IMG/VR virus record: IMGVR_UViG_3300006147_000008
Location: 19,905-83,904 of that record
Source of the DNA: a virus
Taxonomy: Duplodnaviria; Heunggongvirae; Uroviricota; Caudoviricetes
Reading direction: 5' to 3' (one strand)
DNA: 64,000 nucleotides
Shown: piece after piece, positions 1 to 64,000 of the stretch
How positions within the stretch are numbered: position 1 is the first letter of the stretch
How the letters are laid out: the number at the start of each line of letters is the position of its first letter
Translations under genes and position numbers: made by a program
The notes under the pieces: model-generated
What the model saw: only the letters and a program-made list of their open reading frames with translations
Database searches by the model: none
What the model was told of the DNA's origin: nothing

Positions 1-146
1 ACTGCTGACAATCGATCCGACCGTGACACCATACTTCTTACCACGTACAGTATCACAGGCCACACGTGTGCCGGGGAGCAGCTGGGGGCCGATTTGGTCA
101 GGGACTTCAAACCAGTACGCCTTACCACAGCTCCCGTGTTTTACCA
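1..146 (-). CDS. hypothetical protein, N-terminal fragment (gene continues beyond window start)
   Basis: ATG at 146 preceded by GGAGGTG RBS; reads MNVVMVKHGSCGKAYWFEVPDQIGPQLLPG... off the window edge; type-2 leader box at 176-194 upstream. Confidence 0.4.
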
Positions 147-635
147 TTACAACATTCATTGTAGGCACCTCCGAAATAAGATTTTGTTGCAGGCTATAAA
201 TATAAGATAACACGGATTTCCAACTTTGTCAAGAGGAAATCCGTGATTTTGTTTCGCTTTATTTTGAAATGTACGGTTCGATGTGGAGGAGCACCGCCAT
301 GGGGTCGTTGCAATCTTTCAATGTGTTCTTGTAGTGCTGTTTCCACCAGTCGTGCAATAGTTCGGCATTCTTTATGGGGAGGTACTCTTTCATAAGCAGC
401 TGAGGATCATTCTGGGATGCGTAGTCCAATCCCATGAGGTGTAAATCGTCTTCGTCGAACTCTGATAGGGGCTTCACAAAAGTCTTCGTAACGAGCGCAT
501 ACCGGCGAATGGCAAAGTCAGGCATCTGCCTGGTGGCACTTCGTTTTACCGCTTCCGCAAATTTTGTTGCATCCAAAGCGAGAGATGTTTCTGGTACACA
601 CAACTTATCATCAGAGCAGTACCTAGATGGTGTCG

Positions 636-1004
636 TCAATAAACGAGGAGCCAAATGGCAATACAACGAATTTGGACAGCAGCGACGAAGGAAGCGACAT
701 TTTTGGCGTAGCGCGTAGCAATGCCGCGCCAGCGCTTGAGAAGAAGAAAAGCGTTCTCAACGAGATGGCGAAGTTTGTAAAGATATTCGTCGTATTCACG
801 TAATTCTTTGCGGTTTTTCTTTGGAGGGATAACTGGCGTCATTCCCTCGTCAGCAGCTTTGAGAATGATTGCGTCTGTATCATAGCCCCGATCTGCCAGA
901 AGATATTCCGCTTGGAAGCCCTCGATCAACTGCGCTGCAATTGTGCAATCCGCTGTGGTACCAGAAGTGACAAAGAATCGCACCGGCATACCATGCGCAT
1001 CCAC
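636..1004 (-). CDS. IS5-family transposase OrfB (DDE catalytic part), overlaps OrfA (likely programmed frameshift)
   Basis: DDE_Tnp_1-like sequence (LLADRGYDTD...KLRHLVENAF..LK.WRGIATRY); 79-nt overlap with OrfA in different frame. Confidence 0.8.
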   Translation of the reverse strand: MDAHGMPVRFFVTSGTTADCTIAAQLIEGFQAEYLLADRGYDTDAIILKAADEGMTPVIPPKKNRKELREYDEYLYKLRHLVENAFLLLKRWRGIATRYAKNVASFVAAVQIRCIAIWLLVY

Positions 1005-1399
1005 GGCCAGATGTATTTTGGTGTTGAGCCCCCTTTTGTACGGCCCATTGCCTGGTTTCCACCTCGAGCGCCAGTGGCGTCAGGATGTACTTTGACATGG
1101 CTGGCATCGATCATCAGCCACTCAAAGTCGGTGTCATCCACCAGCGCTTCCAGAATCTTTTCCCAAATCCCCTTGTCGCGCCACCGGCAGAACCGCCGGT
1201 GTACATTCTTCCAATTTCCATATGTTTCCGGCAAATCCCGCCAGGGTGCTCCGGTGCGTAAGATCCAGAATACACCGTTGATAAACTGCCGTGTATCTCG
1301 GGCATTGCCTCCGCGCGTCCCCTTTTCGCCTATCGTGTATGGTCTTATTTTCTCCCAAGCTCTGTCGCTTATATCATGTCGATGCTGTTCTCTTGCCAT
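926..1399 (-). CDS. IS5-family transposase OrfA (N-terminal HTH/DUF4096-like part)
   Basis: Protein contains GAPWRDLPE..YG.W..V..RF..W motif typical of IS5 family N-terminal domain. Confidence 0.8.
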   Translation of the reverse strand: MAREQHRHDISDRAWEKIRPYTIGEKGTRGGNARDTRQFINGVFWILRTGAPWRDLPETYGNWKNVHRRFCRWRDKGIWEKILEALVDDTDFEWLMIDASHVKVHPDATGARGGNQAMGRTKGGSTPKYIWPWMRMVCRCDSLSLLVPQRIAQLQRS

Positions 1400-1638
1400 T
1401 TTTCTGCCCCCCGCTTCTTTTGGGGACTATTATAACACACCTTTATTGACGACACCATCTAATAGCCACGAGAACCTTTTGAGATTTTTCTTCGCCCTCT
1501 TTGGTGGTGATTGCTTCGGTCATGGTGATCCTTTTGAACGGCTCTTTGATACAGAGCACGTCGCCGGCCTGTACTACGTCATCAGGGTCGCACGGGACGG
1601 CGAATGCGGGGAGAGTACCGTGCTCCCACCTATGCAGA

Positions 1639-2511
1639 TCAAGCAGGTTCATGTTGAGATACATTGATTGCCTCCAATCTCTGCTGGGCAACTTCCGCCC
1701 AAGGCAGTCCATAAAAATGGCTTTTCTTCTTATCACAGATGCCATTGTCAATACCGATGTACTGCCGCCCTTCCAGCTTGGCGGCAATCAACGTAGCGCC
1801 AGTGCCACAGCAGTTGTCCAACACCAGAGCGCCGGGGTTGGTATAGGTGCGTATGATATAGCGAAGTAGCTCCACAGGTTTTTCAGTGGCATGAAGCGCA
1901 ACAGATGGGTGTGGCTTGGGGAAGCTCCAAATTGACGCTGGGTACTTCATATCGCTGTCGGAAGACTGGACAAGAGTGTAGTTACCATAGCTCCTATTGG
2001 AGTGGATGTCCTCAGCCTGTTTACCAACCGCCCGCCCCTTACTGTGGTTTTTCTCACCCTTCACCATCTGAGGGTTATAGGGTGGTGGAGATTTGTAAAA
2101 CACCATGATATCCTCGTGTTCTCGAAGGGGCATCTTTTTTGCGTTTAGAAAACCGCTTTTGAGTACCTTATCCCAAATAATGTTGTAGCGGTGGAGCTTT
2201 GGGTTAGAAAGCATCATGGTGGCGGTGAACTTGTCTTGCCCGAAGAGAAGGATTGCACCGTTCGGCTTGATGATCCGTTCGTACTGCTCCCAGAGTGGGA
2301 CGGGTGATATCACCACGTCCCACTTATTCTGGGTCGCTCCGTAGGGTAAGTCGCAGAGAATCAAATCTATGCTCTCGGTGTCAATCTCTTTCATTACTTC
2401 CAGGCAGTCACCATTGATGACGGTGTTGGAAGCGATACTCATTACAGCTCCTCCTCGTCTTTGGTCATGGTAAATGCCACAACGGGTGCGTTGAAGGTTT
2501 CTGCCGCCCAT
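1639..2511 (-). CDS. DNA methyltransferase (N6-adenine/N4-cytosine, beta-class, DPPY motif)
   Basis: LCDLPYG (motif IV) near N-terminus and CCGTGAT (motif I) near C-terminus. Confidence 0.75.
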   Translation of the reverse strand: MGGRNLQRTRCGIYHDQRRGGAVMSIASNTVINGDCLEVMKEIDTESIDLILCDLPYGATQNKWDVVISPVPLWEQYERIIKPNGAILLFGQDKFTATMMLSNPKLHRYNIIWDKVLKSGFLNAKKMPLREHEDIMVFYKSPPPYNPQMVKGEKNHSKGRAVGKQAEDIHSNRSYGNYTLVQSSDSDMKYPASIWSFPKPHPSVALHATEKPVELLRYIIRTYTNPGALVLDNCCGTGATLIAAKLEGRQYIGIDNGICDKKKSHFYGLPWAEVAQQRLEAINVSQHEPA

Positions 2512-2744
2512 TGACGTAGCACATCCTGAGCTTCGTCAATCAGAACACCAGGCAGCTTCAATCCCCGTGTCTGGCTTTTCACCGAAATGGGTTCAGGGAT
2601 GCTCACACCCAGCGCCATAGCCTTTTCCATGATGACCCTCTTTTTGCACTCTGTCCCTACAATGATAGGGTATCCAGTGCAGGCCGACGTGTAAATCAGT
2701 GCCGTGGCCTTTCCTTGACCACGCTTCATGAACAGACCCTTCAT
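2442..2744 (-). CDS. hypothetical protein
   Basis: 100-aa ORF co-oriented, overlaps MTase start region; no recognised motif. Confidence 0.3.
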   Translation of the reverse strand: MKGLFMKRGQGKATALIYTSACTGYPIIVGTECKKRVIMEKAMALGVSIPEPISVKSQTRGLKLPGVLIDEAQDVLRQWAAETFNAPVVAFTMTKDEEEL

Positions 2745-2793
2745 AGTTACACCTCTTTATCAAAAAGTAGTTTCATTCAGACTTTTAGCTTAT

Positions 2794-3645
2794 TTATCCG
2801 TTCTCTTCCAGATACGCTTTCACACGTTCACAGTCCCAGTAGGCGGAGAAGGTGCCCAAGGCCATGTCAATCAGGTAGAACTTTTTATCGCCAGCCTCCA
2901 TGAGATCGACAGACCAAATTCCTTTCAGCCCGGTAACGTTTGCCAAAGCCTTTTCTACCAGCTCTACAGCAAATTGGGAAACTTCCTGGAAGCGGCTGAC
3001 CAGCTGTGGATACACAGCCTCATAGACAATTTTGTCTGAGGGGTTACGACTTATGGCCTCGTGGCAGTAGTCCCAATCCCAGTAGTTTTTCGCATAGACG
3101 GCTTGATGCCGGTCAAAGTCATAGAATACACGGATTTCACAACGTAGCGGCATCCCAGAGTAGATAGTGACAACATTCCATGGCGTGCCAATAAACTCGC
3201 GGGCAATCAGCTCTGTGTTACCTCCGGTTTCAAAACACAGGGACTGATAGTTGATATTGACAATACTGCTGGTCAGTGCCATCAAATCACTGCTCTGGCA
3301 CATACATTGTCTGAACTCAAACTTATTGGAAAAGGAGCCGTTCTTAATAAACCACAGCGGCCCATCGAGATCCTTCCGAACAGCGGGGTAGAACGTGTCT
3401 CTGACCCACTTGTAAATCTCCTCCATAATCTGAATTTGTGTCATGCCACGCTTCTCCATGAAGAACAGCTCCATGATTTCAGGCGGAACGGACTGGATTA
3501 CAGTTTTAGGGATCAAAAGGTTATCACCATTTCCAACATCCTTGATTTTGGGGAACCAGAAAGACAGGTTATTGGGGCTTCCGGCCAGATCCTTGTAGTA
3601 GTCCATAAAGCCCGGAGTTATTGTTGTAGTGATTTTCTTCTCCAT
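2794..3645 (-). CDS. hypothetical protein (283 aa)
   Basis: Long intact ORF in operon context; no confident family assignment. Confidence 0.5.
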   Translation of the reverse strand: MEKKITTTITPGFMDYYKDLAGSPNNLSFWFPKIKDVGNGDNLLIPKTVIQSVPPEIMELFFMEKRGMTQIQIMEEIYKWVRDTFYPAVRKDLDGPLWFIKNGSFSNKFEFRQCMCQSSDLMALTSSIVNINYQSLCFETGGNTELIAREFIGTPWNVVTIYSGMPLRCEIRVFYDFDRHQAVYAKNYWDWDYCHEAISRNPSDKIVYEAVYPQLVSRFQEVSQFAVELVEKALANVTGLKGIWSVDLMEAGDKKFYLIDMALGTFSAYWDCERVKAYLEENG

Positions 3646-3651
3646 TGGTAA

Positions 3652-3990
3652 TCACTTCCTTTCCGTGCGTTGCTGCTCTGCAAGCTGATTATTAACGTAG
3701 TCACAGACCTCGCAGTATTCCCGAATAGCGTGAGATAGTTTTTCCTGTTTATCCCTTGGGAGAGTTTCGGCGGTCTTGCCCAAGAGCATCGTCATGTGGT
3801 CAAGAGGGACGGTCATATCCCCCGTAAGTGTAGACAAAGTAGTTTTCGGAAACCACTTGTCATGCGGTTCATTCATCCACCTGTGTACCCATTCCTCCCG
3901 CTCAGGGTTGATGGGAAAACCCATCAACCCCAGCAAGGTAGTTTCAAATAGCGGCTGAGGCATGGTTTGAAGGTACTGAAATACTGTCAT
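3652..3990 (-). CDS. hypothetical protein
   Basis: 112-aa ORF, tight spacing to neighbours. Confidence 0.45.
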   Translation of the reverse strand: MTVFQYLQTMPQPLFETTLLGLMGFPINPEREEWVHRWMNEPHDKWFPKTTLSTLTGDMTVPLDHMTMLLGKTAETLPRDKQEKLSHAIREYCEVCDYVNNQLAEQQRTERK

Positions 3991-3999
3991 GTTAGCCCC

Positions 4000-4305
4000 C
4001 TAAATCTTTTGTCCTTCTACCTGGTAGCCCAAGCGAACCCTTTTCCATTCGCTTTTGAGAAGAGCTTTCAGCTCAGTTGCAACACCCTTGCACATTCGGG
4101 CGGTCTGTCCTGTCACTTCGTATTCACAGAGATAGGTGCCATCCTCCGACGTTCCAAAGCCTACATAGATGTTAAGGCGGTTTGCCCAGTCAATAACCTC
4201 ATCAACTTTCGCCTTGTGTTGTTCATAGTAGGCGCTGACATCTTCCACATTCTCTTCCAGAAGCCAAGACCCACGCACAAACTTCTCTTTTGCCATGCCG
4301 CTCAC
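4000..4305 (-). CDS. hypothetical protein
   Basis: 101-aa ORF, 4-nt overlap with downstream gene. Confidence 0.45.
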
Positions 4306-5315
4306 CGTTTTCCTGTGGTGCCGAACCCGCCACGGTCAGCGTTGCCCAGCGAAGTCACTGCCTCAAAATGAAGCTGGGGCTGGTGCTTATCAATGCGGAA
4401 CTGGCAAATGCGGTCGCCGACGTGGATTTCAGTATCACGCATGGCGATGGCCGGGAAGTGCCACTGATCATTGTCACCACAATAGCTTTCGTCGATCATG
4501 CCAATGTGGTTGGCCTGGATGATGCCAAAGTTTTTGAAGGTAGAGCTACGGGGGATCATGTACGCCTCATAACCCTTGGGGAGCTGCATAGCAATACCCA
4601 ATGGGATCAACTTGTAGTCCCCCTTCTTCATGGTGGCGTCCTCGGCAGCATAGAGGTCGATCCAGTCAGACTTGCCGTCGATATAGCTCAGAGGCGGGAT
4701 GTCCGGGGAAAGATAGCGTACCTTAATGGTCTGGGTACTCGAAGTGCGTCGCAGCATCTCAGCCGCCGCCTTGTCGTTCAGGATCTCCAGAACATGGCTC
4801 ACCAGTGTGTCATACCCAGCGAAGTCCCCGTTGATATGGCAGCAGTCAACGTTGTGGGCTTCCAAAAACCGCAGCAGATCCTCACTGAGTTTGTCGCTCT
4901 CAGCTTCAGTCTGGAAGCGCCCTGCCTCATTGTAGGGCTTTACTCGATGGACATACACGTTTACACTGTCATAGTGGTTGAACACTTTGAGGGTGAGGTC
5001 GTTGAACTCCTTGCCCAGCACCTGATCGTTTTTGCCATAAAAGGCGGAGAGAAGGATGGGCGAGTCAGTAATCGCCACGTCCACTTTGCCAACAAGCCGG
5101 CTGATGCGGAAATACTGTTTACCGAAGATGTACGCCTGGTTCTCAAAGACAGCTTTTGTCTCCTCCCAGACCTTATCTTTGGCGAACTCTGTGACAAGTT
5201 CGGCGTTGATGCCAGCAGCTTTTAGCTGGGAGAAAACATAGGCCGCTCCAGTGGACTTACCCGCACCGGGAGCACCAAACAGATTGATGATCAACATTTT
5301 CAGAAACCTCCTCAT
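4302..5315 (-). CDS. P-loop NTPase (kinase-like) fused to trimeric dUTPase
   Basis: N-term GAPGAGKST Walker A; C-term dUTPase motifs [10 protein letters not shown] (motif 3) and RGGFGTTG (motif 5). Confidence 0.7.
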
Positions 5316-5839
5316 TGTTTCTCGTAAAGAATGATTTTGCCTTGCTTGATAGTTTTCTGCACGTCAATCACACGTTGATTGGCGGAACCGCGCCAATTCA
5401 AAGCACGGTCGGCCTGTGCCTCAATAAAGGGGCCATCAATCACCACGTCACAACGCATCAGAAGCTCCTGCTTCATAATGCCAATGTTACTGTAATGGTT
5501 GTTATTGAAGAGATCTTCCCATAAGAAGCCTGTCCAAAGCCATACCGTCTTGTCCATACATTTGGTGATCTTGCACAGTTCGTTCAGGTAAAAGATGCCA
5601 TGGGGATTTTGACACATTGGGTCGCCGCCCAGTATACTTAACCCACTAACGGTGGGTTCCTTCAGCATCGTGCTCAACTCAAAAAGGGTGTCTGTGGTAA
5701 AGAGCTTGCCATACTCAAAGTCCTGCGCCTCTGGGTTGAAGCAACCAGGACAGTGGTTGGTACATCCGCTCACGAAGAGGGAGGTGCGGACTCCCTCTCC
5801 GTTTGCGATGTCGTGATTACGAATTGCGGCGTAATTCAT
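5312..5839 (-). CDS. nrdG: anaerobic ribonucleotide reductase activating protein (radical SAM)
   Basis: [12 protein letters not shown] CxxxCxxC cluster; immediately downstream of nrdD. Confidence 0.8.
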
Positions 5840-6066
5840 TTGCCATTCTCCAAATTCCCAAGTTCATGTTGTGCCCACATTGAAATTCCTTTTGGAATAT
5901 TTGCCTGGTAGTATTCTGTTCCATTGAAATTTTTACAGCCTTTACACCCAACAAGGGTACAAGAGATTTCATTCTTCCAATGTTCGGATGCCGGTTCTTC
6001 ACACATTGCCCCACATGGCAGGCAGATAACATCCGCCATATTACTCTTCACCTCCGAGGTGGACAT
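5836..6066 (-). CDS. small Cys-rich hypothetical protein between nrdD and nrdG
   Basis: 76-aa ORF with CxxC...CxxC pattern; overlaps nrdD end by about 26 nt. Confidence 0.35.
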   Translation of the reverse strand: MSTSEVKSNMADVICLPCGAMCEEPASEHWKNEISCTLVGCKGCKNFNGTEYYQANIPKGISMWAQHELGNLENGK

Positions 6067-8353
6067 ACCGTTCCTTGATTTCCTCTGTCCGTCCCTGGTT
6101 CCAGTCGTTCAGACCGATGTAACCACAGGTACGGCGGGCAATGTTCATTTTGGTCTTGTCAGTGTTCCCACAGTTGGGGCAGCGCCACACCAGTTTGTCA
6201 CGTTCATCTTCCACGATTTCGATTTCCTTATCCCAGCCGCACACTTGGCAGTAATCGGATTTCGTGTTGATTTCCGCGTACATGATGTTTTCGTAAATGT
6301 ACTTCAACACTGTCATGACTGCGGGAATGTTGTCGGTGAGGTTCGCCACCTCAATGTAGCTGATTGCCCCACCGGGAGACAGCCTCTGGAACTGAGACTC
6401 AAACTTGAGCTTGTCAAAAGCGTCGATATGCTCCGTAACATGAACGTGGTAGCTGTTTGTGATATACCCCTTGTCGGTAATACCCTCGATCACACCAAAG
6501 CGCTGCTGAAGGCATTTGGCGAATTTGTAGGTAGTGCTCTCAATGGGTGTCCCATAAAGGGAATAGTCGATATCCTCCGCAGCTTTCCACTCAGCACACT
6601 TGTCGTTCATGCGCTGCATGACCTGCAACGCGAAAGTCTCACCACCAGGATCGGTATGGCTTACGCCAGTCATAGCCTTAACACACTCATACAAGCCGGC
6701 GTACCCCAAAGAGATAGTAGAGTAGCCACCATAGAGGAGCTTATCAATCTTTTCTCCTTTTTTGAGACGGGCCAAAGCGCCATACTGCCAATGGATGGGA
6801 GATGCGTCAGATATGGTGCCCAACAACCGCTCGTGACGAATACGAAGGGCACGGTGACACAGCTCCAGCCGCTCATCAAAAATCTCCCAGAAGGTTTCAA
6901 ATAGGGCTTTCAGATCGTCATGATCCTCAAGTGCCTGCCAAGTGTGCAAAGCACTCAAAGCTACGTCAGGAAGATTGATGGTGACAACACCTTGATTGAA
7001 GCGCCCATAGTATTTGGGCTTTCCAGGCTGATAGTTGCCAGCGTTGGCGATATTGTTCCAGCCGTTGCCAGAACGGTCAGGCGTGAGGAAAGAGCGACAG
7101 CCCATGCAGGTGTATACGTCGCCGTTACCCTCAGTCTCGCCCAGTGACAGCTTGTATTCCCTCATTTTCTTTGCGGAAATGTAGTCAGGAACAAGCCGTT
7201 TGGCGGAGCAACCCGCGCACATCACGGATAGATAGTAGTAGGGTGAACCCTCAAAAACGTTATCTTTATCCAGCACATAGATGAGCTTGGGGAATGCTGG
7301 TGTAATCCACACACCCTTCTCGTTCTTGACTCCCTGCCGACGCTGCCGTACAACCTCTTCAATGACCATAGCAAGGTCTTTTTTGCCTTGCGGATCGTCA
7401 ACCTCGCCCAAGTTCATGTAGACGGTGATAAATGGAGCCTGCCCATTTGTGGTCATGAGGGTGATAACCTGATATTGAATGGTTTGGACTCCACGTTTGA
7501 CTTCATCGCGGACACGGCGTTCGGTTACACGTTGGGCATACCTCTCATAGTGGTTTGAGCCAATGGTCATGGCGATTTCGCCGTTTTCGATGCCCTCATT
7601 CAATTCTTCATAGACCTGTTGCCGGATTTTCTGGCGACTGATCTCCACAAAGGGCGAAAGATGGGCCAAAGAAATAGACTGTCCGCCATATTGATTGGAT
7701 GCCACCTGTGCAATGATCTGTGTGGCGACATTACACGCCGTAGAAAAAGAGTGCGGCTTCTCAATTAACGTGCCAGAGATAACGGTGCCATTTTGTAGCA
7801 TATCTTCCAGGTTGATGAGACAGCAATTCATCATGTGTTGGACAAAGTAATCACTGTCGTGGAAATGAATGATACCCTCGTCGTGTGCCTGCCGAATCTC
7901 GTCAGGGAGCAACTGACGGTTGGTTACATCGCGGCTTACCTCGCCGGCGATGTAGTCCCGCTGCACGGAAAGAATGGTGGGGTTTTTGTTGCTGTTTTCT
8001 TGGATCACCGTTTCGTTGATGCCATCCGCAATGGAAAGGATCTTGCCATCAAGAGTAGAGGCGTTGCGCAGCAGTTCATGCTCATAGCGGTACTTGATAT
8101 ACGCTTTGGCAAGGTCAAACCGCCCCTCTTTCATCAGCTCTGTCTCCACATCGTCTTGGATCTCCTCGACGGAAATCGTGCGGTTGCGGCGCTTATACCG
8201 AGAATAGAGCCGTTCGGTAATCCGCTTGGAAAGCTCATCCTTGTCCTTAATGGGGTGGATTTTGTCAACCTCGTCTGCCGCCCGGTGGACGGCATTGTAA
8301 ATTTTGCTCTTGTTGAAAACGACCTCGCGGCCATCACGCTTGATTACTACCAT
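6041..8353 (-). CDS. nrdD: anaerobic ribonucleoside-triphosphate reductase (class III)
   Basis: 770 aa; C-terminal glycyl-radical motif RRTCGYIGL; Cys-rich zinc ribbon (CQVCG...CPNCG) before it. Confidence 0.9.
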   Translation of the reverse strand: MVVIKRDGREVVFNKSKIYNAVHRAADEVDKIHPIKDKDELSKRITERLYSRYKRRNRTISVEEIQDDVETELMKEGRFDLAKAYIKYRYEHELLRNASTLDGKILSIADGINETVIQENSNKNPTILSVQRDYIAGEVSRDVTNRQLLPDEIRQAHDEGIIHFHDSDYFVQHMMNCCLINLEDMLQNGTVISGTLIEKPHSFSTACNVATQIIAQVASNQYGGQSISLAHLSPFVEISRQKIRQQVYEELNEGIENGEIAMTIGSNHYERYAQRVTERRVRDEVKRGVQTIQYQVITLMTTNGQAPFITVYMNLGEVDDPQGKKDLAMVIEEVVRQRRQGVKNEKGVWITPAFPKLIYVLDKDNVFEGSPYYYLSVMCAGCSAKRLVPDYISAKKMREYKLSLGETEGNGDVYTCMGCRSFLTPDRSGNGWNNIANAGNYQPGKPKYYGRFNQGVVTINLPDVALSALHTWQALEDHDDLKALFETFWEIFDERLELCHRALRIRHERLLGTISDASPIHWQYGALARLKKGEKIDKLLYGGYSTISLGYAGLYECVKAMTGVSHTDPGGETFALQVMQRMNDKCAEWKAAEDIDYSLYGTPIESTTYKFAKCLQQRFGVIEGITDKGYITNSYHVHVTEHIDAFDKLKFESQFQRLSPGGAISYIEVANLTDNIPAVMTVLKYIYENIMYAEINTKSDYCQVCGWDKEIEIVEDERDKLVWRCPNCGNTDKTKMNIARRTCGYIGLNDWNQGRTEEIKERYVHLGGEE

Positions 8354-8927
8354 CTAAACTCTCCTTCCACTTCATGAAGTCGATACGGCGGCGGATGATA
8401 CGCTCAACATCATCCCAGGTCTGAACACGGGCGATACCATGAGCCGCATTGTCGAAGCCGTGGTTATGAGGACGGTCGAACAAAATAGGTACATATTCAC
8501 CGTCAATCAGGTTGTGCGGAGCGTCGTCAATCAGGAAGTCCCCCTTCACCAGTTGCTTGTTTGCGGTGATGATAACGTGGTTCCAGTCCAGGAAGGGGAA
8601 TAGCTGTAAGATACGCTCCATTTTGGCCTTACAGGTCTGGTAGCCCGTAGCAGTGACCATGTAGAGCTGATGCCCCTCGTTGTAGAGCCTTTGCAGCACT
8701 TCCAGACTGCCAGGGACACGTTCAAGCCTATGAAACAGCTCATCCTCGTTGAGCACACCAAAAACCTGTTCCCTGGTCAGTGTTGGAAATGCCAAGGCGA
8801 TATCCCAATCGGTTACATCCTCAATCCTAACCGACGTGCCGTAGCGCTCATTGAGGAGCGCTATCCAGCAGTCGCACAGGTTCTCCACGGTGTCGTCGGC
8901 GTCAAATAAGATTGTCAGCGGCTTCAT
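8334..8927 (-). CDS. HAD-family 5'(3')-deoxyribonucleotidase
   Basis: ILFDADDTV (DxDxT) motif; probable start MKPLTIL at about 8927 (ATGA overlap with upstream gene). Confidence 0.65.
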   Translation of the reverse strand: MKPLTILFDADDTVENLCDCWIALLNERYGTSVRIEDVTDWDIALAFPTLTREQVFGVLNEDELFHRLERVPGSLEVLQRLYNEGHQLYMVTATGYQTCKAKMERILQLFPFLDWNHVIITANKQLVKGDFLIDDAPHNLIDGEYVPILFDRPHNHGFDNAAHGIARVQTWDDVERIIRRRIDFMKWKESLDGSNQA

Positions 8928-9490
8928 TCTTTGCGCCTCCTGATAGTGATACCCGTCCAATCAAGCAATCCACGCTGGATCAAGCCAGCCACCATCGTCT
9001 GTAAATCTTCCAAGGTGCCGTCATTGATGATGTGGAGATCGTAATGGTAGTTATCCAAAGCTGTCTCAGATGGGTGCATCTGCTGTTTGTCGGTCAACGG
9101 AGAGACAAAATTGGGACGCTCCACACGGAGCAAAGAGGCATCCATACCATAGTTTTTGAAGATCTCAAACTCATTGGGGAAACGGGTATCGGGGATGAGC
9201 ACGTAGTCCCACTCATCGGGAAACATGGACAGAATGCCTACGATGAAGTCCACCCAATAATCTGGGGACTGTGCCCGAATCTTATCAGTGCCGACGTACT
9301 GCAAAAGCGTCCGCCCCTTTTCATCCTTCTTACCGTCCCAACCGAAGAACTTGGTACAGACGTACTTGACCAGATCCCCGAAATGAGCAATCAGGACTTT
9401 CTTCCCCTGGGCGGTCAATTCATCCGCCATGAATTGTGCCGTGGTGTCTTTGCCGTTCTGTGCTTTACCCGAAATGCAGATAATCTTCAT
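8924..9490 (-). CDS. deoxynucleoside monophosphate kinase (P-loop)
   Basis: ISGKAQNGKDT Walker A at N-terminus; 188 aa typical of phage dNMP kinases. Confidence 0.65.
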   Translation of the reverse strand: MKIICISGKAQNGKDTTAQFMADELTAQGKKVLIAHFGDLVKYVCTKFFGWDGKKDEKGRTLLQYVGTDKIRAQSPDYWVDFIVGILSMFPDEWDYVLIPDTRFPNEFEIFKNYGMDASLLRVERPNFVSPLTDKQQMHPSETALDNYHYDLHIINDGTLEDLQTMVAGLIQRGLLDWTGITIRRRKE

Positions 9491-10116
9491 GCTGCCACCT
9501 CAATATCGTCAAAAACCACGGGGATGAGCTGCTTCAACCCTTCCAGCAAAGGAATCGCCACCTCACGCATCTGGGGATGAGCAGCGGGCGCACAGCGGAG
9601 CTTAAAGAAATGTCGCCATTCACGGATGTTGGCCGTCATAACCACCTCAGTTTTGAGGCTATTGGGAAGGACGCTACGGGCTTCTTGGGCAGAACAGCCG
9701 AGATCCAACATCCTAAAATAGGAGAACTCAGCATTCTTCATGGCGGACTCCCATGCTGCCCACTGCGGAGTGTCATGCACCAAGAAGCAAGGCTCAATAA
9801 CGGTGATTTCACTGCCGAAACTGTTCTTAGAGTAGTTGCAGTAGCGAGTGCTCTCCTGGCAGTACGCCGCAAGGCGATGCCGGACAATCTCGTGGCTGAC
9901 CCCACGATCCACAATGAATTTCACCGTAATGGACTGGTGCTCCAATACGGCCTCGTGGCCGCGCTTGATAATACCGGCCACAAATTTTGTGGCGCTGTCT
10001 TCGGTAATTTTGTCCTCAGACTTGTAGCAAACACGGCCAGCCTGCTCGATTGACTTCAAGATTTCCATGCTATTGATAGGCGTCACAACCTCAAAGCCTG
10101 CTTTGATAATTTTCAT
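9487..10116 (-). CDS. thyX: flavin-dependent thymidylate synthase
   Basis: ThyX signature EIVRHRLAAYCQESTRY (RHRxxxxxS); 209 aa. Confidence 0.85.
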   Translation of the reverse strand: MKIIKAGFEVVTPINSMEILKSIEQAGRVCYKSEDKITEDSATKFVAGIIKRGHEAVLEHQSITVKFIVDRGVSHEIVRHRLAAYCQESTRYCNYSKNSFGSEITVIEPCFLVHDTPQWAAWESAMKNAEFSYFRMLDLGCSAQEARSVLPNSLKTEVVMTANIREWRHFFKLRCAPAAHPQMREVAIPLLEGLKQLIPVVFDDIEVAA

Positions 10117-10148
10117 AGTAGTACCTCCATGAGAGATTTTGTTGTATG

Positions 10149-10748
10149 CTATGAATAAGTACGAAAGACGTGTGCGCCAATCGTCTTATAATAGCTGCCG
10201 TAACGGAGACTGCCTGTGGAGAAAAACACAACATCCGTATTCAAATCAAGCGCTGGGTGTCCCATAAGCGCCGCTTCTACCGCTTCCTCCTGCGCCTCAG
10301 TATACGTGTTGCCTACACAAAACTGGTTTGGCTGAAACAACACCGATTCCACATCGCTGGGGAATTTCTCGTGCATTAGGCGGTTCAACGCCACCTGTAC
10401 GACCGCAACTTGCCCGTCAAACTCCTGATTGCCTGCCTCACTGTAAGCCATACAGCATAACCACACACGTTCCTGATCGGTTAGTGTAATCCCAGCATAG
10501 GGATTAAGGTTCTCCTGTGGGGGTTCTGGCTCAGGTGTGGGTATCACCATTGGAGAAGGTGTAGCAGACGGCGAAGGTACAGTAGCGGGAAGGTTCACAG
10601 CGGCCCTCAAAGTGGAGGCAGGTTCGCTTTGCGTGGGGGGGATAGCATCATTGCTGAACGCAGCCAACACACTAATTCCAACCAACACCACCATCAAAAC
10701 GACAATGTAAATCGGCCCAAACATCTTGATTTTCTCTTTGGTCATCAT
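10149..10748 (-). CDS. membrane-anchored SleB-like cell wall hydrolase
   Basis: N-terminal TM helix, Pro-rich linker, Hydrolase_2-like AYSEAGNQ...VAVVQVALNR; start at RBS-preceded MMTKEK. Confidence 0.6.
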   Translation of the reverse strand: MMTKEKIKMFGPIYIVVLMVVLVGISVLAAFSNDAIPPTQSEPASTLRAAVNLPATVPSPSATPSPMVIPTPEPEPPQENLNPYAGITLTDQERVWLCCMAYSEAGNQEFDGQVAVVQVALNRLMHEKFPSDVESVLFQPNQFCVGNTYTEAQEEAVEAALMGHPALDLNTDVVFFSTGSLRYGSYYKTIGAHVFRTYS

Positions 10749-10759
10749 ATCAAATCTCC

Positions 10760-13700
10760 TTAGATAACATAGTCGTAACAATCCAGATACAGGTAGCCTC
10801 TTTCCTCATGCCAACCCGATTTCGGGACTTCAATTACATCGAGTTTTTTGACGGGCTTCTTGTCAAAATACCGACTTCGCACCGTCCAGCGGTTGTGTTT
10901 TCCACTCCCGATGGAGCGCACCTGAAGCGCATAACCCCAGACACTTCCATCCCGCTTGCTCTTCAGCGGAAATACATCGAGAATGATTAGCTTTCGCAAA
11001 TCCTCTTTTTTGTTGGTGGTCAGGTCGATGTATCCCAGGCATTCCAACTGGTCGTTCATCTTACTTTTCAAGTCGAAATCCTGAATGTTCATCTCTCTAA
11101 CCATTCGTTCCAAGTGAAGAAGGAAACCCAACATATCAGTGAAGGTGTAGCTCTTAGCTGGTGTTCCATTCTTGGATACGTCGGTCGCATACTGGGCAAC
11201 AATGGCCTGCATTTCCGGCGTCAATTTTTCTTTGAGGATCTTCTTCATAGAGCCGTTTTTGAAGAATGCGAAAAGCTGAACCATTTTCAAAAGTTCTTTG
11301 GCGTTACCGTACTCAGAAAAATAGTCAATCCTCACCAAGATATCCCGCTGGCGAGTGTCCAAATGAGTTTTCGTATCACACAAGGTCAGTAGCTCCATAA
11401 AGGACTTTGGCTTACCCTCCGCCGCCAATTCGTACAGCTCGTTTGCAACATCAGCATTCATATACTTAACTGACGTGATACCCTTGGCGATGACCTTCTC
11501 CTCTTTGTTGAGTAGGTACTTATCCTTGGACAGTCCAAAACGAGGTGGCACGATTTTGATACCATAGAGCTTTGCCAGTTCGTTGCCGGCCTTTACATCA
11601 TCCTCACCGTTAGCGTTATTGAGGTAGGCTGTAATGAACTCAAAGGGGTGGTAATACCGCAGGTAGGCACAGAGATAGCCAATCATGCAGTATCCAACCG
11701 AGTGATTGTACCCGAACATATAGCTGGAAGCGTCGCTGATGATCTGCAAAAACTCTTTTGCCTCCTGCTCCGCAACCTCTTGGGGCTGGGGAGACTTTTC
11801 ACAGTAGCCCTTCAAAATGTCCGGCAAAATCTTTTCAAGATCTTCTGGCTTCTTTCGGGCGATGGTGCGCCGCGCATTGTCGGCGTCTGACCCACTAAAC
11901 CCACAGATTTGTTGGAGGAACTTGATTACATCCTCCTGGTACACCAGATATCCGTAGTTGTCCTTCAACAGCTCGTCGATAAGGGCTGAGGGGTTTTTGT
12001 GGGGCTTGTGCTGCATGAGGTCATCCCGGTAGGACGCCCCAGAGGGCCGCAATGCCGCCGTAACCAGGCTCATGTCAAAGATGCTGTGCGGCTCGTACTG
12101 CTTGAGCATCTGGAATGCGAAATCACCTTCAAACTGGAAGATACCCACCGGAGAGCGGAGCATATCTTTCCACACCTCTTGATCGTCCCAGTTGATCTCG
12201 TGGGATTTGGGATAGGTTCTGCCCATCAACTCGTAGGCATCCTTGATGATTTCGATGTTCTTCAAGCCCAAGATATCGTACTTCACCAGACTTACATCAT
12301 GAACGCAATCCATGTCGATTTGCAGAATCTCTTTGCCCTCCGAGATAAAGGTGCCGTAATTGTCCCGCAAGGTGAGGGGGCTTGCAACAATACCCGCAGG
12401 GTGCATAGACTGGGAAATCGCCACATCCAGCAGGCCATCATAGTAGTAAAAGACATCCGAATACTTTTTGCGAACTTCGGCAGTCTCTCTTTCAATGATT
12501 TTCTTAGCTTCCTCTTTGCTTTTACCCTCTGTCAAACTAAGTGCTCGTTGTTCTGCAGCGCCATATTCACTTTTGATGACAGCGCTGACTTTTCCAGCCC
12601 AGGGGTTTTGGGCAAAAATACGCTCGTTTTCCTCTTTAATCCGACTGTATTCTTTGGTGAACTCCTTGATCAGCTCAGCACGGGATGCACCTTGTAAATC
12701 CTTACTGAGGATGAGATTCCCTTTCTCGTCAAAAAGATACGCACCGTTACCGTCACGGGCATCACCAAACTTCACCTCTACACCGTTGTCTTTCAGAGCA
12801 GCCAGCACTTTGCGAAACGCTTTCTCATCGTGCTGGTGTTCTTTGTTCCACTGAATGGACAGGGCACGGCAAATTTCGTCGATACACCCCTTACTCTTAA
12901 TCGTGCCGATAGCGAGGATGAATGCCGTCTTTTCCTGCCCGAACCGATTGATGATGTAGTCATAAACCAGGTCACGCTGAGAGGGAGACACATCAATGTC
13001 AATGTCACCGATCTCTTTTCGATCCTCATTACAGAACCGACTGAACACCGTATGCCATGTCTCAGGGTTGAGGTCGGTAGTATCGGATACATAGGCCACA
13101 CGAGAACCACCACAAGAGCCACGGTTGAAACCAATGGGGATACCATTTCCCTTGCACCACGTCACCATCTCGCTCATAAAGAGCATAAAGCCAGACATAT
13201 CAATCTTGTCGAAAACCCGGCACTCCTCGGCAATGGCCTCTCTAAACGGATCAACTTGCTCCGCAGTGATAGCGCCCTCGGTGATTTTTGCTTCCAGATT
13301 GTCGTGTAGAACCTGGTGCAGCACCTCTCGGTCACGATCACCGTAGAGAGGCGGATACTTAAAGGAGGTATCCAACTCAAAGGGTTCTACACTGTCAGCC
13401 ATACGGTTGGTATTTTCGATTGCCTCCAAATAGAGCTTTGGAGGGATGGCATCTTGCTGGGCAAACATATTAACCAGCTCGTCATAGGACTTGTACGTTA
13501 GGTCGAAGGTATCCTCATCGGCGAACTCAATGTGCTTGGACAGCTGCATGATCGTCCGACACTCGGCCTTATACCCGTCGAGGCTGTGTGTGTCGGTGCC
13601 AGCGATGAGCGGGATATGGTAGCGCTGAGACATCTCTGCCAGATGGCGGTTGTAGGCCACCTGCTCTGGGCAGTTGTGCGCTTGGATCTCCAAGTAATCG

Positions 13701-14440
13701 TAGTGCCTCAGTAGCCACTCATACATGGGATGGGTCATGCCCATCTTGTTCAGTGGCGAGGCAAGGCAAGCACTGATTTTGATGACGTTCTGCGAAAGAC
13801 TAAGGAACTCCTCGAAAGTAATGCGGGGTTTGTAATAGAAATGGTCTTCTTGAGAGGAGCGGCTGATCAGCTCGTTCATTTCCTGCAAGCCGGCGTAGTT
13901 TCGAGCAATCAAGATGGTATGGAAATTATCACGAACCTTGTGCATCCCCGCCTTGGTCAACTCTTCGGTGCGCCAGCTAATATAGCTTGCAGCATCGAAA
14001 GGCTGTTGTTCTCCGGCCTCACTTCTATGCAAAGCATCCAAATCATCACAAAAGCGGTCATAGTACGCCCTGCCGTCCGGTGTTCTTTGTAGCGTTTCCA
14101 AATATGCCTCGAACTTTTTCGGGGCTTTCCGCAGCTCGTCGTACTCCTTCTCGCGCTGCCACACCTCCTCCATGACCTGCCGGCGTACCTCGCTGGGGTC
14201 GGGCGGCATCAAAAGTGCCTCAGTCAGATAAATCTCACAGCCATGAAGATATTTCAACCCGGCCTCGTCACAGGCGATTTTCTTTGCCACCCATTGATAG
14301 ATGTTGCCATGCTCCGTGAAAGCAAGTGCGGTCTGCCCAAGCTCCATAGCACGGTCAATGTAGTCTTGGAACTTCGTCACACTGTCCTGCAAGGACAACT
14401 CGGTGTGTAGATGGTATACGGTGTAATTTTTCTCACTCAT
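10760..14440 (-). CDS. dnaE: DNA polymerase III alpha subunit (DnaE-type replicative polymerase, PHP domain)
   Basis: About 1227 aa from RBS-preceded MSEKNYTVYHLHTE (PHP motif HxH) through polymerase core and OB region. Confidence 0.9.
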   Translation of the reverse strand: MSEKNYTVYHLHTELSLQDSVTKFQDYIDRAMELGQTALAFTEHGNIYQWVAKKIACDEAGLKYLHGCEIYLTEALLMPPDPSEVRRQVMEEVWQREKEYDELRKAPKKFEAYLETLQRTPDGRAYYDRFCDDLDALHRSEAGEQQPFDAASYISWRTEELTKAGMHKVRDNFHTILIARNYAGLQEMNELISRSSQEDHFYYKPRITFEEFLSLSQNVIKISACLASPLNKMGMTHPMYEWLLRHYDYLEIQAHNCPEQVAYNRHLAEMSQRYHIPLIAGTDTHSLDGYKAECRTIMQLSKHIEFADEDTFDLTYKSYDELVNMFAQQDAIPPKLYLEAIENTNRMADSVEPFELDTSFKYPPLYGDRDREVLHQVLHDNLEAKITEGAITAEQVDPFREAIAEECRVFDKIDMSGFMLFMSEMVTWCKGNGIPIGFNRGSCGGSRVAYVSDTTDLNPETWHTVFSRFCNEDRKEIGDIDIDVSPSQRDLVYDYIINRFGQEKTAFILAIGTIKSKGCIDEICRALSIQWNKEHQHDEKAFRKVLAALKDNGVEVKFGDARDGNGAYLFDEKGNLILSKDLQGASRAELIKEFTKEYSRIKEENERIFAQNPWAGKVSAVIKSEYGAAEQRALSLTEGKSKEEAKKIIERETAEVRKKYSDVFYYYDGLLDVAISQSMHPAGIVASPLTLRDNYGTFISEGKEILQIDMDCVHDVSLVKYDILGLKNIEIIKDAYELMGRTYPKSHEINWDDQEVWKDMLRSPVGIFQFEGDFAFQMLKQYEPHSIFDMSLVTAALRPSGASYRDDLMQHKPHKNPSALIDELLKDNYGYLVYQEDVIKFLQQICGFSGSDADNARRTIARKKPEDLEKILPDILKGYCEKSPQPQEVAEQEAKEFLQIISDASSYMFGYNHSVGYCMIGYLCAYLRYYHPFEFITAYLNNANGEDDVKAGNELAKLYGIKIVPPRFGLSKDKYLLNKEEKVIAKGITSVKYMNADVANELYELAAEGKPKSFMELLTLCDTKTHLDTRQRDILVRIDYFSEYGNAKELLKMVQLFAFFKNGSMKKILKEKLTPEMQAIVAQYATDVSKNGTPAKSYTFTDMLGFLLHLERMVREMNIQDFDLKSKMNDQLECLGYIDLTTNKKEDLRKLIILDVFPLKSKRDGSVWGYALQVRSIGSGKHNRWTVRSRYFDKKPVKKLDVIEVPKSGWHEERGYLYLDCYDYVI

Positions 14441-14444
14441 AGCA

Positions 14445-14640
14445 TCAGCTCCTATACCACGGGCCATCAAAGGTGTCGTCAACGGCGTAATTGCGCAGAC
14501 ATTCCTCACAAACGAGGTGGGAAACAGCGTGGCGCTTTCGTCCTGTTTGGCACATAATTCCATGCTGCACAACTGTTTCCTCCTCAGTGAAGAAAATAGG
14601 ATGGAGTGTGCCACCACACTCACATTGACCGTAATGCTTA
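14445..14640 (-). CDS. possible small zinc-ribbon protein between primase and dnaE
   Basis: Frame encodes ...CECGG...CEEC...; start codon uncertain. Confidence 0.2.
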
Positions 14641-16620
14641 TTATCCACTGTCAATCCCTCCAAACGCACCGGCCTCCGCATCATCCTCCATAAGCTGTGC
14701 TGGAGGAAACGGCAGCGGGGTACTGTATCGTTTCCTGTCCCAACTGTATTGGAAGTCCAGTTCGGCCTCACTGGTGAAGAAGCGCCGGGACGGTCGGTCA
14801 TAAAAGACCTCGATACCTCTACCCTCATAGCCTGTGAGACGATCTTTCAGAATGTCAATCAAGACATCTGCCTTGATGGGTTTGACCTTCCACCCGTTGC
14901 CGTTCAGCTTCGGTTCGCCCTGGTGGTCTTTCTCCTGCACACGGTAGAGACTGATAATACGGTGGGCGAGGTCAATCAGAGCGGATAGACCTTGAATGTC
15001 CATCTTGTTCAGCCTGCGCATCATGTCCAACTTGTGCGGATGGATCACGAGAACTACCACCACGTTGAACTTCACCGCAAAGGCAATGAGTTTGATGATA
15101 AAGTCGGCCTGTTTCTCATATTTGTTGTTGTCGTTCGCTTCTACGTTGATGGCGGTCAAATTGTCCAACACCAACAGTTTTGTTCCGTACTTTCGCACGG
15201 AGTCTTCCATTGACTGCATCAGATCTGTGACCTTGTTAGACTCTCCGTCAGCTCGGATATACAGCCTACCGCGATAGTGTTCGCTGATGGCTTTTTTAGC
15301 CTCCGGTGTTACCTTATAGAAGGTTGAGTCGTTATATCGGCACTCACTAACGTTGCGCTGGCCGGCAAAGATGTAGTTGATCCAGTTTTTTGTTTGGAAG
15401 TTGGGTAGCTCTCCTGAGAATAGGTAGGCGTTGTCACCACGTTCCAAGGCTTGGCAAATTACCTGGTTGAGGAATGAAGACTTGCCGCTGCCATTGATAC
15501 CTGTCACGATGTTCAGTGTTCCGAAGAACAGCTTCATAAGATAACGGTCGAGGGTGGGCAATCCGGTGGGAATGCCATCCATGGCGTCCAGGTCGAGGTC
15601 TTCAATGTCGGCGAAGTCAACCACACCGGGAACGGGAGAGTCCTTAGCGTCCAGAATAATCTCCAAGACCTTTTCCCTGCCAAAGAAGTACAGCACCTCA
15701 TTCAAATCGTTGATGGGGCGTTTGACCCTGTTTTGCTCATCCACGTAGTAACGGGGAATTTCAACTACCTTCGTGCGCCAGCTGCCCAGACGGTAAATGC
15801 ACTCTTTCTGCATTTTGAGGCCAGCTTCGTCGTTGTCGGAGCAGACGATGATATTATCAAACTGCTCCAACCACTCCCAGTTCTCCTCCATCCAGTGGAA
15901 GTTGGTGCTGCCCAAAGGCACAGAGACTGCGTTGGTGAACCCAGCCTCTATCGCCGTTAGACAGTCAGGTTCACCCTCACAAATCAAAAGGGTGGATTTC
16001 CCATCCACCATAGGCTGGGTGGTGATGCGGTTCATGTTGAAAAGGAGGGGCGTAGTGTCTGCGCCCTTTTGACACCACGACTTGTTTTCCCCTTTTCTGA
16101 CTTTACGGGCAGGACGGTACTTCACCATCGTAAGCACGTCGTTCGTGTCGTAGTAGTTGAAAACTACATTGCCCTCACTGTCTTGGCGCACATCCGCATA
16201 GTCGATTGTCTTGGGGCTGATTTTGCGCCGCTGGAAATACTCATACACCTTGGACTTGTCCTCACACACCACTTCTTTGGGATAGTGGTACTGCCGACGT
16301 GTCTTCACACCCAATTCTCCGAAGGAGTAGGGCATATCAGCCAGCTCGAAGAGCTTCCGGCACGCCTCAGCGTAAGTCATGCCCTTGTACATCAACACAT
16401 CCAAGATATCATAGCTGCGGGAACAAGCTCCAAAACAGCGGAAGTTGAATGCTTTTTTATTGTAGATGAACGAAGCGTGATCCTCCTGATGAAACGGGCA
16501 GCAACACTTCATGTCGCGCTCGTTATAGTCGGTAATGCCAAGCTCCTCTACGATAATTCGGGCGTTGTCATCGCCCAGCTTTTCCTTGGCCTGCATGATT
16601 GCTTCACGGTCGATTTGCAC
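14641..16620 (-). CDS. primase-helicase (CHC2 zinc finger + TOPRIM + DnaB-like P-loop helicase)
   Basis: CCCPFHQEDHASF..C Zn finger; LICEGEPDCLTAIEAG TOPRIM; GINGSGKSSF Walker A. Confidence 0.85.
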   Translation of the reverse strand: MQIDREAIMQAKEKLGDDNARIIVEELGITDYNERDMKCCCPFHQEDHASFIYNKKAFNFRCFGACSRSYDILDVLMYKGMTYAEACRKLFELADMPYSFGELGVKTRRQYHYPKEVVCEDKSKVYEYFQRRKISPKTIDYADVRQDSEGNVVFNYYDTNDVLTMVKYRPARKVRKGENKSWCQKGADTTPLLFNMNRITTQPMVDGKSTLLICEGEPDCLTAIEAGFTNAVSVPLGSTNFHWMEENWEWLEQFDNIIVCSDNDEAGLKMQKECIYRLGSWRTKVVEIPRYYVDEQNRVKRPINDLNEVLYFFGREKVLEIILDAKDSPVPGVVDFADIEDLDLDAMDGIPTGLPTLDRYLMKLFFGTLNIVTGINGSGKSSFLNQVICQALERGDNAYLFSGELPNFQTKNWINYIFAGQRNVSECRYNDSTFYKVTPEAKKAISEHYRGRLYIRADGESNKVTDLMQSMEDSVRKYGTKLLVLDNLTAINVEANDNNKYEKQADFIIKLIAFAVKFNVVVVLVIHPHKLDMMRRLNKMDIQGLSALIDLAHRIISLYRVQEKDHQGEPKLNGNGWKVKPIKADVLIDILKDRLTGYEGRGIEVFYDRPSRRFFTSEAELDFQYSWDRKRYSTPLPFPPAQLMEDDAEAGAFGGIDSG

Positions 16621-16637
16621 AGGTTAGATCACCTCGC

Positions 16638-17414
16638 TCAGTCAAAATACTCACAGTCGGCTTGCACGTCGCATAGGTGCTTGCAGAACCAAAAGCTGAA
16701 ATTGGCGTACCAGTCGTCCGTCGCCGTGATTTTTTCAATAAGCCGCGCCGCCCACGCTTCAACCTCGACCATGCGTTCATACTGAAACGGTTCGCAAATC
16801 CATGTTCGTGTTCGGAAGCAGTTAAACTCCAGGAAGTCAGGGTATCGTCCATAAAGTTGACTGACGGCACTGGCATAGATGTAGAGCTGGCGAAGGTACT
16901 GATCCAGCTCACGATCAGATTGTGTGGGCTTTACTCGGTGAGAGCGGGGCTTCAAGGCTCTGGACTTGTGGTCAGTGATATACAGCTTGCCACTGTCGTC
17001 CTCACTAAGTACATCCAAAAAGCCAATAAAAGGGTGCCCCGCAAATTCAAACCTCATCTCATCCTCTACCTTGAGTATCTTCCGGGCAGGGAACGACAGT
17101 GTTTTGAGATACTGCCGTCCCTGCTCCAGATAGTCCAGATAGATTTTGCGGGATGGGGCTTTCTCCGTAATGTCGGAGATAAAGTGTGACACGTAGTAGG
17201 CAACGAGCGATTTTTGGGGCAGTACGCCGGTCAGATATTGCTGGAGGATGGAGTGCATGAGGCTCCCATATTGGGCAAAGAACTTGGATTGGGGGACGAT
17301 ACTGTACTCATCCCGCAAGATATACCGCATCAACCACATATATGGGCAGTCTTCAAAAGCAGTCAGCCGTGAATAGCTCCACTCCATCGGCTCAATCGAC
17401 AGGTCGTATCTCAT
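16638..17414 (-). CDS. PD-(D/E)XK nuclease (Cas4/RecB-like exonuclease) with C-terminal Cys cluster
   Basis: 258 aa; C-terminal CKHLCDVQADCEYFD 4Cys. Confidence 0.7.
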   Translation of the reverse strand: MRYDLSIEPMEWSYSRLTAFEDCPYMWLMRYILRDEYSIVPQSKFFAQYGSLMHSILQQYLTGVLPQKSLVAYYVSHFISDITEKAPSRKIYLDYLEQGRQYLKTLSFPARKILKVEDEMRFEFAGHPFIGFLDVLSEDDSGKLYITDHKSRALKPRSHRVKPTQSDRELDQYLRQLYIYASAVSQLYGRYPDFLEFNCFRTRTWICEPFQYERMVEVEAWAARLIEKITATDDWYANFSFWFCKHLCDVQADCEYFD

Positions 17415-17423
17415 TGCCCCTCC

Positions 17424-17858
17424 TTAGAACGGGAGATCGCCGTCTTCTTCTCCCCCGTCGTCATTCGCTGTGGGCGGGGGAGGTGCGCTCTTGCCGCTCT
17501 TCTTGTTGGCAGTTTTGGCAGACGCATCATCAGAGTTCCCGTCACCCTGACCCTTACTGTCGCAGAACTCCACACGGTCAGCCTTGATCTCCCAGGCGGT
17601 ACGGTTGTTACCCTCCTTGTCGGTGTACTTCCGGCTCTGCATCTCACCCTCAACCAGGATCTTGCGGCCCTTAGCGAAATACTTGGCAACGAACTCGGCG
17701 GTCTGCCGCCAGCACACGACGGTGAAGAAGTCCACCTCCTTCTCCTTGGAGTAGATACGATCTACGGCCACATTGAATGAGCACACTGGGGTATCGTTCT
17801 GCGTACGCTTCAGTTCAGGGTCGGCCACCAGCCGGCCAGTGATTTTGATACTGTTCAT
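17424..17858 (-). CDS. ssb: single-stranded DNA-binding protein
   Basis: OB-fold SSB sequence with acidic C-terminal tail ...EEDGDLPF. Confidence 0.8.
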   Translation of the reverse strand: MNSIKITGRLVADPELKRTQNDTPVCSFNVAVDRIYSKEKEVDFFTVVCWRQTAEFVAKYFAKGRKILVEGEMQSRKYTDKEGNNRTAWEIKADRVEFCDSKGQGDGNSDDASAKTANKKSGKSAPPPPTANDDGGEEDGDLPF

Positions 17859-18610
17859 TCTGCCTCTCCTTCCACGAATTGTTTCACTGCATTCAGCAGC
17901 TCGGTAGCGGTTTTCAGATTGTTGACCTTACGATAGTCGCCGGTGGGCTTGCCCTTGGCGTCCTTCACATACTTTTTGACCAGAACGGTCATCTTATCGC
18001 GGGCCTCCTTGGTGGCAGCTTCGGAATCAGTGAAACGCTCCAAATAGCCGGACACCAACTCCTGAACCTCCGCAATGGCGGCGGCGATCAGCTCGTTTTC
18101 TTCCCGCTCGGCGGTTTCCTGCTTCTTACTCCGCCAGTTGTCGGGATCGTCATCGGGCGTTGCGATCTGGAACATCTTCAGCAGGAAGTAACGGTTTAGA
18201 TAGCTCAAACCGCTACCCACCGCTTGGCTGGCGTCGGCCTGCTGGCCCACAATCAACCAGGGCACCTCAAGACGATCCTCCGGGTTATCCAGGTTCACCC
18301 ACGTGTACACCATGTCAGCCTTGACCAGTACCTCATTGACTGTCTCCTCCAGCCTCTTGCCATCCTTGGTATTCTTGGTCTTGGTGTAGCTGTACGGGGT
18401 GATCTCGGCAGTCTGGGGCACAATGCTGGGATACAGCAGAACGTGGTACTTGTCCATGCCGGCAGTCACACGCGCCAGGATCTCATCCTCAGACACGTAC
18501 TTGTAGTTGTAACCGGACTTGTTTTTGCGGATGACCTCGACCATGCTGCGGATACCCGCCAGCTTTTCCACGAGGGTCATCGTCTCAATGGGTTTCTTGC
18601 TCATTGACAT
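17855..18610 (-). CDS. ERF-family single-strand annealing protein
   Basis: 251 aa with ERF-like core (KYVSEDEIL...); sits between SSB and small genes. Confidence 0.65.
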   Translation of the reverse strand: MSMSKKPIETMTLVEKLAGIRSMVEVIRKNKSGYNYKYVSEDEILARVTAGMDKYHVLLYPSIVPQTAEITPYSYTKTKNTKDGKRLEETVNEVLVKADMVYTWVNLDNPEDRLEVPWLIVGQQADASQAVGSGLSYLNRYFLLKMFQIATPDDDPDNWRSKKQETAEREENELIAAAIAEVQELVSGYLERFTDSEAATKEARDKMTVLVKKYVKDAKGKPTGDYRKVNNLKTATELLNAVKQFVEGEAE

Positions 18611-18654
18611 TCAAAACTACCTCCAAGAGAGATTTTGTTGCACGTTATCGACAT

Positions 18655-18939
18655 CTATTCGCCGAAATTTTTGACCAAATAGCAGGACTCACAGAAATGC
18701 TCCCCGCTGGGCAAAATCTTGACGTATTCCCCGGTTATCGGCTTTCCGCAGCCATCACAGATAATGGTGTTTGCATACGCACCTCCGCAAAGAGGACAGC
18801 CGGTGAATGTTTCGTAAGGCGGTGTTTCAAGCCCGTGCCGCTCCGTATATTTCTGTGGGGTGTCAAAGGATGCCCCACATTCCAAGCAGGTATATCCAGG
18901 CGTCAATGTCAAACCACCTTCCAAATTGAGGTTTTCCAT
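18655..18939 (-). CDS. zinc-ribbon hypothetical protein
   Basis: CLECG...CPLCG...CDGCG three CxxC pairs. Confidence 0.4.
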   Translation of the reverse strand: MENLNLEGGLTLTPGYTCLECGASFDTPQKYTERHGLETPPYETFTGCPLCGGAYANTIICDGCGKPITGEYVKILPSGEHFCESCYLVKNFGE

Positions 18940-19199
18940 TTTGTGTTGGGGTTCTTACGCTTATCCACCACAGCAACCTCGCCCAATTTTTTCATCTCAG
19001 ATAGACGAGGCTTGATATAGCGACTGTCAGGTTTGGGGATCTCCCCACGCTTATAGAGCGCAGCAGCTATATCGTCGGCGGTCATGCCCCCAGGATCGCC
19101 GCAGGCCAGCACCTCAAGGATCATGGTCTTGCGGTTTTTCTTGCGGGGCTTTACCGGACGGCTTTTCAGTTCGATGCTCAATGTTATCACCCCTTTCAA
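18909..19199 (-). CDS. hypothetical basic protein
   Basis: 96-aa ORF, Lys/Arg-rich. Confidence 0.35.
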   Translation of the reverse strand: MKGVITLSIELKSRPVKPRKKNRKTMILEVLACGDPGGMTADDIAAALYKRGEIPKPDSRYIKPRLSEMKKLGEVAVVDKRKNPNTKWKTSIWKVV

Positions 19200-19335
19200 T
19201 CCGGCAAACTCCGGTTTCTATTGCCGTTATGGTCGGGCAAATCAAACCACCCTCCTGAACACGACCTCTGCGAGTTTTGCTGGAAGGGTAAGAGAGGTCT
19301 GCTACCCCCCCACAACACACTCAATGAAGCCCTGT

Positions 19336-20974
19336 TTAGTCGCTTGCTTTATCCAGACTGTTTTCATCCACCGTCAGCCTCCACTGTGTACCAGCCGGTC
19401 TTTGCTCCGCCCCCCCCGCTTCGGCTTTCAAAACACGCGCTACCGTATCACCATCATAGACGCGGTTGGCGTCGCCGTTATAGTTGTTGATGTAACCAAC
19501 CTGCCTCAGTTCGTCGCTCTTAGGAGGCTGGTCATCGTCACACTGGCGACATTGTGTGTCGAAGGTAGTGAGCGCTTTTTCAAACGCTCCGATACCGGAA
19601 AAGAAGGAACCAATCTCCATATCCTCAAAGAGATACGGCATGGCTTGGTACAGCTCTCCCATGATAGCGCAAAGCACATCCACCACAATGGAATTGCCCG
19701 CCTGCTTGTAGAGTTGAGAACCGCTGCGGTCGTTACCGCCGTACAGGTTCTGGTTCATCGCGGCCTGCGCCTTGTAGAAATCTTCGTCCTCAAAGCCCAT
19801 AAGCCGCCATGCTTCCAGTTGGGTCAGCTTCCGAACACGATAGCTCGGATTTTGAGTAGCACACGGTTTCTCCAAAACAAGTTGCCTCCTTTTCTTTGTA
19901 AGATATTGCTGAACTGTTGTGCCCTTATAGTAATTCGCATCAATACAATACGATATGGGTGGGGTAGCCAATGGAGATAGGTCTTCGTTGACTTCAATCA
20001 CTCTTTTGTCCCCCCCCCCGTCAATGGTGCGAATGGTGCCGCATACATTATCCTTGAAGAAACGGACACCTTCGTCACATCGCCGCTCACATACGATTTT
20101 CATGTCGTTCCACAACTCCTGTCATCTGTTGATTTCCGAACCCTTTATAGTCACGGGCCAACAAGGTTAGCGCCGTATCACAGTACCCATCAAATTGGGT
20201 GCCCTTCTTACTCAGCTTTGCGCTGGCAAGTGAGCAAGTCCCAGCAGTGACGGTCTGTTGAACCTCTTCCGCTTGTGCGGATGGTGTTACTGATCTGTCG
20301 TAGCGGGGGGGGGTGATCATAGCCGCTACCTTGTCGTCAGACAGATAGTAGCGCTCGTCTACATGGTCATCCAACATATCCACCAACACCCTTTTCAGCG
20401 GGATGGGTGCGGGAAATTGGAACTTCCCGTTGTCCAAGTCCTTACGGATGATGACGCAATACACACGCTCCCGATTTTACGGAATACCATAGTTCTTGGC
20501 ATTCAACACTTTCCAGTAAACGTTGTAGCCATAGTCCTCCAGCTCTTTGACAAAGAGGTCAAAAGTGGTGCGGAAACGAGATCCGGTGATGTTCTTGACA
20601 TTCTCATAGATGGCGAAACGGGGCTTCTTCTCTCTCAGGAAACGAAGCCACTCAACCAAGAGCGAAGAGCGGGTCTTCTCAATCTCTGTGTGCCCACATT
20701 TGGGGCAGTGGTCGCGCTGTGTAAAGTGGGCTTCCAGGGGGTTGTAGGTGTGGCCGCAGTGTTTACAAGTCCACGCAGCCCCTCCCTGCTTACCACTGAT
20801 ACTGAAATCCTGACACGGGGAGCCGCCGAACATCACGTTGAAGTCGGGGACGCTCTTCTCGTCGGCCTTGGTGATATCGCCGATGTTGAGCGCTGGGTTA
20901 GTCCCATGCACAGCACAGTAACTTTCTGCGGCGTACTTATCAAACTCGCAGAAAAGGGCAGTTTTGTAATTCAA
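19336..20974 (-). pseudogene. DNA (cytosine-5) methyltransferase, disrupted (in-frame TAA at conserved Gln plus frameshift)
   Basis: Three ORF fragments. Motifs II-IV (PCQ) and VI (ENV) in 20477..20974. Expected QNRER (motif VIII) reads TAA-NRER at about 20477. Frames shift again at about 20087-20115. Motifs IX/X (GNS) in 19336..20115 are followed by a motif-I-like FSGIGAF. Confidence 0.6.
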
Positions 20975-21050
20975 AAGAGGTTCCTCCTATCAAATAGTAT
21001 AGCACATACTGCTGCTCAAGTCAAGAGATTTTGTTGCACTGTATGACCAG

Positions 21051-21588
21051 TCAGACCTTTTTTATTTCCTCAAAGACAATTTGCTTGGGCAGCATTCCCA
21101 TACAAACATAGACACTGCTAAACGGCGGGTTCAAAGAGGGCTTCTGTTCCTCATAGCTCTTGAAGTAAGCGATACGCTTGTTGAGATACATAATCTCAAA
21201 GTCGTGGTCACGGAACATGGCAAATCGCTTTTGGCTCTCGAATAGCCCCACCACACCAACCAGCATGGCAAACGGAATGCCCAGCTCGAACAACCGCTCA
21301 AACACTTGCCCTTTAAGGGAGTAAGGCGGATTGCTAATGATGTAATCGCACTTGGGCAGTTCCATCGCAAAGAAATCTTGTCCATTTACGATATGGGTGG
21401 CAATGACCGTGTAGCCACGCTGCCGGAAGAGCTTTACGAACAGACTGTCCTCAGTGTCGAATGGGCACCAAATCGTTGCGGGGGGGGGGTACAAGGTACT
21501 TATACAACGGAATAATGGCGTACTCTGGTGTGTAGAACTCGTCGTTGCCACTACCGGCAACCTTATCCATTTTCATGTCGATCACTCC
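21051..21588 (-). CDS. phage Dam-like N6-adenine DNA methyltransferase, frameshifted at a G10 homopolymer
   Basis: RBS + MKMDKVAGSGNDEFYTPEYAIIPLYKYLVPPP reads into the G10 tract, then stops. With 9 G it is in frame with 21051..21560 (NPPY at ISNPPYS). Confidence 0.65.
21480..21489. repeat. G10 homopolymeric tract inside MTase gene (candidate slipped-strand phase-variation site)
   Basis: Run of 10 G on plus strand encodes PPP; causes +1 frame break. Confidence 0.8.
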
Positions 21589-22881
21589 TTATCCATAGCT
21601 AATATCGTTTTTGTCCATCCTCAGTGTGACGAAAATGGGGAACTGCAGGCTTTCAGCGCCGGTCTTCTTATCGTAGGAAATCTCCTTGTACTTGACCTCA
21701 CACAAAACGCCCAGCAAATCCTCTTTATGCTTCCAGAGCTGTGCCCGCTGCTCATCAGTGAAGCCAGACCCTACACTAACGGTAGACCCCTTAAAAGATA
21801 CGACCAGCGCACCCAAAGTACCAGCTAACCTACCTGTGCCCTCCTCAAAGTTGATGATGGGCAAGTCCATAGTATAAAACCGCTTAACCTTCAAAATGCC
21901 ACGGTGCCGCTTGCGCTGGTAGGGCACATCAAGGTTGACCATCAGCCCTTCTTTATCCTCAGCCACCATCTGATCCAGTAGCTCGTCGATCTTAGCTTGG
22001 TCAGTACCCATATAGAGTGTCGGTAACACACGGATATGGCAATCGCTCGGCAATAGCCCACCAACTGCGTCCAACGCCGTCCGACGTGCTTTGTAAGTCA
22101 TGACACACTTGTCAGACTCGAACTCTGGTGTGTTGATCACGTCGAAAATAGTGTAGCAAATTGCAGTTTTATCCACGTCATCAGAGTTGATAATGCCAGT
22201 AGCCTTGCGGAATGCCTCATTGTCACTCAGGTCGCCCTTGTCTATCAGTGTCAGCTCTCCGTCGAACACCAGGCCAGAAAACGTTTTGTTGCTGGACAGA
22301 ATATCCGTGATGTGGTCAAGTCCCTCATAAGGGACGCCACTACGGGCATAGAGCTTACCTTTGTAGAAAGTGGCCCGAACACCATTGAGCTTCTGAGTAA
22401 GGGCGAACCACGTCCCCTCTTTGAGCGGGTACTTGTCAATGGGATATGCTTGCTGGACTTCCCACTCTGGGATCAGACCCAGAATGACTTTATTCACGGT
22501 CTTGGCAGTAACACCCAGGCGAAGTGTCTTTGCCAGCAGCTTCGTGTAAAACTCCTTTACACCAGTTGGGCACACTTGAAGGAATGCGCACACCTGATAG
22601 ACTGTAACATCGTCCAAGGCTTTCTTGGCTGATAAGGTATCGCAAATTGTGTAGATGTCGCACAGCGTTAGAGTGATAGCCGGATCATATTTAACTGGAC
22701 GGCTCATCGTCTGTTCCGAAATCTTGTAAGTAAGCATGGGGTTAAGTGCATAGTAAAGGAGCTTGCGAAAATGCTCATTATCCTTGTACCGCCGCAACAT
22801 CTCCTGCTTTTTCAATGTGCTGGACTCCTGCTGGAGCGTACACAACGCTGTGATAGCGTCAAACATGACAGTATTCATCAT
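21589..22881 (-). CDS. ATP-dependent DNA ligase
   Basis: KLNG adenylation motif (motif I KxDG-type), 430 aa, ligase/OB architecture. Confidence 0.8.
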   Translation of the reverse strand: MMNTVMFDAITALCTLQQESSTLKKQEMLRRYKDNEHFRKLLYYALNPMLTYKISEQTMSRPVKYDPAITLTLCDIYTICDTLSAKKALDDVTVYQVCAFLQVCPTGVKEFYTKLLAKTLRLGVTAKTVNKVILGLIPEWEVQQAYPIDKYPLKEGTWFALTQKLNGVRATFYKGKLYARSGVPYEGLDHITDILSSNKTFSGLVFDGELTLIDKGDLSDNEAFRKATGIINSDDVDKTAICYTIFDVINTPEFESDKCVMTYKARRTALDAVGGLLPSDCHIRVLPTLYMGTDQAKIDELLDQMVAEDKEGLMVNLDVPYQRKRHRGILKVKRFYTMDLPIINFEEGTGRLAGTLGALVVSFKGSTVSVGSGFTDEQRAQLWKHKEDLLGVLCEVKYKEISYDKKTGAESLQFPIFVTLRMDKNDISYG

Positions 22882-23617
22882 AAGGGTTGAAGGATGGCAT
22901 GGGACTCAACTTGTGGAGATTATGAGCGTGAAGGGTAGCAATTTTGGTATCGGTAGCCTCGTTGCCAGAGGTGCCGGTAAGGATATACCTATCGAGGTCG
23001 TCATAGGAAAAACCCAGATTATCCTCATCGGTTTTCCCACAAAGACCATCAGAGGGCACCTTGTTTACCAGCTCGGCAGGCAGACCCAATGCGTGACCAA
23101 GCTGAATGACCTCATGTACCATCAAATTGGCAAGAGGACTGAAATCGCCAGCACTATCACCAAATTTGGTGGAGTACCCCACAAAATCCTCAGAGCGGTT
23201 GCAGGTGTTGGCGACACGCCCACCATTGGGAAGGGACTGGGCGATAGCGTAGAGTGTGGTCATGCGGATGCGGGCAGGCAGGTTCGTCTTCGTTTGCTCA
23301 CTGACTTCCATCTTGATGCGAACCCTAAACAAAATGGAATCAACAGGGCTTTGGATATTTACCTGATACGACCGGATGCCAAGATGCTCCACGATTCGCT
23401 TACTGTCCTCGATATCAGCCTGCTCTCCACACGGCATAAGGACACCAACAACTCTTTCCTTTCCCAGGGCTTCAACACAGAGGGCGGCGACGACACTCGA
23501 ATCTTTGCCGCCAGAAATGCCGACCACAGCGTCACATTTGGGGCCGTTCATATTGAAGTAGTCACGAACCCACTGGACAATCTCATCCTTGGCCTGTTTA
23601 GGATCAGACAGCATCAA
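22859..23617 (-). CDS. nadE: NH3-dependent NAD+ synthetase
   Basis: GISGGKDSSV PP-loop motif, 252 aa. Confidence 0.85.
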   Translation of the reverse strand: MMLSDPKQAKDEIVQWVRDYFNMNGPKCDAVVGISGGKDSSVVAALCVEALGKERVVGVLMPCGEQADIEDSKRIVEHLGIRSYQVNIQSPVDSILFRVRIKMEVSEQTKTNLPARIRMTTLYAIAQSLPNGGRVANTCNRSEDFVGYSTKFGDSAGDFSPLANLMVHEVIQLGHALGLPAELVNKVPSDGLCGKTDEDNLGFSYDDLDRYILTGTSGNEATDTKIATLHAHNLHKLSPMPSFNPYDEYCHV

Positions 23618-25149
23618 AACTCACCTCCATGAAGATTTTTGCGTACCTCGTCCAAGGTGAAAACCTTGAGCATCTGGCCGTTTTTGAACACAACTCTCAG
23701 CTCGTTATCTTCCTGCGCCTGTTCCCAGGTAAGGCCGTCCATGTAACAATAGTTGCCGCTGGGAAGGCTCCTGGTGACACGGCAACACCCACGCTGGGAC
23801 TTTTTGAAATTGCCGCTGTCGGTCTTGGGGTTTTTGTAAATCATGATAGGATTGCCGTTATAATCCTCAGCATAGGTAGCCTTGACAGCAATACCGAAGG
23901 TATCACGGGTATAGGGTGCATAAGCCTTGCTGTCGCCGTCTGTTGTCTCCAGACACTGCATGGAGAAGGAACCGACACCCAAAGAGACGTTGTTGATAGC
24001 AAACCCACGCTCCATAAGAATCTGGTAGATCGCCTTGCAGCGCTGCGGAGTAATGCTGTCGCCATAGAGTGCCTTAACGTGCGGGTCAAGAACCTTGTAG
24101 CCCTTGCTGTTCACGGTGCCGCCGAAGATATCCCACAACTTGAATACGGTCTTGGTTACAACCTCTACGGGGTCGCCGCTATCTCCACGAATAGCAAGGC
24201 ACCCATCATGTGCCAGAACGTCGTCCTTGATCTGAGGGAGAATGTTGTCTACCAGGTTCCAGTAGTCATAGCTGTCACTGACCATAGAGAAGTTCTGGTG
24301 CGGGTAAACCTCTTTCAACAGACGCTTGATGTGTGTTACCTCATCACCGTCCACAGCGTAGTTGGAACACATGACACTATGCTCAGTGGACAGAGCACCA
24401 TAAGCCACAGGTTCATTCTCAACACGGCAGGCATAATTCTTTTCCAGCCAGAGGATGGCCGGCACAGTGGCCGTATTCAAAAAGCTCAGGCAGAATGCAG
24501 CAGAACTCTTGGTGGCGCTCTCAACACTTTCCTGACCACGCATAGAAAAGTCGCCCAGGAGCTTTGCCCGCACCACGCTGTCGTCGCAGGTGATATCAGC
24601 AAACTCGTTGACAATCTGCCGATAACGGTATCCCACCTCAGCTGAGATCTGAGTGTGCCACATGGAGCAGGACAGCATAGTTTCAATGCTGTTGACCAAC
24701 CAGACAAAGTGGGGGTTGGTATTCGAGATTTCGATTTGCGGGACATGGATGTCGGTGCGAGTACCCTCCGGCACAGCACGAATCATAAGGGGCAGGTAGC
24801 CCAACTCGTGAAGCGCTTTCACACGACCATAGCCAACACCAACTGTGCCAATGGTACAGCCCAGAATCCGAACGTACTCTTTCATAACCTCGCCGAGAGG
24901 ACGGTTGAAAAAGTAGGTGTTGAACGCCTCAATCAGGTATTCCTGAATAAACGCCTGCAAACCAAACATCGTGATCTTATTCACGTCAGGCAGGCGGGTC
25001 ATACGGGGCGTGTAGTAGGATACCATTTTGGTCAGCGTTTCAGGATACTGCTCCGCGTGCGCTGTCTTATAGAAGTCCAGGCACAGCAAAGGATTGTATG
25101 AAATCATTGTTTGATACCCTCTTTCAGTCAATGATGGAGATTTTTTCAT
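23614..25149 (-). CDS. nicotinamide phosphoribosyltransferase family (Nampt/NadV, or NARP1 Namat-like)
   Basis: 511 aa with Nampt-family sequence; overlaps upstream prs-like gene by 26 nt. Confidence 0.8.
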   Translation of the reverse strand: MKKSPSLTERGYQTMISYNPLLCLDFYKTAHAEQYPETLTKMVSYYTPRMTRLPDVNKITMFGLQAFIQEYLIEAFNTYFFNRPLGEVMKEYVRILGCTIGTVGVGYGRVKALHELGYLPLMIRAVPEGTRTDIHVPQIEISNTNPHFVWLVNSIETMLSCSMWHTQISAEVGYRYRQIVNEFADITCDDSVVRAKLLGDFSMRGQESVESATKSSAAFCLSFLNTATVPAILWLEKNYACRVENEPVAYGALSTEHSVMCSNYAVDGDEVTHIKRLLKEVYPHQNFSMVSDSYDYWNLVDNILPQIKDDVLAHDGCLAIRGDSGDPVEVVTKTVFKLWDIFGGTVNSKGYKVLDPHVKALYGDSITPQRCKAIYQILMERGFAINNVSLGVGSFSMQCLETTDGDSKAYAPYTRDTFGIAVKATYAEDYNGNPIMIYKNPKTDSGNFKKSQRGCCRVTRSLPSGNYCYMDGLTWEQAQEDNELRVVFKNGQMLKVFTLDEVRKNLHGGEF

Positions 25150-25942
25150 GGGAAGCGCGAAGGATACTACTGGTAGTGAACACGCGGGAGATCATGCCGT
25201 CTGTCAGCACATCACCTTGCAAAATGGTGTTTTCACAATGGCTGACATAAAGGAAGATTTCTTTTGCCCCAGCCTCTTTCAAAGCCTTAGCGGTATGGGT
25301 GAACGTACCGCCACGAGAGCAAATATCATCTACGATCAAAACGTTCTGCCCAACAACCTTCCATGAGTCAGTCAGCTCCAAACGCTCAATTTTGCCGGTA
25401 CGCCAATCGCGGTGCTTGATACAGAACACATAGTCCATCTGGAACATAGCAGAGTACCGCTTGGCTGCACCCTCGTCGGGGTAGCACAGCAAAACATTCA
25501 TGTTGCGCTTGCCGTTCAGTTCGTCGATCACCGACTCAATACAGTCATGGGCTGCAATAGTCTCGACATGGTTAATCAAAGCCTCAGAGACATTAGAATG
25601 GGGATCAAATACTTGGACATAGGAGAAATGCAGGCTGTTGATAAACTCCGCAAACCATTTGAGGGTGAAAACCTCATCGCAGTTTTTCACACGATCCATA
25701 CGCGCATTGGGCACATATGGCATATACAGCCCGATTGGAGTATTCTCCCCATTGTTGGCCCGGATATGATGAACAAGGTTCCAAAGCAACATACACTCGT
25801 GGTCGCCATCATACTTCCAGTCAATCTTGTAAGCGTCGTCTCTTGCGTAAAGCCGCAAAGAGCAGGTTTTGTCTGGGAAGGATGTAGGGGAGAGCTTTTC
25901 ACCATTTACCGTAAACATCTCAGCCCTCCCAGTTCTCCACAT
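25124..25942 (-). CDS. ribose-phosphate pyrophosphokinase family (Prs, or NARP1 Adps-like)
   Basis: PRPP-binding loop VLIVDDICSRGGTFTHTAKAL; 272 aa. Confidence 0.75.
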   Translation of the reverse strand: MWRTGRAEMFTVNGEKLSPTSFPDKTCSLRLYARDDAYKIDWKYDGDHECMLLWNLVHHIRANNGENTPIGLYMPYVPNARMDRVKNCDEVFTLKWFAEFINSLHFSYVQVFDPHSNVSEALINHVETIAAHDCIESVIDELNGKRNMNVLLCYPDEGAAKRYSAMFQMDYVFCIKHRDWRTGKIERLELTDSWKVVGQNVLIVDDICSRGGTFTHTAKALKEAGAKEIFLYVSHCENTILQGDVLTDGMISRVFTTSSILRASHEKISIID

Positions 25943-26477
25943 TGATCTGGCACACCTTCATAGCGACCAAAGCATTGGCATGGCTTTCAGGGGTTACACC
26001 AGCACAGCAGGCAGCATCAACAGTGATCTTCACCTCTGGCAGAAACGCTTTGATAAGCAAAGCGTTGGAAATAACACAGATATCGGTGCAGAGGCCAATC
26101 ACAACCACCTCATCTACACGCTGCCGCTGAGAAAGAGTATCCAGGCACTCGCCCAGATCAACAGAGGCGAAAGTGTCCTTCTGGAATACCGACACACCTT
26201 TGTGAAAGTCAATAGCCGCATGGCTGACAGCCGTAGCCACAGCATCGTGGAGTCTCCATCCCGCCGTCTCCTCAATACAGTGCTCAACAGGGAGCAACTT
26301 GCCCTCCTGAGTCTCCAGATAATTGCGCTGGTGCGTATCCTTGGTAATGTAGATTGCGTCGCCATCAAACTGGTCGATTTTCTTAACGACGTTATCAACA
26401 ATAGCCTGTGCTGCCGGCGTCCCAAGGGCACCATCAATGAAATCGTTCTGCATATCTACGATCACAAGAACTTTCAT
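25920..26477 (-). CDS. isochorismatase-family hydrolase (nicotinamidase PncA-like)
   Basis: Start at RBS-preceded MKVLVIVDMQNDF, a characteristic nicotinamidase N-terminus; conserved Cys present. Confidence 0.7.
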   Translation of the reverse strand: MKVLVIVDMQNDFIDGALGTPAAQAIVDNVVKKIDQFDGDAIYITKDTHQRNYLETQEGKLLPVEHCIEETAGWRLHDAVATAVSHAAIDFHKGVSVFQKDTFASVDLGECLDTLSQRQRVDEVVVIGLCTDICVISNALLIKAFLPEVKITVDAACCAGVTPESHANALVAMKVCQINVENWEG

Positions 26478-26490
26478 CGTAATCACTCCT

Positions 26491-27318
26491 TCAGAATGAG
26501 CACTCACACGGTAGGTTATCATCATCTTTAATGAGCTTCCGTGCGACTGCCCAGAATTTTTGAGGTTTGGTTTTTTCAGTGGGCGGCAACGCCTTTTCTT
26601 TGAGCTTGGCAAATTCCGCCTCAAATTCTGAAAGAAAACCTTGCTTTAGAATACTGTACCCGATTGCATCCTCAGCTTGCTTTGCCTTTGCCCATATCTC
26701 AGGGTAGAGGCAATACACAATAAACCAGTGTTGTTTACCAGCTTTTAGGCAACCGGTACAATTTGCATGGTTGAAAATGCTGTAAGGTTTTGGACGATCA
26801 ATCCCAACCTCTTCAATCTCATAGATCGTTCTCGTTTCCCAAGTCAACGGATACTCAGTCTGATAACCCATAGCAGCCATGATGCCGACTCTACGCCGGA
26901 TGCGGTGCTGCTCATTGGCATCAAAACCGTATACCAAGGAAATGTCGTCTCGGATTTCTGGAGGATTTGCGGGATAATGCTCAGCAAGCCATTTATGGAA
27001 TGGCTCAGTTTTCAGCCTATTGGTGCAGAGAGCGGTAGACTGTGCGCCGCACTTGAACGCTTTGATCTCCATGCACACATCAAACTGATCTTTGGTTTCC
27101 CATCCGGGCATATTGGCGTATGTGATGGATACACCCAAATAGTCCGAAACCTCTTGTTTGAAACGTTTGATATCTGCGTCTTCGGTGCGAGGGCAGAGAT
27201 CGTGATTGAGTAAAATGACGTTCTCTGCTCCGTACCGTCTGACTACTTCCACGGCGGCTATCGCAGATGAATGACCGCCAGAAAAACATACGATGTGCTT
27301 CATACCGACCACAACCAT
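26491..27318 (-). CDS. PAPS reductase-like PP-loop protein
   Basis: CFSGGHSS PP-loop variant, Cys-rich C-terminus. Confidence 0.55.
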   Translation of the reverse strand: MVVVGMKHIVCFSGGHSSAIAAVEVVRRYGAENVILLNHDLCPRTEDADIKRFKQEVSDYLGVSITYANMPGWETKDQFDVCMEIKAFKCGAQSTALCTNRLKTEPFHKWLAEHYPANPPEIRDDISLVYGFDANEQHRIRRRVGIMAAMGYQTEYPLTWETRTIYEIEEVGIDRPKPYSIFNHANCTGCLKAGKQHWFIVYCLYPEIWAKAKQAEDAIGYSILKQGFLSEFEAEFAKLKEKALPPTEKTKPQKFWAVARKLIKDDDNLPCECSF

Positions 27319-27459
27319 ATCTGGCTGAGGTCAACTGCCTAATCCTCCCAAGCTACTTTCCACAAACTCAAAGTTCGTGTTGAACGATTTCACGCTGTAA
27401 CAGGCAGCTTTACCATGCACTTAGCAATCTTACATGAACCTGGTTTACCAGGATTGGTA

Positions 27460-27747
27460 TTAGCTCCTTCCATTATTATTGTTGTTTGTTTGAGAACTCT
27501 TAAAATACTTGCCGATAGTGGCGAGGGTCGCACAGGCCAAAGGAATAAAGTCAGGGGTAAAACGAGTCGTGTCGAACAGCAGATTCATACCGCCTGCAAT
27601 CGCATCGCCAACCACCAGCTTTAAGATCCATCCACCCAAATAAGCGAACCCAAAGGTGATCACTGGACTAAACACCAGCAGACCGACAAATCCAGCAATC
27701 ACGGTAATCACGCCGATAGATTCAAGTTTACTTCTCATAGCTAACAC
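27460..27747 (-). CDS. small membrane protein (2-3 TM)
   Basis: Hydrophobic segments VITVIAGFVGLLVFSPVITFGFAYLGGWIL; poly-Asn tail. Confidence 0.4.
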   Translation of the reverse strand: MLAMRSKLESIGVITVIAGFVGLLVFSPVITFGFAYLGGWILKLVVGDAIAGGMNLLFDTTRFTPDFIPLACATLATIGKYFKSSQTNNNNNGRS

Positions 27748-27943
27748 CTCCTCGTATAATAAGATTTGCAGATAATTTTAAGTGCATCTGTTTAGTACAC
27801 TCCACTTTGTCAGCAGGCTTAGAGATACCCGTGATAGAATAGCTGTAGGACAGCAGGGTCAGGTTCTCCACCTCCTGGTTGAGCCGCAAGGCTGCTTCAT
27901 GGAAAGTCCGTCCCCCTGAGCCGGAAGTTAGCTGCAAACTCAT

Positions 27944-29460
27944 TAGCTGTTTGCCGGAAGCGGAGCCGCCCTTTTAGCAGTGAGGGCTATCGCATTGGCC
28001 CGACCCGGAATGATTCTGATACGCGAGGTTGCGGATGCTCCGGATATCATGGGTATCTCAAAGCCTGCTGGCCTGAAATCCCATCACAGGGGAGGTGAAA
28101 ATATGAATCCACTATTTGTAGGCATTGACGTGAGCAGCAAAAACAATGTGACCTACCTGATGAAGCCGGACGGAAGCAAGTACAGCAGTTTTTCCGTGCA
28201 AAACAACCTGGGTGGTGCTAAACTGATGTCAGAGAAGATCGTGTCAGCGCTGGAGGCCATGCAGCTCAGTGATGTGGTGATTGGCCTGGAGGCCACGTCC
28301 ATCTACGGGGATGGCCTGGTCTGCGCCCTCCGGGAAGACGGGCGGCTGGGACATTACCAGAGGAAGATCCATGTGCTCAATCCCAAGCAGGTCAAGAAGT
28401 TCAAGGACTCCTATCCCGACCTGCCCAAGAATGACTGGGTGGACGCCTTTGTCATCGCCGACCATCTCCGCTTCGGCAGGATCGGCAAGGAGGTCTACAT
28501 GGACGATTACCGCTATAAATCCCTGCAAACCCTCGCCAGGGCCAGATTTGACGTTGTGCAGAACCTGACGCGGGAGAAGCAGCACTTCGCCAATTACCTG
28601 TTCCTCAAGTGCTCCGGCATGGCCCAGGACAAGGACATTGCCAATTCCAGCGCCACCACCATCGCCCTCATGGAGCGGTTTGAAACGGTGGACGAGCTGG
28701 CCTACGCTGATCTGGATGAACTGACCAGGTTCATTGATGAAACCGGGCGCAACTTCGCAGACCCAGCGGCAAAAGCAAAGGCCATCCAAGCCGCTGCCAG
28801 AAACTCCTATCGCCTGCCTGTTACGGTAAACAGCTCTGTAAACCAGGCGATGGCCGTTTCTATTGCCACAATGAGGGCACTGGAAAAGCAAATTAAAGTG
28901 TTGGACAAGGCCATTGAGCAGCAGTTTCAGATCATCCCCAACACGCTTACCTCCATCCCCGGTATCGGCAAGGTCTACTCCGCTGGTATCATTGCCGAAA
29001 TCGGCGATGTCCACCGTTTTAACTCTCAGGCGTCCGTTGCCAAATACGCCGGCCTTGTCTGGACACAGCACCAGTCCGGCGACTTTGAGGCTCAGCATAC
29101 CAAGCTCATCAAGTCCGGTAACCGCTATCTACGTTACTACCTGCTGGAAGCCGCCAACTCCGTGAGAAGATGCGACTCCGAGTTCCGGCGCTACTATGAC
29201 CTTAAATTCAAAGAGGTCAATCAGTTCCAGCATAAACGCGCACTCGCTTTAACTGCCAGAAAGCTGGTTCGGTTGGTCTATCGGCTGCTGATGGACAACC
29301 GCCTGTATATCCCGCCAGAGAGCTGAGCAAGTCGCTCACTGCTCTGACGAACAGGCCCTGTTTCAAAAATTTGCAGGGACAGGGCTTGGGTTGGTGTTGC
29401 CTTTTTACGGCTCCTATGGCCCCTTTTGGCCGATTCTTCTCAAATTTTCCTTGCATCACC
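27944..29460 (+). mobile_element. IS110-family insertion sequence (boundaries approximate)
   Basis: Single plus-strand transposase gene among minus-strand phage genes; IS110 elements lack terminal IRs so ends not determinable by eye. Confidence 0.5.
28103..29326 (+). CDS. IS110-family transposase
   Basis: RBS GGAGGTG + MNPLFVGIDVSSK N-terminus (DEDD_Tnp_IS110) and C-terminal Transposase_20-like segment ...GLVWTQHQSGDF... Confidence 0.85.
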   Translation: MNPLFVGIDVSSKNNVTYLMKPDGSKYSSFSVQNNLGGAKLMSEKIVSALEAMQLSDVVIGLEATSIYGDGLVCALREDGRLGHYQRKIHVLNPKQVKKFKDSYPDLPKNDWVDAFVIADHLRFGRIGKEVYMDDYRYKSLQTLARARFDVVQNLTREKQHFANYLFLKCSGMAQDKDIANSSATTIALMERFETVDELAYADLDELTRFIDETGRNFADPAAKAKAIQAAARNSYRLPVTVNSSVNQAMAVSIATMRALEKQIKVLDKAIEQQFQIIPNTLTSIPGIGKVYSAGIIAEIGDVHRFNSQASVAKYAGLVWTQHQSGDFEAQHTKLIKSGNRYLRYYLLEAANSVRRCDSEFRRYYDLKFKEVNQFQHKRALALTARKLVRLVYRLLMDNRLYIPPES

Positions 29461-29560
29461 TACTTGACTTTATACCATTAGACTTCCTGTTTCAATTACA
29501 AACAGACAGCCACACTTGCTAACCCCAAGGCTCTATTTTATTGGAGCGCCAGTGATTTTC

Positions 29561-29974
29561 TTATTCCAGATAGGGAAGCTCCTGTCGAATGTCATTTGGA
29601 ACGTTGCCACTCCAAACATAGGAGTTTTCCAGGATGAAATTGTTGTAAGTAGCAGCTGTTTTGTTCGCTCTCATTTTTGCCTGCTCTGCCCAGCCCTGCT
29701 TCTCCTCATTGTCACTGGCCTTATACTGCTCATAGGTGAGTCGGTCAGCTTCATAGGAAGCGACCATAGAGCGGCAGGTGTCCTCCACCTCTTTCTTAGT
29801 ATGGTAGTTGGTGGCGTCGTCAGCTTTCTGAACTGCGCCCCAATACGTGTTCCAGCTGGCGCGTCCCATAGGTGTGCAGCCGGAAAGGAAGCCTGCAACA
29901 ATAATAATCAGTGCCAGAGCAATGACTGCGAGTGACACAATTTGGATGGCACCATAGCGTTGTCTGTGTTTCAT
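29561..29974 (-). CDS. lipoprotein (hypothetical)
   Basis: Signal peptide with lipobox FLSGC. Confidence 0.5.
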   Translation of the reverse strand: MKHRQRYGAIQIVSLAVIALALIIIVAGFLSGCTPMGRASWNTYWGAVQKADDATNYHTKKEVEDTCRSMVASYEADRLTYEQYKASDNEEKQGWAEQAKMRANKTAATYNNFILENSYVWSGNVPNDIRQELPYLE

Positions 29975-30552
29975 TGGTTATCCTCCTGGATCAGCACTGT
30001 CGGCGTGCCCAGCTCGAAGGGGATGTCAGAATAGAGGTAGATACCCGTCCACTCAATATACTTACCATCTGGTGTGAAGAAAAAGATACCGTTGTCATTT
30101 TCGCCGTATGATCCGTCTACATCAGCCAGCTCAGTAGTAATGGTGTAATACCCGGCAGATGAATTTCCACCGCCTCTTGTCTCAACGTAGTCGGGGCTGA
30201 GAAAACTGTTGAGGCTGGATACTTTTCCATCTACAACGAACCGGCCCACAACGCCGCCCGCCTCCGTAAACAAAACGATGTAGCCCAAGGGCTTTTCTAC
30301 GGCACACGTAAGGGTGTTCGCCCGTTCCCGCTGCCCGTTGACCCAGTAAGCACGGCGTATCAGGTTGTACCGTTCCAGAGAGTAGTCGATATCAGTGGGT
30401 GTTTGTTGGGAATGTGTTAGCTTATCCGTAACGTTTTTGGTGTCGTCAATGTTCTGCTGGGTGCCAGAAGCAGTGTACGCACTCGGATCACCGCAGGCGC
30501 ACAGCGAAAGTGTCATCAGAGCGGCAAGGATAATTGCAATAATCTTCTTCAT
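29971..30552 (-). CDS. lipoprotein (hypothetical)
   Basis: MKKIIAIILAALMTLSLCAC lipobox; 193 aa. Confidence 0.5.
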   Translation of the reverse strand: MKKIIAIILAALMTLSLCACGDPSAYTASGTQQNIDDTKNVTDKLTHSQQTPTDIDYSLERYNLIRRAYWVNGQRERANTLTCAVEKPLGYIVLFTEAGGVVGRFVVDGKVSSLNSFLSPDYVETRGGGNSSAGYYTITTELADVDGSYGENDNGIFFFTPDGKYIEWTGIYLYSDIPFELGTPTVLIQEDNQ

Positions 30553-30670
30553 AAAATGTTCCTCCTTTAGTCACATGAGACGCCAATGTATTCCAGAACA
30601 CGGCGCATACCCAGCCCATGTTCTTCCCACGGCCTCATGCAGTAATCCCAAAGTTTGGGGTGGGTAATTT

Positions 30671-31504
30671 TCAGACGTTGGAAACGGTTTGGAGCCTTTT
30701 CCAAATGAGCGCCAAAGGCACAAAAGACACAGCCTGTACGATGCTCTCCTGTTGTTGTCCACCCCCCCCGTTAGTTCTGACGATATCGCCATAGACAGAT
30801 GCGTAAGGAATCTGATAGGTATACAGGTACTCAAGTACATCGCTTTCAGTCCAGAAGGACATGGGCTGAGAACTGGGATTTTTCCCGGAGAAAGCGTTAC
30901 AGCCCTGGTGTAGCCACGTACTGCGACGTAATCTGCTTTCTTCCGCCATGGTTGCGATGATGGGGTGCCGACCTGTCTCCTTTTTATACTTCTTCATGGG
31001 CCGCTTTTTCATGATATTGCAGCATCGAGCAGAAACCTTAAAGGGGGCGTCCAGCAGATAGCACCACTTTTCACAGTTGAACTCTGAAGGAGTACCATTG
31101 CTCCGCATAATCTCTCCGTGAAGCTCTTTCCACCGAAAAGAGCCAGGCTTGTGCCCATATTCCACAGTGTCGGCCACTCGTTTAGAAACAACTGGGTAGC
31201 CATACCGCTCAATGATTTTGCGGAAATTCATCTCTGGACGAACAACAGTGACATTTTCACAGCTTCTGGCAAACTGCCTAACCTCTGGGAACTCCAGCCC
31301 TGTGTCTGAAAACACTGCCGGCACATCAGGGTAGATGCGCCGTACAATGTCAAGGAGCACCGTAGAATCCTTGCCCCCAGAAAAAGCCACGTAAACTTGG
31401 CCGTCGTAGTGCTGATACCACTCAATGATCCGAGCGGTCGTAATTTGGATTTTGCGTTGAAGTGGAAGCCTCTGTAGCTCTTCCAGCTGTTCCCTACTAT
31501 GCAA
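30671..31504 (-). CDS. PP-loop ATP pyrophosphatase (PAPS reductase / TtcA-like)
   Basis: VAFSGGKDSTVLLD PP-loop; Cys cluster CEKWC...CC; TTG start with RBS; contains in-frame C8 tract at about 30756. Confidence 0.6.
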   Translation of the reverse strand: MHSREQLEELQRLPLQRKIQITTARIIEWYQHYDGQVYVAFSGGKDSTVLLDIVRRIYPDVPAVFSDTGLEFPEVRQFARSCENVTVVRPEMNFRKIIERYGYPVVSKRVADTVEYGHKPGSFRWKELHGEIMRSNGTPSEFNCEKWCYLLDAPFKVSARCCNIMKKRPMKKYKKETGRHPIIATMAEESRLRRSTWLHQGCNAFSGKNPSSQPMSFWTESDVLEYLYTYQIPYASVYGDIVRTNGGGGQQQESIVQAVSFVPLALIWKRLQTVSNV

Positions 31505-31607
31505 ATCTCATACCTCCGGGACGTGGCCCACCTCCATCGCCTCCTCCGCTGATAAAATAGAGGAGGACGAGGAGGGCCACCAGAATGAGTGTGACGCCGC
31601 CCATAGC

Positions 31608-32081
31608 TTACTCCGTGGCTTCAGCAATAGGCGTCTCTGCACAGTCAGGGGCCGGCAGAGCAGAGATAACAGACGGCTTGTACTGGCCGGTGCGCTTCAG
31701 CCACTCGTTGATGACACGATTGAAGGTGTTGTCGTTGCCCATGTACTTCTTGAGCATGGCAGTGGTCAGGCCGGCCTCAGCACTGAACACATCTCCGGGC
31801 TGGCACTTCACCACCGTCTTGGTGCCGTCGCTCCAGTACACAATGGTAGCCGGATCGTTGAAAATCACGTTCGTGGGCAGCGGCAAAGGAGCGGATGCGG
31901 GTGGGTTGTTCTTCATGTGCCGCATAGCGGCGTTCCAGCCACGGACAAAAGGATCGTCTGGAACAGCGGCGTTGACTGCGGCAATAGCTGCACCCCCAAA
32001 CAGATCACCCAGAATATCGGGCAGTGTGACAGGCTTCCAAGGTTCAACGACGGGACGAGCAAAAATTTGATTCGGGTTCAT
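31608..32081 (-). CDS. hypothetical protein
   Basis: Start at RBS-preceded MNPNQIFA; 157 aa. Confidence 0.45.
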   Translation of the reverse strand: MNPNQIFARPVVEPWKPVTLPDILGDLFGGAAIAAVNAAVPDDPFVRGWNAAMRHMKNNPPASAPLPLPTNVIFNDPATIVYWSDGTKTVVKCQPGDVFSAEAGLTTAMLKKYMGNDNTFNRVINEWLKRTGQYKPSVISALPAPDCAETPIAEATE

Positions 32082-32100
32082 AATTGATTTCCTCCTATTT

Positions 32101-33033
32101 TTAATGTGCGTGTAGGTCACAATCGTTGATGATTTTGACCCGTTTCCAGATATCCTTACCGAGCATACGTTTGAACTTTTGTTCTGTCTTGCTCGGATTA
32201 TCTGAGTGGTTTATTGCAAACGGAACCATGTGCCAGCGGATCAAAAGAGCAGAGGCCAGCTGGTCATCCATGTGAAGGTCATAGTTACAGGCAAAGCTGT
32301 CGTATGCCCCCACACGCTCGTGATTGTAGAAGTGGGCGATCTCCGTGGGTTCGCCCTTGCTGTTGTGGAAAGCCTTAGTCTGCTCTTTGCCGATATCGTG
32401 GAGCAGAATAGAGCGGCTCAGGACGATATCTTGAGCCATATCACCGTAGTGACTGACGAAGTAGTTGTGGGCTGTCAGCATATGCTGACCAACTGTCAGT
32501 TGATGGTGCGGGTTGTCATGCTCTAAGGCCGAGAGGCGGATCAAGGTCTTGTTGATGATATCCTCGCTCGGCTCTACACCACGCACGATGATGTCATCCC
32601 AGCCCTCCAAATACATGGGAACATCAAATTTGTGGTACATCCGGGTGATTACACTGTCTGGGACACTGCGTTCATGCTCATGATTTTGTTGCAAGCAACG
32701 CTCATAAGAAACAGCCATGAACACACAGGTAATTTGCAAATCCCGGATACGAAGCGCCTGCACACGATCTACGAACTGCTTGCGCTGTTTGTAATTGATG
32801 TTTGTGGCGTCGTAAACCACATTCTTCCCCGCCCGCAAATCAGAGAATACGCGCTCGTGGAGGGTGCTGAACACTAAGGCTTGCTGTGTCTGGTCGTTCT
32901 CATCACCCAGCAACTCACGTCGGATCTCATCACTGGAATGTACCACCGCACCAGGACTGACACTGAGCACATTCCGAGCGAAGGTAGACTTGCCGCTACC
33001 CGGCAGTCCCACCATCATAAAGAAATTTTGCAC
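32101..33033 (-). CDS. polynucleotide kinase (P-loop) fused to HD-domain phosphoesterase (RNA end-healing enzyme)
   Basis: MVGLPGSGKSTFARN Walker A and ...YDATNINYKQRKQ kinase region like T4 Pnk; C-terminal HD motif LLHDIGK..H. Confidence 0.65.
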   Translation of the reverse strand: MQNFFMMVGLPGSGKSTFARNVLSVSPGAVVHSSDEIRRELLGDENDQTQQALVFSTLHERVFSDLRAGKNVVYDATNINYKQRKQFVDRVQALRIRDLQITCVFMAVSYERCLQQNHEHERSVPDSVITRMYHKFDVPMYLEGWDDIIVRGVEPSEDIINKTLIRLSALEHDNPHHQLTVGQHMLTAHNYFVSHYGDMAQDIVLSRSILLHDIGKEQTKAFHNSKGEPTEIAHFYNHERVGAYDSFACNYDLHMDDQLASALLIRWHMVPFAINHSDNPSKTEQKFKRMLGKDIWKRVKIINDCDLHAH

Positions 33034-33045
33034 GTCACTTCCTCC

Positions 33046-33372
33046 TCACCCCAGAAGTACCCCCAAAAGCAGGTACGTTCCGAGTTTTTTGATGTCTGGG
33101 TCATCCGGTGCGTCTGTCTCGCACTTACTTGAATTGCAGTGGAATAGTAGGTGTGCGGCACTCTCGCCATTTACCACCTTGCAAACCTTCATGATGTCGT
33201 CCGGCTCGGTCACATACTCGACCTTCCACTCAAAGCCATCCGACTTCAACTGCGGAATTGCATTGAAGAACTCCGAGGCCATTTTCCCAGCCTTTTCGAG
33301 CATCACTTCCAAAGAGTCTTCATCCTTGATCCCAGAGAGAAACTTGAGGGCGTTGAGCTGGCCGTCATTCAT
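33046..33372 (-). CDS. hypothetical protein
   Basis: Start MNDGQ with GGGAGGTG RBS overlapping NTase stop. Confidence 0.4.
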   Translation of the reverse strand: MNDGQLNALKFLSGIKDEDSLEVMLEKAGKMASEFFNAIPQLKSDGFEWKVEYVTEPDDIMKVCKVVNGESAAHLLFHCNSSKCETDAPDDPDIKKLGTYLLLGVLLG

Positions 33373-34186
33373 CCTTGTCACCTCCCTGGAGTTCTGTCAG
33401 GAAGCACCGCTTGAGAATTTCAACCGTAGCGGTGCGGAGCACTGCGTCAGCGTGCCCGTTGACTTGTACCGGCACCGCATCCATATACTGCTGCTTGTCG
33501 GCTTTCATAAAAGCAATAGTGGCGTTCATCATAGCGCGGGCCTGTTCCAATGGATAGTCACCCCGTTTGACCTCCATCAGAAAATCACGGTCGTTGCTGA
33601 CCAAGCACTCTGCGTAAGGCTCACCAGCCATATAGCGGGTCATAAACTCCCTCATGCGCAAAGCGTGGTGAAGCTGTTTGGGGTCATATCCAAACGCCTC
33701 GATTTTGTCCATAGTGCCCGGATAAGGGTGCTCCATGGCCTTTTGCTTTTCCAAAGCCATACCCATCAGACAGTTCATACCGGCGTAGTTGTTATAGCGG
33801 GCAATCTCCTCACGGGCGTCCAACACCGACTGGAACAAATCGGCGTATTTGGGATTGAGAATGCGATAACGAGTGAACAGGATCTCCACGAAGTTCACAT
33901 TCTGCTTTTTGATGCACTCGAACATCAACCGGATATCCTTGAAGTCAACGTGCTCGTTGTTCTCCATAATGTGAGTGGTACTGATGGGCTTAGAACACAG
34001 CACGAAATCGGAGAAGTTGGGCAACAGGATGGCCTTGGTGTCAATGTCACTGCCCGCATAGTCCAACTCGTAATTCTGGGAGCCTTGGAGAAAAATGCCC
34101 ACCCATTCCCGCCCAGTGGCCCGCACCGCATCGAGGTGTTGATGGATGCGGGCCATGATCTTGTTTTTCTTCTCTGCTACGTTCAT
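33365..34186 (-). CDS. minimal nucleotidyltransferase (Pol-beta superfamily)
   Basis: GSQNYELDYAGSDIDTKAIL = GS-x10-DxD NTase signature. Confidence 0.55.
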   Translation of the reverse strand: MNVAEKKNKIMARIHQHLDAVRATGREWVGIFLQGSQNYELDYAGSDIDTKAILLPNFSDFVLCSKPISTTHIMENNEHVDFKDIRLMFECIKKQNVNFVEILFTRYRILNPKYADLFQSVLDAREEIARYNNYAGMNCLMGMALEKQKAMEHPYPGTMDKIEAFGYDPKQLHHALRMREFMTRYMAGEPYAECLVSNDRDFLMEVKRGDYPLEQARAMMNATIAFMKADKQQYMDAVPVQVNGHADAVLRTATVEILKRCFLTELQGGDKDE

Positions 34187-34199
34187 CCTGCGCCTCCTT

Positions 34200-34340
34200 A
34201 GATGGGTTCGGGCAGGTTGGGGTTGTACCGGCCAACATACTTGCCGTCCTCAAAGATCAGCCGGTAGCCATCGGGCAGTTCCAGGTAGTTGCGGTCGTCC
34301 CCACAGGGGATTTTCTTCATGCCCTCAATGCAGACGTTCA
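34200..34340 (-). CDS. small hypothetical protein (47 aa)
   Basis: ATG-initiated MNVCIEGMKKIPCGDDRNYLELPDGYRLIFEDGKYVGRYNPNLPEPI between NTase and ligase. Confidence 0.25.
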
Positions 34341-35849
34341 TCCCTCATCTCCTCCTCTCTCAATTTCTTGGGCTTCCTCCATATCAGGTGCGGCGGCGGT
34401 GTCCTTAATCAGCCCCTCCAGTACCTTGAAATAGAAGTTTTTATGCTTGTAAGCAGTGAACTTGGGGCGGTTGACGATCCGACAGACAACACCTTCGCGG
34501 ATGTGGGACTTGCCCACAGGATCAGGGCCGTCGTAAAACTGTTCTGCCACAGACTTTACATACTCGCCAGCGTTCACAGCATGGGGAGATCCCACATTGT
34601 CGGAAAGCTGAACCATGTCGGGAATGAAGCCGCGCCAGAACAGCGGCACATACTTGACACCCATCTGTTCACAGCGATAGCGCATAAAGTCGGGTGAATA
34701 CTCCACCACATCACCGTCCTCATTGGTCATGGTCATACGGTAGACATAGAGGTCGGACTTGGGGCAGTCCACAGGATTAAGCGGTTGATTCACGAAGTCG
34801 GAAACTTCAATCTCCGGCCCGCCGTCTGTGGATACTTTACCGGGGCCGAAGTGGATAGCATCAGCCATCTTCTTGCCAGTAGGATCACAACCATAACTAA
34901 ATACGGTCATCTTGCCATACTGCTTGGCAAACTCCTTGTCATTCACCTTGGCATTACTACCAGGAGACATGATAGGTGTTCCGTCGTTGGTGAAGCCCAC
35001 CACCTCGTAGTAGACCGTCTCGCCCTTGCGGAGCTTCCCTTCAAAAACCTTGGCGTGCTGCTCACGGAAAGCATTGCTACCGTAGTAGCCTCCATTCTCA
35101 AAGTCATCCAGTACCACGCGGCGAGTGCCAGTCACATAGCCCCAGTCGTACACCGGCGTCCGCTTGATCCGGTTGCGAAGCCAAAGCGGAGTATGCTTGC
35201 CCTCGGAGAAAAACTTCCCCATGCGACTTTGGTACTTGTACCCTTGGAGAACAGGAAGGTAGCCGGTACGCTGAGAAGTACCGTGCATTTTCAGTGTGAT
35301 CTCCACCAAATCGCCCGGACGGAAAGCAGAGAGGTTGTAGGCCAGCTGCTCGGTATCGGCGTGCTCCTGGAACAGCGGGGAGATAGGGTCAGAGCGTTTA
35401 CGAACATGGTTGCCCTTATCCCCGCCGCCATATCTCTGAGATTTCCGCTTGGGGATATACTTTTCACAGATGGTCACACCGTTCAGCACGGTGATGGTGT
35501 CGCCCTCGGAGAGCTTGGAGACATCGGTAAACCCGTCCAAGCAGGACAGCGGCATGAACAGCCCGTCGCTCTGTTCACCACGGAGCTTCAGTGCCTTGAT
35601 ATTCCGCTTCTCAGGGTCGAGATATCCACCTGCGGGGTTGCCATTCTCATCCTTCCGCCGCAAAAGGTCGTGCTTCTGGGAAAACTCAAGACCGAGCCTG
35701 CCGTCCACTGGGAAATAAACACCCAGCTGGTCAGGCTGCGTCCCCAGATCCACAATTACGGTGTTGCCAAAACACTCGCCACAGAGAAGTCGGTCGGCGT
35801 TGCTGTGCTTCCGCAGATTGCGTATCCGAGTAACATACGCACAGTACAT
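34338..35849 (-). CDS. RNA ligase (Rnl2-like KxHGxN motif) with N-terminal tRNA-binding (Myf/EMAP-like OB) domain
   Basis: N-term ...HSNADRLLCGECFG..VIVDLG...LRGEQSDGLFMPLSCL matches tRNA_bind domain; ITLKMHGTSQR = nucleotidyltransferase motif I as in T4 Rnl2 KIHGTN. Confidence 0.6.
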   Translation of the reverse strand: MYCAYVTRIRNLRKHSNADRLLCGECFGNTVIVDLGTQPDQLGVYFPVDGRLGLEFSQKHDLLRRKDENGNPAGGYLDPEKRNIKALKLRGEQSDGLFMPLSCLDGFTDVSKLSEGDTITVLNGVTICEKYIPKRKSQRYGGGDKGNHVRKRSDPISPLFQEHADTEQLAYNLSAFRPGDLVEITLKMHGTSQRTGYLPVLQGYKYQSRMGKFFSEGKHTPLWLRNRIKRTPVYDWGYVTGTRRVVLDDFENGGYYGSNAFREQHAKVFEGKLRKGETVYYEVVGFTNDGTPIMSPGSNAKVNDKEFAKQYGKMTVFSYGCDPTGKKMADAIHFGPGKVSTDGGPEIEVSDFVNQPLNPVDCPKSDLYVYRMTMTNEDGDVVEYSPDFMRYRCEQMGVKYVPLFWRGFIPDMVQLSDNVGSPHAVNAGEYVKSVAEQFYDGPDPVGKSHIREGVVCRIVNRPKFTAYKHKNFYFKVLEGLIKDTAAAPDMEEAQEIERGGDEG

Positions 35850-35908
35850 TGTTTATCACTCCTTCAAGAGATTTTGTTGCACCAAAAGCAAAAAAGGTAC
35901 AAAAAAAA

Positions 35909-37066
35909 TTAGGGATACATAGTTTTCAACCGATGTACAGCCTCAGCGATAGCCTGGGCCGTATCCACCATGTCGTTTGCCGTATTGTCATACCCCAGTG
36001 AGATACGGACTGTTGACGCTGCGTCTTCATCTGACAGCCCAATTCCTTTTAGAACATGGGACGGTACAGAGTCGGATGCGCTGCAAGCAGAGCCGGCAGA
36101 AAGATAAATTTCCTTTTGATCCAGCAAAAGAAGCAGTGCTTCACTGTTCACACCTGGAATTGTTATGCTGATGATGTTATGGGTTCGCAAATCGGCGGCG
36201 TTCTGCCGATACTCTCCAGGCATTACCTTATCCAGCTCTTTCAACAGAACATATTCCTGACTGTTCCACTTTTGAATTTGCCGAGGAAGCCGATGAATGA
36301 TAATCTCAGCAGCTTTGCCAAGACCTACGATGCCGGGCACATTGTATGTTCCCGCTCTCATGCCGTGCTCCTGTCCGCCACCACCGATTAGCGCCCTCTT
36401 GGAAACTCCATTGCGTACATAGAGCACTCCAACACCAGGAGGTGCGCCGAACTTATGCCCGGACATCGAGAGGAAATCCATACCACACTTCTTAACGTCG
36501 ATGGGAATGTGGCCCGCCGCCTGCACAGCATCCACATGGAAAGACAATCTATTCTTTTTACAAAGCATTGCAATTTCCTCAATGGGATTGATCGTGCCAA
36601 GCTCGTTGTTTACCCACATCACAGACACAGCTTGATAACAGCTGGAATCAAGGAGGTGTCTTAGATCGTCCATATCCACACTTCCGTCTGACAGGTTCTT
36701 CACATAGGTGACTTCATGTGCCCACTCTTCCAGTGGATGAGGCACGGAATGATGTTCAAGTCTGGTTGTGATAACTCGCTCACCCATAACATATCGGGCA
36801 AATGTGTTGTTGGACTCCGTACCACCGGAGGTAAAGAAAATCTCCGATGTATCAGCGTTGATCATTTTGGCAACCTGTTCACGAGCGTTCTCTATGGCCT
36901 GCGATGCGTTCACGCCCTGCGTGTGAATACTGCTGGCGTTACCTACATGATCCGGCTGAAACCAAGGAAGCATGGCTTCCAAAACCTCTGGGAATACGGC
37001 TGTGGTCGCTGCATGGTCGAGATAAATCACTGGTATCACCTCTTTCTGAAAAAGAGGCTCAGACAA
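35909..37066 (-). CDS. cysteine desulfurase (class V aminotransferase, NifS/IscS-like)
   Basis: PLP-lysine motif SMSGHKFGAPPGVGVLYV; 385 aa. Confidence 0.85.
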   Translation of the reverse strand: MSEPLFQKEVIPVIYLDHAATTAVFPEVLEAMLPWFQPDHVGNASSIHTQGVNASQAIENAREQVAKMINADTSEIFFTSGGTESNNTFARYVMGERVITTRLEHHSVPHPLEEWAHEVTYVKNLSDGSVDMDDLRHLLDSSCYQAVSVMWVNNELGTINPIEEIAMLCKKNRLSFHVDAVQAAGHIPIDVKKCGMDFLSMSGHKFGAPPGVGVLYVRNGVSKRALIGGGGQEHGMRAGTYNVPGIVGLGKAAEIIIHRLPRQIQKWNSQEYVLLKELDKVMPGEYRQNAADLRTHNIISITIPGVNSEALLLLLDQKEIYLSAGSACSASDSVPSHVLKGIGLSDEDAASTVRISLGYDNTANDMVDTAQAIAEAVHRLKTMYP

Positions 37067-37134
37067 GATATCCGTGGGTATTGGAAAATTCGCCTGAGCC
37101 TCCTTTGAGAGATTTTATTGCTTGCTATTCGGTT

Positions 37135-38688
37135 TTAAGAGAAGCGCAGAGCATCCTCGACGGGCTGATAGCGATCCACATTGATGGCTTCCAGCAAACA
37201 CTCGTAGGGGTCGAGCTTGCCGCTCATAACCATCTTGGCGATGTTCACAGAGAAACCACTGACCAAGGCAACGCCCATATCGTTCTCCTTGACGGGGATG
37301 GTGCCCGTGCGAGAGGCCACATTCCAGAACACCAACCGAGGCATCTTGTAGCCCGCTGCCTCATACCGCTTGGCAATCTCCTTGAACAAGTTGGCGTTGG
37401 GACGGCCAGAAGAGTAGGAAGACCAGCCGGTGCCCCACACCGTACCCGCCGTCGTGCAGGAGTCAAACTCCATATCGGAGATGATGAGGATATTGGTAGG
37501 CAGCTCATCCTGCTCCATATGGTTGGCCTTGGCCGTCTCCAGAATCAGGTCGAAAACCGCCTCCACATTGGTGTTGGCACCGGCGTGGTGATCGTGGGTG
37601 ATGCGCAGCTTCTCATAGAGGTTCTTACCGTTACGCAGGCTGATGAGCTGGGGCCGATCAGAAAAGCTCATATACTGATCCTTGAACTGACCAGAGGAAC
37701 GCTCGGCGAAATAGATCGCCAAGGCGTTCGCCACCTCCAAGGGGCGGGCAGTGCTGCCGGGCAGGTTCACCCATTCCATGCTCCCACTGTCATCCATGAC
37801 CACCATCGTGTTACCACATCCACTCACGGTATCGGGCAGGTTGCTCCACAGCGCCTCCAGCGTGTCGTCCACGTTATACGCACTGCGATACTTGTTGACG
37901 ATCTCATGCGGGAAAAGAGCGCCAGCATTGATGTGGCTCTCACCCTTCTTCACGCTTTCCAAGAAAGCGCGGCGGCGATCCTCGTCATGGCGGAGGAAAG
38001 CCTTGTTGTACACCAGATTGGCACGGGAGGGGACACGGGGGTACTCGATCTCGTCCCACTGCTGGGCGGACATCTGCTGCTCCACGACCTTGAGGTAGTT
38101 GCAGAGGATAGCCAGCGTGGACTGGTATTCACTCTCGGTCATGTGCAGTCCCTTCCGCATGGTCTGGCCGTAGCTTCTCGTCCGCTTGGAAGATGTCTTG
38201 CAGCGGGGCATCCACTTGGCGAGAAGGGATACGGGCTTCTTCGCCATACGGTTTTCTGTGTCCTCCATGAGCTGCTGGCGCACCAGGCTGATCACGTCCT
38301 CCTTGAGGGGCGTATCCAGTAGGCACCACAGGTCGTCCCAACGGCCATATTCTGGCACCAGCGGGATGATGGGCTTGATATACTGCGGCATGGTTTTCGC
38401 CATGTCAAGCAACACAGCCCGGAACAGCCGCCGCTCACCCAGACCGCCACGCACATCACGTGCGTAAAACAGCCATTTCATAGCCGTCAGCTTGTCATCG
38501 AAGAACGCCTTGGAGAAACGCTTGGCAATCTCCGTCTCCGGCGTTTTCCGTAGGGAGGCCACGGCAAAGCTCAGATCCAACAAATTCTTTCCCGTGGTGC
38601 GGTAGCCCACTGCGCCGTTCTCGGTGATAGAAACGTTGTGGTTGTCCCCGTTCAGCGTGTCCTTCATGCTGTTCATAAAGTCACCCAT
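37135..38688 (-). CDS. vWA-domain protein with large N-terminal domain (DUF2828-like; possible TROVE/Ro60-like RNA-binding protein)
   Basis: C-terminal MIDAS TMVVMDDSGSMEW (DxSxS) vWA; 517 aa; first gene downstream of tRNA-like array. Confidence 0.55.
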   Translation of the reverse strand: MGDFMNSMKDTLNGDNHNVSITENGAVGYRTTGKNLLDLSFAVASLRKTPETEIAKRFSKAFFDDKLTAMKWLFYARDVRGGLGERRLFRAVLLDMAKTMPQYIKPIIPLVPEYGRWDDLWCLLDTPLKEDVISLVRQQLMEDTENRMAKKPVSLLAKWMPRCKTSSKRTRSYGQTMRKGLHMTESEYQSTLAILCNYLKVVEQQMSAQQWDEIEYPRVPSRANLVYNKAFLRHDEDRRRAFLESVKKGESHINAGALFPHEIVNKYRSAYNVDDTLEALWSNLPDTVSGCGNTMVVMDDSGSMEWVNLPGSTARPLEVANALAIYFAERSSGQFKDQYMSFSDRPQLISLRNGKNLYEKLRITHDHHAGANTNVEAVFDLILETAKANHMEQDELPTNILIISDMEFDSCTTAGTVWGTGWSSYSSGRPNANLFKEIAKRYEAAGYKMPRLVFWNVASRTGTIPVKENDMGVALVSGFSVNIAKMVMSGKLDPYECLLEAINVDRYQPVEDALRFS

Positions 38689-38784
38689 TTTCTCTTACCT
38701 CCTTGATTTTGAGATACTCGGAACACATAGGGATTTTTGTTGTTCGTGTTCAGAGATGTACCCGTCTTTCCGGGTTGTCTAAGG

Positions 38785-38907
38785 TACGGCGGGTAGGATT
38801 TGAACCTACGAATGGCAGCTTGGCTTCCTTTTTACATTGCTGTTAGTGAAACTGGGGTGTTCCACATTTTATAGGGCTGCTGTGTTAAACCACTTCACCA
38901 CCGCCGT
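38785..38907 (-). ncRNA. tRNA-like RNA A (about 123 nt): canonical arms plus about 56-nt insert between anticodon-stem strands
   Basis: 7-bp acceptor ACGGCGG/CCGCCGT, D-arm GGTG..CACA, T-arm GTAGG-TTCAAAT-CCTAC; GCAGC...GCTGC encloses an insert with hairpin GTGGAAC-N6-GTTTCAC and ACAGCAA box. Confidence 0.55.
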
Positions 38908-38912
38908 GTAGG

Positions 38913-39030
38913 TGCCAGGGGTTGGATTTGAACCAACGACCTTCGGCTCCTGGCCGACGCTCTATCCAGATAAACTTGCTGTTCACGCCTCTTAAAAGAC
39001 GCACGTTTTTTTTGACTGAGCTACCCTGAC
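38913..39030 (-). ncRNA. tRNA-like RNA B (about 118 nt): about 44-nt insert in D-loop
   Basis: Acceptor GTCAGGG/CCCTGGC, TAGCTCAGTC...TGGATAGAGC D-arm split by insert (hairpin CGTCTT-TTAA-GAGGCG + ACAGCAA), T-arm GTTGG-TTCAAAT-CCAAC; anticodon loop non-canonical. Confidence 0.55.
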
Positions 39031-39036
39031 ATATGT

Positions 39037-39156
39037 TGCGGCAGGCAGGACTCGAACCTACAGTGTAGCGGTTCCCATTAGCATACCTTGCTGTCAGTGA
39101 AACCAGACGTTTCACATTTTGCATTACCGCCGTGTCTACCATTCCACCACTGCCGC
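39037..39156 (-). ncRNA. tRNA-like RNA C (about 120 nt): about 53-nt insert in anticodon region
   Basis: Acceptor GCGGCAG/CTGCCGC, D-arm GGTGGAATGGTAGACAC, stem GCGGT/ACCGC around insert (GTGAAAC-GTCTG-GTTTCAC hairpin + ACAGCAA), T-arm GTAGG-TTCGAGT-CCTGC. Confidence 0.55.
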
Positions 39157-39280
39157 ATAAATGCTCGTCTTTCCAAGCTGCCATCGGTTCTCCACTTTTC
39201 GTTGTCTGAACCGAAAACTTGGCCCACGCTGGTTCAAATTCTATCTGGAGAGAATGGAACCAGAAACTAAATACTCCTTG

Positions 39281-39397
39281 TGCCAGGGGTGGGACTCGAA
39301 CCCACGACCACGGGATTAAAAAGTCCTTTTGAAAATTGCTGTGCGCGTTTCCTTGAATACGCATTGATACGTGCTCTATCCGCTGAGCTACCCTGGC
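39281..39397 (-). ncRNA. tRNA-like RNA D (about 117 nt): insert after a canonical D-arm
   Basis: Acceptor GCCAGGG/CCCTGGC, D-arm GCTC-AGCGGATA-GAGC, T-arm GTGGG-TTCGAGT-CCCAC; insert with hairpin TGCGT..ACGCG + CACAGCAA. Confidence 0.55.
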
Positions 39398-39985
39398 TTA
39401 TCATATGTGTGGGTGAGGATTTCCACCTCACAAAGCGTCTTCTACCGTTCGTGTGCGCACACTCTGGGCGGTTCTCACGCCTGAACCACTTGCGTCTACA
39501 TATTCCGCCACCACACATATAATCCTGGCTCTCACAGGTGGGAGCGGTACGTTCTCCCAGATGTTCCGATTTGCACGGTCACTACACTTATTTTACGTCC
39601 GTTGCTGATCACCATTAGACGGCGTTCTCTGTACCAGAGCAATCGCATTGTGCGAACGCATTTTGTTTCCCCAAATTTACGGATGATTTGCTGTTAGCGT
39701 CCATTGTTATCATTTTTCAAAAATCGCACTGAAAGCGGTGAATGTGTTGCTACTCAGGATTGGATTAGGGCTTGTCTCGTGCTTTATTCATTGCAGATCC
39801 TCCTTAGCTGCTTCCCTGAAAATTCCGCACTTATGTGGGCGGCTCACATTTTGAGATCACATTGGGGCAACCGCCCCGCACATTTTCGCAGCCGATTTAC
39901 ATTTTTCAAAGTAGGGCTTAAACGGTCTGGTCACGTGCTCTATTCATGGCACGAACCTCCTTTCTAAGACTCTTATGACGGCTTT

Positions 39986-40100
39986 AGGGGAGCTGCGGAG
40001 TTGAACCGCAAGCAAAAGATTTCCATTCTTTTTTTTGGTAAGATTGCTGTAAGTGTCCGCCGTTGATTACACTTTTATGTGCTGCCACCGGACGCTCCCC
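39986..40100 (-). ncRNA. tRNA-like RNA F (about 115 nt): D region replaced by structured insert; candidate anticodon GGA
   Basis: Acceptor GGGGAGC/GCTCCCC, T-arm TGCGG-TTCAACT-CCGCA, anticodon arm AAAGA-ATGGAAA-TCTTT; insert contains TTACAGCAAT box. Confidence 0.4.
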
Positions 40101-40176
40101 GTATTGCCCGTCTTTCCAGGCTGTCAGTGGTCTTTCCCACCGTCAGAAAGGGGGTCGCCGCCCACCACAGCGGCGA

Positions 40177-40267
40177 TGGCGAAGGGAGCGGGACTCGAAC
40201 CCACACGTCCTTGCGGGCTACTGCTGGTTTAGCAAACCAGTGCCTTACCAGTTAGGCTTATCCCTCC
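40177..40267 (-). tRNA. tRNA-Ser (anticodon GCU), type II with long variable arm, encoded CCA
   Basis: Acceptor GGAGGGA/TCCCTTC, anticodon stem CTGGT/ACCAG with loop TTGCTAA, 19-nt variable arm, T-arm GTGGG-TTCGAGT-CCCGC, 3' GCCA; promoter-like ACAGCAAT box 68 nt upstream (about 40335-40346). Confidence 0.7.
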
Positions 40268-40499
40268 ATGTGCAGCCTGGGCCGCAACGAGACGCATTAA
40301 ACGTGACGAATTAGCAGTTCGTTGTTTTTTTGATTGCTGTTAGCGTCTCACTACTCACATCGTCAGGCTGTGTTCCAACCCGGCGATTGCTCGGCTCATG
40401 CCGGCGATCCGTCCACGCAGAGAGTCTATCGTCTGCTGTATCTCCTCCTTGTCGTGGGAGACAGGCACACTCTTCTTTCCGAATGCCATAGCGCCCTCC

Positions 40500-41399
40500 T
40501 CAGTTCATGCCGTCGATGGAGACGATGGACGTTCCACCAGACACCTTGGGCATCTGCCCGTTCCACTGCTCATACTTGATCTTCTCAATCAGCTCAGGAG
40601 TGAGAGAGGCGGCAATCACACGGTTGGCCTCCGCCTCCGCTTCAGCGGCAATCCGCACCACATCAGCTTCGGCGTTCGCCTTAACAACGGCTGTCTCGGC
40701 TTGGATCTCGGCGACTTCCTTTTCCTTGTTGGCCTGAATCTTGGCGGTCTGTGCCTCAATGTTTGCCAGCTCCAGCTCCTGCTGGGCTGTGACTTTCTTC
40801 TGAATTGCCGCCGCCGTCTCAGCGTCCACGGAAATGTCTGTAAAGTTCACGGTGTCAATGATGATGCCGTATCCGTCGAACTTCTCTTTGAGGTAGGTGT
40901 CCAGCTCGGTATTGATGGCGGTACGCTGATCGCCGAAGATGTCCGTAACGGGGTAGTTGGCACTGACCTCCTGCGTCCAAGCGATAATCTTGGGCTTGAT
41001 GAACGTATCCTTGATTTCCTCGCCAGACTTGCCCTTAAAGGTAACAAATGTCTGTGCTACTCGTGCCTCGTCAAACCGATAAGAGAACTCCAGGTTGACA
41101 CGAACCGTCTTGCCGTCTGAGGTGGGAACGTTGAAGCTCTCGTCACTGGAGGAGTCACCCTTATCATCCGCCGTCAGGTAGGACTGCTCGATGCCGATGG
41201 AGTAGGTTGTGACCTTCTTGGTGGGCGCTACCAGGTGCCAGCCCTGGGTCAGCACCTCGCCGTCCACGCCGCCGTTCATGTTGTACACCACACCCACATA
41301 GCCTGCCGGCACGCGGCTGGTGCAGAGCAGCGCAAGGATCACCACGCCAAAGATGATGACCGCCAAAGCGATTGCGCCAACAAAACCCTTTTTCTTCAT
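40500..41399 (-). CDS. SPFH/band-7 (prohibitin/HflK-like) membrane protein
   Basis: N-terminal TM, SPFH core, long coiled-coil Ala/Glu-rich region. Confidence 0.8.
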   Translation of the reverse strand: MKKKGFVGAIALAVIIFGVVILALLCTSRVPAGYVGVVYNMNGGVDGEVLTQGWHLVAPTKKVTTYSIGIEQSYLTADDKGDSSSDESFNVPTSDGKTVRVNLEFSYRFDEARVAQTFVTFKGKSGEEIKDTFIKPKIIAWTQEVSANYPVTDIFGDQRTAINTELDTYLKEKFDGYGIIIDTVNFTDISVDAETAAAIQKKVTAQQELELANIEAQTAKIQANKEKEVAEIQAETAVVKANAEADVVRIAAEAEAEANRVIAASLTPELIEKIKYEQWNGQMPKVSGGTSIVSIDGMN

Positions 41400-41419
41400 G
41401 TTGTCGTTACCTCCGTTTT

Positions 41420-41602
41420 TTAATAGTCTGCTGTGTCGTTCTCTGCTGGGATATCCGGGTCTTCCTCATCCTCCTCGTTCATGGCGTCCTTGGCGTCTCC
41501 CCAGATTTGACTGATTAGGTCGCCCAACGACCAGTACGAGGATGAAAGCAGCAACCACAGCAAAGCCGCTGCCAGAAAGACCAGAAAGATAAATACAGGC
41601 AA
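41420..41602 (-). CDS. small membrane protein upstream of SPFH gene (NfeD/YqiJ-like partner?)
   Basis: TTG start after GGGGGGGAGAAC; hydrophobic N-terminus then acidic tail. Confidence 0.4.
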   Translation of the reverse strand: MPVFIFLVFLAAALLWLLLSSSYWSLGDLISQIWGDAKDAMNEEDEEDPDIPAENDTADY

Positions 41603-41691
41603 GTTCTCCCCCCCTATGCTAATTTTGAGAGATTTTGTTGCTTGCTATTGAGTTCTTAAAACGGCGTAAGCCGTTTTAAGAGTTATAGCCT

Positions 41692-42627
41692 TTAGTAGAA
41701 TAACCGCTTGTAAAGCGTGTAGTCGTTCATACGCTGCCGGTATATGCGCTGCACATCCGTCTTGGCCTTTGGATTGACAAAATCCTCACAGAACACCTTG
41801 GAGGCAAAGGCCAGGTCGTCCAAATTGAACTTTGTGCTCTCGCATTCCAGCATATACGCCCGGTAGAATATTCCCGACAACCGCACCACCTCAAACCGAA
41901 GTGCTCCGATGTGATCCAGTATCTTGTCCATACGGCTCAAACTGCGCCGCATATGGAAGACGGTCATTTGAGATGAAGCAAGTGTCCGTATCAGGTTGGG
42001 CGACTCAGCGTAGCGCATGAAAGTAAGACCCTTGGACTGCTTGTAGTAGCCGTCCGCGTCCCGCAGGCGGGCCAGGATTTCGGTCACAAAACTTGGCATG
42101 GAAATCATCTGACCGTTCAGCATCACACCTTCATTTGTTACGGCGTCCTTCGGGAGATTGATGATTTCCTCCTCTGTCAAGCCAAACCAGGCCAGATAAA
42201 GGATCGAAACTGGCACATCAAAAACCATATCGTCCGCACGCGCCGCAGCGTCTATGGTGCTCTGGATCATCTCACGCAACATGGACAAATTCTTGTAGTA
42301 GCGGATGCGTCCATCTTCCGACTTGATACTCAGCTCCTCCGGCTTGATGGAAAAGATGATCTGCTCATGTTCCTCTGGCATAACCTGATGGGAAATCATA
42401 TACCGGACGTAGTGCATAACGACTTTCCTATCGTTGAGAAAGGTGCCGGTCTTTTGCACCAGGAGGGAACTGAACAGCTTGATGTACTCCTCTCTGGTGT
42501 ATCCCTCGTCCAGCGTCTTACCGAAGCTCTCCTCGAACTTCAAGACCTTGTTCCATGTCCTTTGGAACTGTGCGGCCTGCGGGTATGAGGAACTGCCCTC
42601 CGGGTCGTCGAAATATTTCTTGCGGTT
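41692..42627 (-). CDS. hypothetical protein (312 aa)
   Basis: Start MNRKKYF placed downstream of leader box at 42651-42680 with GGAGAAACGGAGG RBS. Confidence 0.45.
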   Translation of the reverse strand, partial: NRKKYFDDPEGSSSYPQAAQFQRTWNKVLKFEESFGKTLDEGYTREEYIKLFSSLLVQKTGTFLNDRKVVMHYVRYMISHQVMPEEHEQIIFSIKPEELSIKSEDGRIRYYKNLSMLREMIQSTIDAAARADDMVFDVPVSILYLAWFGLTEEEIINLPKDAVTNEGVMLNGQMISMPSFVTEILARLRDADGYYKQSKGLTFMRYAESPNLIRTLASSQMTVFHMRRSLSRMDKILDHIGALRFEVVRLSGIFYRAYMLECESTKFNLDDLAFASKVFCEDFVNPKAKTDVQRIYRQRMNDYTLYKRLFY

Positions 42628-42748
42628 CATGGCGTCCTCCGTTTCTCCACAAAAGATTTTGTGTAATGCTATCTTAGCACTTCTTGACGGGTTTGTCAAT
42701 AGGGTGAAACAAAATTGCAGAGATTTTTTTTGGAGGTCGCCTTGGCTA

Positions 42749-43225
42749 TTACTCTTCCAGCCGACGATGCAGCCAGTTCTTTTGCTGAGGGGTCAGACGG
42801 TCAACCATCTTGCCCAGCCACTTGAAATCTGTCGCAAGCAACCGCCAGTTGAAATAGTTGGCTTCCTCAAAACCCAGCTGCCGGCTGTCCAGGCCAGTGT
42901 CTTGGGCAAAGAACTTGTCCAGCAGACCCATGATCTGCTCATTGGTGGCCTCCAAGGGGCGGCGCATCTGCTTCCCACCGTTCAGATCAGCGACCAGCGC
43001 ACACTTCACTCCCTGAACGGGCTGGGCGGTTATCTGGATGTACGCGCTGGACACCGAGGACATCTGCTTGGGAAGCGGGCCGCGATAAGGAAGCATGATG
43101 TTCTCCTTTTTTGCGCTGTGAAGCTCCACCGCGCTGGTGTCCAGCTCAAAGCCTCCGAAATCTTCTACCGGATTGTTCCGCAGTTGCATTTTCCTACCTC
43201 CGTTCATTTTTTGGTTGACGTTCAT
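42749..43225 (-). CDS. hypothetical protein
   Basis: 158-aa ORF; divergent to HTH gene. Confidence 0.4.
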   Translation of the reverse strand: MNVNQKMNGGRKMQLRNNPVEDFGGFELDTSAVELHSAKKENIMLPYRGPLPKQMSSVSSAYIQITAQPVQGVKCALVADLNGGKQMRRPLEATNEQIMGLLDKFFAQDTGLDSRQLGFEEANYFNWRLLATDFKWLGKMVDRLTPQQKNWLHRRLEE

Positions 43226-43365
43226 TGAAATATGTGATATAATTTTCTCGAAACACGAAAGTTATCGTGTCTGTTGCCTACTATACCATCAAACTTTCGT
43301 GCTGTCAAGTGGTTTTCACGAAAATCTGCGTGACTTTTTCAAAATTTCTACTGGGAGGTCATGTT

Positions 43366-43731
43366 ATGGAGTCCATCATCTTTACAAGGATCAAGGAACT
43401 GTGTGTTGAAAACGACATCACAGTCAATAAACTTGAGTCCGAGTTGGGTATGAGCCAATATTCCATTGGGAGATGGAAAAACGCCACATCACCCACTATT
43501 GACAAGGTTTCCAAGATCGCTAAATATTTCAATGTCTCCATAGACTACTTGGTAGGCGCTACAGACATCCGCACACCCATGGATACCATGATGAAGGATC
43601 AGGACTTCATCTCTATCCAGCGGGCGCGGGAGCAAATGAGCGACAGAGATCGGCAGCGCATGATGATTATGCTAAAGGCCGGCTTTGACTTTGCTTTTTC
43701 CGACGACAAGTCCCGTTTATCGGACACTTGA
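43366..43731 (+). CDS. XRE-family HTH transcriptional regulator (CI/ImmR-like repressor)
   Basis: HTH_3 ...ITVNKLESELGMSQYSIGRWKNA...; RBS GGGAGG before MESIIF. Confidence 0.8.
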   Translation: MESIIFTRIKELCVENDITVNKLESELGMSQYSIGRWKNATSPTIDKVSKIAKYFNVSIDYLVGATDIRTPMDTMMKDQDFISIQRAREQMSDRDRQRMMIMLKAGFDFAFSDDKSRLSDT

Positions 43732-43773
43732 TATGATATACTTGTTTCCCAACGGTTCCGAAAGGAGGCAGAA

Positions 43774-44373
43774 ATGGTCAGGACTGTCTATGTCCAACGT
43801 AAAGTGCTGGAGATATACCAACGGATGGATACTATCATCTATCCCATCCAACCCTTAACGGTAATTCCATGCCTTACCCAGCATTGTCGAGCGCTTACCT
43901 ATCAGGATATGGCAAAGCTCAACCAATGCAACATCAAAGATGTAGCTGTCATGTGTAAAAGCAATTCCGGTGCAACCCACTACGATACTGAACAGAACCG
44001 TTACCTCATCCTTTACAACGACGCTATGAACCAAGGAAGGGTTCGATGGACAATCAGCCATGAAATCGGCCACATCTGCATTGGGCACCTGGAAATGATT
44101 GAGGAAGCAGAGATTGCTTGCTCCGAATGGCGGGAACCATACAATCAGTTCGAGGGTGAAGCTGACTATTTTGCTTGGAACCTCATCGCTCCACTCCCTA
44201 TCATGCGTGAAATGGGCATCCGTACTGCAAATCAGATACAAACCGTGTACGGCCTGTCATCCCAAGCCGCCGCTCTCCACTATGACAGATACCTCAAGTG
44301 GTGCCGCAGCCATATCAAAACCGCTTGGGAAAACAATATGCTCCGAGAGTTCCGCTGTAAATTCCAGAAGTGA
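43774..44373 (+). CDS. ImmA/IrrE-family zinc metallopeptidase
   Basis: HEIGHICIGH zinc-binding motif; directly downstream of XRE regulator. Confidence 0.8.
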   Translation: MVRTVYVQRKVLEIYQRMDTIIYPIQPLTVIPCLTQHCRALTYQDMAKLNQCNIKDVAVMCKSNSGATHYDTEQNRYLILYNDAMNQGRVRWTISHEIGHICIGHLEMIEEAEIACSEWREPYNQFEGEADYFAWNLIAPLPIMREMGIRTANQIQTVYGLSSQAAALHYDRYLKWCRSHIKTAWENNMLREFRCKFQK

Positions 44374-44375
44374 CT

Positions 44376-44406
44376 TTTGGGGATACCGCCCTCTTGCGAG
44401 GGCGGT
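44376..44406 (+). terminator. rho-independent terminator after immA-like gene
   Basis: CCGCCCTCTTGCGAGGGCGG hairpin followed by T9. Confidence 0.8.
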
Positions 44407-44413
44407 ATTTTTT

Positions 44414-47400
44414 TTACTCAATCACCTGTTTGCCCCAGGAAAGATAGGACAATCCCTTGTCATCCACCTTGCGAGACATCAGCAGACTCATAAGGTCATA
44501 GTCCACGCCGAAGCGGTTATACACCTCATCCAAGTCCACATCCTGCCCCTTCATAAACAGGTTCAACTTCTCCTTTGCAAGAACCATCTGCATTTGGTTA
44601 GACTCAATGCTTCCAGAGTAGGTAACAAAGTAGATGTCCTTCCAGTCTGTAGAGGTGAAGCGGACAAACCTCATATAGAACTGGCTCATCCGGGCATTAT
44701 TATAGTGCAGCTCTGGGATAACCACCTTGTTTACAAACTCGAAGTTGACCGAAGATGGGAGGCATTGCTGAGTACAGACCATAATGCCATTGCCGCTTTC
44801 CTTCAGAGACTTTTTCAGCTTCCGCCGTCCGGCCAAGGTCGTGGTGCTGCCAGTGACGGTAAACAGCTTACGCTTAGGGAAACGCTGCCGAATTGCCTCA
44901 GTGTATGCCTCCACAACGTTTTTATGGCGGACACCGATTACCACGACCTCATCATTCCACTCTGCCACCATATCGCAGACCTTCCTGATCTTGACTGGCA
45001 AATCCGCACTGTCGTATTCCTCCACAGTGTTGGGGGCGGCAGAAATACGCAGGAGCAGGGTGATTTGCTGGATCAGAGCCATCATGCTATCCTTTCGGCT
45101 GTTTCCGGTGAGGGCAAAATACCGCTGACGCAACGCAAAAAACTCCTCAACCGCTTTCCGATACACCTCGCGTTCCACGGAGGAGAACGACACAGGAACC
45201 TGGTGGATGCGACGGATCTCCTTGCCCGTGATTTCCGCGAACGTTCTGGTAATGACAGCGTAAGACAACATCCTGTTCAGCGCGTCCGCATTGTAGATAT
45301 CCTGGGTCTTTTTACCAACACCAAACACGGTGATCTTCTCCGGCAAATGAGACTCAGCAAACAAACGGTATCCAGGCTTGTAGGCGGGGATGGGCTTGCC
45401 ATAGAAGGGGTTGTTAGTGCTGCCCAGCCAGCTACCGTCCTCGTCTTTTTCATACTGATACAAGCACTCCGCCCAAGAAATCATATTGTAAGAGTTGTTA
45501 TAAAGCAGTTCCAGCTGTGGCGCACTCTCCGAGATGTTGTTCCGAGTGACGGTGCCAGTCATTTCCAGCTTAAACCGAACCTTTCTGAAGCAATCCAGTA
45601 CAGCCTTGGTGCGTTTGCTATCTGGGTTGGTCATCTCATCGCTCTCGTCAAATACCAAATCCACGTTCCGCTGCCGCATCTTGATGTGGCGCTTGATCTG
45701 CTTGCGGTACTTGGAGAGCATATTCAGGGTGATGATGACAAACTCACCATCCCTTACCCCATCCAGGTCGGAGAGGGTGCGGATCATCCGATAGTTGGTC
45801 ATACCATAGTTTTTGAACACCAGATCCCAGTTATTTTTGATGGAGATAGCTGTGGACACAACCCAGACGTTCCGAGCACCCTGCCGCTCCATACGATACC
45901 TACCCGTAGCGATACCTGCCAGCGTCTTGCCGCCGCCCTGCTCCCACTGTAGGAGATGGTAACGCTTCTGTAAGATCAGGTTGAGGTTATGCTTCTGAGT
46001 GTCGTTAAGGTGTATCCACTCCTCATTCTCATTATCATAGACGGTAAACTCGTCCAAGAACCGAGCAATCTTAGCGTCCAGCTCCATCTCTTCAAAGGGT
46101 TTTGTCTCTCGGTCATAGTCACGCTGCTTGCGGCGAATGAGACGGGCATACTGCTCTAAACCCGTGCCGTCCATCTGCCCCGAAACGAGAGCGTAAAACG
46201 GGACAAACTGCTTCATTTCCAACGTCATGGACTGCCGTACCTTTTTACTATACCCTTTGTAAATCAGTCCGCCGTCCTGCTTGACCAACCGGATCACATC
46301 GCGGCTGGGCTTCTTGTGCTGGGACTTGACCACACGCCGAAGATAGGCCAGCACCTTAGCTTCTGTAATGCGGATTTTTGCCCACTCCTCGTATTTCATA
46401 TCGGCGGGCTGAACCTGGTGCTGGAACTTATACAGATACTCCTGGCACTTGGCGTACTTGTCGGCCAGCTTGGGGTTTTTCTTAATGTGAAACAACATCT
46501 TCTGCACTTGGTAGTCAAACTCACTGCAATTATCACTGCGTCCAAGCAGCTCGGCACGAGCGCGATTTTGTTGCTTCAGCATTTTGGCAGGAGCCACGAT
46601 TTTCTCCTTGGTGTAACGCAGTAGATCGGCGGTGTCATCCAGGCTGAACATTTGAGCGTCGCAATCCAAACGGTAAACGCCGGAGACTTCCTCACCGTCC
46701 ATTCGTTTCTGCCAGAACATCACCTTTGTAAGATAGTTGGTTACACCCAGATATCTGAACGCGCCGCCCATAATCTCAATCTGTCCCATAAAGGAAAAGT
46801 GCTTTTCCATCTCTGCAATTTTTTGTTTATCCATATAATCATCAGAGAGGAATTGTGCTGGCACCACGATAGCCATGATACCCAGGGGCTTGAGAAGCTG
46901 CGCTGCCTTGAGACAGTAGTACATCTGAGAAATATACTCTGTATCATCCACCTGCCATTTCAGATTGAAGGGCGGATTGCCCACCACAAAATCGAAGTGC
47001 ATATCCGGCTCATAGAAACGAATGTCCTTATGCTCCAAATTGGCGGCAGGGTAGAGATAGTGAGCAACCTTATGGGATTTGATATCCAGCTCACAGCCAT
47101 AGAAGTTGGCCTCCACCGGCATGAAGTTGGCAAAGTGCGCCATCCCGGAGGTAAGGTCGGCTACGGTGTCGGTCATCCCTACATCCAGTGCCTCCATGAT
47201 GAACTGGCACAGGGCAGGCGGAGTGAAGAACTGCCCGTTCTCGATCTCCTTCTTAGCCTCGCCGTACTCGTGGTAGTTGGCAAAATCCGACCGTTTCAGG
47301 CCGTGCAGTCCGCCGTCGCCGGTGTAAGCGTTGAAGATATCCTCACGGGTGATGCCCTCCTGCTCCGCTATATCCTGATCGACGATATAGAGGATCTTGT

Positions 47401-47458
47401 CGTTCAGCTCACGACGGGCCTCCTGGGGGATAATCTCATTGTGAAATGTGTATTTCAT
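44414..47458 (-). CDS. DarB-like N6-adenine DNA methyltransferase fused to SNF2/DEAD-type helicase (1014 aa)
   Basis: N-term MTase motif VVGNPPFNLKW; central/C-term helicase motifs (GGGKT-like Walker A region, DESDEMTNP DExx box). Confidence 0.8.
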   Translation of the reverse strand: MKYTFHNEIIPQEARRELNDKILYIVDQDIAEQEGITREDIFNAYTGDGGLHGLKRSDFANYHEYGEAKKEIENGQFFTPPALCQFIMEALDVGMTDTVADLTSGMAHFANFMPVEANFYGCELDIKSHKVAHYLYPAANLEHKDIRFYEPDMHFDFVVGNPPFNLKWQVDDTEYISQMYYCLKAAQLLKPLGIMAIVVPAQFLSDDYMDKQKIAEMEKHFSFMGQIEIMGGAFRYLGVTNYLTKVMFWQKRMDGEEVSGVYRLDCDAQMFSLDDTADLLRYTKEKIVAPAKMLKQQNRARAELLGRSDNCSEFDYQVQKMLFHIKKNPKLADKYAKCQEYLYKFQHQVQPADMKYEEWAKIRITEAKVLAYLRRVVKSQHKKPSRDVIRLVKQDGGLIYKGYSKKVRQSMTLEMKQFVPFYALVSGQMDGTGLEQYARLIRRKQRDYDRETKPFEEMELDAKIARFLDEFTVYDNENEEWIHLNDTQKHNLNLILQKRYHLLQWEQGGGKTLAGIATGRYRMERQGARNVWVVSTAISIKNNWDLVFKNYGMTNYRMIRTLSDLDGVRDGEFVIITLNMLSKYRKQIKRHIKMRQRNVDLVFDESDEMTNPDSKRTKAVLDCFRKVRFKLEMTGTVTRNNISESAPQLELLYNNSYNMISWAECLYQYEKDEDGSWLGSTNNPFYGKPIPAYKPGYRLFAESHLPEKITVFGVGKKTQDIYNADALNRMLSYAVITRTFAEITGKEIRRIHQVPVSFSSVEREVYRKAVEEFFALRQRYFALTGNSRKDSMMALIQQITLLLRISAAPNTVEEYDSADLPVKIRKVCDMVAEWNDEVVVIGVRHKNVVEAYTEAIRQRFPKRKLFTVTGSTTTLAGRRKLKKSLKESGNGIMVCTQQCLPSSVNFEFVNKVVIPELHYNNARMSQFYMRFVRFTSTDWKDIYFVTYSGSIESNQMQMVLAKEKLNLFMKGQDVDLDEVYNRFGVDYDLMSLLMSRKVDDKGLSYLSWGKQVIE

Positions 47459-47469
47459 GCAGTCACCGC

Positions 47470-47504
47470 CTCAATTTATTGAGAGATTTTGTTGCTTGCT
47501 AAGG
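47470..47504 (-). promoter_or_regulatory. promoter cassette P1 (drives MTase-helicase gene); also carries leader box
   Basis: minus strand: TTAGCAAGCAACAAAATCTCTCAATAAATTGAGG. Confidence 0.5.
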
Positions 47505-47590
47505 ATAAAGTGGATGGAGGCTTTTGTATGGAGTCCTCCAAGAACCACACCCTCCATCACTATTACAAAGAGAAAGAGGGATTTGCTAAC

Positions 47591-47899
47591 CTAAGCACGA
47601 TATCCTATACCGTCTTTGGTCGGGGCCATCTCCCGATATGCCTCCTGCACAGCCTCCCATATCTGATCCTCTGTGCAATATTTCAAGTATTCGTTGTGGA
47701 TGTACTCACGGCGGGCATCACGATCCAATACCCGGTATTCGTATCTGTCACGTATCTGTGCCGCCAAACTGATCGGCTTCCGCTTTCGGTAGGGTGTGAT
47801 GCAGACATCCTCAATACGATACTGGCACTCGCCGCCATAGTTCAGAATCGTCCTTACAACGATCTCAACCCTGTCCCTATTTTCGTTTACAAATATCAT
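47591..47899 (-). CDS. hypothetical protein
   Basis: 102-aa ORF in small-gene array. Confidence 0.45.
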   Translation of the reverse strand: MIFVNENRDRVEIVVRTILNYGGECQYRIEDVCITPYRKRKPISLAAQIRDRYEYRVLDRDARREYIHNEYLKYCTEDQIWEAVQEAYREMAPTKDGIGYRA

Positions 47900-47935
47900 G
47901 TTGACACCTCCATACTTTCCCGCAAAAGGACTGTT

Positions 47936-48142
47936 TTATATCTCACGAACAACAAAATTGTATCCAACTTTGTTGAGGCGGGCCACAGTATCAGCAGCCT
48001 CCTGATACGACTCGAACTTTTTGGCACATTCCTTGATAGTTATATTGATTAGACTGTAATATTTTGGGTTTGGCCCACCATAAAAGCCAGTCGAAATCAG
48101 CTTTCCAGAATCATTTGCGGCCATCCATTCCAACACATACAT
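47936..48142 (-). CDS. hypothetical protein
   Basis: 68-aa ORF. Confidence 0.35.
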   Translation of the reverse strand: MYVLEWMAANDSGKLISTGFYGGPNPKYYSLINITIKECAKKFESYQEAADTVARLNKVGYNFVVREI

Positions 48143-48171
48143 ATCTCTGCCTCCATAAAAGAATTATTTGT

Positions 48172-49017
48172 TTAGCTAAGGTAGTCTTTGGTTGTAACCG
48201 CTACACGATCCAAGAACTGTTCCCAATCTGTATTCTGCTCATAAGACGGCCAGTTGTGGTATTCTCGAATCATGGGCCAGACCTTCTTGGCAATTTGCGG
48301 AGCGTTCAGAATTTTTACCATGGGGACAAAGTTGGTGATCCGCAGCCACGCTTTATTTTGTAGTACGATGTCGCCCCAGCAGTCCGCATAGCAGAACTTC
48401 TCCGGTCTGGTAATCCCGAAATATTTTTTCAGGTAATACGTTGTCGGTTTCCCAAAGTCGTCAGCCGGTGGCCTCCACGACCGGCTGAAATAGTCGTGAT
48501 GATTGATGTAGAGATCGTCTCCTTTTAGAAAGAGCTGGCATTTGCATTTTCCAAAAGAGACAGATGCGAATTTCATGATGCCGCACAGCTCCTGCGGCTT
48601 CTTGTGATTCTTCCCGCTGGAAAGCACAGCGTACTCCGCCTGGGGAAACAGAAACTGTTTGCAAAAATCAGCGGGGTTTGTGAGGTTCCATCCAAAGGGC
48701 ACGACAACTGCGCCTGTTTTCCACAGCTGATACTTGCAGAAATCAAACCACACGTTATCCACACTGTCCTGCATAAGCTGGACTATGCAAGCGCCCACCG
48801 GCGTATCCACCTGCAGCACATGGACGATAGAACTGTTGTGTTCCACAGTCGTACAGCTTGTTGCAGCTTCCAGCATTTGCTGAATATACGCCACATGGGA
48901 CTGTCCAACATAGTCCTCTATTATGGCGTCCGGCCAATGCTCCTGAGCCTCGGCCTGGGTGCGGTAGTAGAGAAAAAGGGTATGGCCGTCTCCCGTCTGC
49001 ACCTTGAACCGCTTCAT
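48172..49017 (-). CDS. hypothetical protein (281 aa)
   Basis: Start MKRFKV with GGAGGTG RBS downstream of promoter at 49041-49077. Confidence 0.5.
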   Translation of the reverse strand: MKRFKVQTGDGHTLFLYYRTQAEAQEHWPDAIIEDYVGQSHVAYIQQMLEAATSCTTVEHNSSIVHVLQVDTPVGACIVQLMQDSVDNVWFDFCKYQLWKTGAVVVPFGWNLTNPADFCKQFLFPQAEYAVLSSGKNHKKPQELCGIMKFASVSFGKCKCQLFLKGDDLYINHHDYFSRSWRPPADDFGKPTTYYLKKYFGITRPEKFCYADCWGDIVLQNKAWLRITNFVPMVKILNAPQIAKKVWPMIREYHNWPSYEQNTDWEQFLDRVAVTTKDYLS

Positions 49018-49040
49018 CTGAACACCTCCAAAATTGTTTC

Positions 49041-49077
49041 TATTTGTATTACAGGCGGGGAACGGCATTTGCTAACC
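49041..49077 (-). promoter_or_regulatory. promoter cassette P2
   Basis: minus: GGTTAGCAAATGCCG...CCTGTAATACAAATAG. Confidence 0.55.
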
Positions 49078-49502
49078 TACAATTTCCCTTGTTTGACAAG
49101 CTCCTGCCGCCAAGCCTGGTATCGCTCTCCGTTCACACCCTGCCATTCCTCAGTGTCGTGCGTCCACTGGTAAAGATCGGCGTCTGCGGCCTCCACCGTC
49201 GCGGCAAAATAGCACCAGCACTCCCTGACAGACTCCGAATAGTCGGCGACACTGGTGTATGCCACAACCCTTTTGGCAAATCTTCCACAGGAGCAGAAAT
49301 TTCCCATCCAGTTGAGATGACTACGCATAAACCTTATGATGTCATCCTCAGTAACCATCCGGTCAAACTCAATCCAAAACATGGACATATTTGTTTTGTT
49401 GTGCCCCTGGCAAGACATATTGGTGGGTAGTCCGTTTTCATTGAAGAAACGGACAAGAGGAATTACCCTCTTGTCCAGCTTCGACTCCACATACTGACTC
49501 AT
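49077..49502 (-). CDS. hypothetical protein
   Basis: GGAGGTAAGG RBS + MSQYVESK. Confidence 0.5.
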   Translation of the reverse strand: MSQYVESKLDKRVIPLVRFFNENGLPTNMSCQGHNKTNMSMFWIEFDRMVTEDDIIRFMRSHLNWMGNFCSCGRFAKRVVAYTSVADYSESVRECWCYFAATVEAADADLYQWTHDTEEWQGVNGERYQAWRQELVKQGKL

Positions 49503-49515
49503 GGCCTTACCTCCG

Positions 49516-49902
49516 CTAACCTACAGTTACTTTCCCGCCCAAATCTATCTCACTTTGGGCCATCAGCTTATCCGTAAAGCCATTCGTGTACTGTCCAGAA
49601 TTGCTCCGTACTGTAACAAGCTGAAACATGGTACAGATGCGTTCTGATAAGCTGGGATCAGACAATGCGTATTGGTGAAAGAGACACCGAAGATCGAATC
49701 CGGGCTTATTCGCACTGTTAAGATAGTCAAACAGCGCTTCCTCCAAAATTGACTCCATCAGCCTGCCCTTATAGTCCTCTTTCGGGCAAGCGCACTCATG
49801 GCTCATGTATGCGGCAATGGCTTCCATGGGTGTTTCTCCCGCACCTTCCAACTGGCAATGGCCTTTGCAGCACATGATGATATTGCAGGTTCTTTGTTCC
49901 AT
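49516..49902 (-). CDS. Cys-rich hypothetical protein
   Basis: Start MEQRTCNIIMCC after GGAAAGGTG; multiple Cys/His. Confidence 0.45.
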   Translation of the reverse strand: MEQRTCNIIMCCKGHCQLEGAGETPMEAIAAYMSHECACPKEDYKGRLMESILEEALFDYLNSANKPGFDLRCLFHQYALSDPSLSERICTMFQLVTVRSNSGQYTNGFTDKLMAQSEIDLGGKVTVG

Positions 49903-49910
49903 ACTCGCTC

Positions 49911-50525
49911 TCACCTTTCCTCGTATCCCCAAATGAACCCACAGTAGGGCAGACCATCCTCCAAGGCACGCTGCACCGCCAAAACCGCATTGATGGAAGC
50001 GCGAATAATCTCCTCCTTATTTTTCTTTGACGGTTTGATAAAGTTTGTAACAGCATGAAACGCAGCCTTGTTGATGTCACGGAAATATGACTTTTTGTTC
50101 GTATCCAACCGTGTTGCTGTGATGTACTTGATCTTGACCTCTGGATGGTAGTTCCCTTTGGCGGCGTTACACTTTTCGCACATTGGCTGGAGATTTTCTA
50201 CGGTATCTTCTCCGCCCTTACTCTTGGGCAGAATGTGATCCTTGGTTATCAGTGTCCCGTCATCCGCGAACAAGTTGAAATGGCGGCGGGCGGTAGAGTC
50301 ATCTCCACACAGTTTGAAGTGTGTTCCAACCTTGCCACAGCAGACACAGGTGGTGCCCTTTTGATAAAAGGTCATATACCGCAGAGAGATAGGATGTACC
50401 TTGAAACCATCCACCTCAACATCCTTGGACTTCTTCAACCGGCTGTCACGGCGAAGCAGATCACCTTCTCCAATCAGCCCAAAAACTTCCGCGATCTCAT
50501 ATCGCTTTGGCTCTATGATTTGCAT
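49911..50525 (-). CDS. HNH endonuclease
   Basis: CVCCG...DHILPKSKGGEDTVENLQPMCEKCNAAK HNH core; start MQIIEPK after AAGGAGAAG RBS. Confidence 0.7.
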   Translation of the reverse strand: MQIIEPKRYEIAEVFGLIGEGDLLRRDSRLKKSKDVEVDGFKVHPISLRYMTFYQKGTTCVCCGKVGTHFKLCGDDSTARRHFNLFADDGTLITKDHILPKSKGGEDTVENLQPMCEKCNAAKGNYHPEVKIKYITATRLDTNKKSYFRDINKAAFHAVTNFIKPSKKNKEEIIRASINAVLAVQRALEDGLPYCGFIWGYEER

Positions 50526-50535
50526 ATTCTTCTCC

Positions 50536-51216
50536 TTAGCAGTAGATTGGCTTTTCTCCACGTTCCTCGGTTTCCCCCTGGAAACAGTGGCCGCAGTATT
50601 CCCAGATGCCGTTAGGCCATTCGCCGGCCACCTTGCGGAAGGTGGCATAGGTGTTTCGCCACTTACCTGTTCTGTCATCCAGCTTGGTATCATACGGCTC
50701 ACCCATTTGAGAGCAGCCCGACCTCATGCAGGCGGGCGGTAAGCAGTCCATCGCGTTGTCCACCACAGCTTGGGTTACAAAGTCGCCGGGCTTGGCGAGA
50801 TGGTATCTGAACGTGTCCTCATCCAGCACAGGCTTACCTTCCCAGAAGTTCATCCTGTCTACCCCTGCGGCGTTCGATTTCAGCAGATACACCTCATCCA
50901 AATCCGCCAGCAGAGCCGTCAGGTGCTCCAAATCATGGGCGATGCCCAGCCGTGCCCCAACGTTGCGGCTGTCCGAGGGGTCAAGATGAGAATGATAGCA
51001 GTGGTTGATCTGGGGGATGACTTTCAGGAAGTCCGCCATGGAGGACACGGCGTTCAGCATCTCCATGATTTCAGGCCAGGTCTTATCACAGCCGTCCGCA
51101 CCGGGGCCGAAGATGGTTCTCATTGCCGAAAAATCCTCCTTGTCTCCGTTATACTCCTCAGAGACGTACCAGGTGCTGTTGCTGTCGTTCCAAAACACAA
51201 TTTTTCTTCTGGTCAT
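50536..51216 (-). CDS. hypothetical protein (226 aa)
   Basis: Driven by promoter at 51281-51315 with about 75-nt leader; RBS AAGGAGGG. Confidence 0.5.
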   Translation of the reverse strand: MTRRKIVFWNDSNSTWYVSEEYNGDKEDFSAMRTIFGPGADGCDKTWPEIMEMLNAVSSMADFLKVIPQINHCYHSHLDPSDSRNVGARLGIAHDLEHLTALLADLDEVYLLKSNAAGVDRMNFWEGKPVLDEDTFRYHLAKPGDFVTQAVVDNAMDCLPPACMRSGCSQMGEPYDTKLDDRTGKWRNTYATFRKVAGEWPNGIWEYCGHCFQGETEERGEKPIYC

Positions 51217-51280
51217 GTCGAACCCTCCTTTTTATGCCCTCCACCCAACCGAGTGGAGGGCTGGTCATGATTGTCTCCAT

Positions 51281-51315
51281 TATCATTACAGGTGAAAAAT
51301 CCCAATCCGCTAACC
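51281..51315 (-). promoter_or_regulatory. promoter cassette P4
   Basis: minus: GGTTAGCGG-N16-TGTAATGATAATGGAG. Confidence 0.5.
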
Positions 51316-51320
51316 GCCTT

Positions 51321-51911
51321 TTACAAAATTCTCAGCGGAAGAACGTATCCGGTGATATGGTTGATATCGTCCATCCAGTTCTTGGGATACACCAGCAAAG
51401 AGCAGAAGCAGCTTTGCTTACCGTACCTGCCAATGTAAACCATGGCACCAGAGCCAACAGCCTCCACAGCATCAACCAAATAGCGGGGATCATAGTACCC
51501 TTCAACCATTTCGCCATCGTTGTTTTGCGCAGTCAGCTTTACAGGAACAGCGCCAGTCTTGTGAGTCTTTCCAGCTTTCCAATCCTTGGAGAGCTTCTTC
51601 CACTCGCTGACGTGGTTGGCAGTTACAGTTAAGGCCAGGAAGTGATCGGTATACTTGTCGGAGCACTCAACTTCCCGCCGCATAACGTCCCACAACCCGT
51701 CCATCCGTTCCGCCTCCGGTACTCCGTCCGGCTTTTCTTGGAAAATCACCGCCACCATACCGTCTGTTACGATGTGGTGTTCCCAACTGGGGTGGACACC
51801 GGCCTTTTTCTCTATGCCGGTGTCCGTCTTTTTGTTCTGCTTCTCCCACTCAATATGAGAAGCCTCACGGTCGATGATCCGCTGCAAAGCGGCTTGCTGT
51901 TTCTTTGTCAT
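51321..51911 (-). CDS. hypothetical protein
   Basis: GGAGGTAAACG RBS + MTKKQQ. Confidence 0.5.
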   Translation of the reverse strand: MTKKQQAALQRIIDREASHIEWEKQNKKTDTGIEKKAGVHPSWEHHIVTDGMVAVIFQEKPDGVPEAERMDGLWDVMRREVECSDKYTDHFLALTVTANHVSEWKKLSKDWKAGKTHKTGAVPVKLTAQNNDGEMVEGYYDPRYLVDAVEAVGSGAMVYIGRYGKQSCFCSLLVYPKNWMDDINHITGYVLPLRIL

Positions 51912-52912
51912 GCAGCGTTTACCTCCACATATCTCCGCAGGTAGTTCTCCACAAACTCCTGGGCGTAGGCCGCGCTGGAAAACTTGATATCCACACGACC
52001 ATTTTTGAACAGCTTGATGTTCTTGACCTTCTCCATGTTGTTGATAGGGAACACATTGTTCTTGGTATCATACCTGAACAGCTCAGGGAACCACAGGTGT
52101 CCCTCATTCATCCGCCCGCACTGGAAATAGGCGACGGCTTCCAGCACGTGCTTTAGCCCATCAGACGCAGACCACTCAGGATAGCTCCGCCAACTGTCAT
52201 CGCGGCAGTGGCACCAGTACCCGCTGTCCAGCAGCTTGAGGGTATCATTTTTGACCTCAAACTCCTCCTCAATCTTATCAGTGCGCCAGTCCTTTCTGTG
52301 CCCGGCTTTCCAGCACCGCGCCAGCATCTCGTTCATGGCCCGCTCCTGGAAGGAGAACCCACCCAACTGGGTGATGATCTCGTCCACGATCTGCTCATAA
52401 CGCAGGGGAAGGTGTCGGAGGAGGTTGGTATGCTGCGCCACCAACTCCTTATGCTTGGCACATTTCTTATTGAAATCTTCCCGCTCCTCCTCCGTCATGC
52501 TGTTCCAGCTGCGATAGCGGCGCACATCAACAAAGTCATCGTTGGGTTTCTCCGGGATGAGGTGCTTCTTGACATCGTAAACGCTCAGTTCCACGGAATA
52601 GGTACGGGCGAAATAGTTGACCACACGGTCAATGAACATTTCATTCCGTGCCTCCATAGCACGGCGGGCATCGTCCGAAGCGAAACGGAACCCGTCGGTG
52701 TGCATATAGGGATTGTAGAAATCCTTGGTATCCTCTCCAAGGATGCCGCGCTGTTCCGCATTCAGCGCATCATACAGATCGGCCAACTGCTCCAGCGCGG
52801 GGCCAGATTTGTCGAACGCCTCCTGCTCTCGCAGGCACACCGCCTTGTCCGCCTCAGAGATACGGGCGTCGGCTTTGATCTCCACATGAGAAAATTTGTT
52901 AAGCAGACTCAT
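51908..52912 (-). CDS. hypothetical protein (334 aa)
   Basis: AGGAGGATG RBS + MSLLNKF. Confidence 0.5.
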   Translation of the reverse strand: MSLLNKFSHVEIKADARISEADKAVCLREQEAFDKSGPALEQLADLYDALNAEQRGILGEDTKDFYNPYMHTDGFRFASDDARRAMEARNEMFIDRVVNYFARTYSVELSVYDVKKHLIPEKPNDDFVDVRRYRSWNSMTEEEREDFNKKCAKHKELVAQHTNLLRHLPLRYEQIVDEIITQLGGFSFQERAMNEMLARCWKAGHRKDWRTDKIEEEFEVKNDTLKLLDSGYWCHCRDDSWRSYPEWSASDGLKHVLEAVAYFQCGRMNEGHLWFPELFRYDTKNNVFPINNMEKVKNIKLFKNGRVDIKFSSAAYAQEFVENYLRRYVEVNAA

Positions 52913-52925
52913 TGATTACATCCTC

Positions 52926-53045
52926 CTTACTGTCGTGCCCAGCGCTGCCGGGCTTTTTCCTGTGCGTACCGTTCTGCCTTGCGCTCCTGATGGCGCTCAC
53001 AGACGAGGCCACCAATCAGAAAGAGCAATCCAAAGAAGATTTCCA
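52926..53045 (-). CDS. small hydrophobic peptide (39 aa)
   Basis: MEIFFGLLFLIGGLVCERHQERKAERYAQEKARQRWARQ, single TM. Confidence 0.3.
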
Positions 53046-53049
53046 TTCG

Positions 53050-53847
53050 TCACACCTCCCTGTGCTCCACATAGTATTTAGCAAAGTCAAACTCGGTCTT
53101 GCTAACCGTGTAACTGAAATTTTCCCTAACCAAGCGGTACTCCGTTCTGGGCTTGCCCTGCCTTGTCACACCGTCCCGCTGCTCTGGCATCCAGCCGTCC
53201 CTAACCGCCTGGACAACAAACTCACGACGAGTCATTACCTTGCCATCACAACGGACAAGAGAACCGAGAACAGCATCTACCCTGCCGAAGCGCATGGGGG
53301 ACATGGTGTCTACCCATCCGAAATACTTGGCCTTGGCAGCGTCCAGCTCTGCCTGCTGGCGGGCTTTCTCCGCTGCTTCCTGTTCTTCCAGCACACGGCG
53401 GCGCTCCCTCTCCGCTGCTTCTTTGCGGGCGTAGTAGTCCAGACGGTGCTGGGCATAGCGTTCGGCGGCGGCACAATCAAACTGACGGAAGAACTCAATA
53501 TCGGCAGCACCGATGAATTTGTCCTGTTCCATACGCTCGTTCAAACTCATGTACATATGAACGGCGCTGTCAATCTGGCAGCGGCGCATGGTATCCGCAA
53601 CCCGTTCCACGGTGTATCGCTCAGGGTAAGACATTCTCTCAAACATCAGGCCGTCCAACTTGTCGTCAAAGAAGATGACCAGGTTGAACAGGAGATCGCC
53701 CCGCTCGTTTTTCGTCTCCTTGGTTTTGTAGAGTGTCCCTATCACGTGCTGCACCTCATACCAGTGGCGCACAACCTTGTTTCCGTCAGCGCCGTACTCA
53801 ATTACCCTCCGGCGCTCAAAAGGGGTGGTCAGCTTGTCCAAAGTCAT
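53050..53847 (-). CDS. hypothetical coiled-coil protein
   Basis: 265 aa; ERERRRVLEEQEAAEKARQQAELDAAKAKY segment. Confidence 0.45.
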   Translation of the reverse strand: MTLDKLTTPFERRRVIEYGADGNKVVRHWYEVQHVIGTLYKTKETKNERGDLLFNLVIFFDDKLDGLMFERMSYPERYTVERVADTMRRCQIDSAVHMYMSLNERMEQDKFIGAADIEFFRQFDCAAAERYAQHRLDYYARKEAAERERRRVLEEQEAAEKARQQAELDAAKAKYFGWVDTMSPMRFGRVDAVLGSLVRCDGKVMTRREFVVQAVRDGWMPEQRDGVTRQGKPRTEYRLVRENFSYTVSKTEFDFAKYYVEHREV

Positions 53848-54068
53848 ACAGAAAACCCCATTTCTTTTTCAAATTCCGCATGACGGCGGGCTTCGATTTC
53901 TTCAACCTTATTGGGCAGAAGATTGTACATTTTTGCGTACTCCATTGCCTCAGACTTTTTCTTGGAGAAACTTCCTCCAACTGGGATATGGGGATACCCC
54001 CTCATATGGGCATACCACAGCCCACTCTTTACATCCTTGCTTACCGTGTAGCCGCGTTTCATATTCAC
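53844..54068 (-). CDS. hypothetical protein
   Basis: 74 aa; promoter 54138-54172 upstream. Confidence 0.4.
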   Translation of the reverse strand: MNMKRGYTVSKDVKSGLWYAHMRGYPHIPVGGSFSKKKSEAMEYAKMYNLLPNKVEEIEARRHAEFEKEMGFSV

Positions 54069-54137
54069 ACCTCTTTACTAAGTTGTATGGAATGGGGTGA
54101 GGCTTTGTTTTGCGGAGCCTCCCAGACCGCCCTCCAT

Positions 54138-54172
54138 TTCATATAGCAGAATGAAACTATTCTTTGCTAACC
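54138..54172 (-). promoter_or_regulatory. promoter cassette P5
   Basis: minus: GGTTAGCAAAG-N15-TATATGAAATGGAGG. Confidence 0.55.
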
Positions 54173-54408
54173 TATCTGATCGGTTTTTTGAACGGTTGGA
54201 TGTTATAAATCACCACGCTCCCACGATCATCAAAGATATTCCCGGTTGACAGCATACGGAAGAATTTTCTCCCGCGCTCCATATCACGCAGGATCGTCCA
54301 GCTCCCAATCTTTTCGGCCTCCGGCCTGGTCAACTCCTCAAACTTAATATCGCTTGACCATCCGTCCTTGACAAACGCAGCCTTGATCTGCTCCACCGTG
54401 TTATACAT
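54172..54408 (-). CDS. hypothetical protein
   Basis: Start MYNTVEQ after GGAGGAGG RBS. Confidence 0.4.
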   Translation of the reverse strand: MYNTVEQIKAAFVKDGWSSDIKFEELTRPEAEKIGSWTILRDMERGRKFFRMLSTGNIFDDRGSVVIYNIQPFKKPIR

Positions 54409-54410
54409 GG

Positions 54411-54707
54411 CTAAACCTCCTCCAATTTGAAATAGAACGGGATGCCGGCCTGGAAAGGATAGATTGTGAATTTGTCGTCTCCCCACACCCGCATAGCATG
54501 GCCGCTCGGCTTGTCCTTGCGAATGGTCTTGCGCTTTTTGCCGTTGAACATAGTTTTGATATGGTCATATCCATATCGGTTGTTATACTCCACCAGCTTG
54601 AACACATAGGACTTCTCCGTCTCTTTGACCTCCATCACAATTTTGTAGTGGGAGTGCCAACTGTCATTGTTCTCCGCCACATAGCGTCCAGGCTTCAACA
54701 TGGTCAA
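54411..54707 (-). CDS. hypothetical protein
   Basis: 98-aa ORF. Confidence 0.4.
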   Translation of the reverse strand: MTMLKPGRYVAENNDSWHSHYKIVMEVKETEKSYVFKLVEYNNRYGYDHIKTMFNGKKRKTIRKDKPSGHAMRVWGDDKFTIYPFQAGIPFYFKLEEV

Positions 54708-54997
54708 ATCTCCTCCCCGTCATAGCAGTAGTCCAGAAAGCCATAGTGCAGGCAGTTGTTGATATCGTCCCGCAGACCATTCTCGAAGTCCATCTTGAAC
54801 AGCTTCACCTGCTGAGAAATGGACAACTCGTCCCCTTTGTCATAGGTGAACGTCTTGTCGATGATTTTCCGAACGATGAAAGATTTCAGCTTGCGGACAG
54901 AGGTAGTAGCCATCATCAGCCTCATGCTGTTACGACTTTTCCACTGGTCACAGGCGAACACGGTAAAAATCTGTTTGCTCATTTTGCACACCTCCAT
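54704..54997 (-). CDS. hypothetical protein
   Basis: 97 aa; promoter/terminator hairpin 55011-55052 upstream. Confidence 0.4.
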   Translation of the reverse strand: MEVCKMSKQIFTVFACDQWKSRNSMRLMMATTSVRKLKSFIVRKIIDKTFTYDKGDELSISQQVKLFKMDFENGLRDDINNCLHYGFLDYCYDGEEI

Positions 54998-55010
54998 TTT
55001 TATTGCCTCA

Positions 55011-55052
55011 TTCCTATTACAAAAAGAGGGGAGAGGTTAGCAAACCTCTCCC
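55011..55052 (-). promoter_or_regulatory. promoter cassette P6; -35 box lies inside a terminator hairpin
   Basis: GGGGAGAGGTTAGCAAACCTCTCCCC palindrome; minus-strand TGTAATAGGAATGAGG follows. Confidence 0.5.
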
Positions 55053-55187
55053 CTGATACAATCCTTCCAATGCTTTGAGCGCATTCTTAATCTTGAACTC
55101 AAATTTATCCATGCTCACACCGATGCTTTGAACCACCGTGCAAATGCGGTCGATTATAAACTGCTCCATATTTGACCTCCTTGGTTG

Positions 55188-55580
55188 TCAACCTATTACA
55201 TTCCAGCTCCATGCGCCGTCCACCATAGGGCGCAGAAACTTGTCACAGATACATTGAGCGGCGGCGATCCCCTCGTCCATAGCGTCCATAAACTTGGCGA
55301 TCTCCTCCATAGTCAGGGCACCATAGGACGTGGTATCAACCCACATATCCACCCAACAGGCGTAGCCCTCGTTGTCGAAGCAGTTTTCGCTTAAAGTGGG
55401 AAGATACCGCGCATCGGGGATACCGCTACGCTTCCGTACCGTTATCCAGAGATGGTCGCCAGTAGACTTGCGCGGGCCACGCACGATTACATCATACTTG
55501 CCCACTTCATAGACCTGGCACATATCCCCATCATTCAGCGCACGCTCCTGTACAAGTATAGTCTTGATATCAGTGCTTTT
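55188..55580 (-). CDS. hypothetical protein
   Basis: Start MKSTDIK after AAGGAGGGAATG RBS. Confidence 0.45.
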   Translation of the reverse strand, partial: KSTDIKTILVQERALNDGDMCQVYEVGKYDVIVRGPRKSTGDHLWITVRKRSGIPDARYLPTLSENCFDNEGYACWVDMWVDTTSYGALTMEEIAKFMDAMDEGIAAAQCICDKFLRPMVDGAWSWNVIG

Positions 55581-55625
55581 CATTTTCGCATTCCCTCCTT
55601 GATGATGCTGAAACATATCTGCTTC

Positions 55626-55664
55626 CTATTATATTTCCAAACACAATACTGCTTTTGCTAACCT
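55626..55664 (-). promoter_or_regulatory. promoter cassette P7
   Basis: minus: GGTTAGCAAAAG-N14-AAATATAATAGGAAG. Confidence 0.55.
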
Positions 55665-55671
55665 CTGAAAT

Positions 55672-55703
55672 AAAAAAAGCGGTGGAGCGTTTAGCCCCAC
55701 CGC
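55672..55703 (-). terminator. intrinsic terminator
   Basis: GCGGTGG...CCACCGC hairpin + T7 on minus strand. Confidence 0.7.
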
Positions 55704-55713
55704 TTGATACGGG

Positions 55714-55953
55714 TCAATCATACACGAAATTTTCCCGCCCGATATATTCGCCGTTCGCATAGTCCTCATCAACGTAGCCGGAATACCAGACAAGCTCACC
55801 ATGCTGCTCCGTCAGATCATTCAGCTTTTCCATACAGTCACCTTCATCGTTGCCGCCGACCGTCACCTCAAAGTCATCTGCGAACCGTCCGCACATTCTA
55901 AACGGCTCCAAAATACGGCTGTCAATATCGGAAATGGTGTTATAATAAATCAT
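55714..55953 (-). CDS. hypothetical protein
   Basis: 79 aa; AGGAGGATG RBS; ends at terminator 55672-55703. Confidence 0.4.
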   Translation of the reverse strand: MIYYNTISDIDSRILEPFRMCGRFADDFEVTVGGNDEGDCMEKLNDLTEQHGELVWYSGYVDEDYANGEYIGRENFVYD

Positions 55954-55966
55954 CAGTTACATCCTC

Positions 55967-56260
55967 CTAAATTTCACTTCTGTAAACAGTGAAGTCGTAG
56001 CTGTTGTCCGTTACCTCCTCCACCCACAACTGGCAGGTGGCGTCGTTGCCGTACTTGTCCCAGGCGATGTGCTCCGCTTCCTCCTGACTGTCGGCCAACA
56101 CCACGCCGCAACGTTTTCCGATATGCTCATCAGTACGGCGGTGGCACACAGTCATACAGAAGAAGAAAATCTTTTTGCCGTCCATGTTGTATCCTTCCTC
56201 CCCGTATAGCCGATGGGACAGCTTTATTGTATCAAACATCCAGCTCATTTGCAAGGGCAT
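55967..56260 (-). CDS. hypothetical protein
   Basis: 97 aa; promoter 56266-56305. Confidence 0.4.
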   Translation of the reverse strand: MPLQMSWMFDTIKLSHRLYGEEGYNMDGKKIFFFCMTVCHRRTDEHIGKRCGVVLADSQEEAEHIAWDKYGNDATCQLWVEEVTDNSYDFTVYRSEI

Positions 56261-56265
56261 AGGCT

Positions 56266-56305
56266 CCTATTACATTTACAAACCGTTCTAAAATATTGCT
56301 AACTA
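56266..56305 (-). promoter_or_regulatory. promoter cassette P8
   Basis: minus: AGTTAGCAATA...GTAAATGTAATAGGAGCC. Confidence 0.5.
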
Positions 56306-56352
56306 AAAATTACAGGCGAGGCAGATTTCTCCACCTCGCCTGTTTTATTTTA
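56305..56352. terminator. bidirectional intrinsic terminator
   Basis: CAGGCGAGG...CCTCGCCTG hairpin flanked by A- and T-runs. Confidence 0.65.
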
Positions 56353-57291
56353 CTTTGCGCCCACCCCGGCCAGCAGGGAGGCCATCTTGTCCATCATGGC
56401 GTGTCCGTCCATGATACGGCCCCAGTTGTTCTCCCAGTAGTTGGCCGTCTGACGGCGGGGAGCGTTGTGGCCTACCATATCGCTCATGGCGTTCAAAGCG
56501 CCCCAGGCGGTGCCCTTGAACTTGGCGATGTCCGGGGCGAAGTAGCAGACCATGTACTCCGTGCGGGCTTTCTTCGCGTTCTGCTTCTCACGGTCGGTGC
56601 TATCCTCAGCGATGGGGAACATCTCATCCAGAATCTTGGCGATCTCCTCATCCTTGATGGTCTTGTTCGCCAGGTTGTCAGCGTACACGGCCAGCTTGTC
56701 CATGTACTTGTTTGCCATATCCAGACACATCCGCGCCTCGTGGAGCTTGGCCTGAATGTCTCCAGTATGCCGCACAGACCATGCCCGCTTTGCGCCGTTC
56801 AGGGCGATGTTCAGGGTGTTGTTGCAAACCACACGCACCGGCGTCATGCAGACACGGATAGCGCCACTCCCGTCGTGGGTGTTGGAGAAGCACAGATACG
56901 GCTCCGTCTTGTCGCCGACGATCTCCGTGTCGGGCAGCTTTGCCAACAGCCAAATCTTCCGGCCACCCCGAAGGGAACCCGCCGTGTCATACCGCACGGG
57001 AACGTCACCACCGATCAGGGCGTCGGTAAAAGCAAAGGCGTCCACGTTCTGAACGATCTTGTACTGGTCAGACACAACCCCCAGCACAGACCCGTCACTG
57101 CTCCGCACGTTGGCCTTGTAGTTGGGAATGACTGCGCCAGTGGGCAGGTGAACATCGTGCCGATCCACCGTCCAGTTCAGCCCAGCCAGCCGCAGCGCGT
57201 CGGCGCTGGTAGGCGCTTCCTCCACCCGTGTGCCCAGACCGTGCCAGGGCTTCTCACGAACATACATCATAGTCTCCACATTAGCAGCCAT
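56350..57291 (-). CDS. hypothetical protein (313 aa; phage/plasmid DUF932-like?)
   Basis: Start MAANVET after GGAGGAACAG RBS, downstream of promoter 57353-57387. Confidence 0.45.
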   Translation of the reverse strand: MAANVETMMYVREKPWHGLGTRVEEAPTSADALRLAGLNWTVDRHDVHLPTGAVIPNYKANVRSSDGSVLGVVSDQYKIVQNVDAFAFTDALIGGDVPVRYDTAGSLRGGRKIWLLAKLPDTEIVGDKTEPYLCFSNTHDGSGAIRVCMTPVRVVCNNTLNIALNGAKRAWSVRHTGDIQAKLHEARMCLDMANKYMDKLAVYADNLANKTIKDEEIAKILDEMFPIAEDSTDREKQNAKKARTEYMVCYFAPDIAKFKGTAWGALNAMSDMVGHNAPRRQTANYWENNWGRIMDGHAMMDKMASLLAGVGAK

Positions 57292-57352
57292 TTTTCTGTT
57301 CCTCCTCAAATTTGTTTGTGATTGGTGGGGGGGGGAGGAATGTCCCCTCCCC

Positions 57353-57387
57353 ATTGTACTTACAAGATGCAATAGGGTTTTGCTAAC
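57353..57387 (-). promoter_or_regulatory. promoter cassette P9
   Basis: minus: GGTTAGCAAAAC-N12-TGTAAGTACAATGGGGAGG. Confidence 0.55.
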
Positions 57388-57757
57388 CGTTGTTATAAAC
57401 TTTTTCCACAACGGGCAGGCAATCATGCCGCCAGGTATAGAAGTCCTCCACAGCGGCGATGGCGTCCTCCTTGGGCATATCGTCGGGGAAGTTGGAAAAG
57501 AAGTGCTCCAACCTCTCCACATCAGGACTGAACTCCTCCTCGTCGCACAGTGTCAGCACCTCGCCCAGCGTCAGATCGTTTTCCTTGCAGGCACGCCAGT
57601 CATCCTCCGTGAAGTCCAGCACGGAACCCATGGAGCCATGGTAGTCTTGGAGCGTCCAGGCCAGTGTCTCGCTCCAATATTCATCCCGTCCACCCTTTTC
57701 GTGGAACTCCGCCTTTGCCTCGGCGATCTTGTTTCTCAGCGTAAACTCTTTCGGCAT
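57383..57757 (-). CDS. hypothetical protein
   Basis: AGGAGGTGTC RBS + MPKEFTL. Confidence 0.4.
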   Translation of the reverse strand: MPKEFTLRNKIAEAKAEFHEKGGRDEYWSETLAWTLQDYHGSMGSVLDFTEDDWRACKENDLTLGEVLTLCDEEEFSPDVERLEHFFSNFPDDMPKEDAIAAVEDFYTWRHDCLPVVEKVYNNG

Positions 57758-57772
57758 AATTGACACCTCCTA

Positions 57773-57806
57773 TTTCATATACAGGGATAAAAGCTGTTTT
57801 GCTAAC
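57773..57806 (-). promoter_or_regulatory. promoter cassette P10
   Basis: minus: AGTTAGCAAAAC-N12-TGTATATGAAATAGGAGG. Confidence 0.55.
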
Positions 57807-58166
57807 TTACTCTATCCAGACTTTTTCTATCCCGAAGGAAATGCGGATGCCCCGGTCGCCGCCGCTCATCATGATGCGGTCAGCCTTGCCCATGATCGTG
57901 GTCAGCTTGTCCGTCTCCGCCTTATCAAAGATAGAGATCGACTTGATGTCCAGGAAAATCACCGCGTTCGGCTCATACTGGTTGGGCTTGCATTCGGATA
58001 GCTTCACCACATCATCACAGCCCTGCAGAAAGTCCACCAGATTGGCCTTAATCTCCTGATAAAGCGCCAGCTTGGAAAAGTCGGCGCGTTTACCATCGAA
58101 GTTTTCATTGTGGTCTACCATTTCCCCGAACTCCTCTGGGGTGATCTTGTCATAATTGTTGCTCAT
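57807..58166 (-). CDS. hypothetical protein
   Basis: AGGAGGAAGC RBS + MSNNYDK. Confidence 0.4.
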   Translation of the reverse strand: MSNNYDKITPEEFGEMVDHNENFDGKRADFSKLALYQEIKANLVDFLQGCDDVVKLSECKPNQYEPNAVIFLDIKSISIFDKAETDKLTTIMGKADRIMMSGGDRGIRISFGIEKVWIE

Positions 58167-58345
58167 CCCTGCTTCCTCCTAATGTCCATGTAATCCCTGT
58201 AGCTCATGCCGCAAAGGTCAGCGGCGTAGTGCAAAGCGGCTTTCTTATCCATCAGCGGGCCAGCGGGCGTCTTGGGAGTCCCCGTTTTGTGGGCATAGTA
58301 GCGGTTGCTGCCCTTCTGCTTGGACACGTCATAGGCGATGGTCAT
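58163..58345 (-). CDS. hypothetical protein
   Basis: 60 aa; GGGAGGAAAAG RBS. Confidence 0.35.
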   Translation of the reverse strand: MTIAYDVSKQKGSNRYYAHKTGTPKTPAGPLMDKKAALHYAADLCGMSYRDYMDIRRKQG

Positions 58346-58358
58346 ATCTTTTCCTCCC

Positions 58359-58547
58359 TCATAAAGTCCAGGCGATCTTTGCCGCCTGTGATTTTAATTC
58401 CTCATCGGAACCGCTCTCGAAGTCCTCCACGAATATCATAGGCAGGCGTCCGTATTTCTTGCGGAACAGAATGTCGAACACGGTGTTGACCACCGTGTTC
58501 ATTGACATCCCTATTTCCTTGAACGCCTTGGCGTCGCTAAAATCCAC
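58359..58547 (-). CDS. hypothetical protein
   Basis: 62 aa; probable GTG start. Confidence 0.3.
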   Translation of the reverse strand: MDFSDAKAFKEIGMSMNTVVNTVFDILFRKKYGRLPMIFVEDFESGSDEELKSQAAKIAWTL

Positions 58548-58559
58548 CTCAACGCCTCC

Positions 58560-58997
58560 TCACCATACGTTCCGCCAGCCAGGGGCCTTGACCCGCTCGT
58601 TCAGCTCGGCCTCTTTTTTGTCGGCCTCATCCTGTTCACCCTCATCGGGGAAGTCGGACACGTCCAAATCGTACACATCGGCGCTCACATCGGTGTTGGC
58701 GTAGATGTTCTGAACCATCCCACCTTTGACCTCCACGGCCAGCTCCACAGCCAGATCGTACTCATCAATGCGCCAGTGCATAGAGTCCATACCGTCACGG
58801 ATAACGGCGCTGTCCTCCTCGCAGTAGCACTCGTCCTCATCCTTGTGCTCCTTGGCGTTGTACTCCCATCCTTCAACGGACTCTTGCCAACCAGTCCGCA
58901 TAGCGGCCTGGGCGTCCTCCTTATGGAGAAAAGGGGATGCTTCTGCGCTGCACCCACAATCGGTGTCCTGTTCACAAACCAGGATGTAAATTTTCAT
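58560..58997 (-). CDS. acidic Cys-rich hypothetical protein
   Basis: Start MKIYILVCEQ after AAGGAGGAG RBS; promoter 59038-59083. Confidence 0.45.
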   Translation of the reverse strand: MKIYILVCEQDTDCGCSAEASPFLHKEDAQAAMRTGWQESVEGWEYNAKEHKDEDECYCEEDSAVIRDGMDSMHWRIDEYDLAVELAVEVKGGMVQNIYANTDVSADVYDLDVSDFPDEGEQDEADKKEAELNERVKAPGWRNVW

Positions 58998-59037
58998 TGT
59001 GCGCTCCTCCTTATCGGTGTTGTAAGGGATGCCCCTC

Positions 59038-59083
59038 ATTCTATTTACATGATGAAAGTATTATTTGCTAACCACTAAAGTGA
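59038..59083 (-). promoter_or_regulatory. promoter cassette P11
   Basis: minus: GGTTAGCAAATAA-N11-TGTAAATAGAATGAGG. Confidence 0.55.
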
Positions 59084-59109
59084 AAGCCCGCCGAAAACGG
59101 CGGGCTTTC
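59078..59109 (-). terminator. intrinsic terminator
   Basis: AAAGCCCGCCG-AAAA-CGGCGGGCTTT hairpin. Confidence 0.65.
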
Positions 59110-59112
59110 TTC

Positions 59113-59652
59113 TCAGGCGACAGCGGCCTTCAGGCGGGCGCGGGGATTAGAGGCCGGCTCAAACCACGCCTCCCCGTTGGAGAAACGAGCGGTACAAACC
59201 AACTCAGTGAAGCCCCATCTTTTGCCCAGCTCGGCCAGCTTGCGGTTGATCTTCCGCACCTCGACGGCGTACTTCCGATAGACCACACTCCGGCAGCAGT
59301 CGAAGTAGTAGTGACACTCATCGTTGTCATAGTCGTATGCGCCCAGATCGTGCTCGGCCTCAACTATGAACTGGATGCCGGAATAGTAGCCGCTCTGCAG
59401 CTTGACCTCATGGAACATCAATTCCCGATTGAAGTCGTTCAACAGGGTGGTGATCTCGTCCCACTCTTCATCGCGGGCCAGCTCATCCAGCTCATAGCCT
59501 TCTTCCAATTCCTCAGAGCCGCAGACCTCGCAGGTGTCGCTATCCAGGTCGTAATGAACCGCCCCACAGACGGGGCAACGCTTGACTTCCGAAACATAGT
59601 CCTTAGCATACAGGGGGAAGTCCCTCATCAATTCAAAGTTGGCAGTGCTCAT
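59113..59652 (-). CDS. zinc-ribbon hypothetical protein
   Basis: Start MSTANFE after AGGAGGTTGCGAT; CPVCG...CEVCG; promoter 59694-59728; ends at terminator 59084-59109. Confidence 0.45.
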   Translation of the reverse strand: MSTANFELMRDFPLYAKDYVSEVKRCPVCGAVHYDLDSDTCEVCGSEELEEGYELDELARDEEWDEITTLLNDFNRELMFHEVKLQSGYYSGIQFIVEAEHDLGAYDYDNDECHYYFDCCRSVVYRKYAVEVRKINRKLAELGKRWGFTELVCTARFSNGEAWFEPASNPRARLKAAVA

Positions 59653-59693
59653 ATCGCAACCTCCTAAAAAATTGTGTGTTGTAAACCCTTCAT

Positions 59694-59728
59694 TATCATT
59701 TACAGTCAGAAAACAAAATTTGCTAACC
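59694..59728 (-). promoter_or_regulatory. promoter cassette P12
   Basis: minus: GGTTAGCAAATT-N12-TGTAAATGATAATGAAGG. Confidence 0.55.
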
Positions 59729-59745
59729 GGAAAGAAAAGATTTGC

Positions 59746-59784
59746 AAAAAAATGAAAAGGGGACGGGTTTAGTCCCCGTCCCCA
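59746..59784 (-). terminator. intrinsic terminator overlapping stop codon of 59769..60011 gene
   Basis: GGGGACGGG-TTTAGT-CCCCGTCCCC + TTTTCATTTTTTT (minus). Confidence 0.7.
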
Positions 59785-60011
59785 AAACACTCGCTGTCAA
59801 TCTCGCGCCGCATATCAAAGACTTGGTGAACAGCACTTTCCGCCTCAGCGATTGACTTGGTGGCATAGGCACACTTCTCTTTCAGCGCATCCGCCTCGGC
59901 CTCCAGCAGCTCTTGAACAAATTCAAGCGCCTCATCAGCATCATCGTCCAGTATTAAAAGTGTGCTGTGCTTCCGCTTAATCTCATCAAACTTCTCTTTG
60001 GTCATGTACAT
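59769..60011 (-). CDS. hypothetical acidic protein
   Basis: 80 aa; stop codon embedded in terminator hairpin 59760-59784. Confidence 0.4.
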   Translation of the reverse strand: MYMTKEKFDEIKRKHSTLLILDDDADEALEFVQELLEAEADALKEKCAYATKSIAEAESAVHQVFDMRREIDSECFGDGD

Positions 60012-60030
60012 TTGATTTTCCCTCCCTCAG

Positions 60031-60270
60031 TTAAAAGTCCAGGCCGGTGATTGCCAGAAGCACATTGTAGAGCACCCGGTAGAAATCCTTGTTGTAAGGG
60101 TTTTGCGCAGCGGCCTTGATCTGGTACAGAGCCTCTTCCACGTCCTTGTACAGCGCGTCGGGATCTTCCACATTGGAGCGCAGATTTGACAGCTCGATCA
60201 GCTTTTCTGCGATGTCCCCGCTGTCGTAGCAAGCGGCCTCATTGTACTTTTTCAGTTCTTCCATCAGCAT
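60031..60270 (-). CDS. hypothetical protein
   Basis: 79 aa; GGAGGACAAG RBS. Confidence 0.4.
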   Translation of the reverse strand: MLMEELKKYNEAACYDSGDIAEKLIELSNLRSNVEDPDALYKDVEEALYQIKAAAQNPYNKDFYRVLYNVLLAITGLDF

Positions 60271-60300
60271 TTTCTTGTCCTCCTTTTTTGTTGAATGCTA

Positions 60301-60339
60301 CCTATTGTATTTACAATCCGTCATGTATCCATGCTAACC
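60301..60339 (-). promoter_or_regulatory. promoter cassette P13
   Basis: minus: GGTTAGCATGG-N13-TGTAAATACAATAGG. Confidence 0.55.
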
Positions 60340-60370
60340 AGCTGAAAAAAAATAAAGATAGGCGGGCCGG
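60337..60370 (-). terminator. intrinsic terminator
   Basis: AGGCGGGCCGGTGCCCGCCT + T-run (minus). Confidence 0.7.
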
Positions 60371-60390
60371 TGCCCGCCTACTCATCCAAA

Positions 60391-60675
60391 TCAAATTTCA
60401 AACCACCACTCCGGCGCGATAAATAAGCTCCCATCCACTTCTTTCAGTGCCCAGCCATCCAGCTCATCCCACGGCCACTTTATATAAATCTGTACCCATG
60501 CCTTATTTTCGTAGCCGTCGATTATCAGTACATCCAGTGTATCCCGTTTGAAACCCCAATTAGAAACCTCGACTTGAGCTATTTTCTGTGTCACTGTACC
60601 GTCCGTCAAGAAAACGGGACAGCCAGCGTCCAGCGCATTTTTGACCGCCGCACAGACCTCACTTGCGTTTGTCAT
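60391..60675 (-). CDS. hypothetical protein
   Basis: Start MTNASEV after TATAATGGAGGTG; promoter 60689-60724. Confidence 0.4.
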   Translation of the reverse strand: MTNASEVCAAVKNALDAGCPVFLTDGTVTQKIAQVEVSNWGFKRDTLDVLIIDGYENKAWVQIYIKWPWDELDGWALKEVDGSLFIAPEWWFEI

Positions 60676-60688
60676 ACTCAACACCTCC

Positions 60689-60724
60689 ATTATATATACA
60701 AACGCTTCTGAAATTCTGCTAACC
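60689..60724 (-). promoter_or_regulatory. promoter cassette P14
   Basis: minus: GGTTAGCAGAAT-N12-TGTATATATAATGGAGG. Confidence 0.55.
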
Positions 60725-60732
60725 ATAAACTG

Positions 60733-60757
60733 AAAAAGGGAGGGCTGCTGCCCTCCC
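60733..60757 (-). terminator. intrinsic terminator
   Basis: GGGAGGGCTGCTGCCCTCCC + TTTTTC (minus). Confidence 0.7.
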
Positions 60758-60765
60758 TCAAAATT

Positions 60766-61044
60766 TCATCTCGCCAGCGTTTTCAGTTCCACACTGTCAA
60801 ACCGCTTGTTGTACGGCTTGTTTCCACCGGAAAGCACCAGGCAGAAATTACGGAACACAACACCGTCGATCTCCTTCAGTTCTTCCTCAGAAATCCGATA
60901 GTAAAACTGCCCACGCTTTGGCGTCTCCTTGTAGTGCTTCAGCATGGCCTCGTGCGCCTGCTCCACCGTGTCAAAGTCGCCGACGTTTACCATCTTGCCG
61001 GTTTTGGTCGATCTCGTCACATGAAATACCCTCTTGTTTTCCAT
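60766..61044 (-). CDS. hypothetical protein
   Basis: 92 aa; AAGGAGGGTG RBS. Confidence 0.4.
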   Translation of the reverse strand: MENKRVFHVTRSTKTGKMVNVGDFDTVEQAHEAMLKHYKETPKRGQFYYRISEEELKEIDGVVFRNFCLVLSGGNKPYNKRFDSVELKTLAR

Positions 61045-61059
61045 AACGCACCCTCCTTA

Positions 61060-61233
61060 ATAAATCACAATTTCTTTTGTCAGCAGCATCCACAGCCCCA
61101 GCGGGGCCATCAGTACCACAGCTGCGGCGTCACGATCTTCTGGAGTTGTCCCAGTGGAACACAGCCACAGCACGACGGCGCAAATTAGCAGTAGGCCAAT
61201 CCCCATCAGCTTTTGTTCCGCTCGCTTGCTCAA
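61060..61233 (-). CDS. small membrane protein (about 57 aa)
   Basis: TTG start after GGGAGGAAAAG; two hydrophobic helices (coordinates approximate). Confidence 0.3.
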
Positions 61234-61248
61234 TTTCTTTTCCTCCCA

Positions 61249-61461
61249 TCAATACTTGATCTCGATACGCTTGCTACCGGCTTCCAGCGCCTTACCCAGC
61301 TTGCCAGCGATAGCCGTCATCTGCTCCGATCTCAGAGCCGCAAACGACGCTTCCATACCCGTCGCCTGGTGGGAATGCTCAGTGTAATATTCAGCCAGCT
61401 TGGTTGCCATTTCCTGCATCCAAACGATCTCATTTTTTGTGAACGATTGCATCATGTTCAC
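61249..61461 (-). CDS. hypothetical protein
   Basis: 70 aa; GGGAGGTGAAC RBS; promoter 61467-61503. Confidence 0.4.
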   Translation of the reverse strand: MNMMQSFTKNEIVWMQEMATKLAEYYTEHSHQATGMEASFAALRSEQMTAIAGKLGKALEAGSKRIEIKY

Positions 61462-61466
61462 CTCCC

Positions 61467-61503
61467 ATTATCTATTACACTGTAATTTTGTTGCTTGCTA
61501 ACC
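61467..61503 (-). promoter_or_regulatory. promoter cassette P15 (also contains leader box GCAACAAAAT)
   Basis: minus: GGTTAGCAAGCAACAAAATTACAG-TGTAATAGATAATGGGAGG. Confidence 0.55.
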
Positions 61504-61510
61504 ACAAAAT

Positions 61511-61542
61511 GAAAAAGAGGCGGGGAGAAAACTCCCCGCCTC
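61511..61542 (-). terminator. intrinsic terminator
   Basis: GAGGCGGGGAGAAAACTCCCCGCCTC + TTTTTC (minus). Confidence 0.7.
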
Positions 61543-61718
61543 CGGTCAATCCTCTACCTCAAACGTGACCATGTTCCGATTGTTGTCCGCCTCAAACTCC
61601 CCGGACTTCTCATCATATCCGGTGATACGGTTTACCGCCGTCAGCAGAGCGTCGCGGATGATCGTCTCATCCTGAATGCCGTCCTTCCCAGTGGGCATAC
61701 AAATTACGACCCGCATAG

Positions 61719-62081
61719 CTATCTCTCCTCCAGTTCTTTTCTGTTGTTGCTGCCGTGCTCGATCTCAAAGCTGTCTCCAACGCGATCTCCACCGGGGAAC
61801 CGATAAATCGGGATGCCCCTCGACTCCTCATACTGGAACCGGCCAATGTACTCACCGCACTTGATGTACAGCGGATACTTCTGTTTCACCAGCTCATAGC
61901 AGCGGGCCAGCTCTTTACCCAGAGGCTTTTCATATTCGATATAGCCCCATGCGTCGCAGTTGGCGTCGTAGCAGGGTGTCCGCTTGTCAAAGTTGACGAT
62001 CTCCAAAACTCGATTGCCGACCGGCTTCGGGAAACTCCCCGGCGTAACCGGGCGCTGAGACGAATAATAACGATAGCTCAT
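61719..62081 (-). CDS. hypothetical protein
   Basis: Start MSYRYY after AGGAGGTGCGATT; promoter 62092-62130. Confidence 0.4.
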   Translation of the reverse strand: MSYRYYSSQRPVTPGSFPKPVGNRVLEIVNFDKRTPCYDANCDAWGYIEYEKPLGKELARCYELVKQKYPLYIKCGEYIGRFQYEESRGIPIYRFPGGDRVGDSFEIEHGSNNRKELEER

Positions 62082-62091
62082 AATCGCACCT

Positions 62092-62130
62092 CCTATTCTT
62101 ATTACAACCACACCTTTCTATTTGCTAACC
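62092..62130 (-). promoter_or_regulatory. promoter cassette P16
   Basis: minus: GGTTAGCAAATAG-N11-TGTAATAAGAATAGGAGG. Confidence 0.55.
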
Positions 62131-62135
62131 GTCCT

Positions 62136-62175
62136 AAAAAATAAAAACGGGACGCCACAAACCAGCAGCGTCCCG
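62136..62175 (-). terminator. intrinsic terminator
   Basis: CGGGACGC...GCGTCCCG hairpin + TTTTTATTTTTT (minus). Confidence 0.65.
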
Positions 62176-62180
62176 CTCAA

Positions 62181-62390
62181 TCAGAAATTCAAGTCCGTGT
62201 TGCCCGTCCGTTTCTGGTGCTGATACCAGTTCAGCATCATTACAAAGTCCCCAGGGGAGATGGTATACTCGCTCTCGCAGTCCGTTGTCCCGTCGCCTCT
62301 CGGTGCCTCCCAGGTGGTAATACTCACAGAGCCGTCCGGCTCGGCCTGTTCCAGCTTGATCTTCCGCCCGTTGTTTACCTCAAATTCCAT
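62181..62390 (-). CDS. hypothetical protein
   Basis: Start MEFEVNNG; 69 aa. Confidence 0.35.
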   Translation of the reverse strand: MEFEVNNGRKIKLEQAEPDGSVSITTWEAPRGDGTTDCESEYTISPGDFVMMLNWYQHQKRTGNTDLNF

Positions 62391-62404
62391 GTCCTTGTCC
62401 TTCC

Positions 62405-62893
62405 TCAAACAATAATGTCGTCGTCCATGTAGACGAACCCGATGTGAATAGAATCCATACAGGCGATATTGCCCTCGCCCAGCTTGTCCATCAGTTTTTC
62501 CAGCGCCTGCCGCTTGTCCTCAGCGGAGATCAGGAATCCACGGCTCCCGCCGTTGGTAAACTGAACCACGATGGAGTATTGGGGGATGTAGTGATCTTCC
62601 TCCTCCTGACGCCGTTCCTCACGTGTTGTGCCATCCACGATGTCTTTGCCGCAGGAAGGGCAGGCGCAGAACGTATCGCCGCCGATCTCCTTCTCGTCGC
62701 TATGCAGCACATCGTTGGAGAACCACTCACCACAGGCTTCGCACTGGATGATCTTGTTGCGGTCAATGGCATGATCGTGGCAGCTTTCGCACTCCACGTA
62801 TTCCTTATCAGGGATGCCGGGGTTGACAGTAAAGGCCAACTCGCCCTCCTCATCATCCAGGATGAATTTCCCGCAGGTTTTGCAGATTTTCAT
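62405..62893 (-). CDS. multi-zinc-ribbon hypothetical protein
   Basis: MKICKTCGKF...CESC...CEACG...CACPSCGK; AGGAGGTG RBS; promoter 62911-62944. Confidence 0.45.
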   Translation of the reverse strand: MKICKTCGKFILDDEEGELAFTVNPGIPDKEYVECESCHDHAIDRNKIIQCEACGEWFSNDVLHSDEKEIGGDTFCACPSCGKDIVDGTTREERRQEEEDHYIPQYSIVVQFTNGGSRGFLISAEDKRQALEKLMDKLGEGNIACMDSIHIGFVYMDDDIIV

Positions 62894-62910
62894 TTTGAAA
62901 CACCTCCTAT

Positions 62911-62944
62911 TTCTATTACAGGGATACAACTGTATTTGCTAACC
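62911..62944 (-). promoter_or_regulatory. promoter cassette P17
   Basis: minus: GGTTAGCAAATAC-N12-TGTAATAGAAATAGGAGG. Confidence 0.55.
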
Positions 62945-62961
62945 GTTCAGAAAAATAATTT

Positions 62962-63008
62962 GAAAAAAAGCTGGGTGGGCCAGTGTCTCCACCAGCCCAC
63001 CCAGCTTT
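62962..63008 (-). terminator. intrinsic terminator
   Basis: AAGCTGGGTGGGC...GCCCACCCAGCTT long hairpin + T-run (minus). Confidence 0.65.
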
Positions 63009-63311
63009 TTATACCTCCAATCCACGATTGAATTTTTCTTGGTCAATCACACAGCAGATGGCGCTCATTGCGTCCATCAGCTCCATTGTCTCCTGAACAC
63101 AGCCCTCCTTGGCACGCGCCGTCTCAGACCAGCGCCCATACAGTATTACCACCATGTCCCGCACATTCTGAAGCTCAATGTCATTGCGGGATTTGATTTC
63201 CAGCGCAGCTTTAATCTGCTCCGCTTCAGTGTCGCTTACGATGCCGCGTCGCGCCGGCCTGTATACCTCTTTCAACTCCCTGATAGCGTGAAAATCAGTT
63301 TTCGTAACCAT
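63009..63311 (-). CDS. hypothetical protein
   Basis: 100 aa; GGGAGGAAG RBS. Confidence 0.4.
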   Translation of the reverse strand: MVTKTDFHAIRELKEVYRPARRGIVSDTEAEQIKAALEIKSRNDIELQNVRDMVVILYGRWSETARAKEGCVQETMELMDAMSAICCVIDQEKFNRGLEV

Positions 63312-63467
63312 TTATACTTCCTCCCACTCCATATTTTTGATCTCGTTGTTGACTTCCTTTTACTATTACAGGAGAAAATCACAATCCGCTACTGGTATCC
63401 AGACCAGAAATTTTATCCAGCCGGTTCATTTCTTCACGAATGATACTTGTGTCCATTTTGACACCTC

Positions 63468-63504
63468 CCATTGATATAACAGTCGGAATTATGTATTTGC
63501 TAAC
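63468..63504 (-). promoter_or_regulatory. promoter cassette P18 (drives 28-aa mini-ORF about 63380-63466)
   Basis: minus: AGTTAGCAAATAC-N11-TGTTATATCAATGGGAGG. Confidence 0.5.
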
Positions 63505-63512
63505 TGAAAAAG

Positions 63513-63544
63513 CAAAAACGGGGAGAAGGTTTACCCCTCTCCCC
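63513..63544 (-). terminator. intrinsic terminator
   Basis: GGGGAGAAGGTTTACCCCTCTCCCC + TTTTTGCTTTTT (minus). Confidence 0.65.
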
Positions 63545-63554
63545 GCTGTCTGCC

Positions 63555-63863
63555 CTACATCGCCGCCTGCGCCGCCTGCGCCTGCCGCCGCTTCCAGTTA
63601 TCCATACGCTCCCGCTCCATCTTCTGCGCCTCCCGGTGGGCCATCGCCGCACGCATGGCCCACCGCGCCGCACGCTTGGGGTTGCGGGCGCTGGCCTTGG
63701 CGTTGACCGTCTGCGCCTCTCCCCAGGACGGGATGCCAGCCACACGATGACGGCGATACTCCGCCTTGGTGATCTCCACCGCGCCGTCCAGGATGCTCAG
63801 GCGCTCCGCGTGGGCGACAAACTTCTGTCCGTTCTTCTCACCGATCATGTACTGCTTCTTCAT
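63555..63863 (-). CDS. hypothetical basic protein
   Basis: 102 aa; ACGGAGGAAT RBS; promoter 63905-63943. Confidence 0.4.
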   Translation of the reverse strand: MKKQYMIGEKNGQKFVAHAERLSILDGAVEITKAEYRRHRVAGIPSWGEAQTVNAKASARNPKRAARWAMRAAMAHREAQKMERERMDNWKRRQAQAAQAAM

Positions 63864-63904
63864 GCTGTATTCCTCCGTTTTGTTTTAGTTTGTTGGGATG
63901 CCTC

Positions 63905-63943
63905 CCATTCTTATTTACAGGAAAACACCCCCATCTGCTAACC
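63905..63943 (-). promoter_or_regulatory. promoter cassette P19
   Basis: minus: GGTTAGCAGATG-N12-TGTAAATAAGAATGGGAGG. Confidence 0.55.
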
Positions 63944-64000
63944 TTGTTTCATAAAAAAAAAGCGGGGGCCCACAGCGGCGCCACCGCCCTGATTTCGCTA

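Follow-up and report, generated by a model that had tools for sequence, protein, structure and literature searches.

Ro60 genes of phages and bacteria lie adjacent to tRNA-like Y RNAs (PMC4201824). In a Thermus phage, Y-like RNAs are encoded upstream of the Ro60 gene and are bound by Ro60, and Ro60-Yrl of phage phiLo forms ternary complexes with the host PNPase (PMC12135203). A phage syntax that combines a ligase, RlaP, a kinase/phosphatase, and Ro/TROVE has also been described (PMC7824862). The enzyme kit analyzed here, from a large phage of gut Clostridia, is a system of this already known kind; the module-bearing, tRNA-shaped RNAs encoded with it, however, seem to represent a type of Y RNA not described before.

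The window, by which we mean the whole 64-kb stretch of DNA analyzed, covers the replication/nucleotide module of the phage. In order of transcription, the block consists of an SPFH gene, the RNA array, a DUF2828 gene, and genes for a cysteine desulfurase, an RNA ligase, a nucleotidyltransferase (NTase), orf111, a kinase-HD fusion, orf170, and a PAPS reductase; the genes and RNAs described below as its members are all on the minus strand. Every gene that an earlier note on this DNA had placed here was found where it had been placed, and the note's domain calls were reproduced, among them those of the cysteine desulfurase (by its Aminotran_5 match), the PP-loop enzyme (by its PAPS_reduct match), and the Pol-beta nucleotidyltransferase (by its GS...DID signature and phrog_388).

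The array, previously proposed to be tRNA-like, is real: the Rfam tRNA model finds four elements of 117 to 123 nt above the gathering score, and a fifth lies at 39986-40100. ARAGORN detected only a tRNA-Ser(GCU) at 40177-40267, an ordinary tRNA with a long variable arm (Rfam tRNA, 52.2 bits). The five tRNA-shaped RNAs are 115 to 123 nt long and share a conserved "hairpin + CAGCAA" module, placed at the anticodon arm or the D loop; the module CM (R1) finds five copies in the window (E ≤ 2.6e-4), all within the array. RNA 1 (39986-40100; R1, 24.1 bits, E 2.6e-4) combines an acceptor stem (GGGGAGC/GCUCCCC) and a T arm with the hairpin+CAGCAA module and a small stem-loop, AAGA-AUGGAAA-UCUU; its body family (UGGGAGC/GAGGAGC) was found again in related loci. 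RNA 2 (39281-39397; Rfam tRNA, 46.4 bits with a 57-nt insertion; R1, 24.6 bits, E 1.8e-4) carries the module between anticodon-stem positions 28 and 29, followed by GGA-CUUUUUAA-UCC; the loop has 8 nt here and 7 nt, with UUU or GUU, in relatives. The module copies of RNAs 1 and 2 are outside the seed. The module lies within the anticodon loop both in RNA 3 (39037-39156; Rfam tRNA, 39.3 bits with a 53-nt insertion; R1, 31.0 bits), where the 3' part of the loop is AAUGGGA (UGG with G37, Pro-like), and in RNA 5 (38785-38907; Rfam tRNA, 49.7 bits with a 52-nt insertion; R1, 35.8 bits), where it is AAGCCAA (GCC, Gly-like). RNA 4 (38913-39030; Rfam tRNA, 44.3 bits with a 52-nt D-loop insertion; R1, 31.9 bits) has the module in its D loop and an anticodon arm with a loop of only 5 nt (UCGGC-CAGGA-GCCGA).

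All seven base pairs of the module hairpin vary on both sides, 97.5% of the cells pair, and the covariation score was reached by none of 500 shuffles. When 100 related loci (948 kb) were searched on both strands, every one of the 243 module CM matches lay 70 to 2040 nt upstream of DUF2828 on the same strand. A script count gave 287 modules upstream of DUF2828 and 0 elsewhere, compared with 173 ordinary tRNAs upstream and 102 downstream. Among loci seeded with SPFH, the module was present in seven of eight with DUF2828 but in none of 19 lacking it; the module tracks DUF2828, not the neighboring SPFH gene, as its partner. An unbiased DNA pattern scan found a same-strand DUF2828 gene for 12 of 18 evaluable module RNAs, with identities down to 37%. 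In all, the pairing of module RNA and DUF2828 protein is maintained over hundreds of loci.

The DUF2828 gene (37135-38688) begins 97 nt downstream of the tRNA-like RNA nearest to it, the last of the array, with its start codon at 38688, and its product joins an N-terminal helical-repeat part (DUF2828) to a C-terminal vWA domain (DUF7788) with the MIDAS motif DDSGSM. The earlier note had made its reading depend on a relation of this protein to TROVE or other RNA-binding domains; the protein is Ro60-like at the level of fold (helical ring plus vWA/MIDAS), but we found no sequence-level similarity between DUF2828 and Ro60, and the DUF2828 profile had no relevant match in the PDB. In Mycobacterium phage Halena, a YrlA-like RNA follows a DUF2828 gene annotated "Ro-like RNA binding protein"; together with the RNA-protein linkage, this strengthens the parallel to rsr and Y RNA drawn previously. 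The module RNAs have no match to Rfam YrlA, and their topology is reversed relative to it, their ends forming the acceptor stem.

The kinase-HD protein (32101-33033) is a predicted fusion of a P-loop polynucleotide 5'-kinase (AAA_33, 1e-21; phrog_505 "polynucleotide kinase," 1e-22) and an HD phosphoesterase, with the motifs GLPGSGKST (P-loop) and LLHDIGK. Its family profile matches the Clostridium thermocellum CthPnkp kinase most closely (2.9e-26), as well as Pnkp1 and T4 Pnk (2.5e-11), which places the kinase in the polynucleotide-kinase clade; it is closest to RNA-repair Pnkp and the tRNA kinase PSTK. The HD domain of this copy matches Pfam at 0.002, while 29 of 33 family members match HD (best, 3.5e-8), and this part of the family profile matches the HD of a class II A/CCA-adding enzyme (1.3e-8). 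It thus resembles the phosphoesterase HD of those enzymes and not an unrelated nucleotide-metabolism family, assignment to which, for either domain, had been named as grounds for rejecting the earlier reading. The fusion itself had been called unusual, but at least 868 cluster representatives match at E ≤ 1e-30, nearly all of about 300 amino acids and aligned over their full length. The Pol-beta superfamily NTase (33365-34186), with a GS...DID motif and a match to phrog_388 "nucleotidyltransferase" (2.9e-15), belongs to a divergent RlaP-like family: this copy has no Pfam match, and 15 of 40 close homologues match PF10127 RlaP (best, 5.4e-6).

The ATP-dependent RNA ligase (34338-35849) matches phrog_968 "RNA ligase" (1e-62), TIGR02306 RNA_lig_DRB0094 (6.6e-9), Pfam RNA_ligase (7e-6), and the PHA02142 OB domain (6e-4); its motif I is KMHGTS. 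It consists of an N-terminal OB domain and a nucleotidyltransferase domain with two low-confidence inserts. Its AF2 model matches NgrRnl over the full length (2e-14), then T4 Rnl2 (7e-6), and also TbREL1; the OB part additionally matches Trbp111, MetRS-C, and PheRS-beta. These best folds identify an RNA ligase, not a DNA ligase, the assignment that would have refuted the earlier note, and the same phage encodes a separate ATP-dependent DNA ligase at 21589-22881. The call of RNA ligase therefore stands, but the label Rnl2-type is better replaced by Rnl5-type (the Naegleria/Deinococcus, or NgrRnl/DraRnl, type), and the OB-ligase fusion is not the unusual architecture it was taken for, since an N-terminal OB plus a nucleotidyltransferase domain is the defining layout of Rnl5 ligases.

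The desulfurase (35909-37066) is a class V PLP enzyme of the IscS/NifS/DndA/SspA type (Pfam Aminotran_5, 4.6e-82). Its matches (NCBIfam NifS, 1e-111, and DndA, 5e-91; PADLOC SspA, 1e-116, and DndA, 8e-114) are generic for IscS/NifS-type enzymes. The PAPS-reductase-family PP-loop enzyme (30671-31504; Pfam PAPS_reduct, 1.8e-18; phrog_424, 1.6e-41), encoded by the last gene of the block, matches BrxP (8e-18), SspD (7e-6), and DndC (8e-4) in PADLOC and is closest to PAPS reductases of the BrxP/SspD/CysH type; homologues with 81 to 88% identity occupy the equivalent position in two related loci (L001 and L007). The two enzymes may or may not provide the capacity for tRNA thiolation that the earlier note suggested.

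We consider it somewhat probable that the block is a phage counter-defense operon that repairs RNA, most likely tRNA, cut by host ribonucleases and that is organized around a Ro60-like RNP; every functional step of this reading rests on homology and linkage. Ends would be healed by the Pnk-type 5'-kinase and the HD phosphoesterase and sealed by the Rnl5-type ligase with its tRNA-binding-type OB domain. The module is a candidate binding site of the Ro-like ring, and the module RNAs would therefore take the role that Y RNA (YrlA) has for bacterial Ro60. The tRNA-like body and, where present, the anticodon stem-loop may recruit or mimic substrates of tRNA-handling enzymes; with the module bound to the ring, the RNP would therefore unite damaged RNA ends with the repair enzymes. 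In the weakest step, the cysteine desulfurase and the PAPS-reductase-like enzyme may restore sulfur modification. Against this reading, a pure scaffold role does not account for the intact, canonical anticodon loops that one third of the RNAs have, DUF2828 lacks sequence similarity to Ro60, the RNAs are unlike Rfam YrlA, many loci have no ligase within 4 kb, and the Rnl5 ligases characterized so far (DraRnl/NgrRnl) prefer nicks in duplex RNA over anticodon loops.

Alternatively, though we think it unlikely, the Ro-like protein and the tRNA-like RNAs could make up an RNP of their own whose function is separate from that of the ligase kit, for example, a RYPER-like complex through which PNPase of the host, or some other exonuclease, is tethered to structured RNAs, with the adjacency of the repair genes reflecting modular co-location in an "RNA metabolism" region. 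Rsr of Deinococcus radiodurans has been shown to tether in this way, and the same was proposed for Thermus phage phiLo, whose Ro60-Yrl complexes with PNPase (PMC12135203) are a precedent. Many loci with DUF2828 and module RNAs have no ligase within 4 kb, and some look chromosomal; thus the RNP may work independently of the repair enzymes. Most of the more distant loci lack the ligase, the NTase, and the kinase over that distance, and so does one whose flanking genes encode a pseudouridine synthase, a sigma factor, and an ABC ATPase. A DUF2828 gene beside a tRNA array, with no adjacent ligase, is likewise found in FelixO1-like phages, Bacillus phage Nate, and KVP40. However, close relatives strictly keep the order DUF2828-desulfurase-ligase-NTase-kinase, and their neighboring genes overlap or meet at short junctions; among more distant phages, the ligase remains co-oriented, about 8 to 10 kb downstream; and RNA ligases are recurrently partnered by Ro/TROVE in bacteria (rsr-yrlBA-rtcBA) and jumbo phages (PMC7824862).

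Less likely still, the 45- to 57-nt modules could be protein-dependent introns in true phage tRNA precursors: an endonuclease would excise the module, the kinase-HD protein would heal the ends, and the Rnl5 ligase would seal the exons, as in Trl1-like healing-and-sealing splicing, with the Ro-like protein recognizing or chaperoning the intron. The RNA bodies do exceed the Rfam tRNA gathering score, and in 68 of 196 unique RNAs the module is followed on its 3' side by a canonical loop of 7 nt; C32 occurs in 60 of these, A37 in 67, A38 in 62, and U33 in all, the last being required by the filter. Without the insert at 28/29, the anticodon stem again has five perfect base pairs and a nick remains in a duplex, the preferred substrate type of Rnl5/Rnl2 ligases; removing the D-loop insert returns a standard D loop, AGUUGGAUA, to the RNA at 38913-39030. 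In the loop-inserted class, the final five loop nucleotides read as Gly (GCC/UCC plus AA) or Pro (NGG plus G37), and for most members of one body family the discriminator base agrees with the anticodon, A occurring with Ile and G with Asp, Asn, or Arg. Yet Pfam and NCBIfam profile searches found no endonuclease candidate in the block, the insertion site varies (D loop, 28/29, and 31/32) with unconserved boundaries, and the ARAGORN intron mode returned inconsistent introns and anticodons. In the loop-inserted class, only 18 of 68 RNAs have U at the equivalent of position 33, and excision would still leave RNA 4 with an anticodon loop of 5 nt and RNA 2 with one of 8 nt. Some relatives of about 90 nt carry the module in place of the anticodon arm, and a search for a module-free tRNA with the same body found none. 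Moreover, the module follows DUF2828 even where no ligase is nearby, apparently chromosomal loci included, and CCA is encoded in only 17% of module RNAs, whereas the figure for the ordinary tRNAs of these loci is 76%.

That the enzymes act on DNA or nucleotides, through DNA end processing and ligation plus Dnd/Ssp-like phosphorothioation protecting the phage genome, is very improbable: DNA ends can be substrates of T4 Pnk and of Rnl2-like ligases in vitro, and the SspA, DndA, BrxP, SspD, and DndC matches given above point the same way, but the desulfurase matches are generic (NifS, 1e-111), Pfam and PADLOC searches of the block revealed no homologue of DndB/D/E or SspB/C, all families and folds matched by the ligase are those of RNA ligases, the phage carries its own DNA ligase, the kinase is nearest RNA-repair Pnkp and PSTK, and the tRNA-like RNAs and the Ro-like protein head the block.

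Three genes were absent from the earlier list: 31608-32120 and 33046-33381, both inside the block, and the SPFH gene at 40500-41399. The last is the first gene of the block, immediately upstream of the RNA array, and encodes an SPFH/Band-7 protein (Pfam Band_7, 1.6e-26; phrog_200, 5e-65) with homologues of 81 to 86% identity at the equivalent position in the closest related phages. The conserved 170-amino-acid protein orf170 (31608-32120) has no match in Pfam, PHROG, NCBIfam, or PADLOC; its homologues in L001 and L007, also at the equivalent position, are 58 to 61% identical.

In the minus-strand RNA array at 38760-40355, ARAGORN with default settings called only tRNA-Ser(GCU) and left five tRNA-like RNAs uncalled. 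The Rfam tRNA model found four more elements of 117 to 123 nt (39281-39397, 39037-39156, 38913-39030, and 38785-38907; window RNAs 2 to 5), each with a 52- to 57-nt insertion, and a fifth lies at 39986-40100 (window RNA 1). These RNAs (115 to 123 nt) score 39 to 50 bits over the full model and have canonical D and T arms, but all five carry an insert of 45 to 57 nt in the anticodon arm or D loop, and none shows the uninterrupted cloverleaf of a decoding tRNA, with its 5-bp anticodon stem and 7-nt loop bearing U33 and a purine at 37. The inserts share one anatomy: an A-rich lead, a 7-bp hairpin, a 1- to 3-nt spacer, the sequence CAGCAA, and a U-rich tail. R1, a covariance model of the 41-nt hairpin-CAGCAA module, has five matches at E ≤ 2.6e-4 in the 64-kb window, all within the array, as are two weak, degenerate copies (39680-39717 and 40326-40355, minus strand; E ~0.3) that belong to no recognisable tRNA body; the second of these lies between the SPFH gene and tRNA-Ser, with a 7-bp pairing (GAGACGC...GCGUCUC) around it. 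All seven hairpin pairs vary on both sides and 97.5% of cells pair, with shuffles and slid registers far below, in alignments of which the seed was picked for having the hairpin and the second was fitted to the model. The module-bearing, tRNA-shaped RNA family is absent from Rfam 15, and a search of 38600-40500 with Rfam (E ≤ 1) found no ribozyme, no YrlA (RF02553), and no family other than tRNA.

Module RNAs track the Ro-like DUF2828 gene, not the SPFH gene. When R1 was run over 100 DUF2828-seeded loci (948 kb, both strands), all 243 module matches fell on the DUF2828 strand within ~2 kb upstream (locus positions 1962 to 3929, with the gene starting at ~4001). An independent script counted 287 module RNAs upstream and none elsewhere, compared with 173 ordinary tRNAs upstream and 102 downstream. 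Among 27 SPFH-seeded loci, module RNAs were present in seven of the eight that have DUF2828 and in none of the 19 that lack it. An unbiased DNA-pattern scan of IMG/VR gave a same-strand DUF2828 gene for 12 of 18 evaluable strict module RNAs; it lies 154 to 371 nt downstream in 10 of the 12, and protein identity falls as low as 37%. The remaining six have no DUF2828 in the available stretch, and Pfam searches of ORFs downstream of such RNAs were uninformative. The ligase block accompanies DUF2828 and the module RNAs in close relatives; in more distant phages the ligase lies 8 to 10 kb downstream, and some apparently chromosomal Lachnospiraceae loci have no ligase near the pair. The conserved core is the pair formed by the Ro-like protein and the module RNA.

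The module is invariably 5' of the anticodon position, whereas its exact site varies: it may lie in the D loop (as in window RNA 4), interrupt the anticodon stem at 28/29, or border the anticodon loop on its 5' side (31/32). Of 196 unique RNAs, 68 keep an intact anticodon stem and 7-nt loop 3' of the module; these loops have C32 (60 of 68), A37 (67), and A38 (62), and U33 was required by the filter that defines the class. Their anticodons are mostly GUU, GCA, UUU, UCU, GUC, and UAU. In a loop-inserted class of another 68 RNAs, the module takes the place of the loop's 5' part, leaving five final nucleotides of Gly or Pro type; in some relatives of ~90 nt it stands in place of the anticodon arm. 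The body family AGGGCUAUAGCUCAG... (AGGGCUA...) comprises 17 unique RNAs, with examples at the related loci L113, L121, L126-L129, L140, L147, L151, and L157-L159. They are >90% conserved apart from the anticodon, which is their most variable spot and takes seven forms (GAU, CUU, UCU, CCU, UAU, GUC, and GUU); the discriminator base partly follows it. CCA is encoded by 17% of module RNAs versus 76% of ordinary tRNAs at the same loci, and we found no module-free tRNAs with the same body.

The earlier note proposed a Ro60-like vWA protein beside the array, and the likeness of the protein at 37135-38688 holds in fold and MIDAS motif but not in sequence. Its AF2 model reaches Ro60, with which Foldseek agrees, and has the overall Ro60 fold, in which a ring of helical (HEAT-like) repeats precedes a vWA domain; the MIDAS motif (consensus DxSxS...T...D) is DDSGSM, and 40 homologues share its D, S, S, T, and D positions without exception. 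In contrast, Pfam matches are to DUF2828 and DUF7788 (vWA) only, with no TROVE, and neither phmmer nor a 40-sequence profile found similarity to Ro60 in the PDB at E ≤ 10. As expected of a Ro60/TROVE protein, the gene has a candidate cognate ncRNA gene beside it, both in the 100-locus R1 scan and in phage Halena. Ro60 binds Y RNA on its outer surface and the ends of misfolded RNAs in its central cavity.

The DUF2828 family is very large (>8000 matches) and occurs in at least 711 INPHARED phage records, including FelixO1-like, KVP40-like, Listeria, and Staphylococcus phages and mycobacteriophages. SEA-PHAGES annotates it as 'Ro-like RNA binding protein'; otherwise it is routinely 'hypothetical' or 'RNA-binding', and we found no relevant literature on DUF2828 or on phage tRNA introns with Ro60. 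In KVP40, in a FelixO1-like phage, and in Bacillus phage Nate, the DUF2828 gene adjoins the phage tRNA array. Mycobacterium phage Halena (L250, MK494100.1) has an unannotated YrlA-like RNA at 6544-6652 (RF02553, 39.8 bits, below gathering), in the 360-nt gap directly 3' of its DUF2828 'Ro-like RNA binding protein' gene. Unannotated gaps of 340 to 600 nt also lie between tRNA arrays and the DUF2828 gene, or within arrays, in Nate (L252, 4365-4974) and VpaE1 (L251, 6743-7086, 7253-7685, and 8242-8829); R1 matches there are weak (E 0.07 to 3), and these gaps might hold other partner RNAs.

The most economical reading is that the module would be the binding site of the Ro-like protein and that module RNAs would be functional analogues of YrlA. 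They would act as tRNA mimics in which the putative protein-binding element occupies the region of the anticodon arm. Like bacterial Ro60/YrlA systems, the locus places a predicted helical-repeat ring protein with vWA/MIDAS beside ncRNAs of ~110 to 120 nt with tRNA-like D and T arms, within the ~80 to 130 nt typical of Y RNA/YrlA. The Salmonella rsr-yrlBA-rtcBA operon encodes Ro60 (Rsr), YrlA/Y RNAs, and the RtcB ligase (Chen et al. 2014, PMC4201824); here too an RNA ligase is linked in the putative operon, and the presumed protein-binding RNA element sits at the anticodon-arm site of a tRNA. There are clear differences, however. The protein is DUF2828/DUF7788 rather than TROVE and resembles Ro60 at the level of fold only, and in place of RtcB there is an ATP-dependent ligase of the Rnl5 type. 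YrlA is permuted, and its ends form the long Ro-binding stem, whereas the 5' and 3' ends of the module RNAs form a 7-bp acceptor stem and the conserved hairpin and CAGCAA are internal; in addition, module RNAs often keep a real anticodon stem-loop and occur in arrays of up to five.

Two phage systems come closer in setting. The mycobacteriophage 'Ro-like RNA binding protein' belongs to the same family (33% identity, full length) and also adjoins an ncRNA gene, but Halena has a single, permuted, YrlA-like RNA, which is downstream of the gene. Thermus phage phiLo, like the window, has ncRNA genes directly upstream of its Ro-like gene, in this case Ro60-Yrl1/2 with classical stem-bulge Y RNAs bearing a CGAA motif (PMC12135203). 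Both lack a hairpin-CAGCAA module in a tRNA body and an adjacent kinase/NTase/ligase block.

From 30.6 to 41.4 kb, all credible genes lie on the minus strand. Transcription order begins with an SPFH/Band-7 gene (40500-41399), which lies directly 5' of the RNA array and was missing from the gene list of the earlier note. The array (38760-40355) is second and is followed by the genes for the DUF2828/DUF7788 protein (37135-38688), a cysteine desulfurase (35909-37066), the RNA ligase (34338-35849), and a nucleotidyltransferase (33365-34186), an ORF unique to the phage of the window (33046-33381), and genes for the kinase-HD protein (32101-33033), a conserved 170-aa protein (31608-32120), and a PAPS-reductase-like protein (30671-31504). 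A scan of the block found no convincing intrinsic terminators between its genes, which is compatible with cotranscription without proving it. Megablast of 30600-40500 against INPHARED found no close or near-identical phage relative; the closest protein relatives are on IMG/VR contigs of 55 to 170 kb and in assemblies from Oscillospiraceae and other Clostridia. The ORFs at 31608-32120, 33046-33381, and 41692-42699 have no family matches in Pfam or NCBIfam. The second of these (111 aa) occupies a gap of ~330 nt between the NTase and kinase-HD genes, which abut in relatives without an intervening ORF; none of 169 related loci encodes a homologue of it, and the ORF could be newly inserted or could be non-coding.

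The ligase has motif I KMHGTS and matches phrog_968 'RNA ligase' (1e-62), Pfam RNA_ligase, the PHA02142 OB domain (aa 5 to 101), and NCBIfam RNA_lig_DRB0094; no DNA-ligase family outscored the RNA ligase families. Its AF2 model (pLDDT 72) matches Naegleria gruberi RNA ligase (NgrRnl) over its full length (2e-14), with NgrRnl residues 20 to 129 aligned to aa 16 to 134, and then, in order, T4 Rnl2, T. brucei REL1, and archaeal Rnl3. The modelled N-terminal OB part matches the tRNA-binding domains of Trbp111, MetRS-C, and PheRS-beta, so the description of a tRNA-binding OB joined to a ligase was right; the layout is not unusual, since an N-terminal OB followed by a nucleotidyltransferase domain with motif I KxxG defines Rnl5 ligases. 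The kinase-HD fusion, likewise thought unusual, proved to be common, as detailed below. The best NCBIfam model, the equivalog TIGR02306, gives 35.1 bits against a cutoff of 151, which argues that the ligase belongs to a separate, related phage subfamily (phrog_968). It shares the OB and nucleotidyltransferase layout and the motif I lysine with NgrRnl and DraRnl (D. radiodurans DRB0094), but is ~160 aa longer, with low-confidence inserts at about residues 134 to 169 and 329 to 355.

The sequence of the kinase-HD protein contains a P-loop of the GxxGxGKS/T form, GLPGSGKST, and an HD motif, LLHDIGK. Its kinase half is nearest to the kinase domain of Clostridium thermocellum Pnkp (2e-11 with the single sequence, 2.9e-26 with the family profile), followed by the tRNA kinase PSTK, Capnocytophaga Pnkp1 (4e-12), T4 Pnk (2.5e-11), and mammalian PNKP; the P-loop and this similarity to solved kinases place it in the T4 Pnk/Pnkp clade of polynucleotide kinases. 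In the HD half, the window copy matches Pfam HD weakly (0.002), whereas 29 of 33 family members match it (best, 3.5e-8), and the H, HD, H, and D columns of an HD phosphohydrolase are invariant in the family. Class II A/CCA-adding enzymes align to the family profile over their HD-bearing part (1.3e-8), and the protein matches NCBIfam tRNA_CCA_actino at 1.8e-6. Yakunin et al. reportedly found in 2004 that, in E. coli, the HD domain of the CCA-adding enzyme acts both as a 2',3'-cyclic phosphodiesterase and as a phosphatase. A search across 1.84 billion cluster representatives yielded 9045 relatives of the kinase-HD protein, including 868 at E ≤ 1e-30; of the 150 best, almost all have a length of ~300 aa and align end to end.

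The nucleotidyltransferase has a Pol-beta signature, GSQNYELDYAGSDIDTK, with a GS...DxD motif, and matches phrog_388. For the window copy itself Pfam gives no match (for RlaP, PF10127, the 'RNA ligase-associating Pol-beta' family, none at E ≤ 5), and neither the single sequence nor a family profile found relatives in the PDB; among 40 homologues 53 to 84% identical to the window copy, 15 match PF10127 (best, 5.4e-6). By sequence the protein is RlaP-like, short of proven family membership. RlaP enzymes put one or two nucleotides onto damaged RNA 3' ends (preprint, PMC12776372). Of the two sulfur enzymes, the desulfurase is generic, of the IscS/NifS/DndA/SspA type, and the PP-loop protein at 30671-31504 belongs to the PAPS-reductase family, nearest to the BrxP, CysH, and SspD models; it does not fall in a known tRNA-thiolase family (e.g., MnmA, TtcA, or ThiI), its TtcA match being 6e-4 against a cutoff of 272 bits.

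T4 Pnk and Rnl1 (and Rnl2) repair PrrC-cleaved tRNA-Lys. Like T4 Pnk/Rnl1 and Pnkp/Hen1, the block appears to combine a 5' kinase, removal of 2',3'-cyclic or 3'-phosphates, and an ATP-dependent RNA ligase, with a homologous kinase domain. It differs in its phosphoesterase, which is HD rather than HAD (T4) or calcineurin-type (Pnkp), and in its ligase, which is Rnl5 rather than Rnl1 (T4) or the Pnkp ligase domain; it lacks a Hen1 methyltransferase and adds the NTase, the Ro-like RNP, and the sulfur enzymes. In their 2016 account of modular RNA-repair systems, Burroughs and Aravind reportedly assign Y RNAs to TROVE and 'a novel tRNA-like molecule' to SPFH/Band-7. In the jumbo-phage survey of Iyer et al. 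(2021, PMC7824862), the RNA-repair 'syntax' joins a ligase, RlaP, a kinase, and a phosphoesterase to Rot/TROVE or SPFH/Band-7 cofactors and to cognate ncRNAs. The protein kit, as judged by homology, fits this published syntax, with ligase, RlaP-type NTase, kinase, and phosphoesterase, and SPFH and Ro-like genes both flank the array; however, its phosphoesterase is HD, whereas HAD, 2H, or cRec enzymes are highlighted in jumbo-phage systems (PMC7824862). The tRNA-like RNAs here track the Ro-like gene and not SPFH, unlike the pairing reported for the 2016 account. Because an SPFH gene flanks the array, the module RNA may be the same 'novel tRNA-like molecule', assigned there to another partner.

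In the proposed mechanism, a Ro-like RNP would head a pathway against host tRNA-cleaving defences in which the kinase-HD protein would heal broken ends, the RlaP-like NTase would restore nucleotides, and the Rnl5 ligase would seal. By analogy with phiLo, a possibility is that the RNP acts independently, for example in a RYPER-like complex with host PNPase. Splicing, in which the modules would be introns excised from tRNA precursors, is attractive for the 28/29 class because excision there would leave a nicked duplex, an Rnl5-type substrate, but there is no endonuclease candidate (Pfam, NCBIfam, and PADLOC find no nuclease domain in the block), the insert position varies (D loop, 28/29, and 31/32) without conserved boundaries, U33 is frequently absent, the anticodon loops of window RNAs 2 and 4 are defective, some relatives have no anticodon arm at all, and the module is linked to DUF2828, not to the ligase. 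Fungal and plant tRNA splicing by Trl1 offers a partial parallel, with kinase, cyclic phosphodiesterase, and ligase chemistries and tRNA-shaped RNAs with internal extra sequence; unlike Trl1, the block has these activities on separate, unrelated domains (HD not 2H, Rnl5 not Rnl1-like) and lacks a splicing endonuclease, a fixed 37/38 intron position, and a bulge-helix-bulge motif.

Returning to module RNAs as partners of the Ro-like protein, Ro-like proteins with adjacent tRNA-like Y RNAs are already known from bacteria and phages (PMC4201824; PMC12135203). We found no description of a non-permuted, module-bearing, tRNA-shaped RNA family with strict DUF2828 linkage, with the possible exception of the Burroughs and Aravind RNA. 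That module RNAs form a widespread, undescribed class of Ro partners in Clostridia and their phages, with the anticodon stem-loop as a fast-evolving functional element, is a bold proposal that we think rather unlikely to hold. Within it, one reading makes the RNAs baits or sensors for host anticodon nucleases, which the Ro-like ring would hold by the hairpin-CAGCAA module and the adjacent kit would re-seal. The other is that they are the first protein-spliced tRNA precursors known from bacteria or phages.

The enzyme block alone is one more well-formed example of catalogued phage RNA-repair systems; Rnl5-type ligases, kinase-HD proteins, and RlaP-like NTases travel together in abundant phages of gut Clostridia. 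DUF2828 proteins gain a fold-level assignment to Ro60 from structure models, and one large DUF2828 lineage gains a precisely defined candidate RNA ligand of ~41 nt, displayed on a tRNA body and marked by a covarying hairpin and an invariant CAGCAA. The role of bacterial and phage Ro/Y RNPs, a long-standing question, becomes directly testable here, where the RNP adjoins its likely effector enzymes. If hypervariable anticodons do reflect an arms race with tRNA-cleaving defences, the RNAs would be a new type of counter-defence molecule.

The window as a whole covers a large phage's region for replication and nucleotide metabolism and encodes NrdD, a family-A-like DNA polymerase, a primase-helicase, a large helicase, an ATP-dependent DNA ligase separate from the RNA ligase (21589-22881, minus strand), and nicotinamide phosphoribosyltransferase (NAMPT; 23614-25149, minus strand; phrog_448, 6e-153). 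The NAMPT gene suggests a counter-measure against NAD+-depleting defences. Elsewhere, in a Lachnospiraceae MAG (DKVL01000045.1, 437-8336; L129), the neighbours of DUF2828 and its module RNAs are genes for a sigma factor, an ABC ATPase, and an RluA-type pseudouridine synthase and a cytidylate-kinase-like gene, with no ligase within 4 kb; here the RNA-protein pair may be chromosomal rather than phage-borne.

With introns allowed, the intron positions and anticodons that ARAGORN assigned contradicted one another, and two of the anticodons were 'stop'; this output was therefore not used as evidence. ACAGCAA as a promoter was rejected: by eye it has no sigma-70-like spacing on either strand, and promoter-like sites are fewer than in shuffles. 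A helix of the A-rich and U-rich segments closing the module is not conserved between Oscillospiraceae-type and Lachnospiraceae-type copies and was dropped. A possible further tRNA-like element at ~39440-39555 (minus strand), seen by eye, has an acceptor-like GUGUGG...CCACAC and a T-arm-like GUGAGG-UGGAAAU-CCUCAC, with no CAGCAA motif and no Rfam match.

Four small minus-strand hairpins of the form NNNNG-GAAAGA-CNNNN (40126-40141, 40106-40121, 39163-39178, and 38760-38775) lie just 5' of tRNA-like RNAs or of the DUF2828 gene, with one other match in 64 kb; their stems show compensatory changes (GCCUG/CGGGC, GCUUG/CGAGC, and ACCCG/CGGGU), and they could be processing or protein-binding sites. 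The array also contains two minus-strand micro-ORFs, each preceded by a Shine-Dalgarno sequence, at 39918-39947 (MNRARDQTV*) and 39765-39791 (MNKARDKP*). The peptide family, M[NS][RK][ATI]RD[KQ][PT]..., recurs in related arrays (e.g., at loci L001, L002, L009, L027, and L091); because its Asn, Lys, Arg, and Asp codons match the anticodons commonest on module RNAs, the micro-ORFs could act as a leader-peptide sensor.

What the first reader, a model, noticed from the sequence alone, without database searches (positions are those of the whole stretch)
38785..40346. Tandem array of over-long tRNA-like genes, each carrying a conserved hairpin + ACAGCAA insert, next to one normal tRNA-Ser
Five minus-strand elements (about 38785-38907, 38913-39030, 39037-39156, 39281-39397, 39986-40100) show a perfect 7-bp acceptor pairing between their termini and canonical T-arms (GTAGG-TTCAAAT-CCTAC, GTTGG-TTCAAAT-CCAAC, GTAGG-TTCGAGT-CCTGC, GTGGG-TTCGAGT-CCCAC, TGCGG-TTCAACT-CCGCA); four of the five also have a recognisable D-arm (F lacks one). 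They are 115-123 nt long instead of 74-95 nt. Each holds a 45-56-nt insert, in the anticodon region for A, C and D and in the D-loop or D region for B and F. The inserts are homologous: a short hairpin (for example GTGAAAC-GTCTG-GTTTCAC in C and GTGGAAC-ACCCCA-GTTTCAC in A) is immediately followed by YRACAGCAA(K). No standard 7-nt anticodon loop can be restored by simple excision. One neighbouring gene (40177-40267) is a perfectly ordinary tRNA-Ser(GCU) with CCA, so the odd ones are not an artefact of misreading the strand. The same ACAGCAAT box also sits 68 nt upstream of tRNA-Ser and at about 39690. Possible interpretations: (a) a new class of protein-spliced tRNA introns, whose processing would need the adjacent kinase/phosphoesterase and RNA ligase; (b) Y-RNA-like tRNA mimics, in which the extra hairpin is a protein-binding module for the adjacent vWA/Ro60-like protein; (c) tRNA genes invaded by a miniature mobile insert.
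Basis: seen in the sequence. Interest (0 to 1): 0.9.

Follow-up and report, generated by a model that had tools for sequence, protein, structure and literature searches.

The report
Y-RNA-like tRNA chimeras beside phage Ro60
The over-long "tRNA genes" are real, conserved RNAs in which a small hairpin plus the box ACAGCAA is grafted onto a tRNA body; this graft is found next to a Ro60-like protein gene in very many phages, so it is most likely that protein's docking site (a new branch of the Y-RNA/YrlA tRNA mimics), not a new kind of intron.

Summary
Rfam's tRNA model finds four minus-strand elements of 117-123 nt (A-D), each with a 52-57 nt insert. A fifth (F) and two ACAGCAA boxes are also real. 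The insert is a covarying 7-bp hairpin, 2 nt, then ACAGCAA. All nine related phages keep it at the same sites, so it is not a recent mobile insertion.

A pattern scan found the same module in dozens of unrelated viral contigs, and only one window protein recurs beside it: the adjacent DUF2828/vWA protein. Its predicted fold matches Ro60 (TROVE+vWA).

Seven of eight cultured phages checked (Felix O1-like, Listeria, Campylobacter, Enterococcus, Bacillus, Fusobacterium, mycobacteriophage LeBron) carry stand-alone RNAs beside this gene: a 7-bp terminal stem, NN, ACAGCAA. KVP40 has the box in the gene's own 5' leader. Thirty-five are circularly permuted tRNA mimics with the YrlA layout, and Rfam's YrlA model hits six of them below threshold. 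The window's elements are the unpermuted topology.

Best reading (0.6): Y-RNA analogues that dock tRNA-shaped RNAs and anticodon loops on a Ro60-like protein, in a tRNA-repair gene cluster.

Main rival (0.22): interrupted or permuted pre-tRNAs that are spliced.

Binding and RNA fate are untested.

The parts
38785..38907 (-). Element A. tRNA body (Gly-GCC-like) with the module inserted in the anticodon loop. The best excision gives CC|GCCAA or AAGCCAA, neither with U33.
   Evidence: Rfam tRNA 49.7 bits with a 52-nt insert; module 38833-38873, 36.6 bits; orthologues in L001/2/4/6
38913..39030 (-). Element B. tRNA body with the module inserted in the D loop (position 16/17). The anticodon arm is UCGGC-CAGGA-GCCGA, which is non-canonical.
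   Evidence: Rfam tRNA 44.3 bits; module 38972-39010, 34.8 bits; removing the insert restores an AGUC/GGAUA D loop (sequence)
39037..39156 (-). Element C. tRNA body (Pro-UGG-like) with the module in the anticodon loop. The loop would read AAUGGGA, with A33.
   Evidence: Rfam tRNA 39.3 bits; module 39084-39123, 38.2 bits
39281..39397 (-). Element D. tRNA body (Lys-like) with the module inserted in the 5' strand of the anticodon stem after nt 28 (insert about 39327-39369). Excision gives CGGGA-CUUUUUAA-UCCCG, an 8-nt loop.
   Evidence: Rfam tRNA 46.4 bits; module 39332-39370, 24.7 bits; orthologues give canonical AUUUUAA, CUGUUAA and AUGCUAA loops
39986..40100 (-). Element F. It has an acceptor stem, a T arm and an intact anticodon-like stem-loop (AAAGA-AUGGAAA-UCUUU). 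The module replaces the D region.
   Evidence: Sequence; weak module hit 40040-40078, 19.9 bits; z-score -4.35; orthologues carry GCA, GUA, GCA and UGA loops on the same body
40289..40349 (-). Mini RNA M1. A 7-bp terminal stem (GAGACGC/GCGUCUC), then UA, ACAGCAA, a linker and a 5-bp/7-nt stem-loop ACGAA-CUGCUAA-UUCGU. It has no tRNA body.
   Evidence: Sequence and fold; orthologues in L001/2/4/6 keep the stem and box but change the loop
39653..39703 (-). Mini RNA M2. A terminal stem (UGGACGC/GCGUUCG), then UA, ACAGCAA and a short inner hairpin.
   Evidence: (14.9 bits)
40177..40267 (-). Ordinary class II tRNA-Ser(GCU) with encoded CCA, embedded in the array and conserved in the relatives that have this flank.
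   Evidence: ARAGORN; Rfam 52.2 bits
37135..38688 (-). Ro60-like protein (alpha-solenoid DUF2828 plus vWA-like DUF7788, with a DxSxS MIDAS motif). Predicted partner of the module.
   Evidence: Pfam; PHROG 850 'RNA-binding protein'; AlphaFold model, pLDDT 74.5; Foldseek top hits 9kop, 9l5y and 2nvo, all Ro60, E 6e-8 to 5e-6; invariant D299, S301, S303
30671..37066 (-). Downstream genes, conserved only in close relatives: NifS-like desulfurase 35909-37066; RNA ligase 34338-35849; nucleotidyltransferase 33365-34186; polynucleotide kinase + HD phosphoesterase 32101-33033; PAPS-reductase/PP-loop protein 30671-31504.
   Evidence: Pfam; PHROGs; tblastn distribution

Best explanation
[quoted passage not shown] This is the same relationship that Y RNAs and YrlA have with Ro60.

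The shared module is a 7-bp helix whose strand is followed by 2 nt and single-stranded ACAGCAA, and whose partner strand is preceded by an A-rich tract. I infer that this module is the protein's docking site.

In most phages the helix is the terminal stem of the RNA. The interior is then either small (mini RNAs such as M1 and M2) or a circularly permuted tRNA-like domain: T arm, capped acceptor stem, D arm.

In this phage lineage the topology is flipped. The acceptor stem is open, as in a normal tRNA, and the docking helix is capped. The module therefore looks like an insert branching from a solvent-exposed site: the 5' strand of the anticodon stem, the anticodon loop, or D-loop position 16/17.

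The resulting RNP would present tRNA-shaped bodies and anticodon stem-loops. I infer, without having shown it, that it works in the conflict over tRNA cleavage and repair. It could be a bait or decoy for host anticodon nucleases, a platform that recruits tRNA-recognising repair enzymes, or both. In this phage the repair enzymes would be the adjacent RNA ligase, kinase-phosphoesterase and nucleotidyltransferase.

Shown: the RNA anatomy, its conservation and covariation, the genomic linkage, and the Ro60-like predicted fold.

Inferred: protein binding to ACAGCAA, stability of the full-length RNAs, and the biological role.
For: 1. **Protein.** The predicted structure aligns over about 500 columns with three Ro60 structures (9kop and 9l5y from Thermus phage phiLo, 2nvo from Deinococcus), E 5.7e-8 to 4.5e-6. 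The vWA domain has an intact MIDAS motif.

2. **Linkage found without using the protein.** A DNA-pattern scan (ACAGCAA N20-50 GGTTCRANTCC) returned 120 viral loci.
   - Among all window ORFs, only the DUF2828 protein recurs in many of them: 33 loci, against at most 3 for any other ORF.
   - Module-positive loci are enriched for the gene: 15 of 22 against 18 of 98, Fisher p = 1e-5. The gene usually lies 200-900 nt away on the same strand.

3. **Flank counts.** In 46 distinct DUF2828 loci, the +/-1.5 kb flanks hold 163 ACAGCAA copies on the sense strand and 7 on the antisense strand. Of these, 121 against 1 have an adjacent 7-bp helix. 42 of 46 loci have at least one.

4. **Loci fetched only through the protein.** All nine close relatives carry the module. 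Seven of eight cultured phages have 1-3 stem+NN+ACAGCAA RNAs next to the gene: Alf5 (Felix O1-like), Thrax2, Fnu1, LeBron, Listeria LP-124, Campylobacter NCTC12673 and Enterococcus EFDG1. Sigma70-like promoters sit directly upstream in Thrax2, Fnu1 and L055.

5. **KVP40.** GACAU-UU-ACAGCAA...AUGUC encloses the Shine-Dalgarno sequence and start codon of the DUF2828 gene itself. This looks like an autoregulatory operator.

6. **Permuted tRNA mimics.** 35 terminal-stem elements are permuted tRNA mimics with the YrlA order T - acceptor hairpin - D. Rfam YrlA (RF02553) hits six of them at 32-41 bits, E 3e-6 to 4e-3, below its gathering score of 69.

7. **The module works without a tRNA.** M1, M2 and many others have no tRNA body.

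8. **Anticodon loops change on conserved bodies.** D orthologues carry UUU, GUU and GCU. F orthologues carry GGA, UGA, GCA and GUA. M1 orthologues carry GCU, UUU, UUG and UCU. Several loops are non-canonical (8-nt, A33 or C33, 5-nt). This fits display or mimicry better than decoding.

9. **Precedent.** Canonical phage and bacterial Ro60 genes have Y-like RNAs encoded beside them on the same strand (PMC4201824, PMC12135203).
Against: - No binding, expression or RNA-end data exist. ACAGCAA as the protein's site rests on co-occurrence alone.
- 33 of the 46 loci in the flank count were fetched with a pattern that contained ACAGCAA, so that count is inflated. The protein-fetched loci are the clean subset.
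- Precise excision of the insert restores a single canonical cloverleaf (5-bp anticodon stem, U33, R37) in 20 elements. Some capped acceptor loops read NCCA. Insert sites vary as archaeal introns do. All three points are what interrupted or permuted tRNA genes would also show.
- The structure model is of medium quality (pLDDT 74.5, TM 0.4-0.5). No sequence-level match to Pfam TROVE or to any PDB chain was obtained.
- The proposed decoy or repair-platform role is speculative.
Confidence: 0.6

Rival explanations
1. Interrupted and permuted pre-tRNAs. On this reading the module is a processing signal: an intron in the unpermuted genes, and a leader-trailer helix in the permuted ones. It is cut out and the exon ends are joined, which in the permuted genes circularises the RNA; RNase P and 3' trimming then open the acceptor stem. 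The products are working tRNAs. The Ro60-like protein would organise the reaction, and ligase, kinase-phosphatase and CCA-adding activities would heal and seal the ends.
For: - An exhaustive excision scan gives exactly one canonical mature tRNA for 20 elements, including Lys-UUU, Thr-UGU, Val-UAC, Asp-GUC, Arg-UCU, Asn-GUU and Pro-UGG.
- Insert sites vary (anticodon stem, anticodon loop, D loop), as in archaeal non-canonical introns.
- Permuted and unpermuted forms share the same junction.
- Some acceptor caps contain the discriminator base plus CCA.
- This phage places an RNA ligase, a PNK-HD and a nucleotidyltransferase next to the array. Listeria phage LP-124 has RtcB 1.3 kb from the gene.
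- In some arrays the interrupted gene supplies an anticodon missing from the normal set, for example Arg-UCU in L055.
Against: - Mini RNAs with the same module have no tRNA body to mature.
- No endonuclease or ligase family travels with the module. The window's ligase family was not found in the Felix O1-like, Listeria, Campylobacter, Staphylococcus or Enterococcus phages that have the gene and the RNAs.
- The distance from ACAGCAA to the 3' junction varies from 5 to 12 nt or more, and the junctions have no conserved sequence. No conserved junction helix was seen by eye either; a bulge-helix-bulge motif was not searched for systematically.
- Many acceptor caps are only 3-4 nt long, and one is GAAA.
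- The Gly-like A family lacks U33 in four of five orthologues. The window's B, C and D give non-canonical loops.
- L006's D orthologue has a GCU anticodon on a class I Lys-like body, which standard identity rules would leave uncharged.
- Some interrupted genes duplicate a normal tRNA in the same locus: Pro-UGG in L055 and Thr-GGU in L085.
Confidence: 0.22
2. tRNA genes recently invaded by a miniature mobile DNA element (MITE- or PATE-like), with no function at the RNA level.
For: The same ~45-nt module occurs at different positions in different tRNA bodies and also in intergenic DNA.
Against: - Orthologous inserts sit at identical positions in nine relatives whose flanking protein is about 70% identical.
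- Copies within one genome differ in hairpin sequence but keep the pairing: all 7 pairs covary.
- The elements are strictly strand-specific relative to the gene, 121 against 1.
- I saw no terminal repeats or target duplications when reading the sequences.
- No insert-free allele of the D body exists in IMG/VR.
Confidence: 0.03
3. The helix+ACAGCAA unit is a transcript-processing or transcription signal for the tRNA/sRNA operon. Examples would be a nuclease entry site, punctuation, or a phage promoter or terminator. It would be unrelated to the Ro60-like protein, which would be linked only because both sit in tRNA clusters.
For: - The units are interleaved with tRNAs in polycistronic arrays.
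- A second repeated hairpin (GGAAAGAC loop) also punctuates this array.
Against: - The unit follows the DUF2828 gene even where no tRNA is nearby: Fnu1, LeBron, and the KVP40 leader.
- In the one large tRNA array checked with the module model (Thrax2, L132), no hairpin-type module flanks the normal tRNAs.
- It lies inside tRNA bodies rather than between them.
- The consensus scan found no excess of promoter-like or terminator-like sites.
Confidence: 0.07

Closest known systems
YrlA-type bacterial and phage Y RNAs bound by Ro60/Rsr (Rfam RF02553; Chen et al. 2014, PMC4201824; phiLo Yrl1/2, PMC12135203)
   Same: - Small RNAs encoded beside a Ro60-type (alpha-solenoid + vWA) gene, on the same strand and often in multiple copies.
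- A terminal stem with a short conserved box near the 5' end.
- A tRNA-like domain with T arm, acceptor-like stem and D arm, branching where the anticodon stem would be.
- A 7-bp acceptor stem, as in M. smegmatis YrlA, which RNase P opens and which then receives CCA.
- Frequent neighbourhood with RNA ligases.
- Rfam YrlA detects the permuted members at 32-41 bits.
   Different: - The protein belongs to the DUF2828/DUF7788 families, not Pfam TROVE.
- The box is ACAGCAA, not GNCGAAN0-1G; the latter occurs only once, by chance, in the array.
- No member reaches the YrlA gathering score, and there is no YrlA hit at all in this window.
- The window's RNAs are not permuted: the acceptor ends are free and the docking helix is capped.
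- Many members keep a complete 5-bp/7-nt anticodon stem-loop, which YrlA lacks.
- Up to nine elements occur per array.
Archaeal and eukaryal protein-spliced tRNA introns, and the permuted tRNA genes of Cyanidioschyzon merolae (from my own knowledge; not tested against models here)
   Same: - Short inserts at varied positions, including the anticodon stem and the D loop.
- Exact excision restores a cloverleaf.
- Interrupted and circularly permuted gene forms coexist and share one junction motif.
   Different: - No bulge-helix-bulge motif was evident.
- No splicing-endonuclease homologue was found in the neighbourhood.
- The conserved element is a hairpin plus a single-stranded heptamer inside the insert, not a structure at the junctions.
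- The same element occurs in RNAs that have no tRNA body.
Phage T4 Pnkp + Rnl1 tRNA repair, and the bacterial rsr-yrlBA-rtcBA RNA-repair operon (PMC7790460; the T4 system from my own knowledge)
   Same: The gene neighbourhood in this window combines a Ro60-like protein, its RNAs, an ATP-dependent RNA ligase and a kinase-phosphoesterase. That is the logic of healing and sealing cleaved tRNA anticodon loops.
   Different: - The repair genes are conserved only in the close relatives.
- No damage sensor or regulator such as RtcR is present.
- The substrates are unknown.
Group I introns in bacterial and phage tRNA genes
   Same: They interrupt the anticodon region of tRNA genes in bacteria and phages.
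   Different: - The inserts here are 40-57 nt, far below a group I catalytic core.
- No intron or ribozyme family was found by Rfam even at E <= 10.

Membership tests
tRNA (Rfam RF00005) | Cloverleaf with acceptor, D and T arms that scores above the curated threshold | tested here: met
   A, B, C and D score 39.3-49.7 bits against a gathering score of 29, despite the inserts. F gets no hit.
tRNA (functional decoder) | Continuous 5-bp anticodon stem with a 7-nt loop, U33 and a purine at 37 | tested here: not met
   As transcribed, no element has this. After the best excision, D has an 8-nt loop, A has C33 or A33, C has A33, and B has a 5-nt loop or CCAGGAG. It is met after excision in 20 homologues from other contigs.
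Y RNA / YrlA (RF02553) | Encoded next to a Ro60-type gene, on the same strand | tested here: met
   The array ends 97 nt upstream of the gene. The same arrangement is seen in 42 of 46 loci.
Y RNA / YrlA (RF02553) | Partner protein is a Ro60 orthologue (TROVE ring + vWA) | tested here: inconclusive
   The predicted fold matches Ro60 structures at E 6e-8 to 5e-6. There is no Pfam TROVE hit and no PDB sequence hit. I read it as a paralogous family.
Y RNA / YrlA (RF02553) | Conserved GNCGAAN0-1G box near the 5' end | tested here: not met
   The only match in the array lies in B's anticodon arm. ACAGCAA occupies the equivalent place.
Y RNA / YrlA (RF02553) | tRNA-like domain in the order T arm - capped acceptor stem - D arm, inside a terminal stem | tested here: not met
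   The window elements have the normal tRNA order with free acceptor ends. The feature is met by 35 homologous elements elsewhere.
Y RNA / YrlA (RF02553) | Score at or above the Rfam gathering threshold (69 bits) | tested here: not met
   No YrlA hit in the window at E <= 10. Permuted homologues score 32-41 bits.
Y RNA / YrlA (RF02553) | Physical binding to the Ro60-type protein | not testable with these tools
   Needs RIP/CLIP or EMSA.
Protein-spliced tRNA intron (archaeal/eukaryal type) | Bulge-helix-bulge (or relaxed) motif that places both splice sites | tested here: inconclusive
   No conserved junction structure or sequence was seen in aligned junctions, and linker lengths vary. No dedicated BHB search was run.
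Protein-spliced tRNA intron (archaeal/eukaryal type) | Splicing endonuclease available | tested here: not met
   No such domain was found among the 17 window ORFs scanned, most of them in the 30.6-47.5 kb neighbourhood (Pfam and PHROGs). No protein other than DUF2828 co-occurs with the module.
Group I intron / small self-cleaving ribozymes | Match to a catalytic-core covariance model | tested here: not met
   cmscan at E <= 10 over 38700-40420 returns only tRNA and noise.
Miniature mobile element | Near-identical copies, presence/absence polymorphism, no strand or structure constraint | tested here: not met

The most novel reading that the evidence does not exclude
The helix+ACAGCAA unit is the processing signal of a phage tRNA maturation pathway that has no counterpart in bacteria. 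Interrupted and circularly permuted tRNA genes would be cut and re-joined on a Ro60-like protein scaffold. This would be protein-dependent tRNA splicing and circularisation outside archaea and eukaryotes. It could keep phage tRNAs in a nuclease-proof, inactive form until they are needed.
Probability: 0.2. Interest if true: 0.9.

Novelty: new variant of a known kind. Interest (0 to 1): 0.72.

Why it matters
**A missing RNA partner.** Ro60-like 'RNA-binding protein' genes (DUF2828) are annotated in 711 phage records in the collection searched. These include workhorse and therapy-relevant phages: Felix O1-like phages, Listeria P100-like phages, Campylobacter, Enterococcus and Staphylococcus phages, KVP40, and cluster L mycobacteriophages. 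I found no description of their RNA partners, and Rfam 15 has no family for these RNAs.

**What this analysis adds.**
- It gives the proteins a candidate ligand with a simple signature: a 7-bp helix, NN, then ACAGCAA.
- It shows that this ligand comes in three interconvertible topologies: mini, permuted tRNA mimic, and unpermuted tRNA with a grafted docking hairpin.
- It shows that the displayed anticodon loops change quickly between related phages.

**Why it is useful.**
- The long-open question of what the tRNA-like domain of bacterial Y RNAs is for becomes testable in tractable systems: E. coli with a Felix O1-like phage, M. smegmatis with LeBron, and Listeria with a P100-like phage.
- It also flags mis-annotation. 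These RNAs are missed by tRNA finders, left as unannotated gaps, or overlapped by hypothetical ORFs.

Tried and rejected
- **Known RNA families for the insert.** Rfam at the gathering threshold and at E <= 10 gave nothing but tRNA.
- **blastn of the array against 50,697 phage records.** No match.
- **A fixed rule for the 3' junction (8 nt after ACAGCAA, then GG).** It holds in the close relatives but fails in distant elements, where the distance is 5-12 nt or more.
- **ARAGORN on all possible excision products.** It accepts almost anything, so it is uninformative. I replaced it with a strict cloverleaf filter.
- **Search for insert-free alleles of the D body in IMG/VR.** It returned only two unrelated ordinary tRNAs, Lys and Gln.
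- **Window ligase, kinase, NifS and nucleotidyltransferase genes as universal partners of the module.** Rejected. They recur only in the nine close relatives. The ligase family is absent from most DUF2828 phage groups.
- **Promoter and terminator consensus scan of the array.** No excess over shuffles.
- **Sequence-level link of the protein to solved structures.** No hit. Only the fold comparison worked.
- **Literature searches.** I searched for tRNA introns in phages, DUF2828, ACAGCAA and 'Ro-like'. None describes these RNAs. The supplementary phage list of Chen et al. 2014 was not available. I therefore cannot exclude that a few of these phages were screened there with the YrlA model.


Full report
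**1. What is in the window**

All elements below lie on the minus strand.

Each alignment skips 52-57 inserted nucleotides.
- Rfam also finds the ordinary tRNA-Ser(GCU) at 40177-40267. ARAGORN sees only tRNA-Ser.
- The quoted acceptor and T-arm sequences are right.
- F (39986-40100) gets no Rfam hit. It has a 7-bp acceptor stem, a T arm and the same box, and it folds far better than shuffles (z-score -4.35).
- ACAGCAA occurs 23 times in the window, against 10.0 +/- 3.2 expected. Seven copies lie in this 1.5 kb on this strand.
- The window is part of a large phage genome. It encodes a DNA polymerase, a primase-helicase and an anaerobic ribonucleotide reductase.

**2. The insert is a conserved RNA module, not debris**

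- Nine IMG/VR contigs encode a ~70% identical neighbour protein. All nine carry module-bearing elements immediately upstream of the gene. Eight show 114-124 nt tRNA-like genes at matching positions plus a normal tRNA-Ser. The ninth has too short a flank to show these.
- The module is an A-rich tract ending in U, then a 7-bp hairpin, then 2 nt (UA, UC, CU, UU or UG), then ACAGCAA, then a U/A-rich linker.
- In an alignment of 24 diverse modules, every one of the 7 pairs shows double compensatory changes. There are 55 such cells, against 13.2 in shuffles. Slid controls collapse to 36-46% paired. The rows had been chosen for pairing, so only the covariation counts as evidence.
- T-stem pairs that I did not select on pair in 50 of 51 distinct elements, with 4-6 pair types each.
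- A covariance model of the module (R1) hits nothing in the 64 kb except A, B, C, D, F and the box at 39690.
- No Rfam family matches the module, even at E <= 10.

**3. The module is widespread and tied to one protein**

From these and the relatives I extracted 51 distinct over-long tRNA-like genes of 106-144 nt.

*Which protein recurs.* I then asked which window proteins recur in these loci, which had been fetched by DNA pattern alone.
- Only the protein at 37135-38688 recurs widely: 33 loci at 33-59% identity.
- The ligase, kinase, NifS and nucleotidyltransferase genes recur only in the nine close relatives.
- Module-positive loci contain the gene in 15 of 22 cases, against 18 of 98 for the rest (Fisher p = 1e-5). 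The gene usually lies 200-900 nt away on the same strand. Most exceptions are truncated loci.

*Flank counts.* Across 46 distinct loci, the 1.5-kb flanks of the gene hold 163 sense and 7 antisense ACAGCAA copies. Of these, 121 sense and 1 antisense have an adjacent 7-bp helix. Thirty-three of these loci were ascertained through ACAGCAA, so the clean evidence is the set fetched through the protein alone.

*Cultured phages fetched through the protein.* Seven of the eight cultured phages examined show the module beside the gene.
- Alf5 (Felix O1-like) has two stem-NN-ACAGCAA RNAs and one permuted tRNA mimic just downstream of the gene.
- Bacillus phage Thrax2 has three, behind a TTGACA-17-TATAAT promoter.
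- Fusobacterium phage Fnu1 has one, behind a similar promoter.
- LeBron has two. Listeria LP-124 has three. Campylobacter NCTC12673 has two. Enterococcus EFDG1 has two.
- In the eighth, KVP40, GACAU-UU-ACAGCAA...AUGUC wraps the ribosome-binding site and start codon of the gene itself. This is what an autoregulatory operator would look like.

*Rfam check.* Rfam 15 annotates none of these RNAs at its gathering thresholds.

**4. The protein is Ro60-like**

- Pfam gives DUF2828 + DUF7788 and a weak vWA match. PHROGs gives 'RNA-binding protein'. Sequence searches of the PDB find nothing.
- An AlphaFold model from a 26-sequence alignment (pLDDT 74.5) is an alpha-solenoid followed by an alpha/beta domain.
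- The best Foldseek matches in the PDB are the TROVE domain and Ro60 dimer of Thermus phage phiLo (9kop, 9l5y) and Deinococcus Rsr (2nvo). E-values run from 5.7e-8 to 4.5e-6 over ~500 aligned columns. vWA domains follow at much weaker scores.
- D299, S301 and S303 (DxSxS, the MIDAS motif) are invariant in the alignment.
- Some GenBank records already call homologues 'Ro-like RNA binding protein'. LeBron gp53 is moderately toxic when overexpressed (PMC13148394). No RNA partner is described there.

**5. Three topologies of one RNA family**

(i) *Mini RNAs.* These have a 7-bp terminal stem. Its 5' strand is followed by NN-ACAGCAA, and its 3' strand is preceded by ...AAU. In between lies a small interior.
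- The window has two. M1 (40289-40349) has an interior that forms a 5-bp/7-nt stem-loop, ACGAA-CUGCUAA-UUCGU. M2 lies at 39653-39703.

(ii) *Permuted tRNA mimics.* Thirty-five terminal-stem elements pass a strict test for this order: ACAGCAA, linker, T arm, 7-bp acceptor stem capped by a 3-11 nt loop, UA, D arm, A-rich linker, closing strand.
- This is the YrlA layout. Rfam's YrlA model hits six of them at 32-41 bits, below its gathering score of 69.
- Several of them also carry a complete anticodon stem-loop, split at the same place as in type (iii).

(iii) *Unpermuted tRNAs with the module helix capped.* These are the window's A-D and F. Types (ii) and (iii) are circular permutations of each other.
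- The module branches from the 5' strand of the anticodon stem after nt 28-30 in most cases, including D.
- It can also branch from the anticodon loop (A, C), from D-loop position 16/17 (B), or from the D region (F).
- From textbook tRNA structure, these are solvent-exposed sites.

Arrays can interleave the types. L055 has nine elements behind one promoter, just after the gene.

**6. Intron or permanent graft?**

*For excision.*
- An exhaustive deletion scan required a 5-bp anticodon stem, a 7-nt loop, U33, a purine at 37 and a D arm. It yields exactly one mature sequence for 20 elements. Examples are CGGGA-AUUUUAA-UCCCG (Lys) and ACGGC-AUUGUAA-GCCGU (Thr), as well as Val, Asp, Arg, Asn and Pro.
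- Some acceptor caps read NCCA.
- This phage has an RNA ligase, a PNK-HD and a nucleotidyltransferase next door.

*Against excision.*
- The same module sits in RNAs that have nothing to mature.
- No nuclease or ligase travels with it.
- The junctions have no conserved sequence, and the linkers vary in length.
- Many acceptor caps are only 3-4 nt long.
- The Gly-like A family lacks U33 in four of five orthologues. The window's D, C and B give an 8-nt loop, A33, and a 5-nt loop.
- Orthologous bodies carry different anticodons:
  - D: UUU, GUU and GCU, with the 35-nt 3' portion identical in three of the four lineages compared.
  - F: GGA, UGA, GCA and GUA.
  - M1: GCU, UUU, UUG and UCU.
- A class I Lys-like body with anticodon GCU should not be chargeable by standard identity rules (my own knowledge).
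- A three-way junction that keeps the anticodon stem paired across the graft predicts the 'unique excision' result equally well.
- The M. smegmatis YrlA precedent already shows a Ro60-bound tRNA mimic with processed, tRNA-like acceptor ends: a 7-bp acceptor stem opened by RNase P, CCA added, and both halves still bound to Rsr (PMC4201824).

I therefore favour a stable RNP at 0.6 over splicing at about 0.2.

**7. How it most likely works**

*Shown.* The RNA anatomy, the conservation, the linkage to the gene, and the protein's predicted fold.

*Inferred.*
- The Ro60-like protein docks on the helix and on the single-stranded ACAGCAA. This box sits where the GNCGAA box of YrlA sits, just after the 5' strand of the terminal stem.
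- The tRNA-shaped body and its anticodon loop are then presented to tRNA-recognising factors.

*Supporting context.*
- The DUF2828 gene sits beside tRNA clusters in seven of the eight cultured phages examined; in the window it follows this array, which includes a normal tRNA-Ser.
- RNA-repair enzymes lie nearby: here, in Listeria phage LP-124 (RtcB) and in LeBron (RNA ligase and polynucleotide kinase elsewhere in its genome, PMC13148394).
- The displayed loops turn over quickly between related phages.

*Most plausible role.* The conflict over anticodon-loop cleavage. The RNP could be bait or decoy for host anticodon nucleases, a scaffold that brings repair enzymes to tRNA-like substrates, or both. 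This last step is speculation and is scored as such.

**8. Comparison and novelty**

The closest known system is Ro60 with YrlA-type Y RNAs.

*Membership in the YrlA family is not met.* The conserved box differs. The partner protein belongs to a different Pfam family. CM scores are sub-threshold, and there is no YrlA hit at all in the window. The window's elements have the opposite topology.

*It works like that system in these respects.* The RNAs are encoded beside the gene on the same strand. They have a terminal or docking helix with a short box. They mimic tRNA, and the docking helix branches at the anticodon stem.

Neither Rfam 15 nor the literature I could search describes these RNAs. 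I rate this a new variant of a known kind.

Three features would surprise a specialist:
- the breadth across cultured phages;
- the interconversion of permuted and unpermuted forms;
- the retention and rapid exchange of complete anticodon stem-loops.

Noticed in passing
window 39405-39517 (-): A further tRNA-like element with no ACAGCAA module. It has a 7-bp acceptor stem (UGUGUGG/CCACACA), a 3-bp D stem, a 7-bp 'anticodon' stem with an 8-nt loop, a long variable arm, and a T arm with the loop UGGAAAU. Neither Rfam nor ARAGORN calls it. MFE -37.5 kcal/mol, z-score -1.5.
   Followed up: partly
window 39918-39947 (-) and 39765-39791 (-): Two tiny ORFs with strong Shine-Dalgarno sequences sit inside the RNA array: MNRARDQTV* and MNKARDKP*. 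They are conserved in the relatives L001, L002 and L004 (MNRARDQTI, MSRARDQTI, MNKVRDKP, MNRTRDKP). A GC-rich hairpin region lies between them. They could be leader peptides or a regulatory device.
   Followed up: partly
window ~40137, 40117, 39174, 38771 (-): Four hairpins of 4-5 bp share the loop GGAAAGAC, for example CCCG-GAAAGA-CGGG. They flank F, C and the end of the array. The minus strand of the window has 5 GGAAAGAC copies and the plus strand has 1. They are conserved at matching places in L001, L002, L004 and L006. This looks like a second repeated RNA signal, possibly for processing or protein binding.
   Followed up: partly
window 39281-39397 (-), anticodon loop ~39312-39319: Element D has an 8-nt loop, CUUUUUAA, where its orthologues have AUUUUAA. 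This is either a homopolymer assembly error or a frameshift-suppressor-like loop.
   Followed up: no
L130 (Vibrio phage KVP40) 3960-4005: ACAGCAA lies in the 5' leader of the DUF2828 gene. A 5-bp stem (GACAU/AUGUC) encloses the Shine-Dalgarno sequence and the start codon. This suggests translational autoregulation.
   Followed up: partly
L131 (Escherichia phage Alf5) ~8410-8545 and 7700-7950: A permuted tRNA-mimic RNA lies antisense to an annotated hypothetical CDS (locus 8321-8644), so that CDS call may be spurious. Two mini RNAs and two unannotated tRNA-like genes fill the 400-nt 'empty' gap between tRNA-Glu and tRNA-Tyr.
   Followed up: partly
L055 7967-8218: This viral contig encodes a two-piece (permuted) tmRNA (Rfam cyano_tmRNA, 116 bits). 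It also has about 26 normal tRNAs, in addition to nine ACAGCAA/CAGCAA elements. Its mini RNAs use the variant box UU-CAGCAA.
   Followed up: no
window 30671-31504 (-): The PAPS-reductase/PP-loop protein carries a weak match to a GH-E HNH-type nuclease motif (residues 110-143). Together with the NifS-like gene at 35909-37066, it suggests phage-encoded thiolation of tRNA (or DNA).
   Followed up: no
window 44414-47458 (-): A 1014-aa fusion of an N6-adenine methyltransferase with a ResIII/DEAD helicase, which is type ISP or type III-like. It lies upstream of the array.
   Followed up: no
Pfam DUF2828 in the literature: All five papers that mention DUF2828 concern eukaryotes: four on plants and one on a tardigrade genome. 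This Ro60-like family therefore also exists in eukaryotes, where no RNA partner is known either.
   Followed up: no
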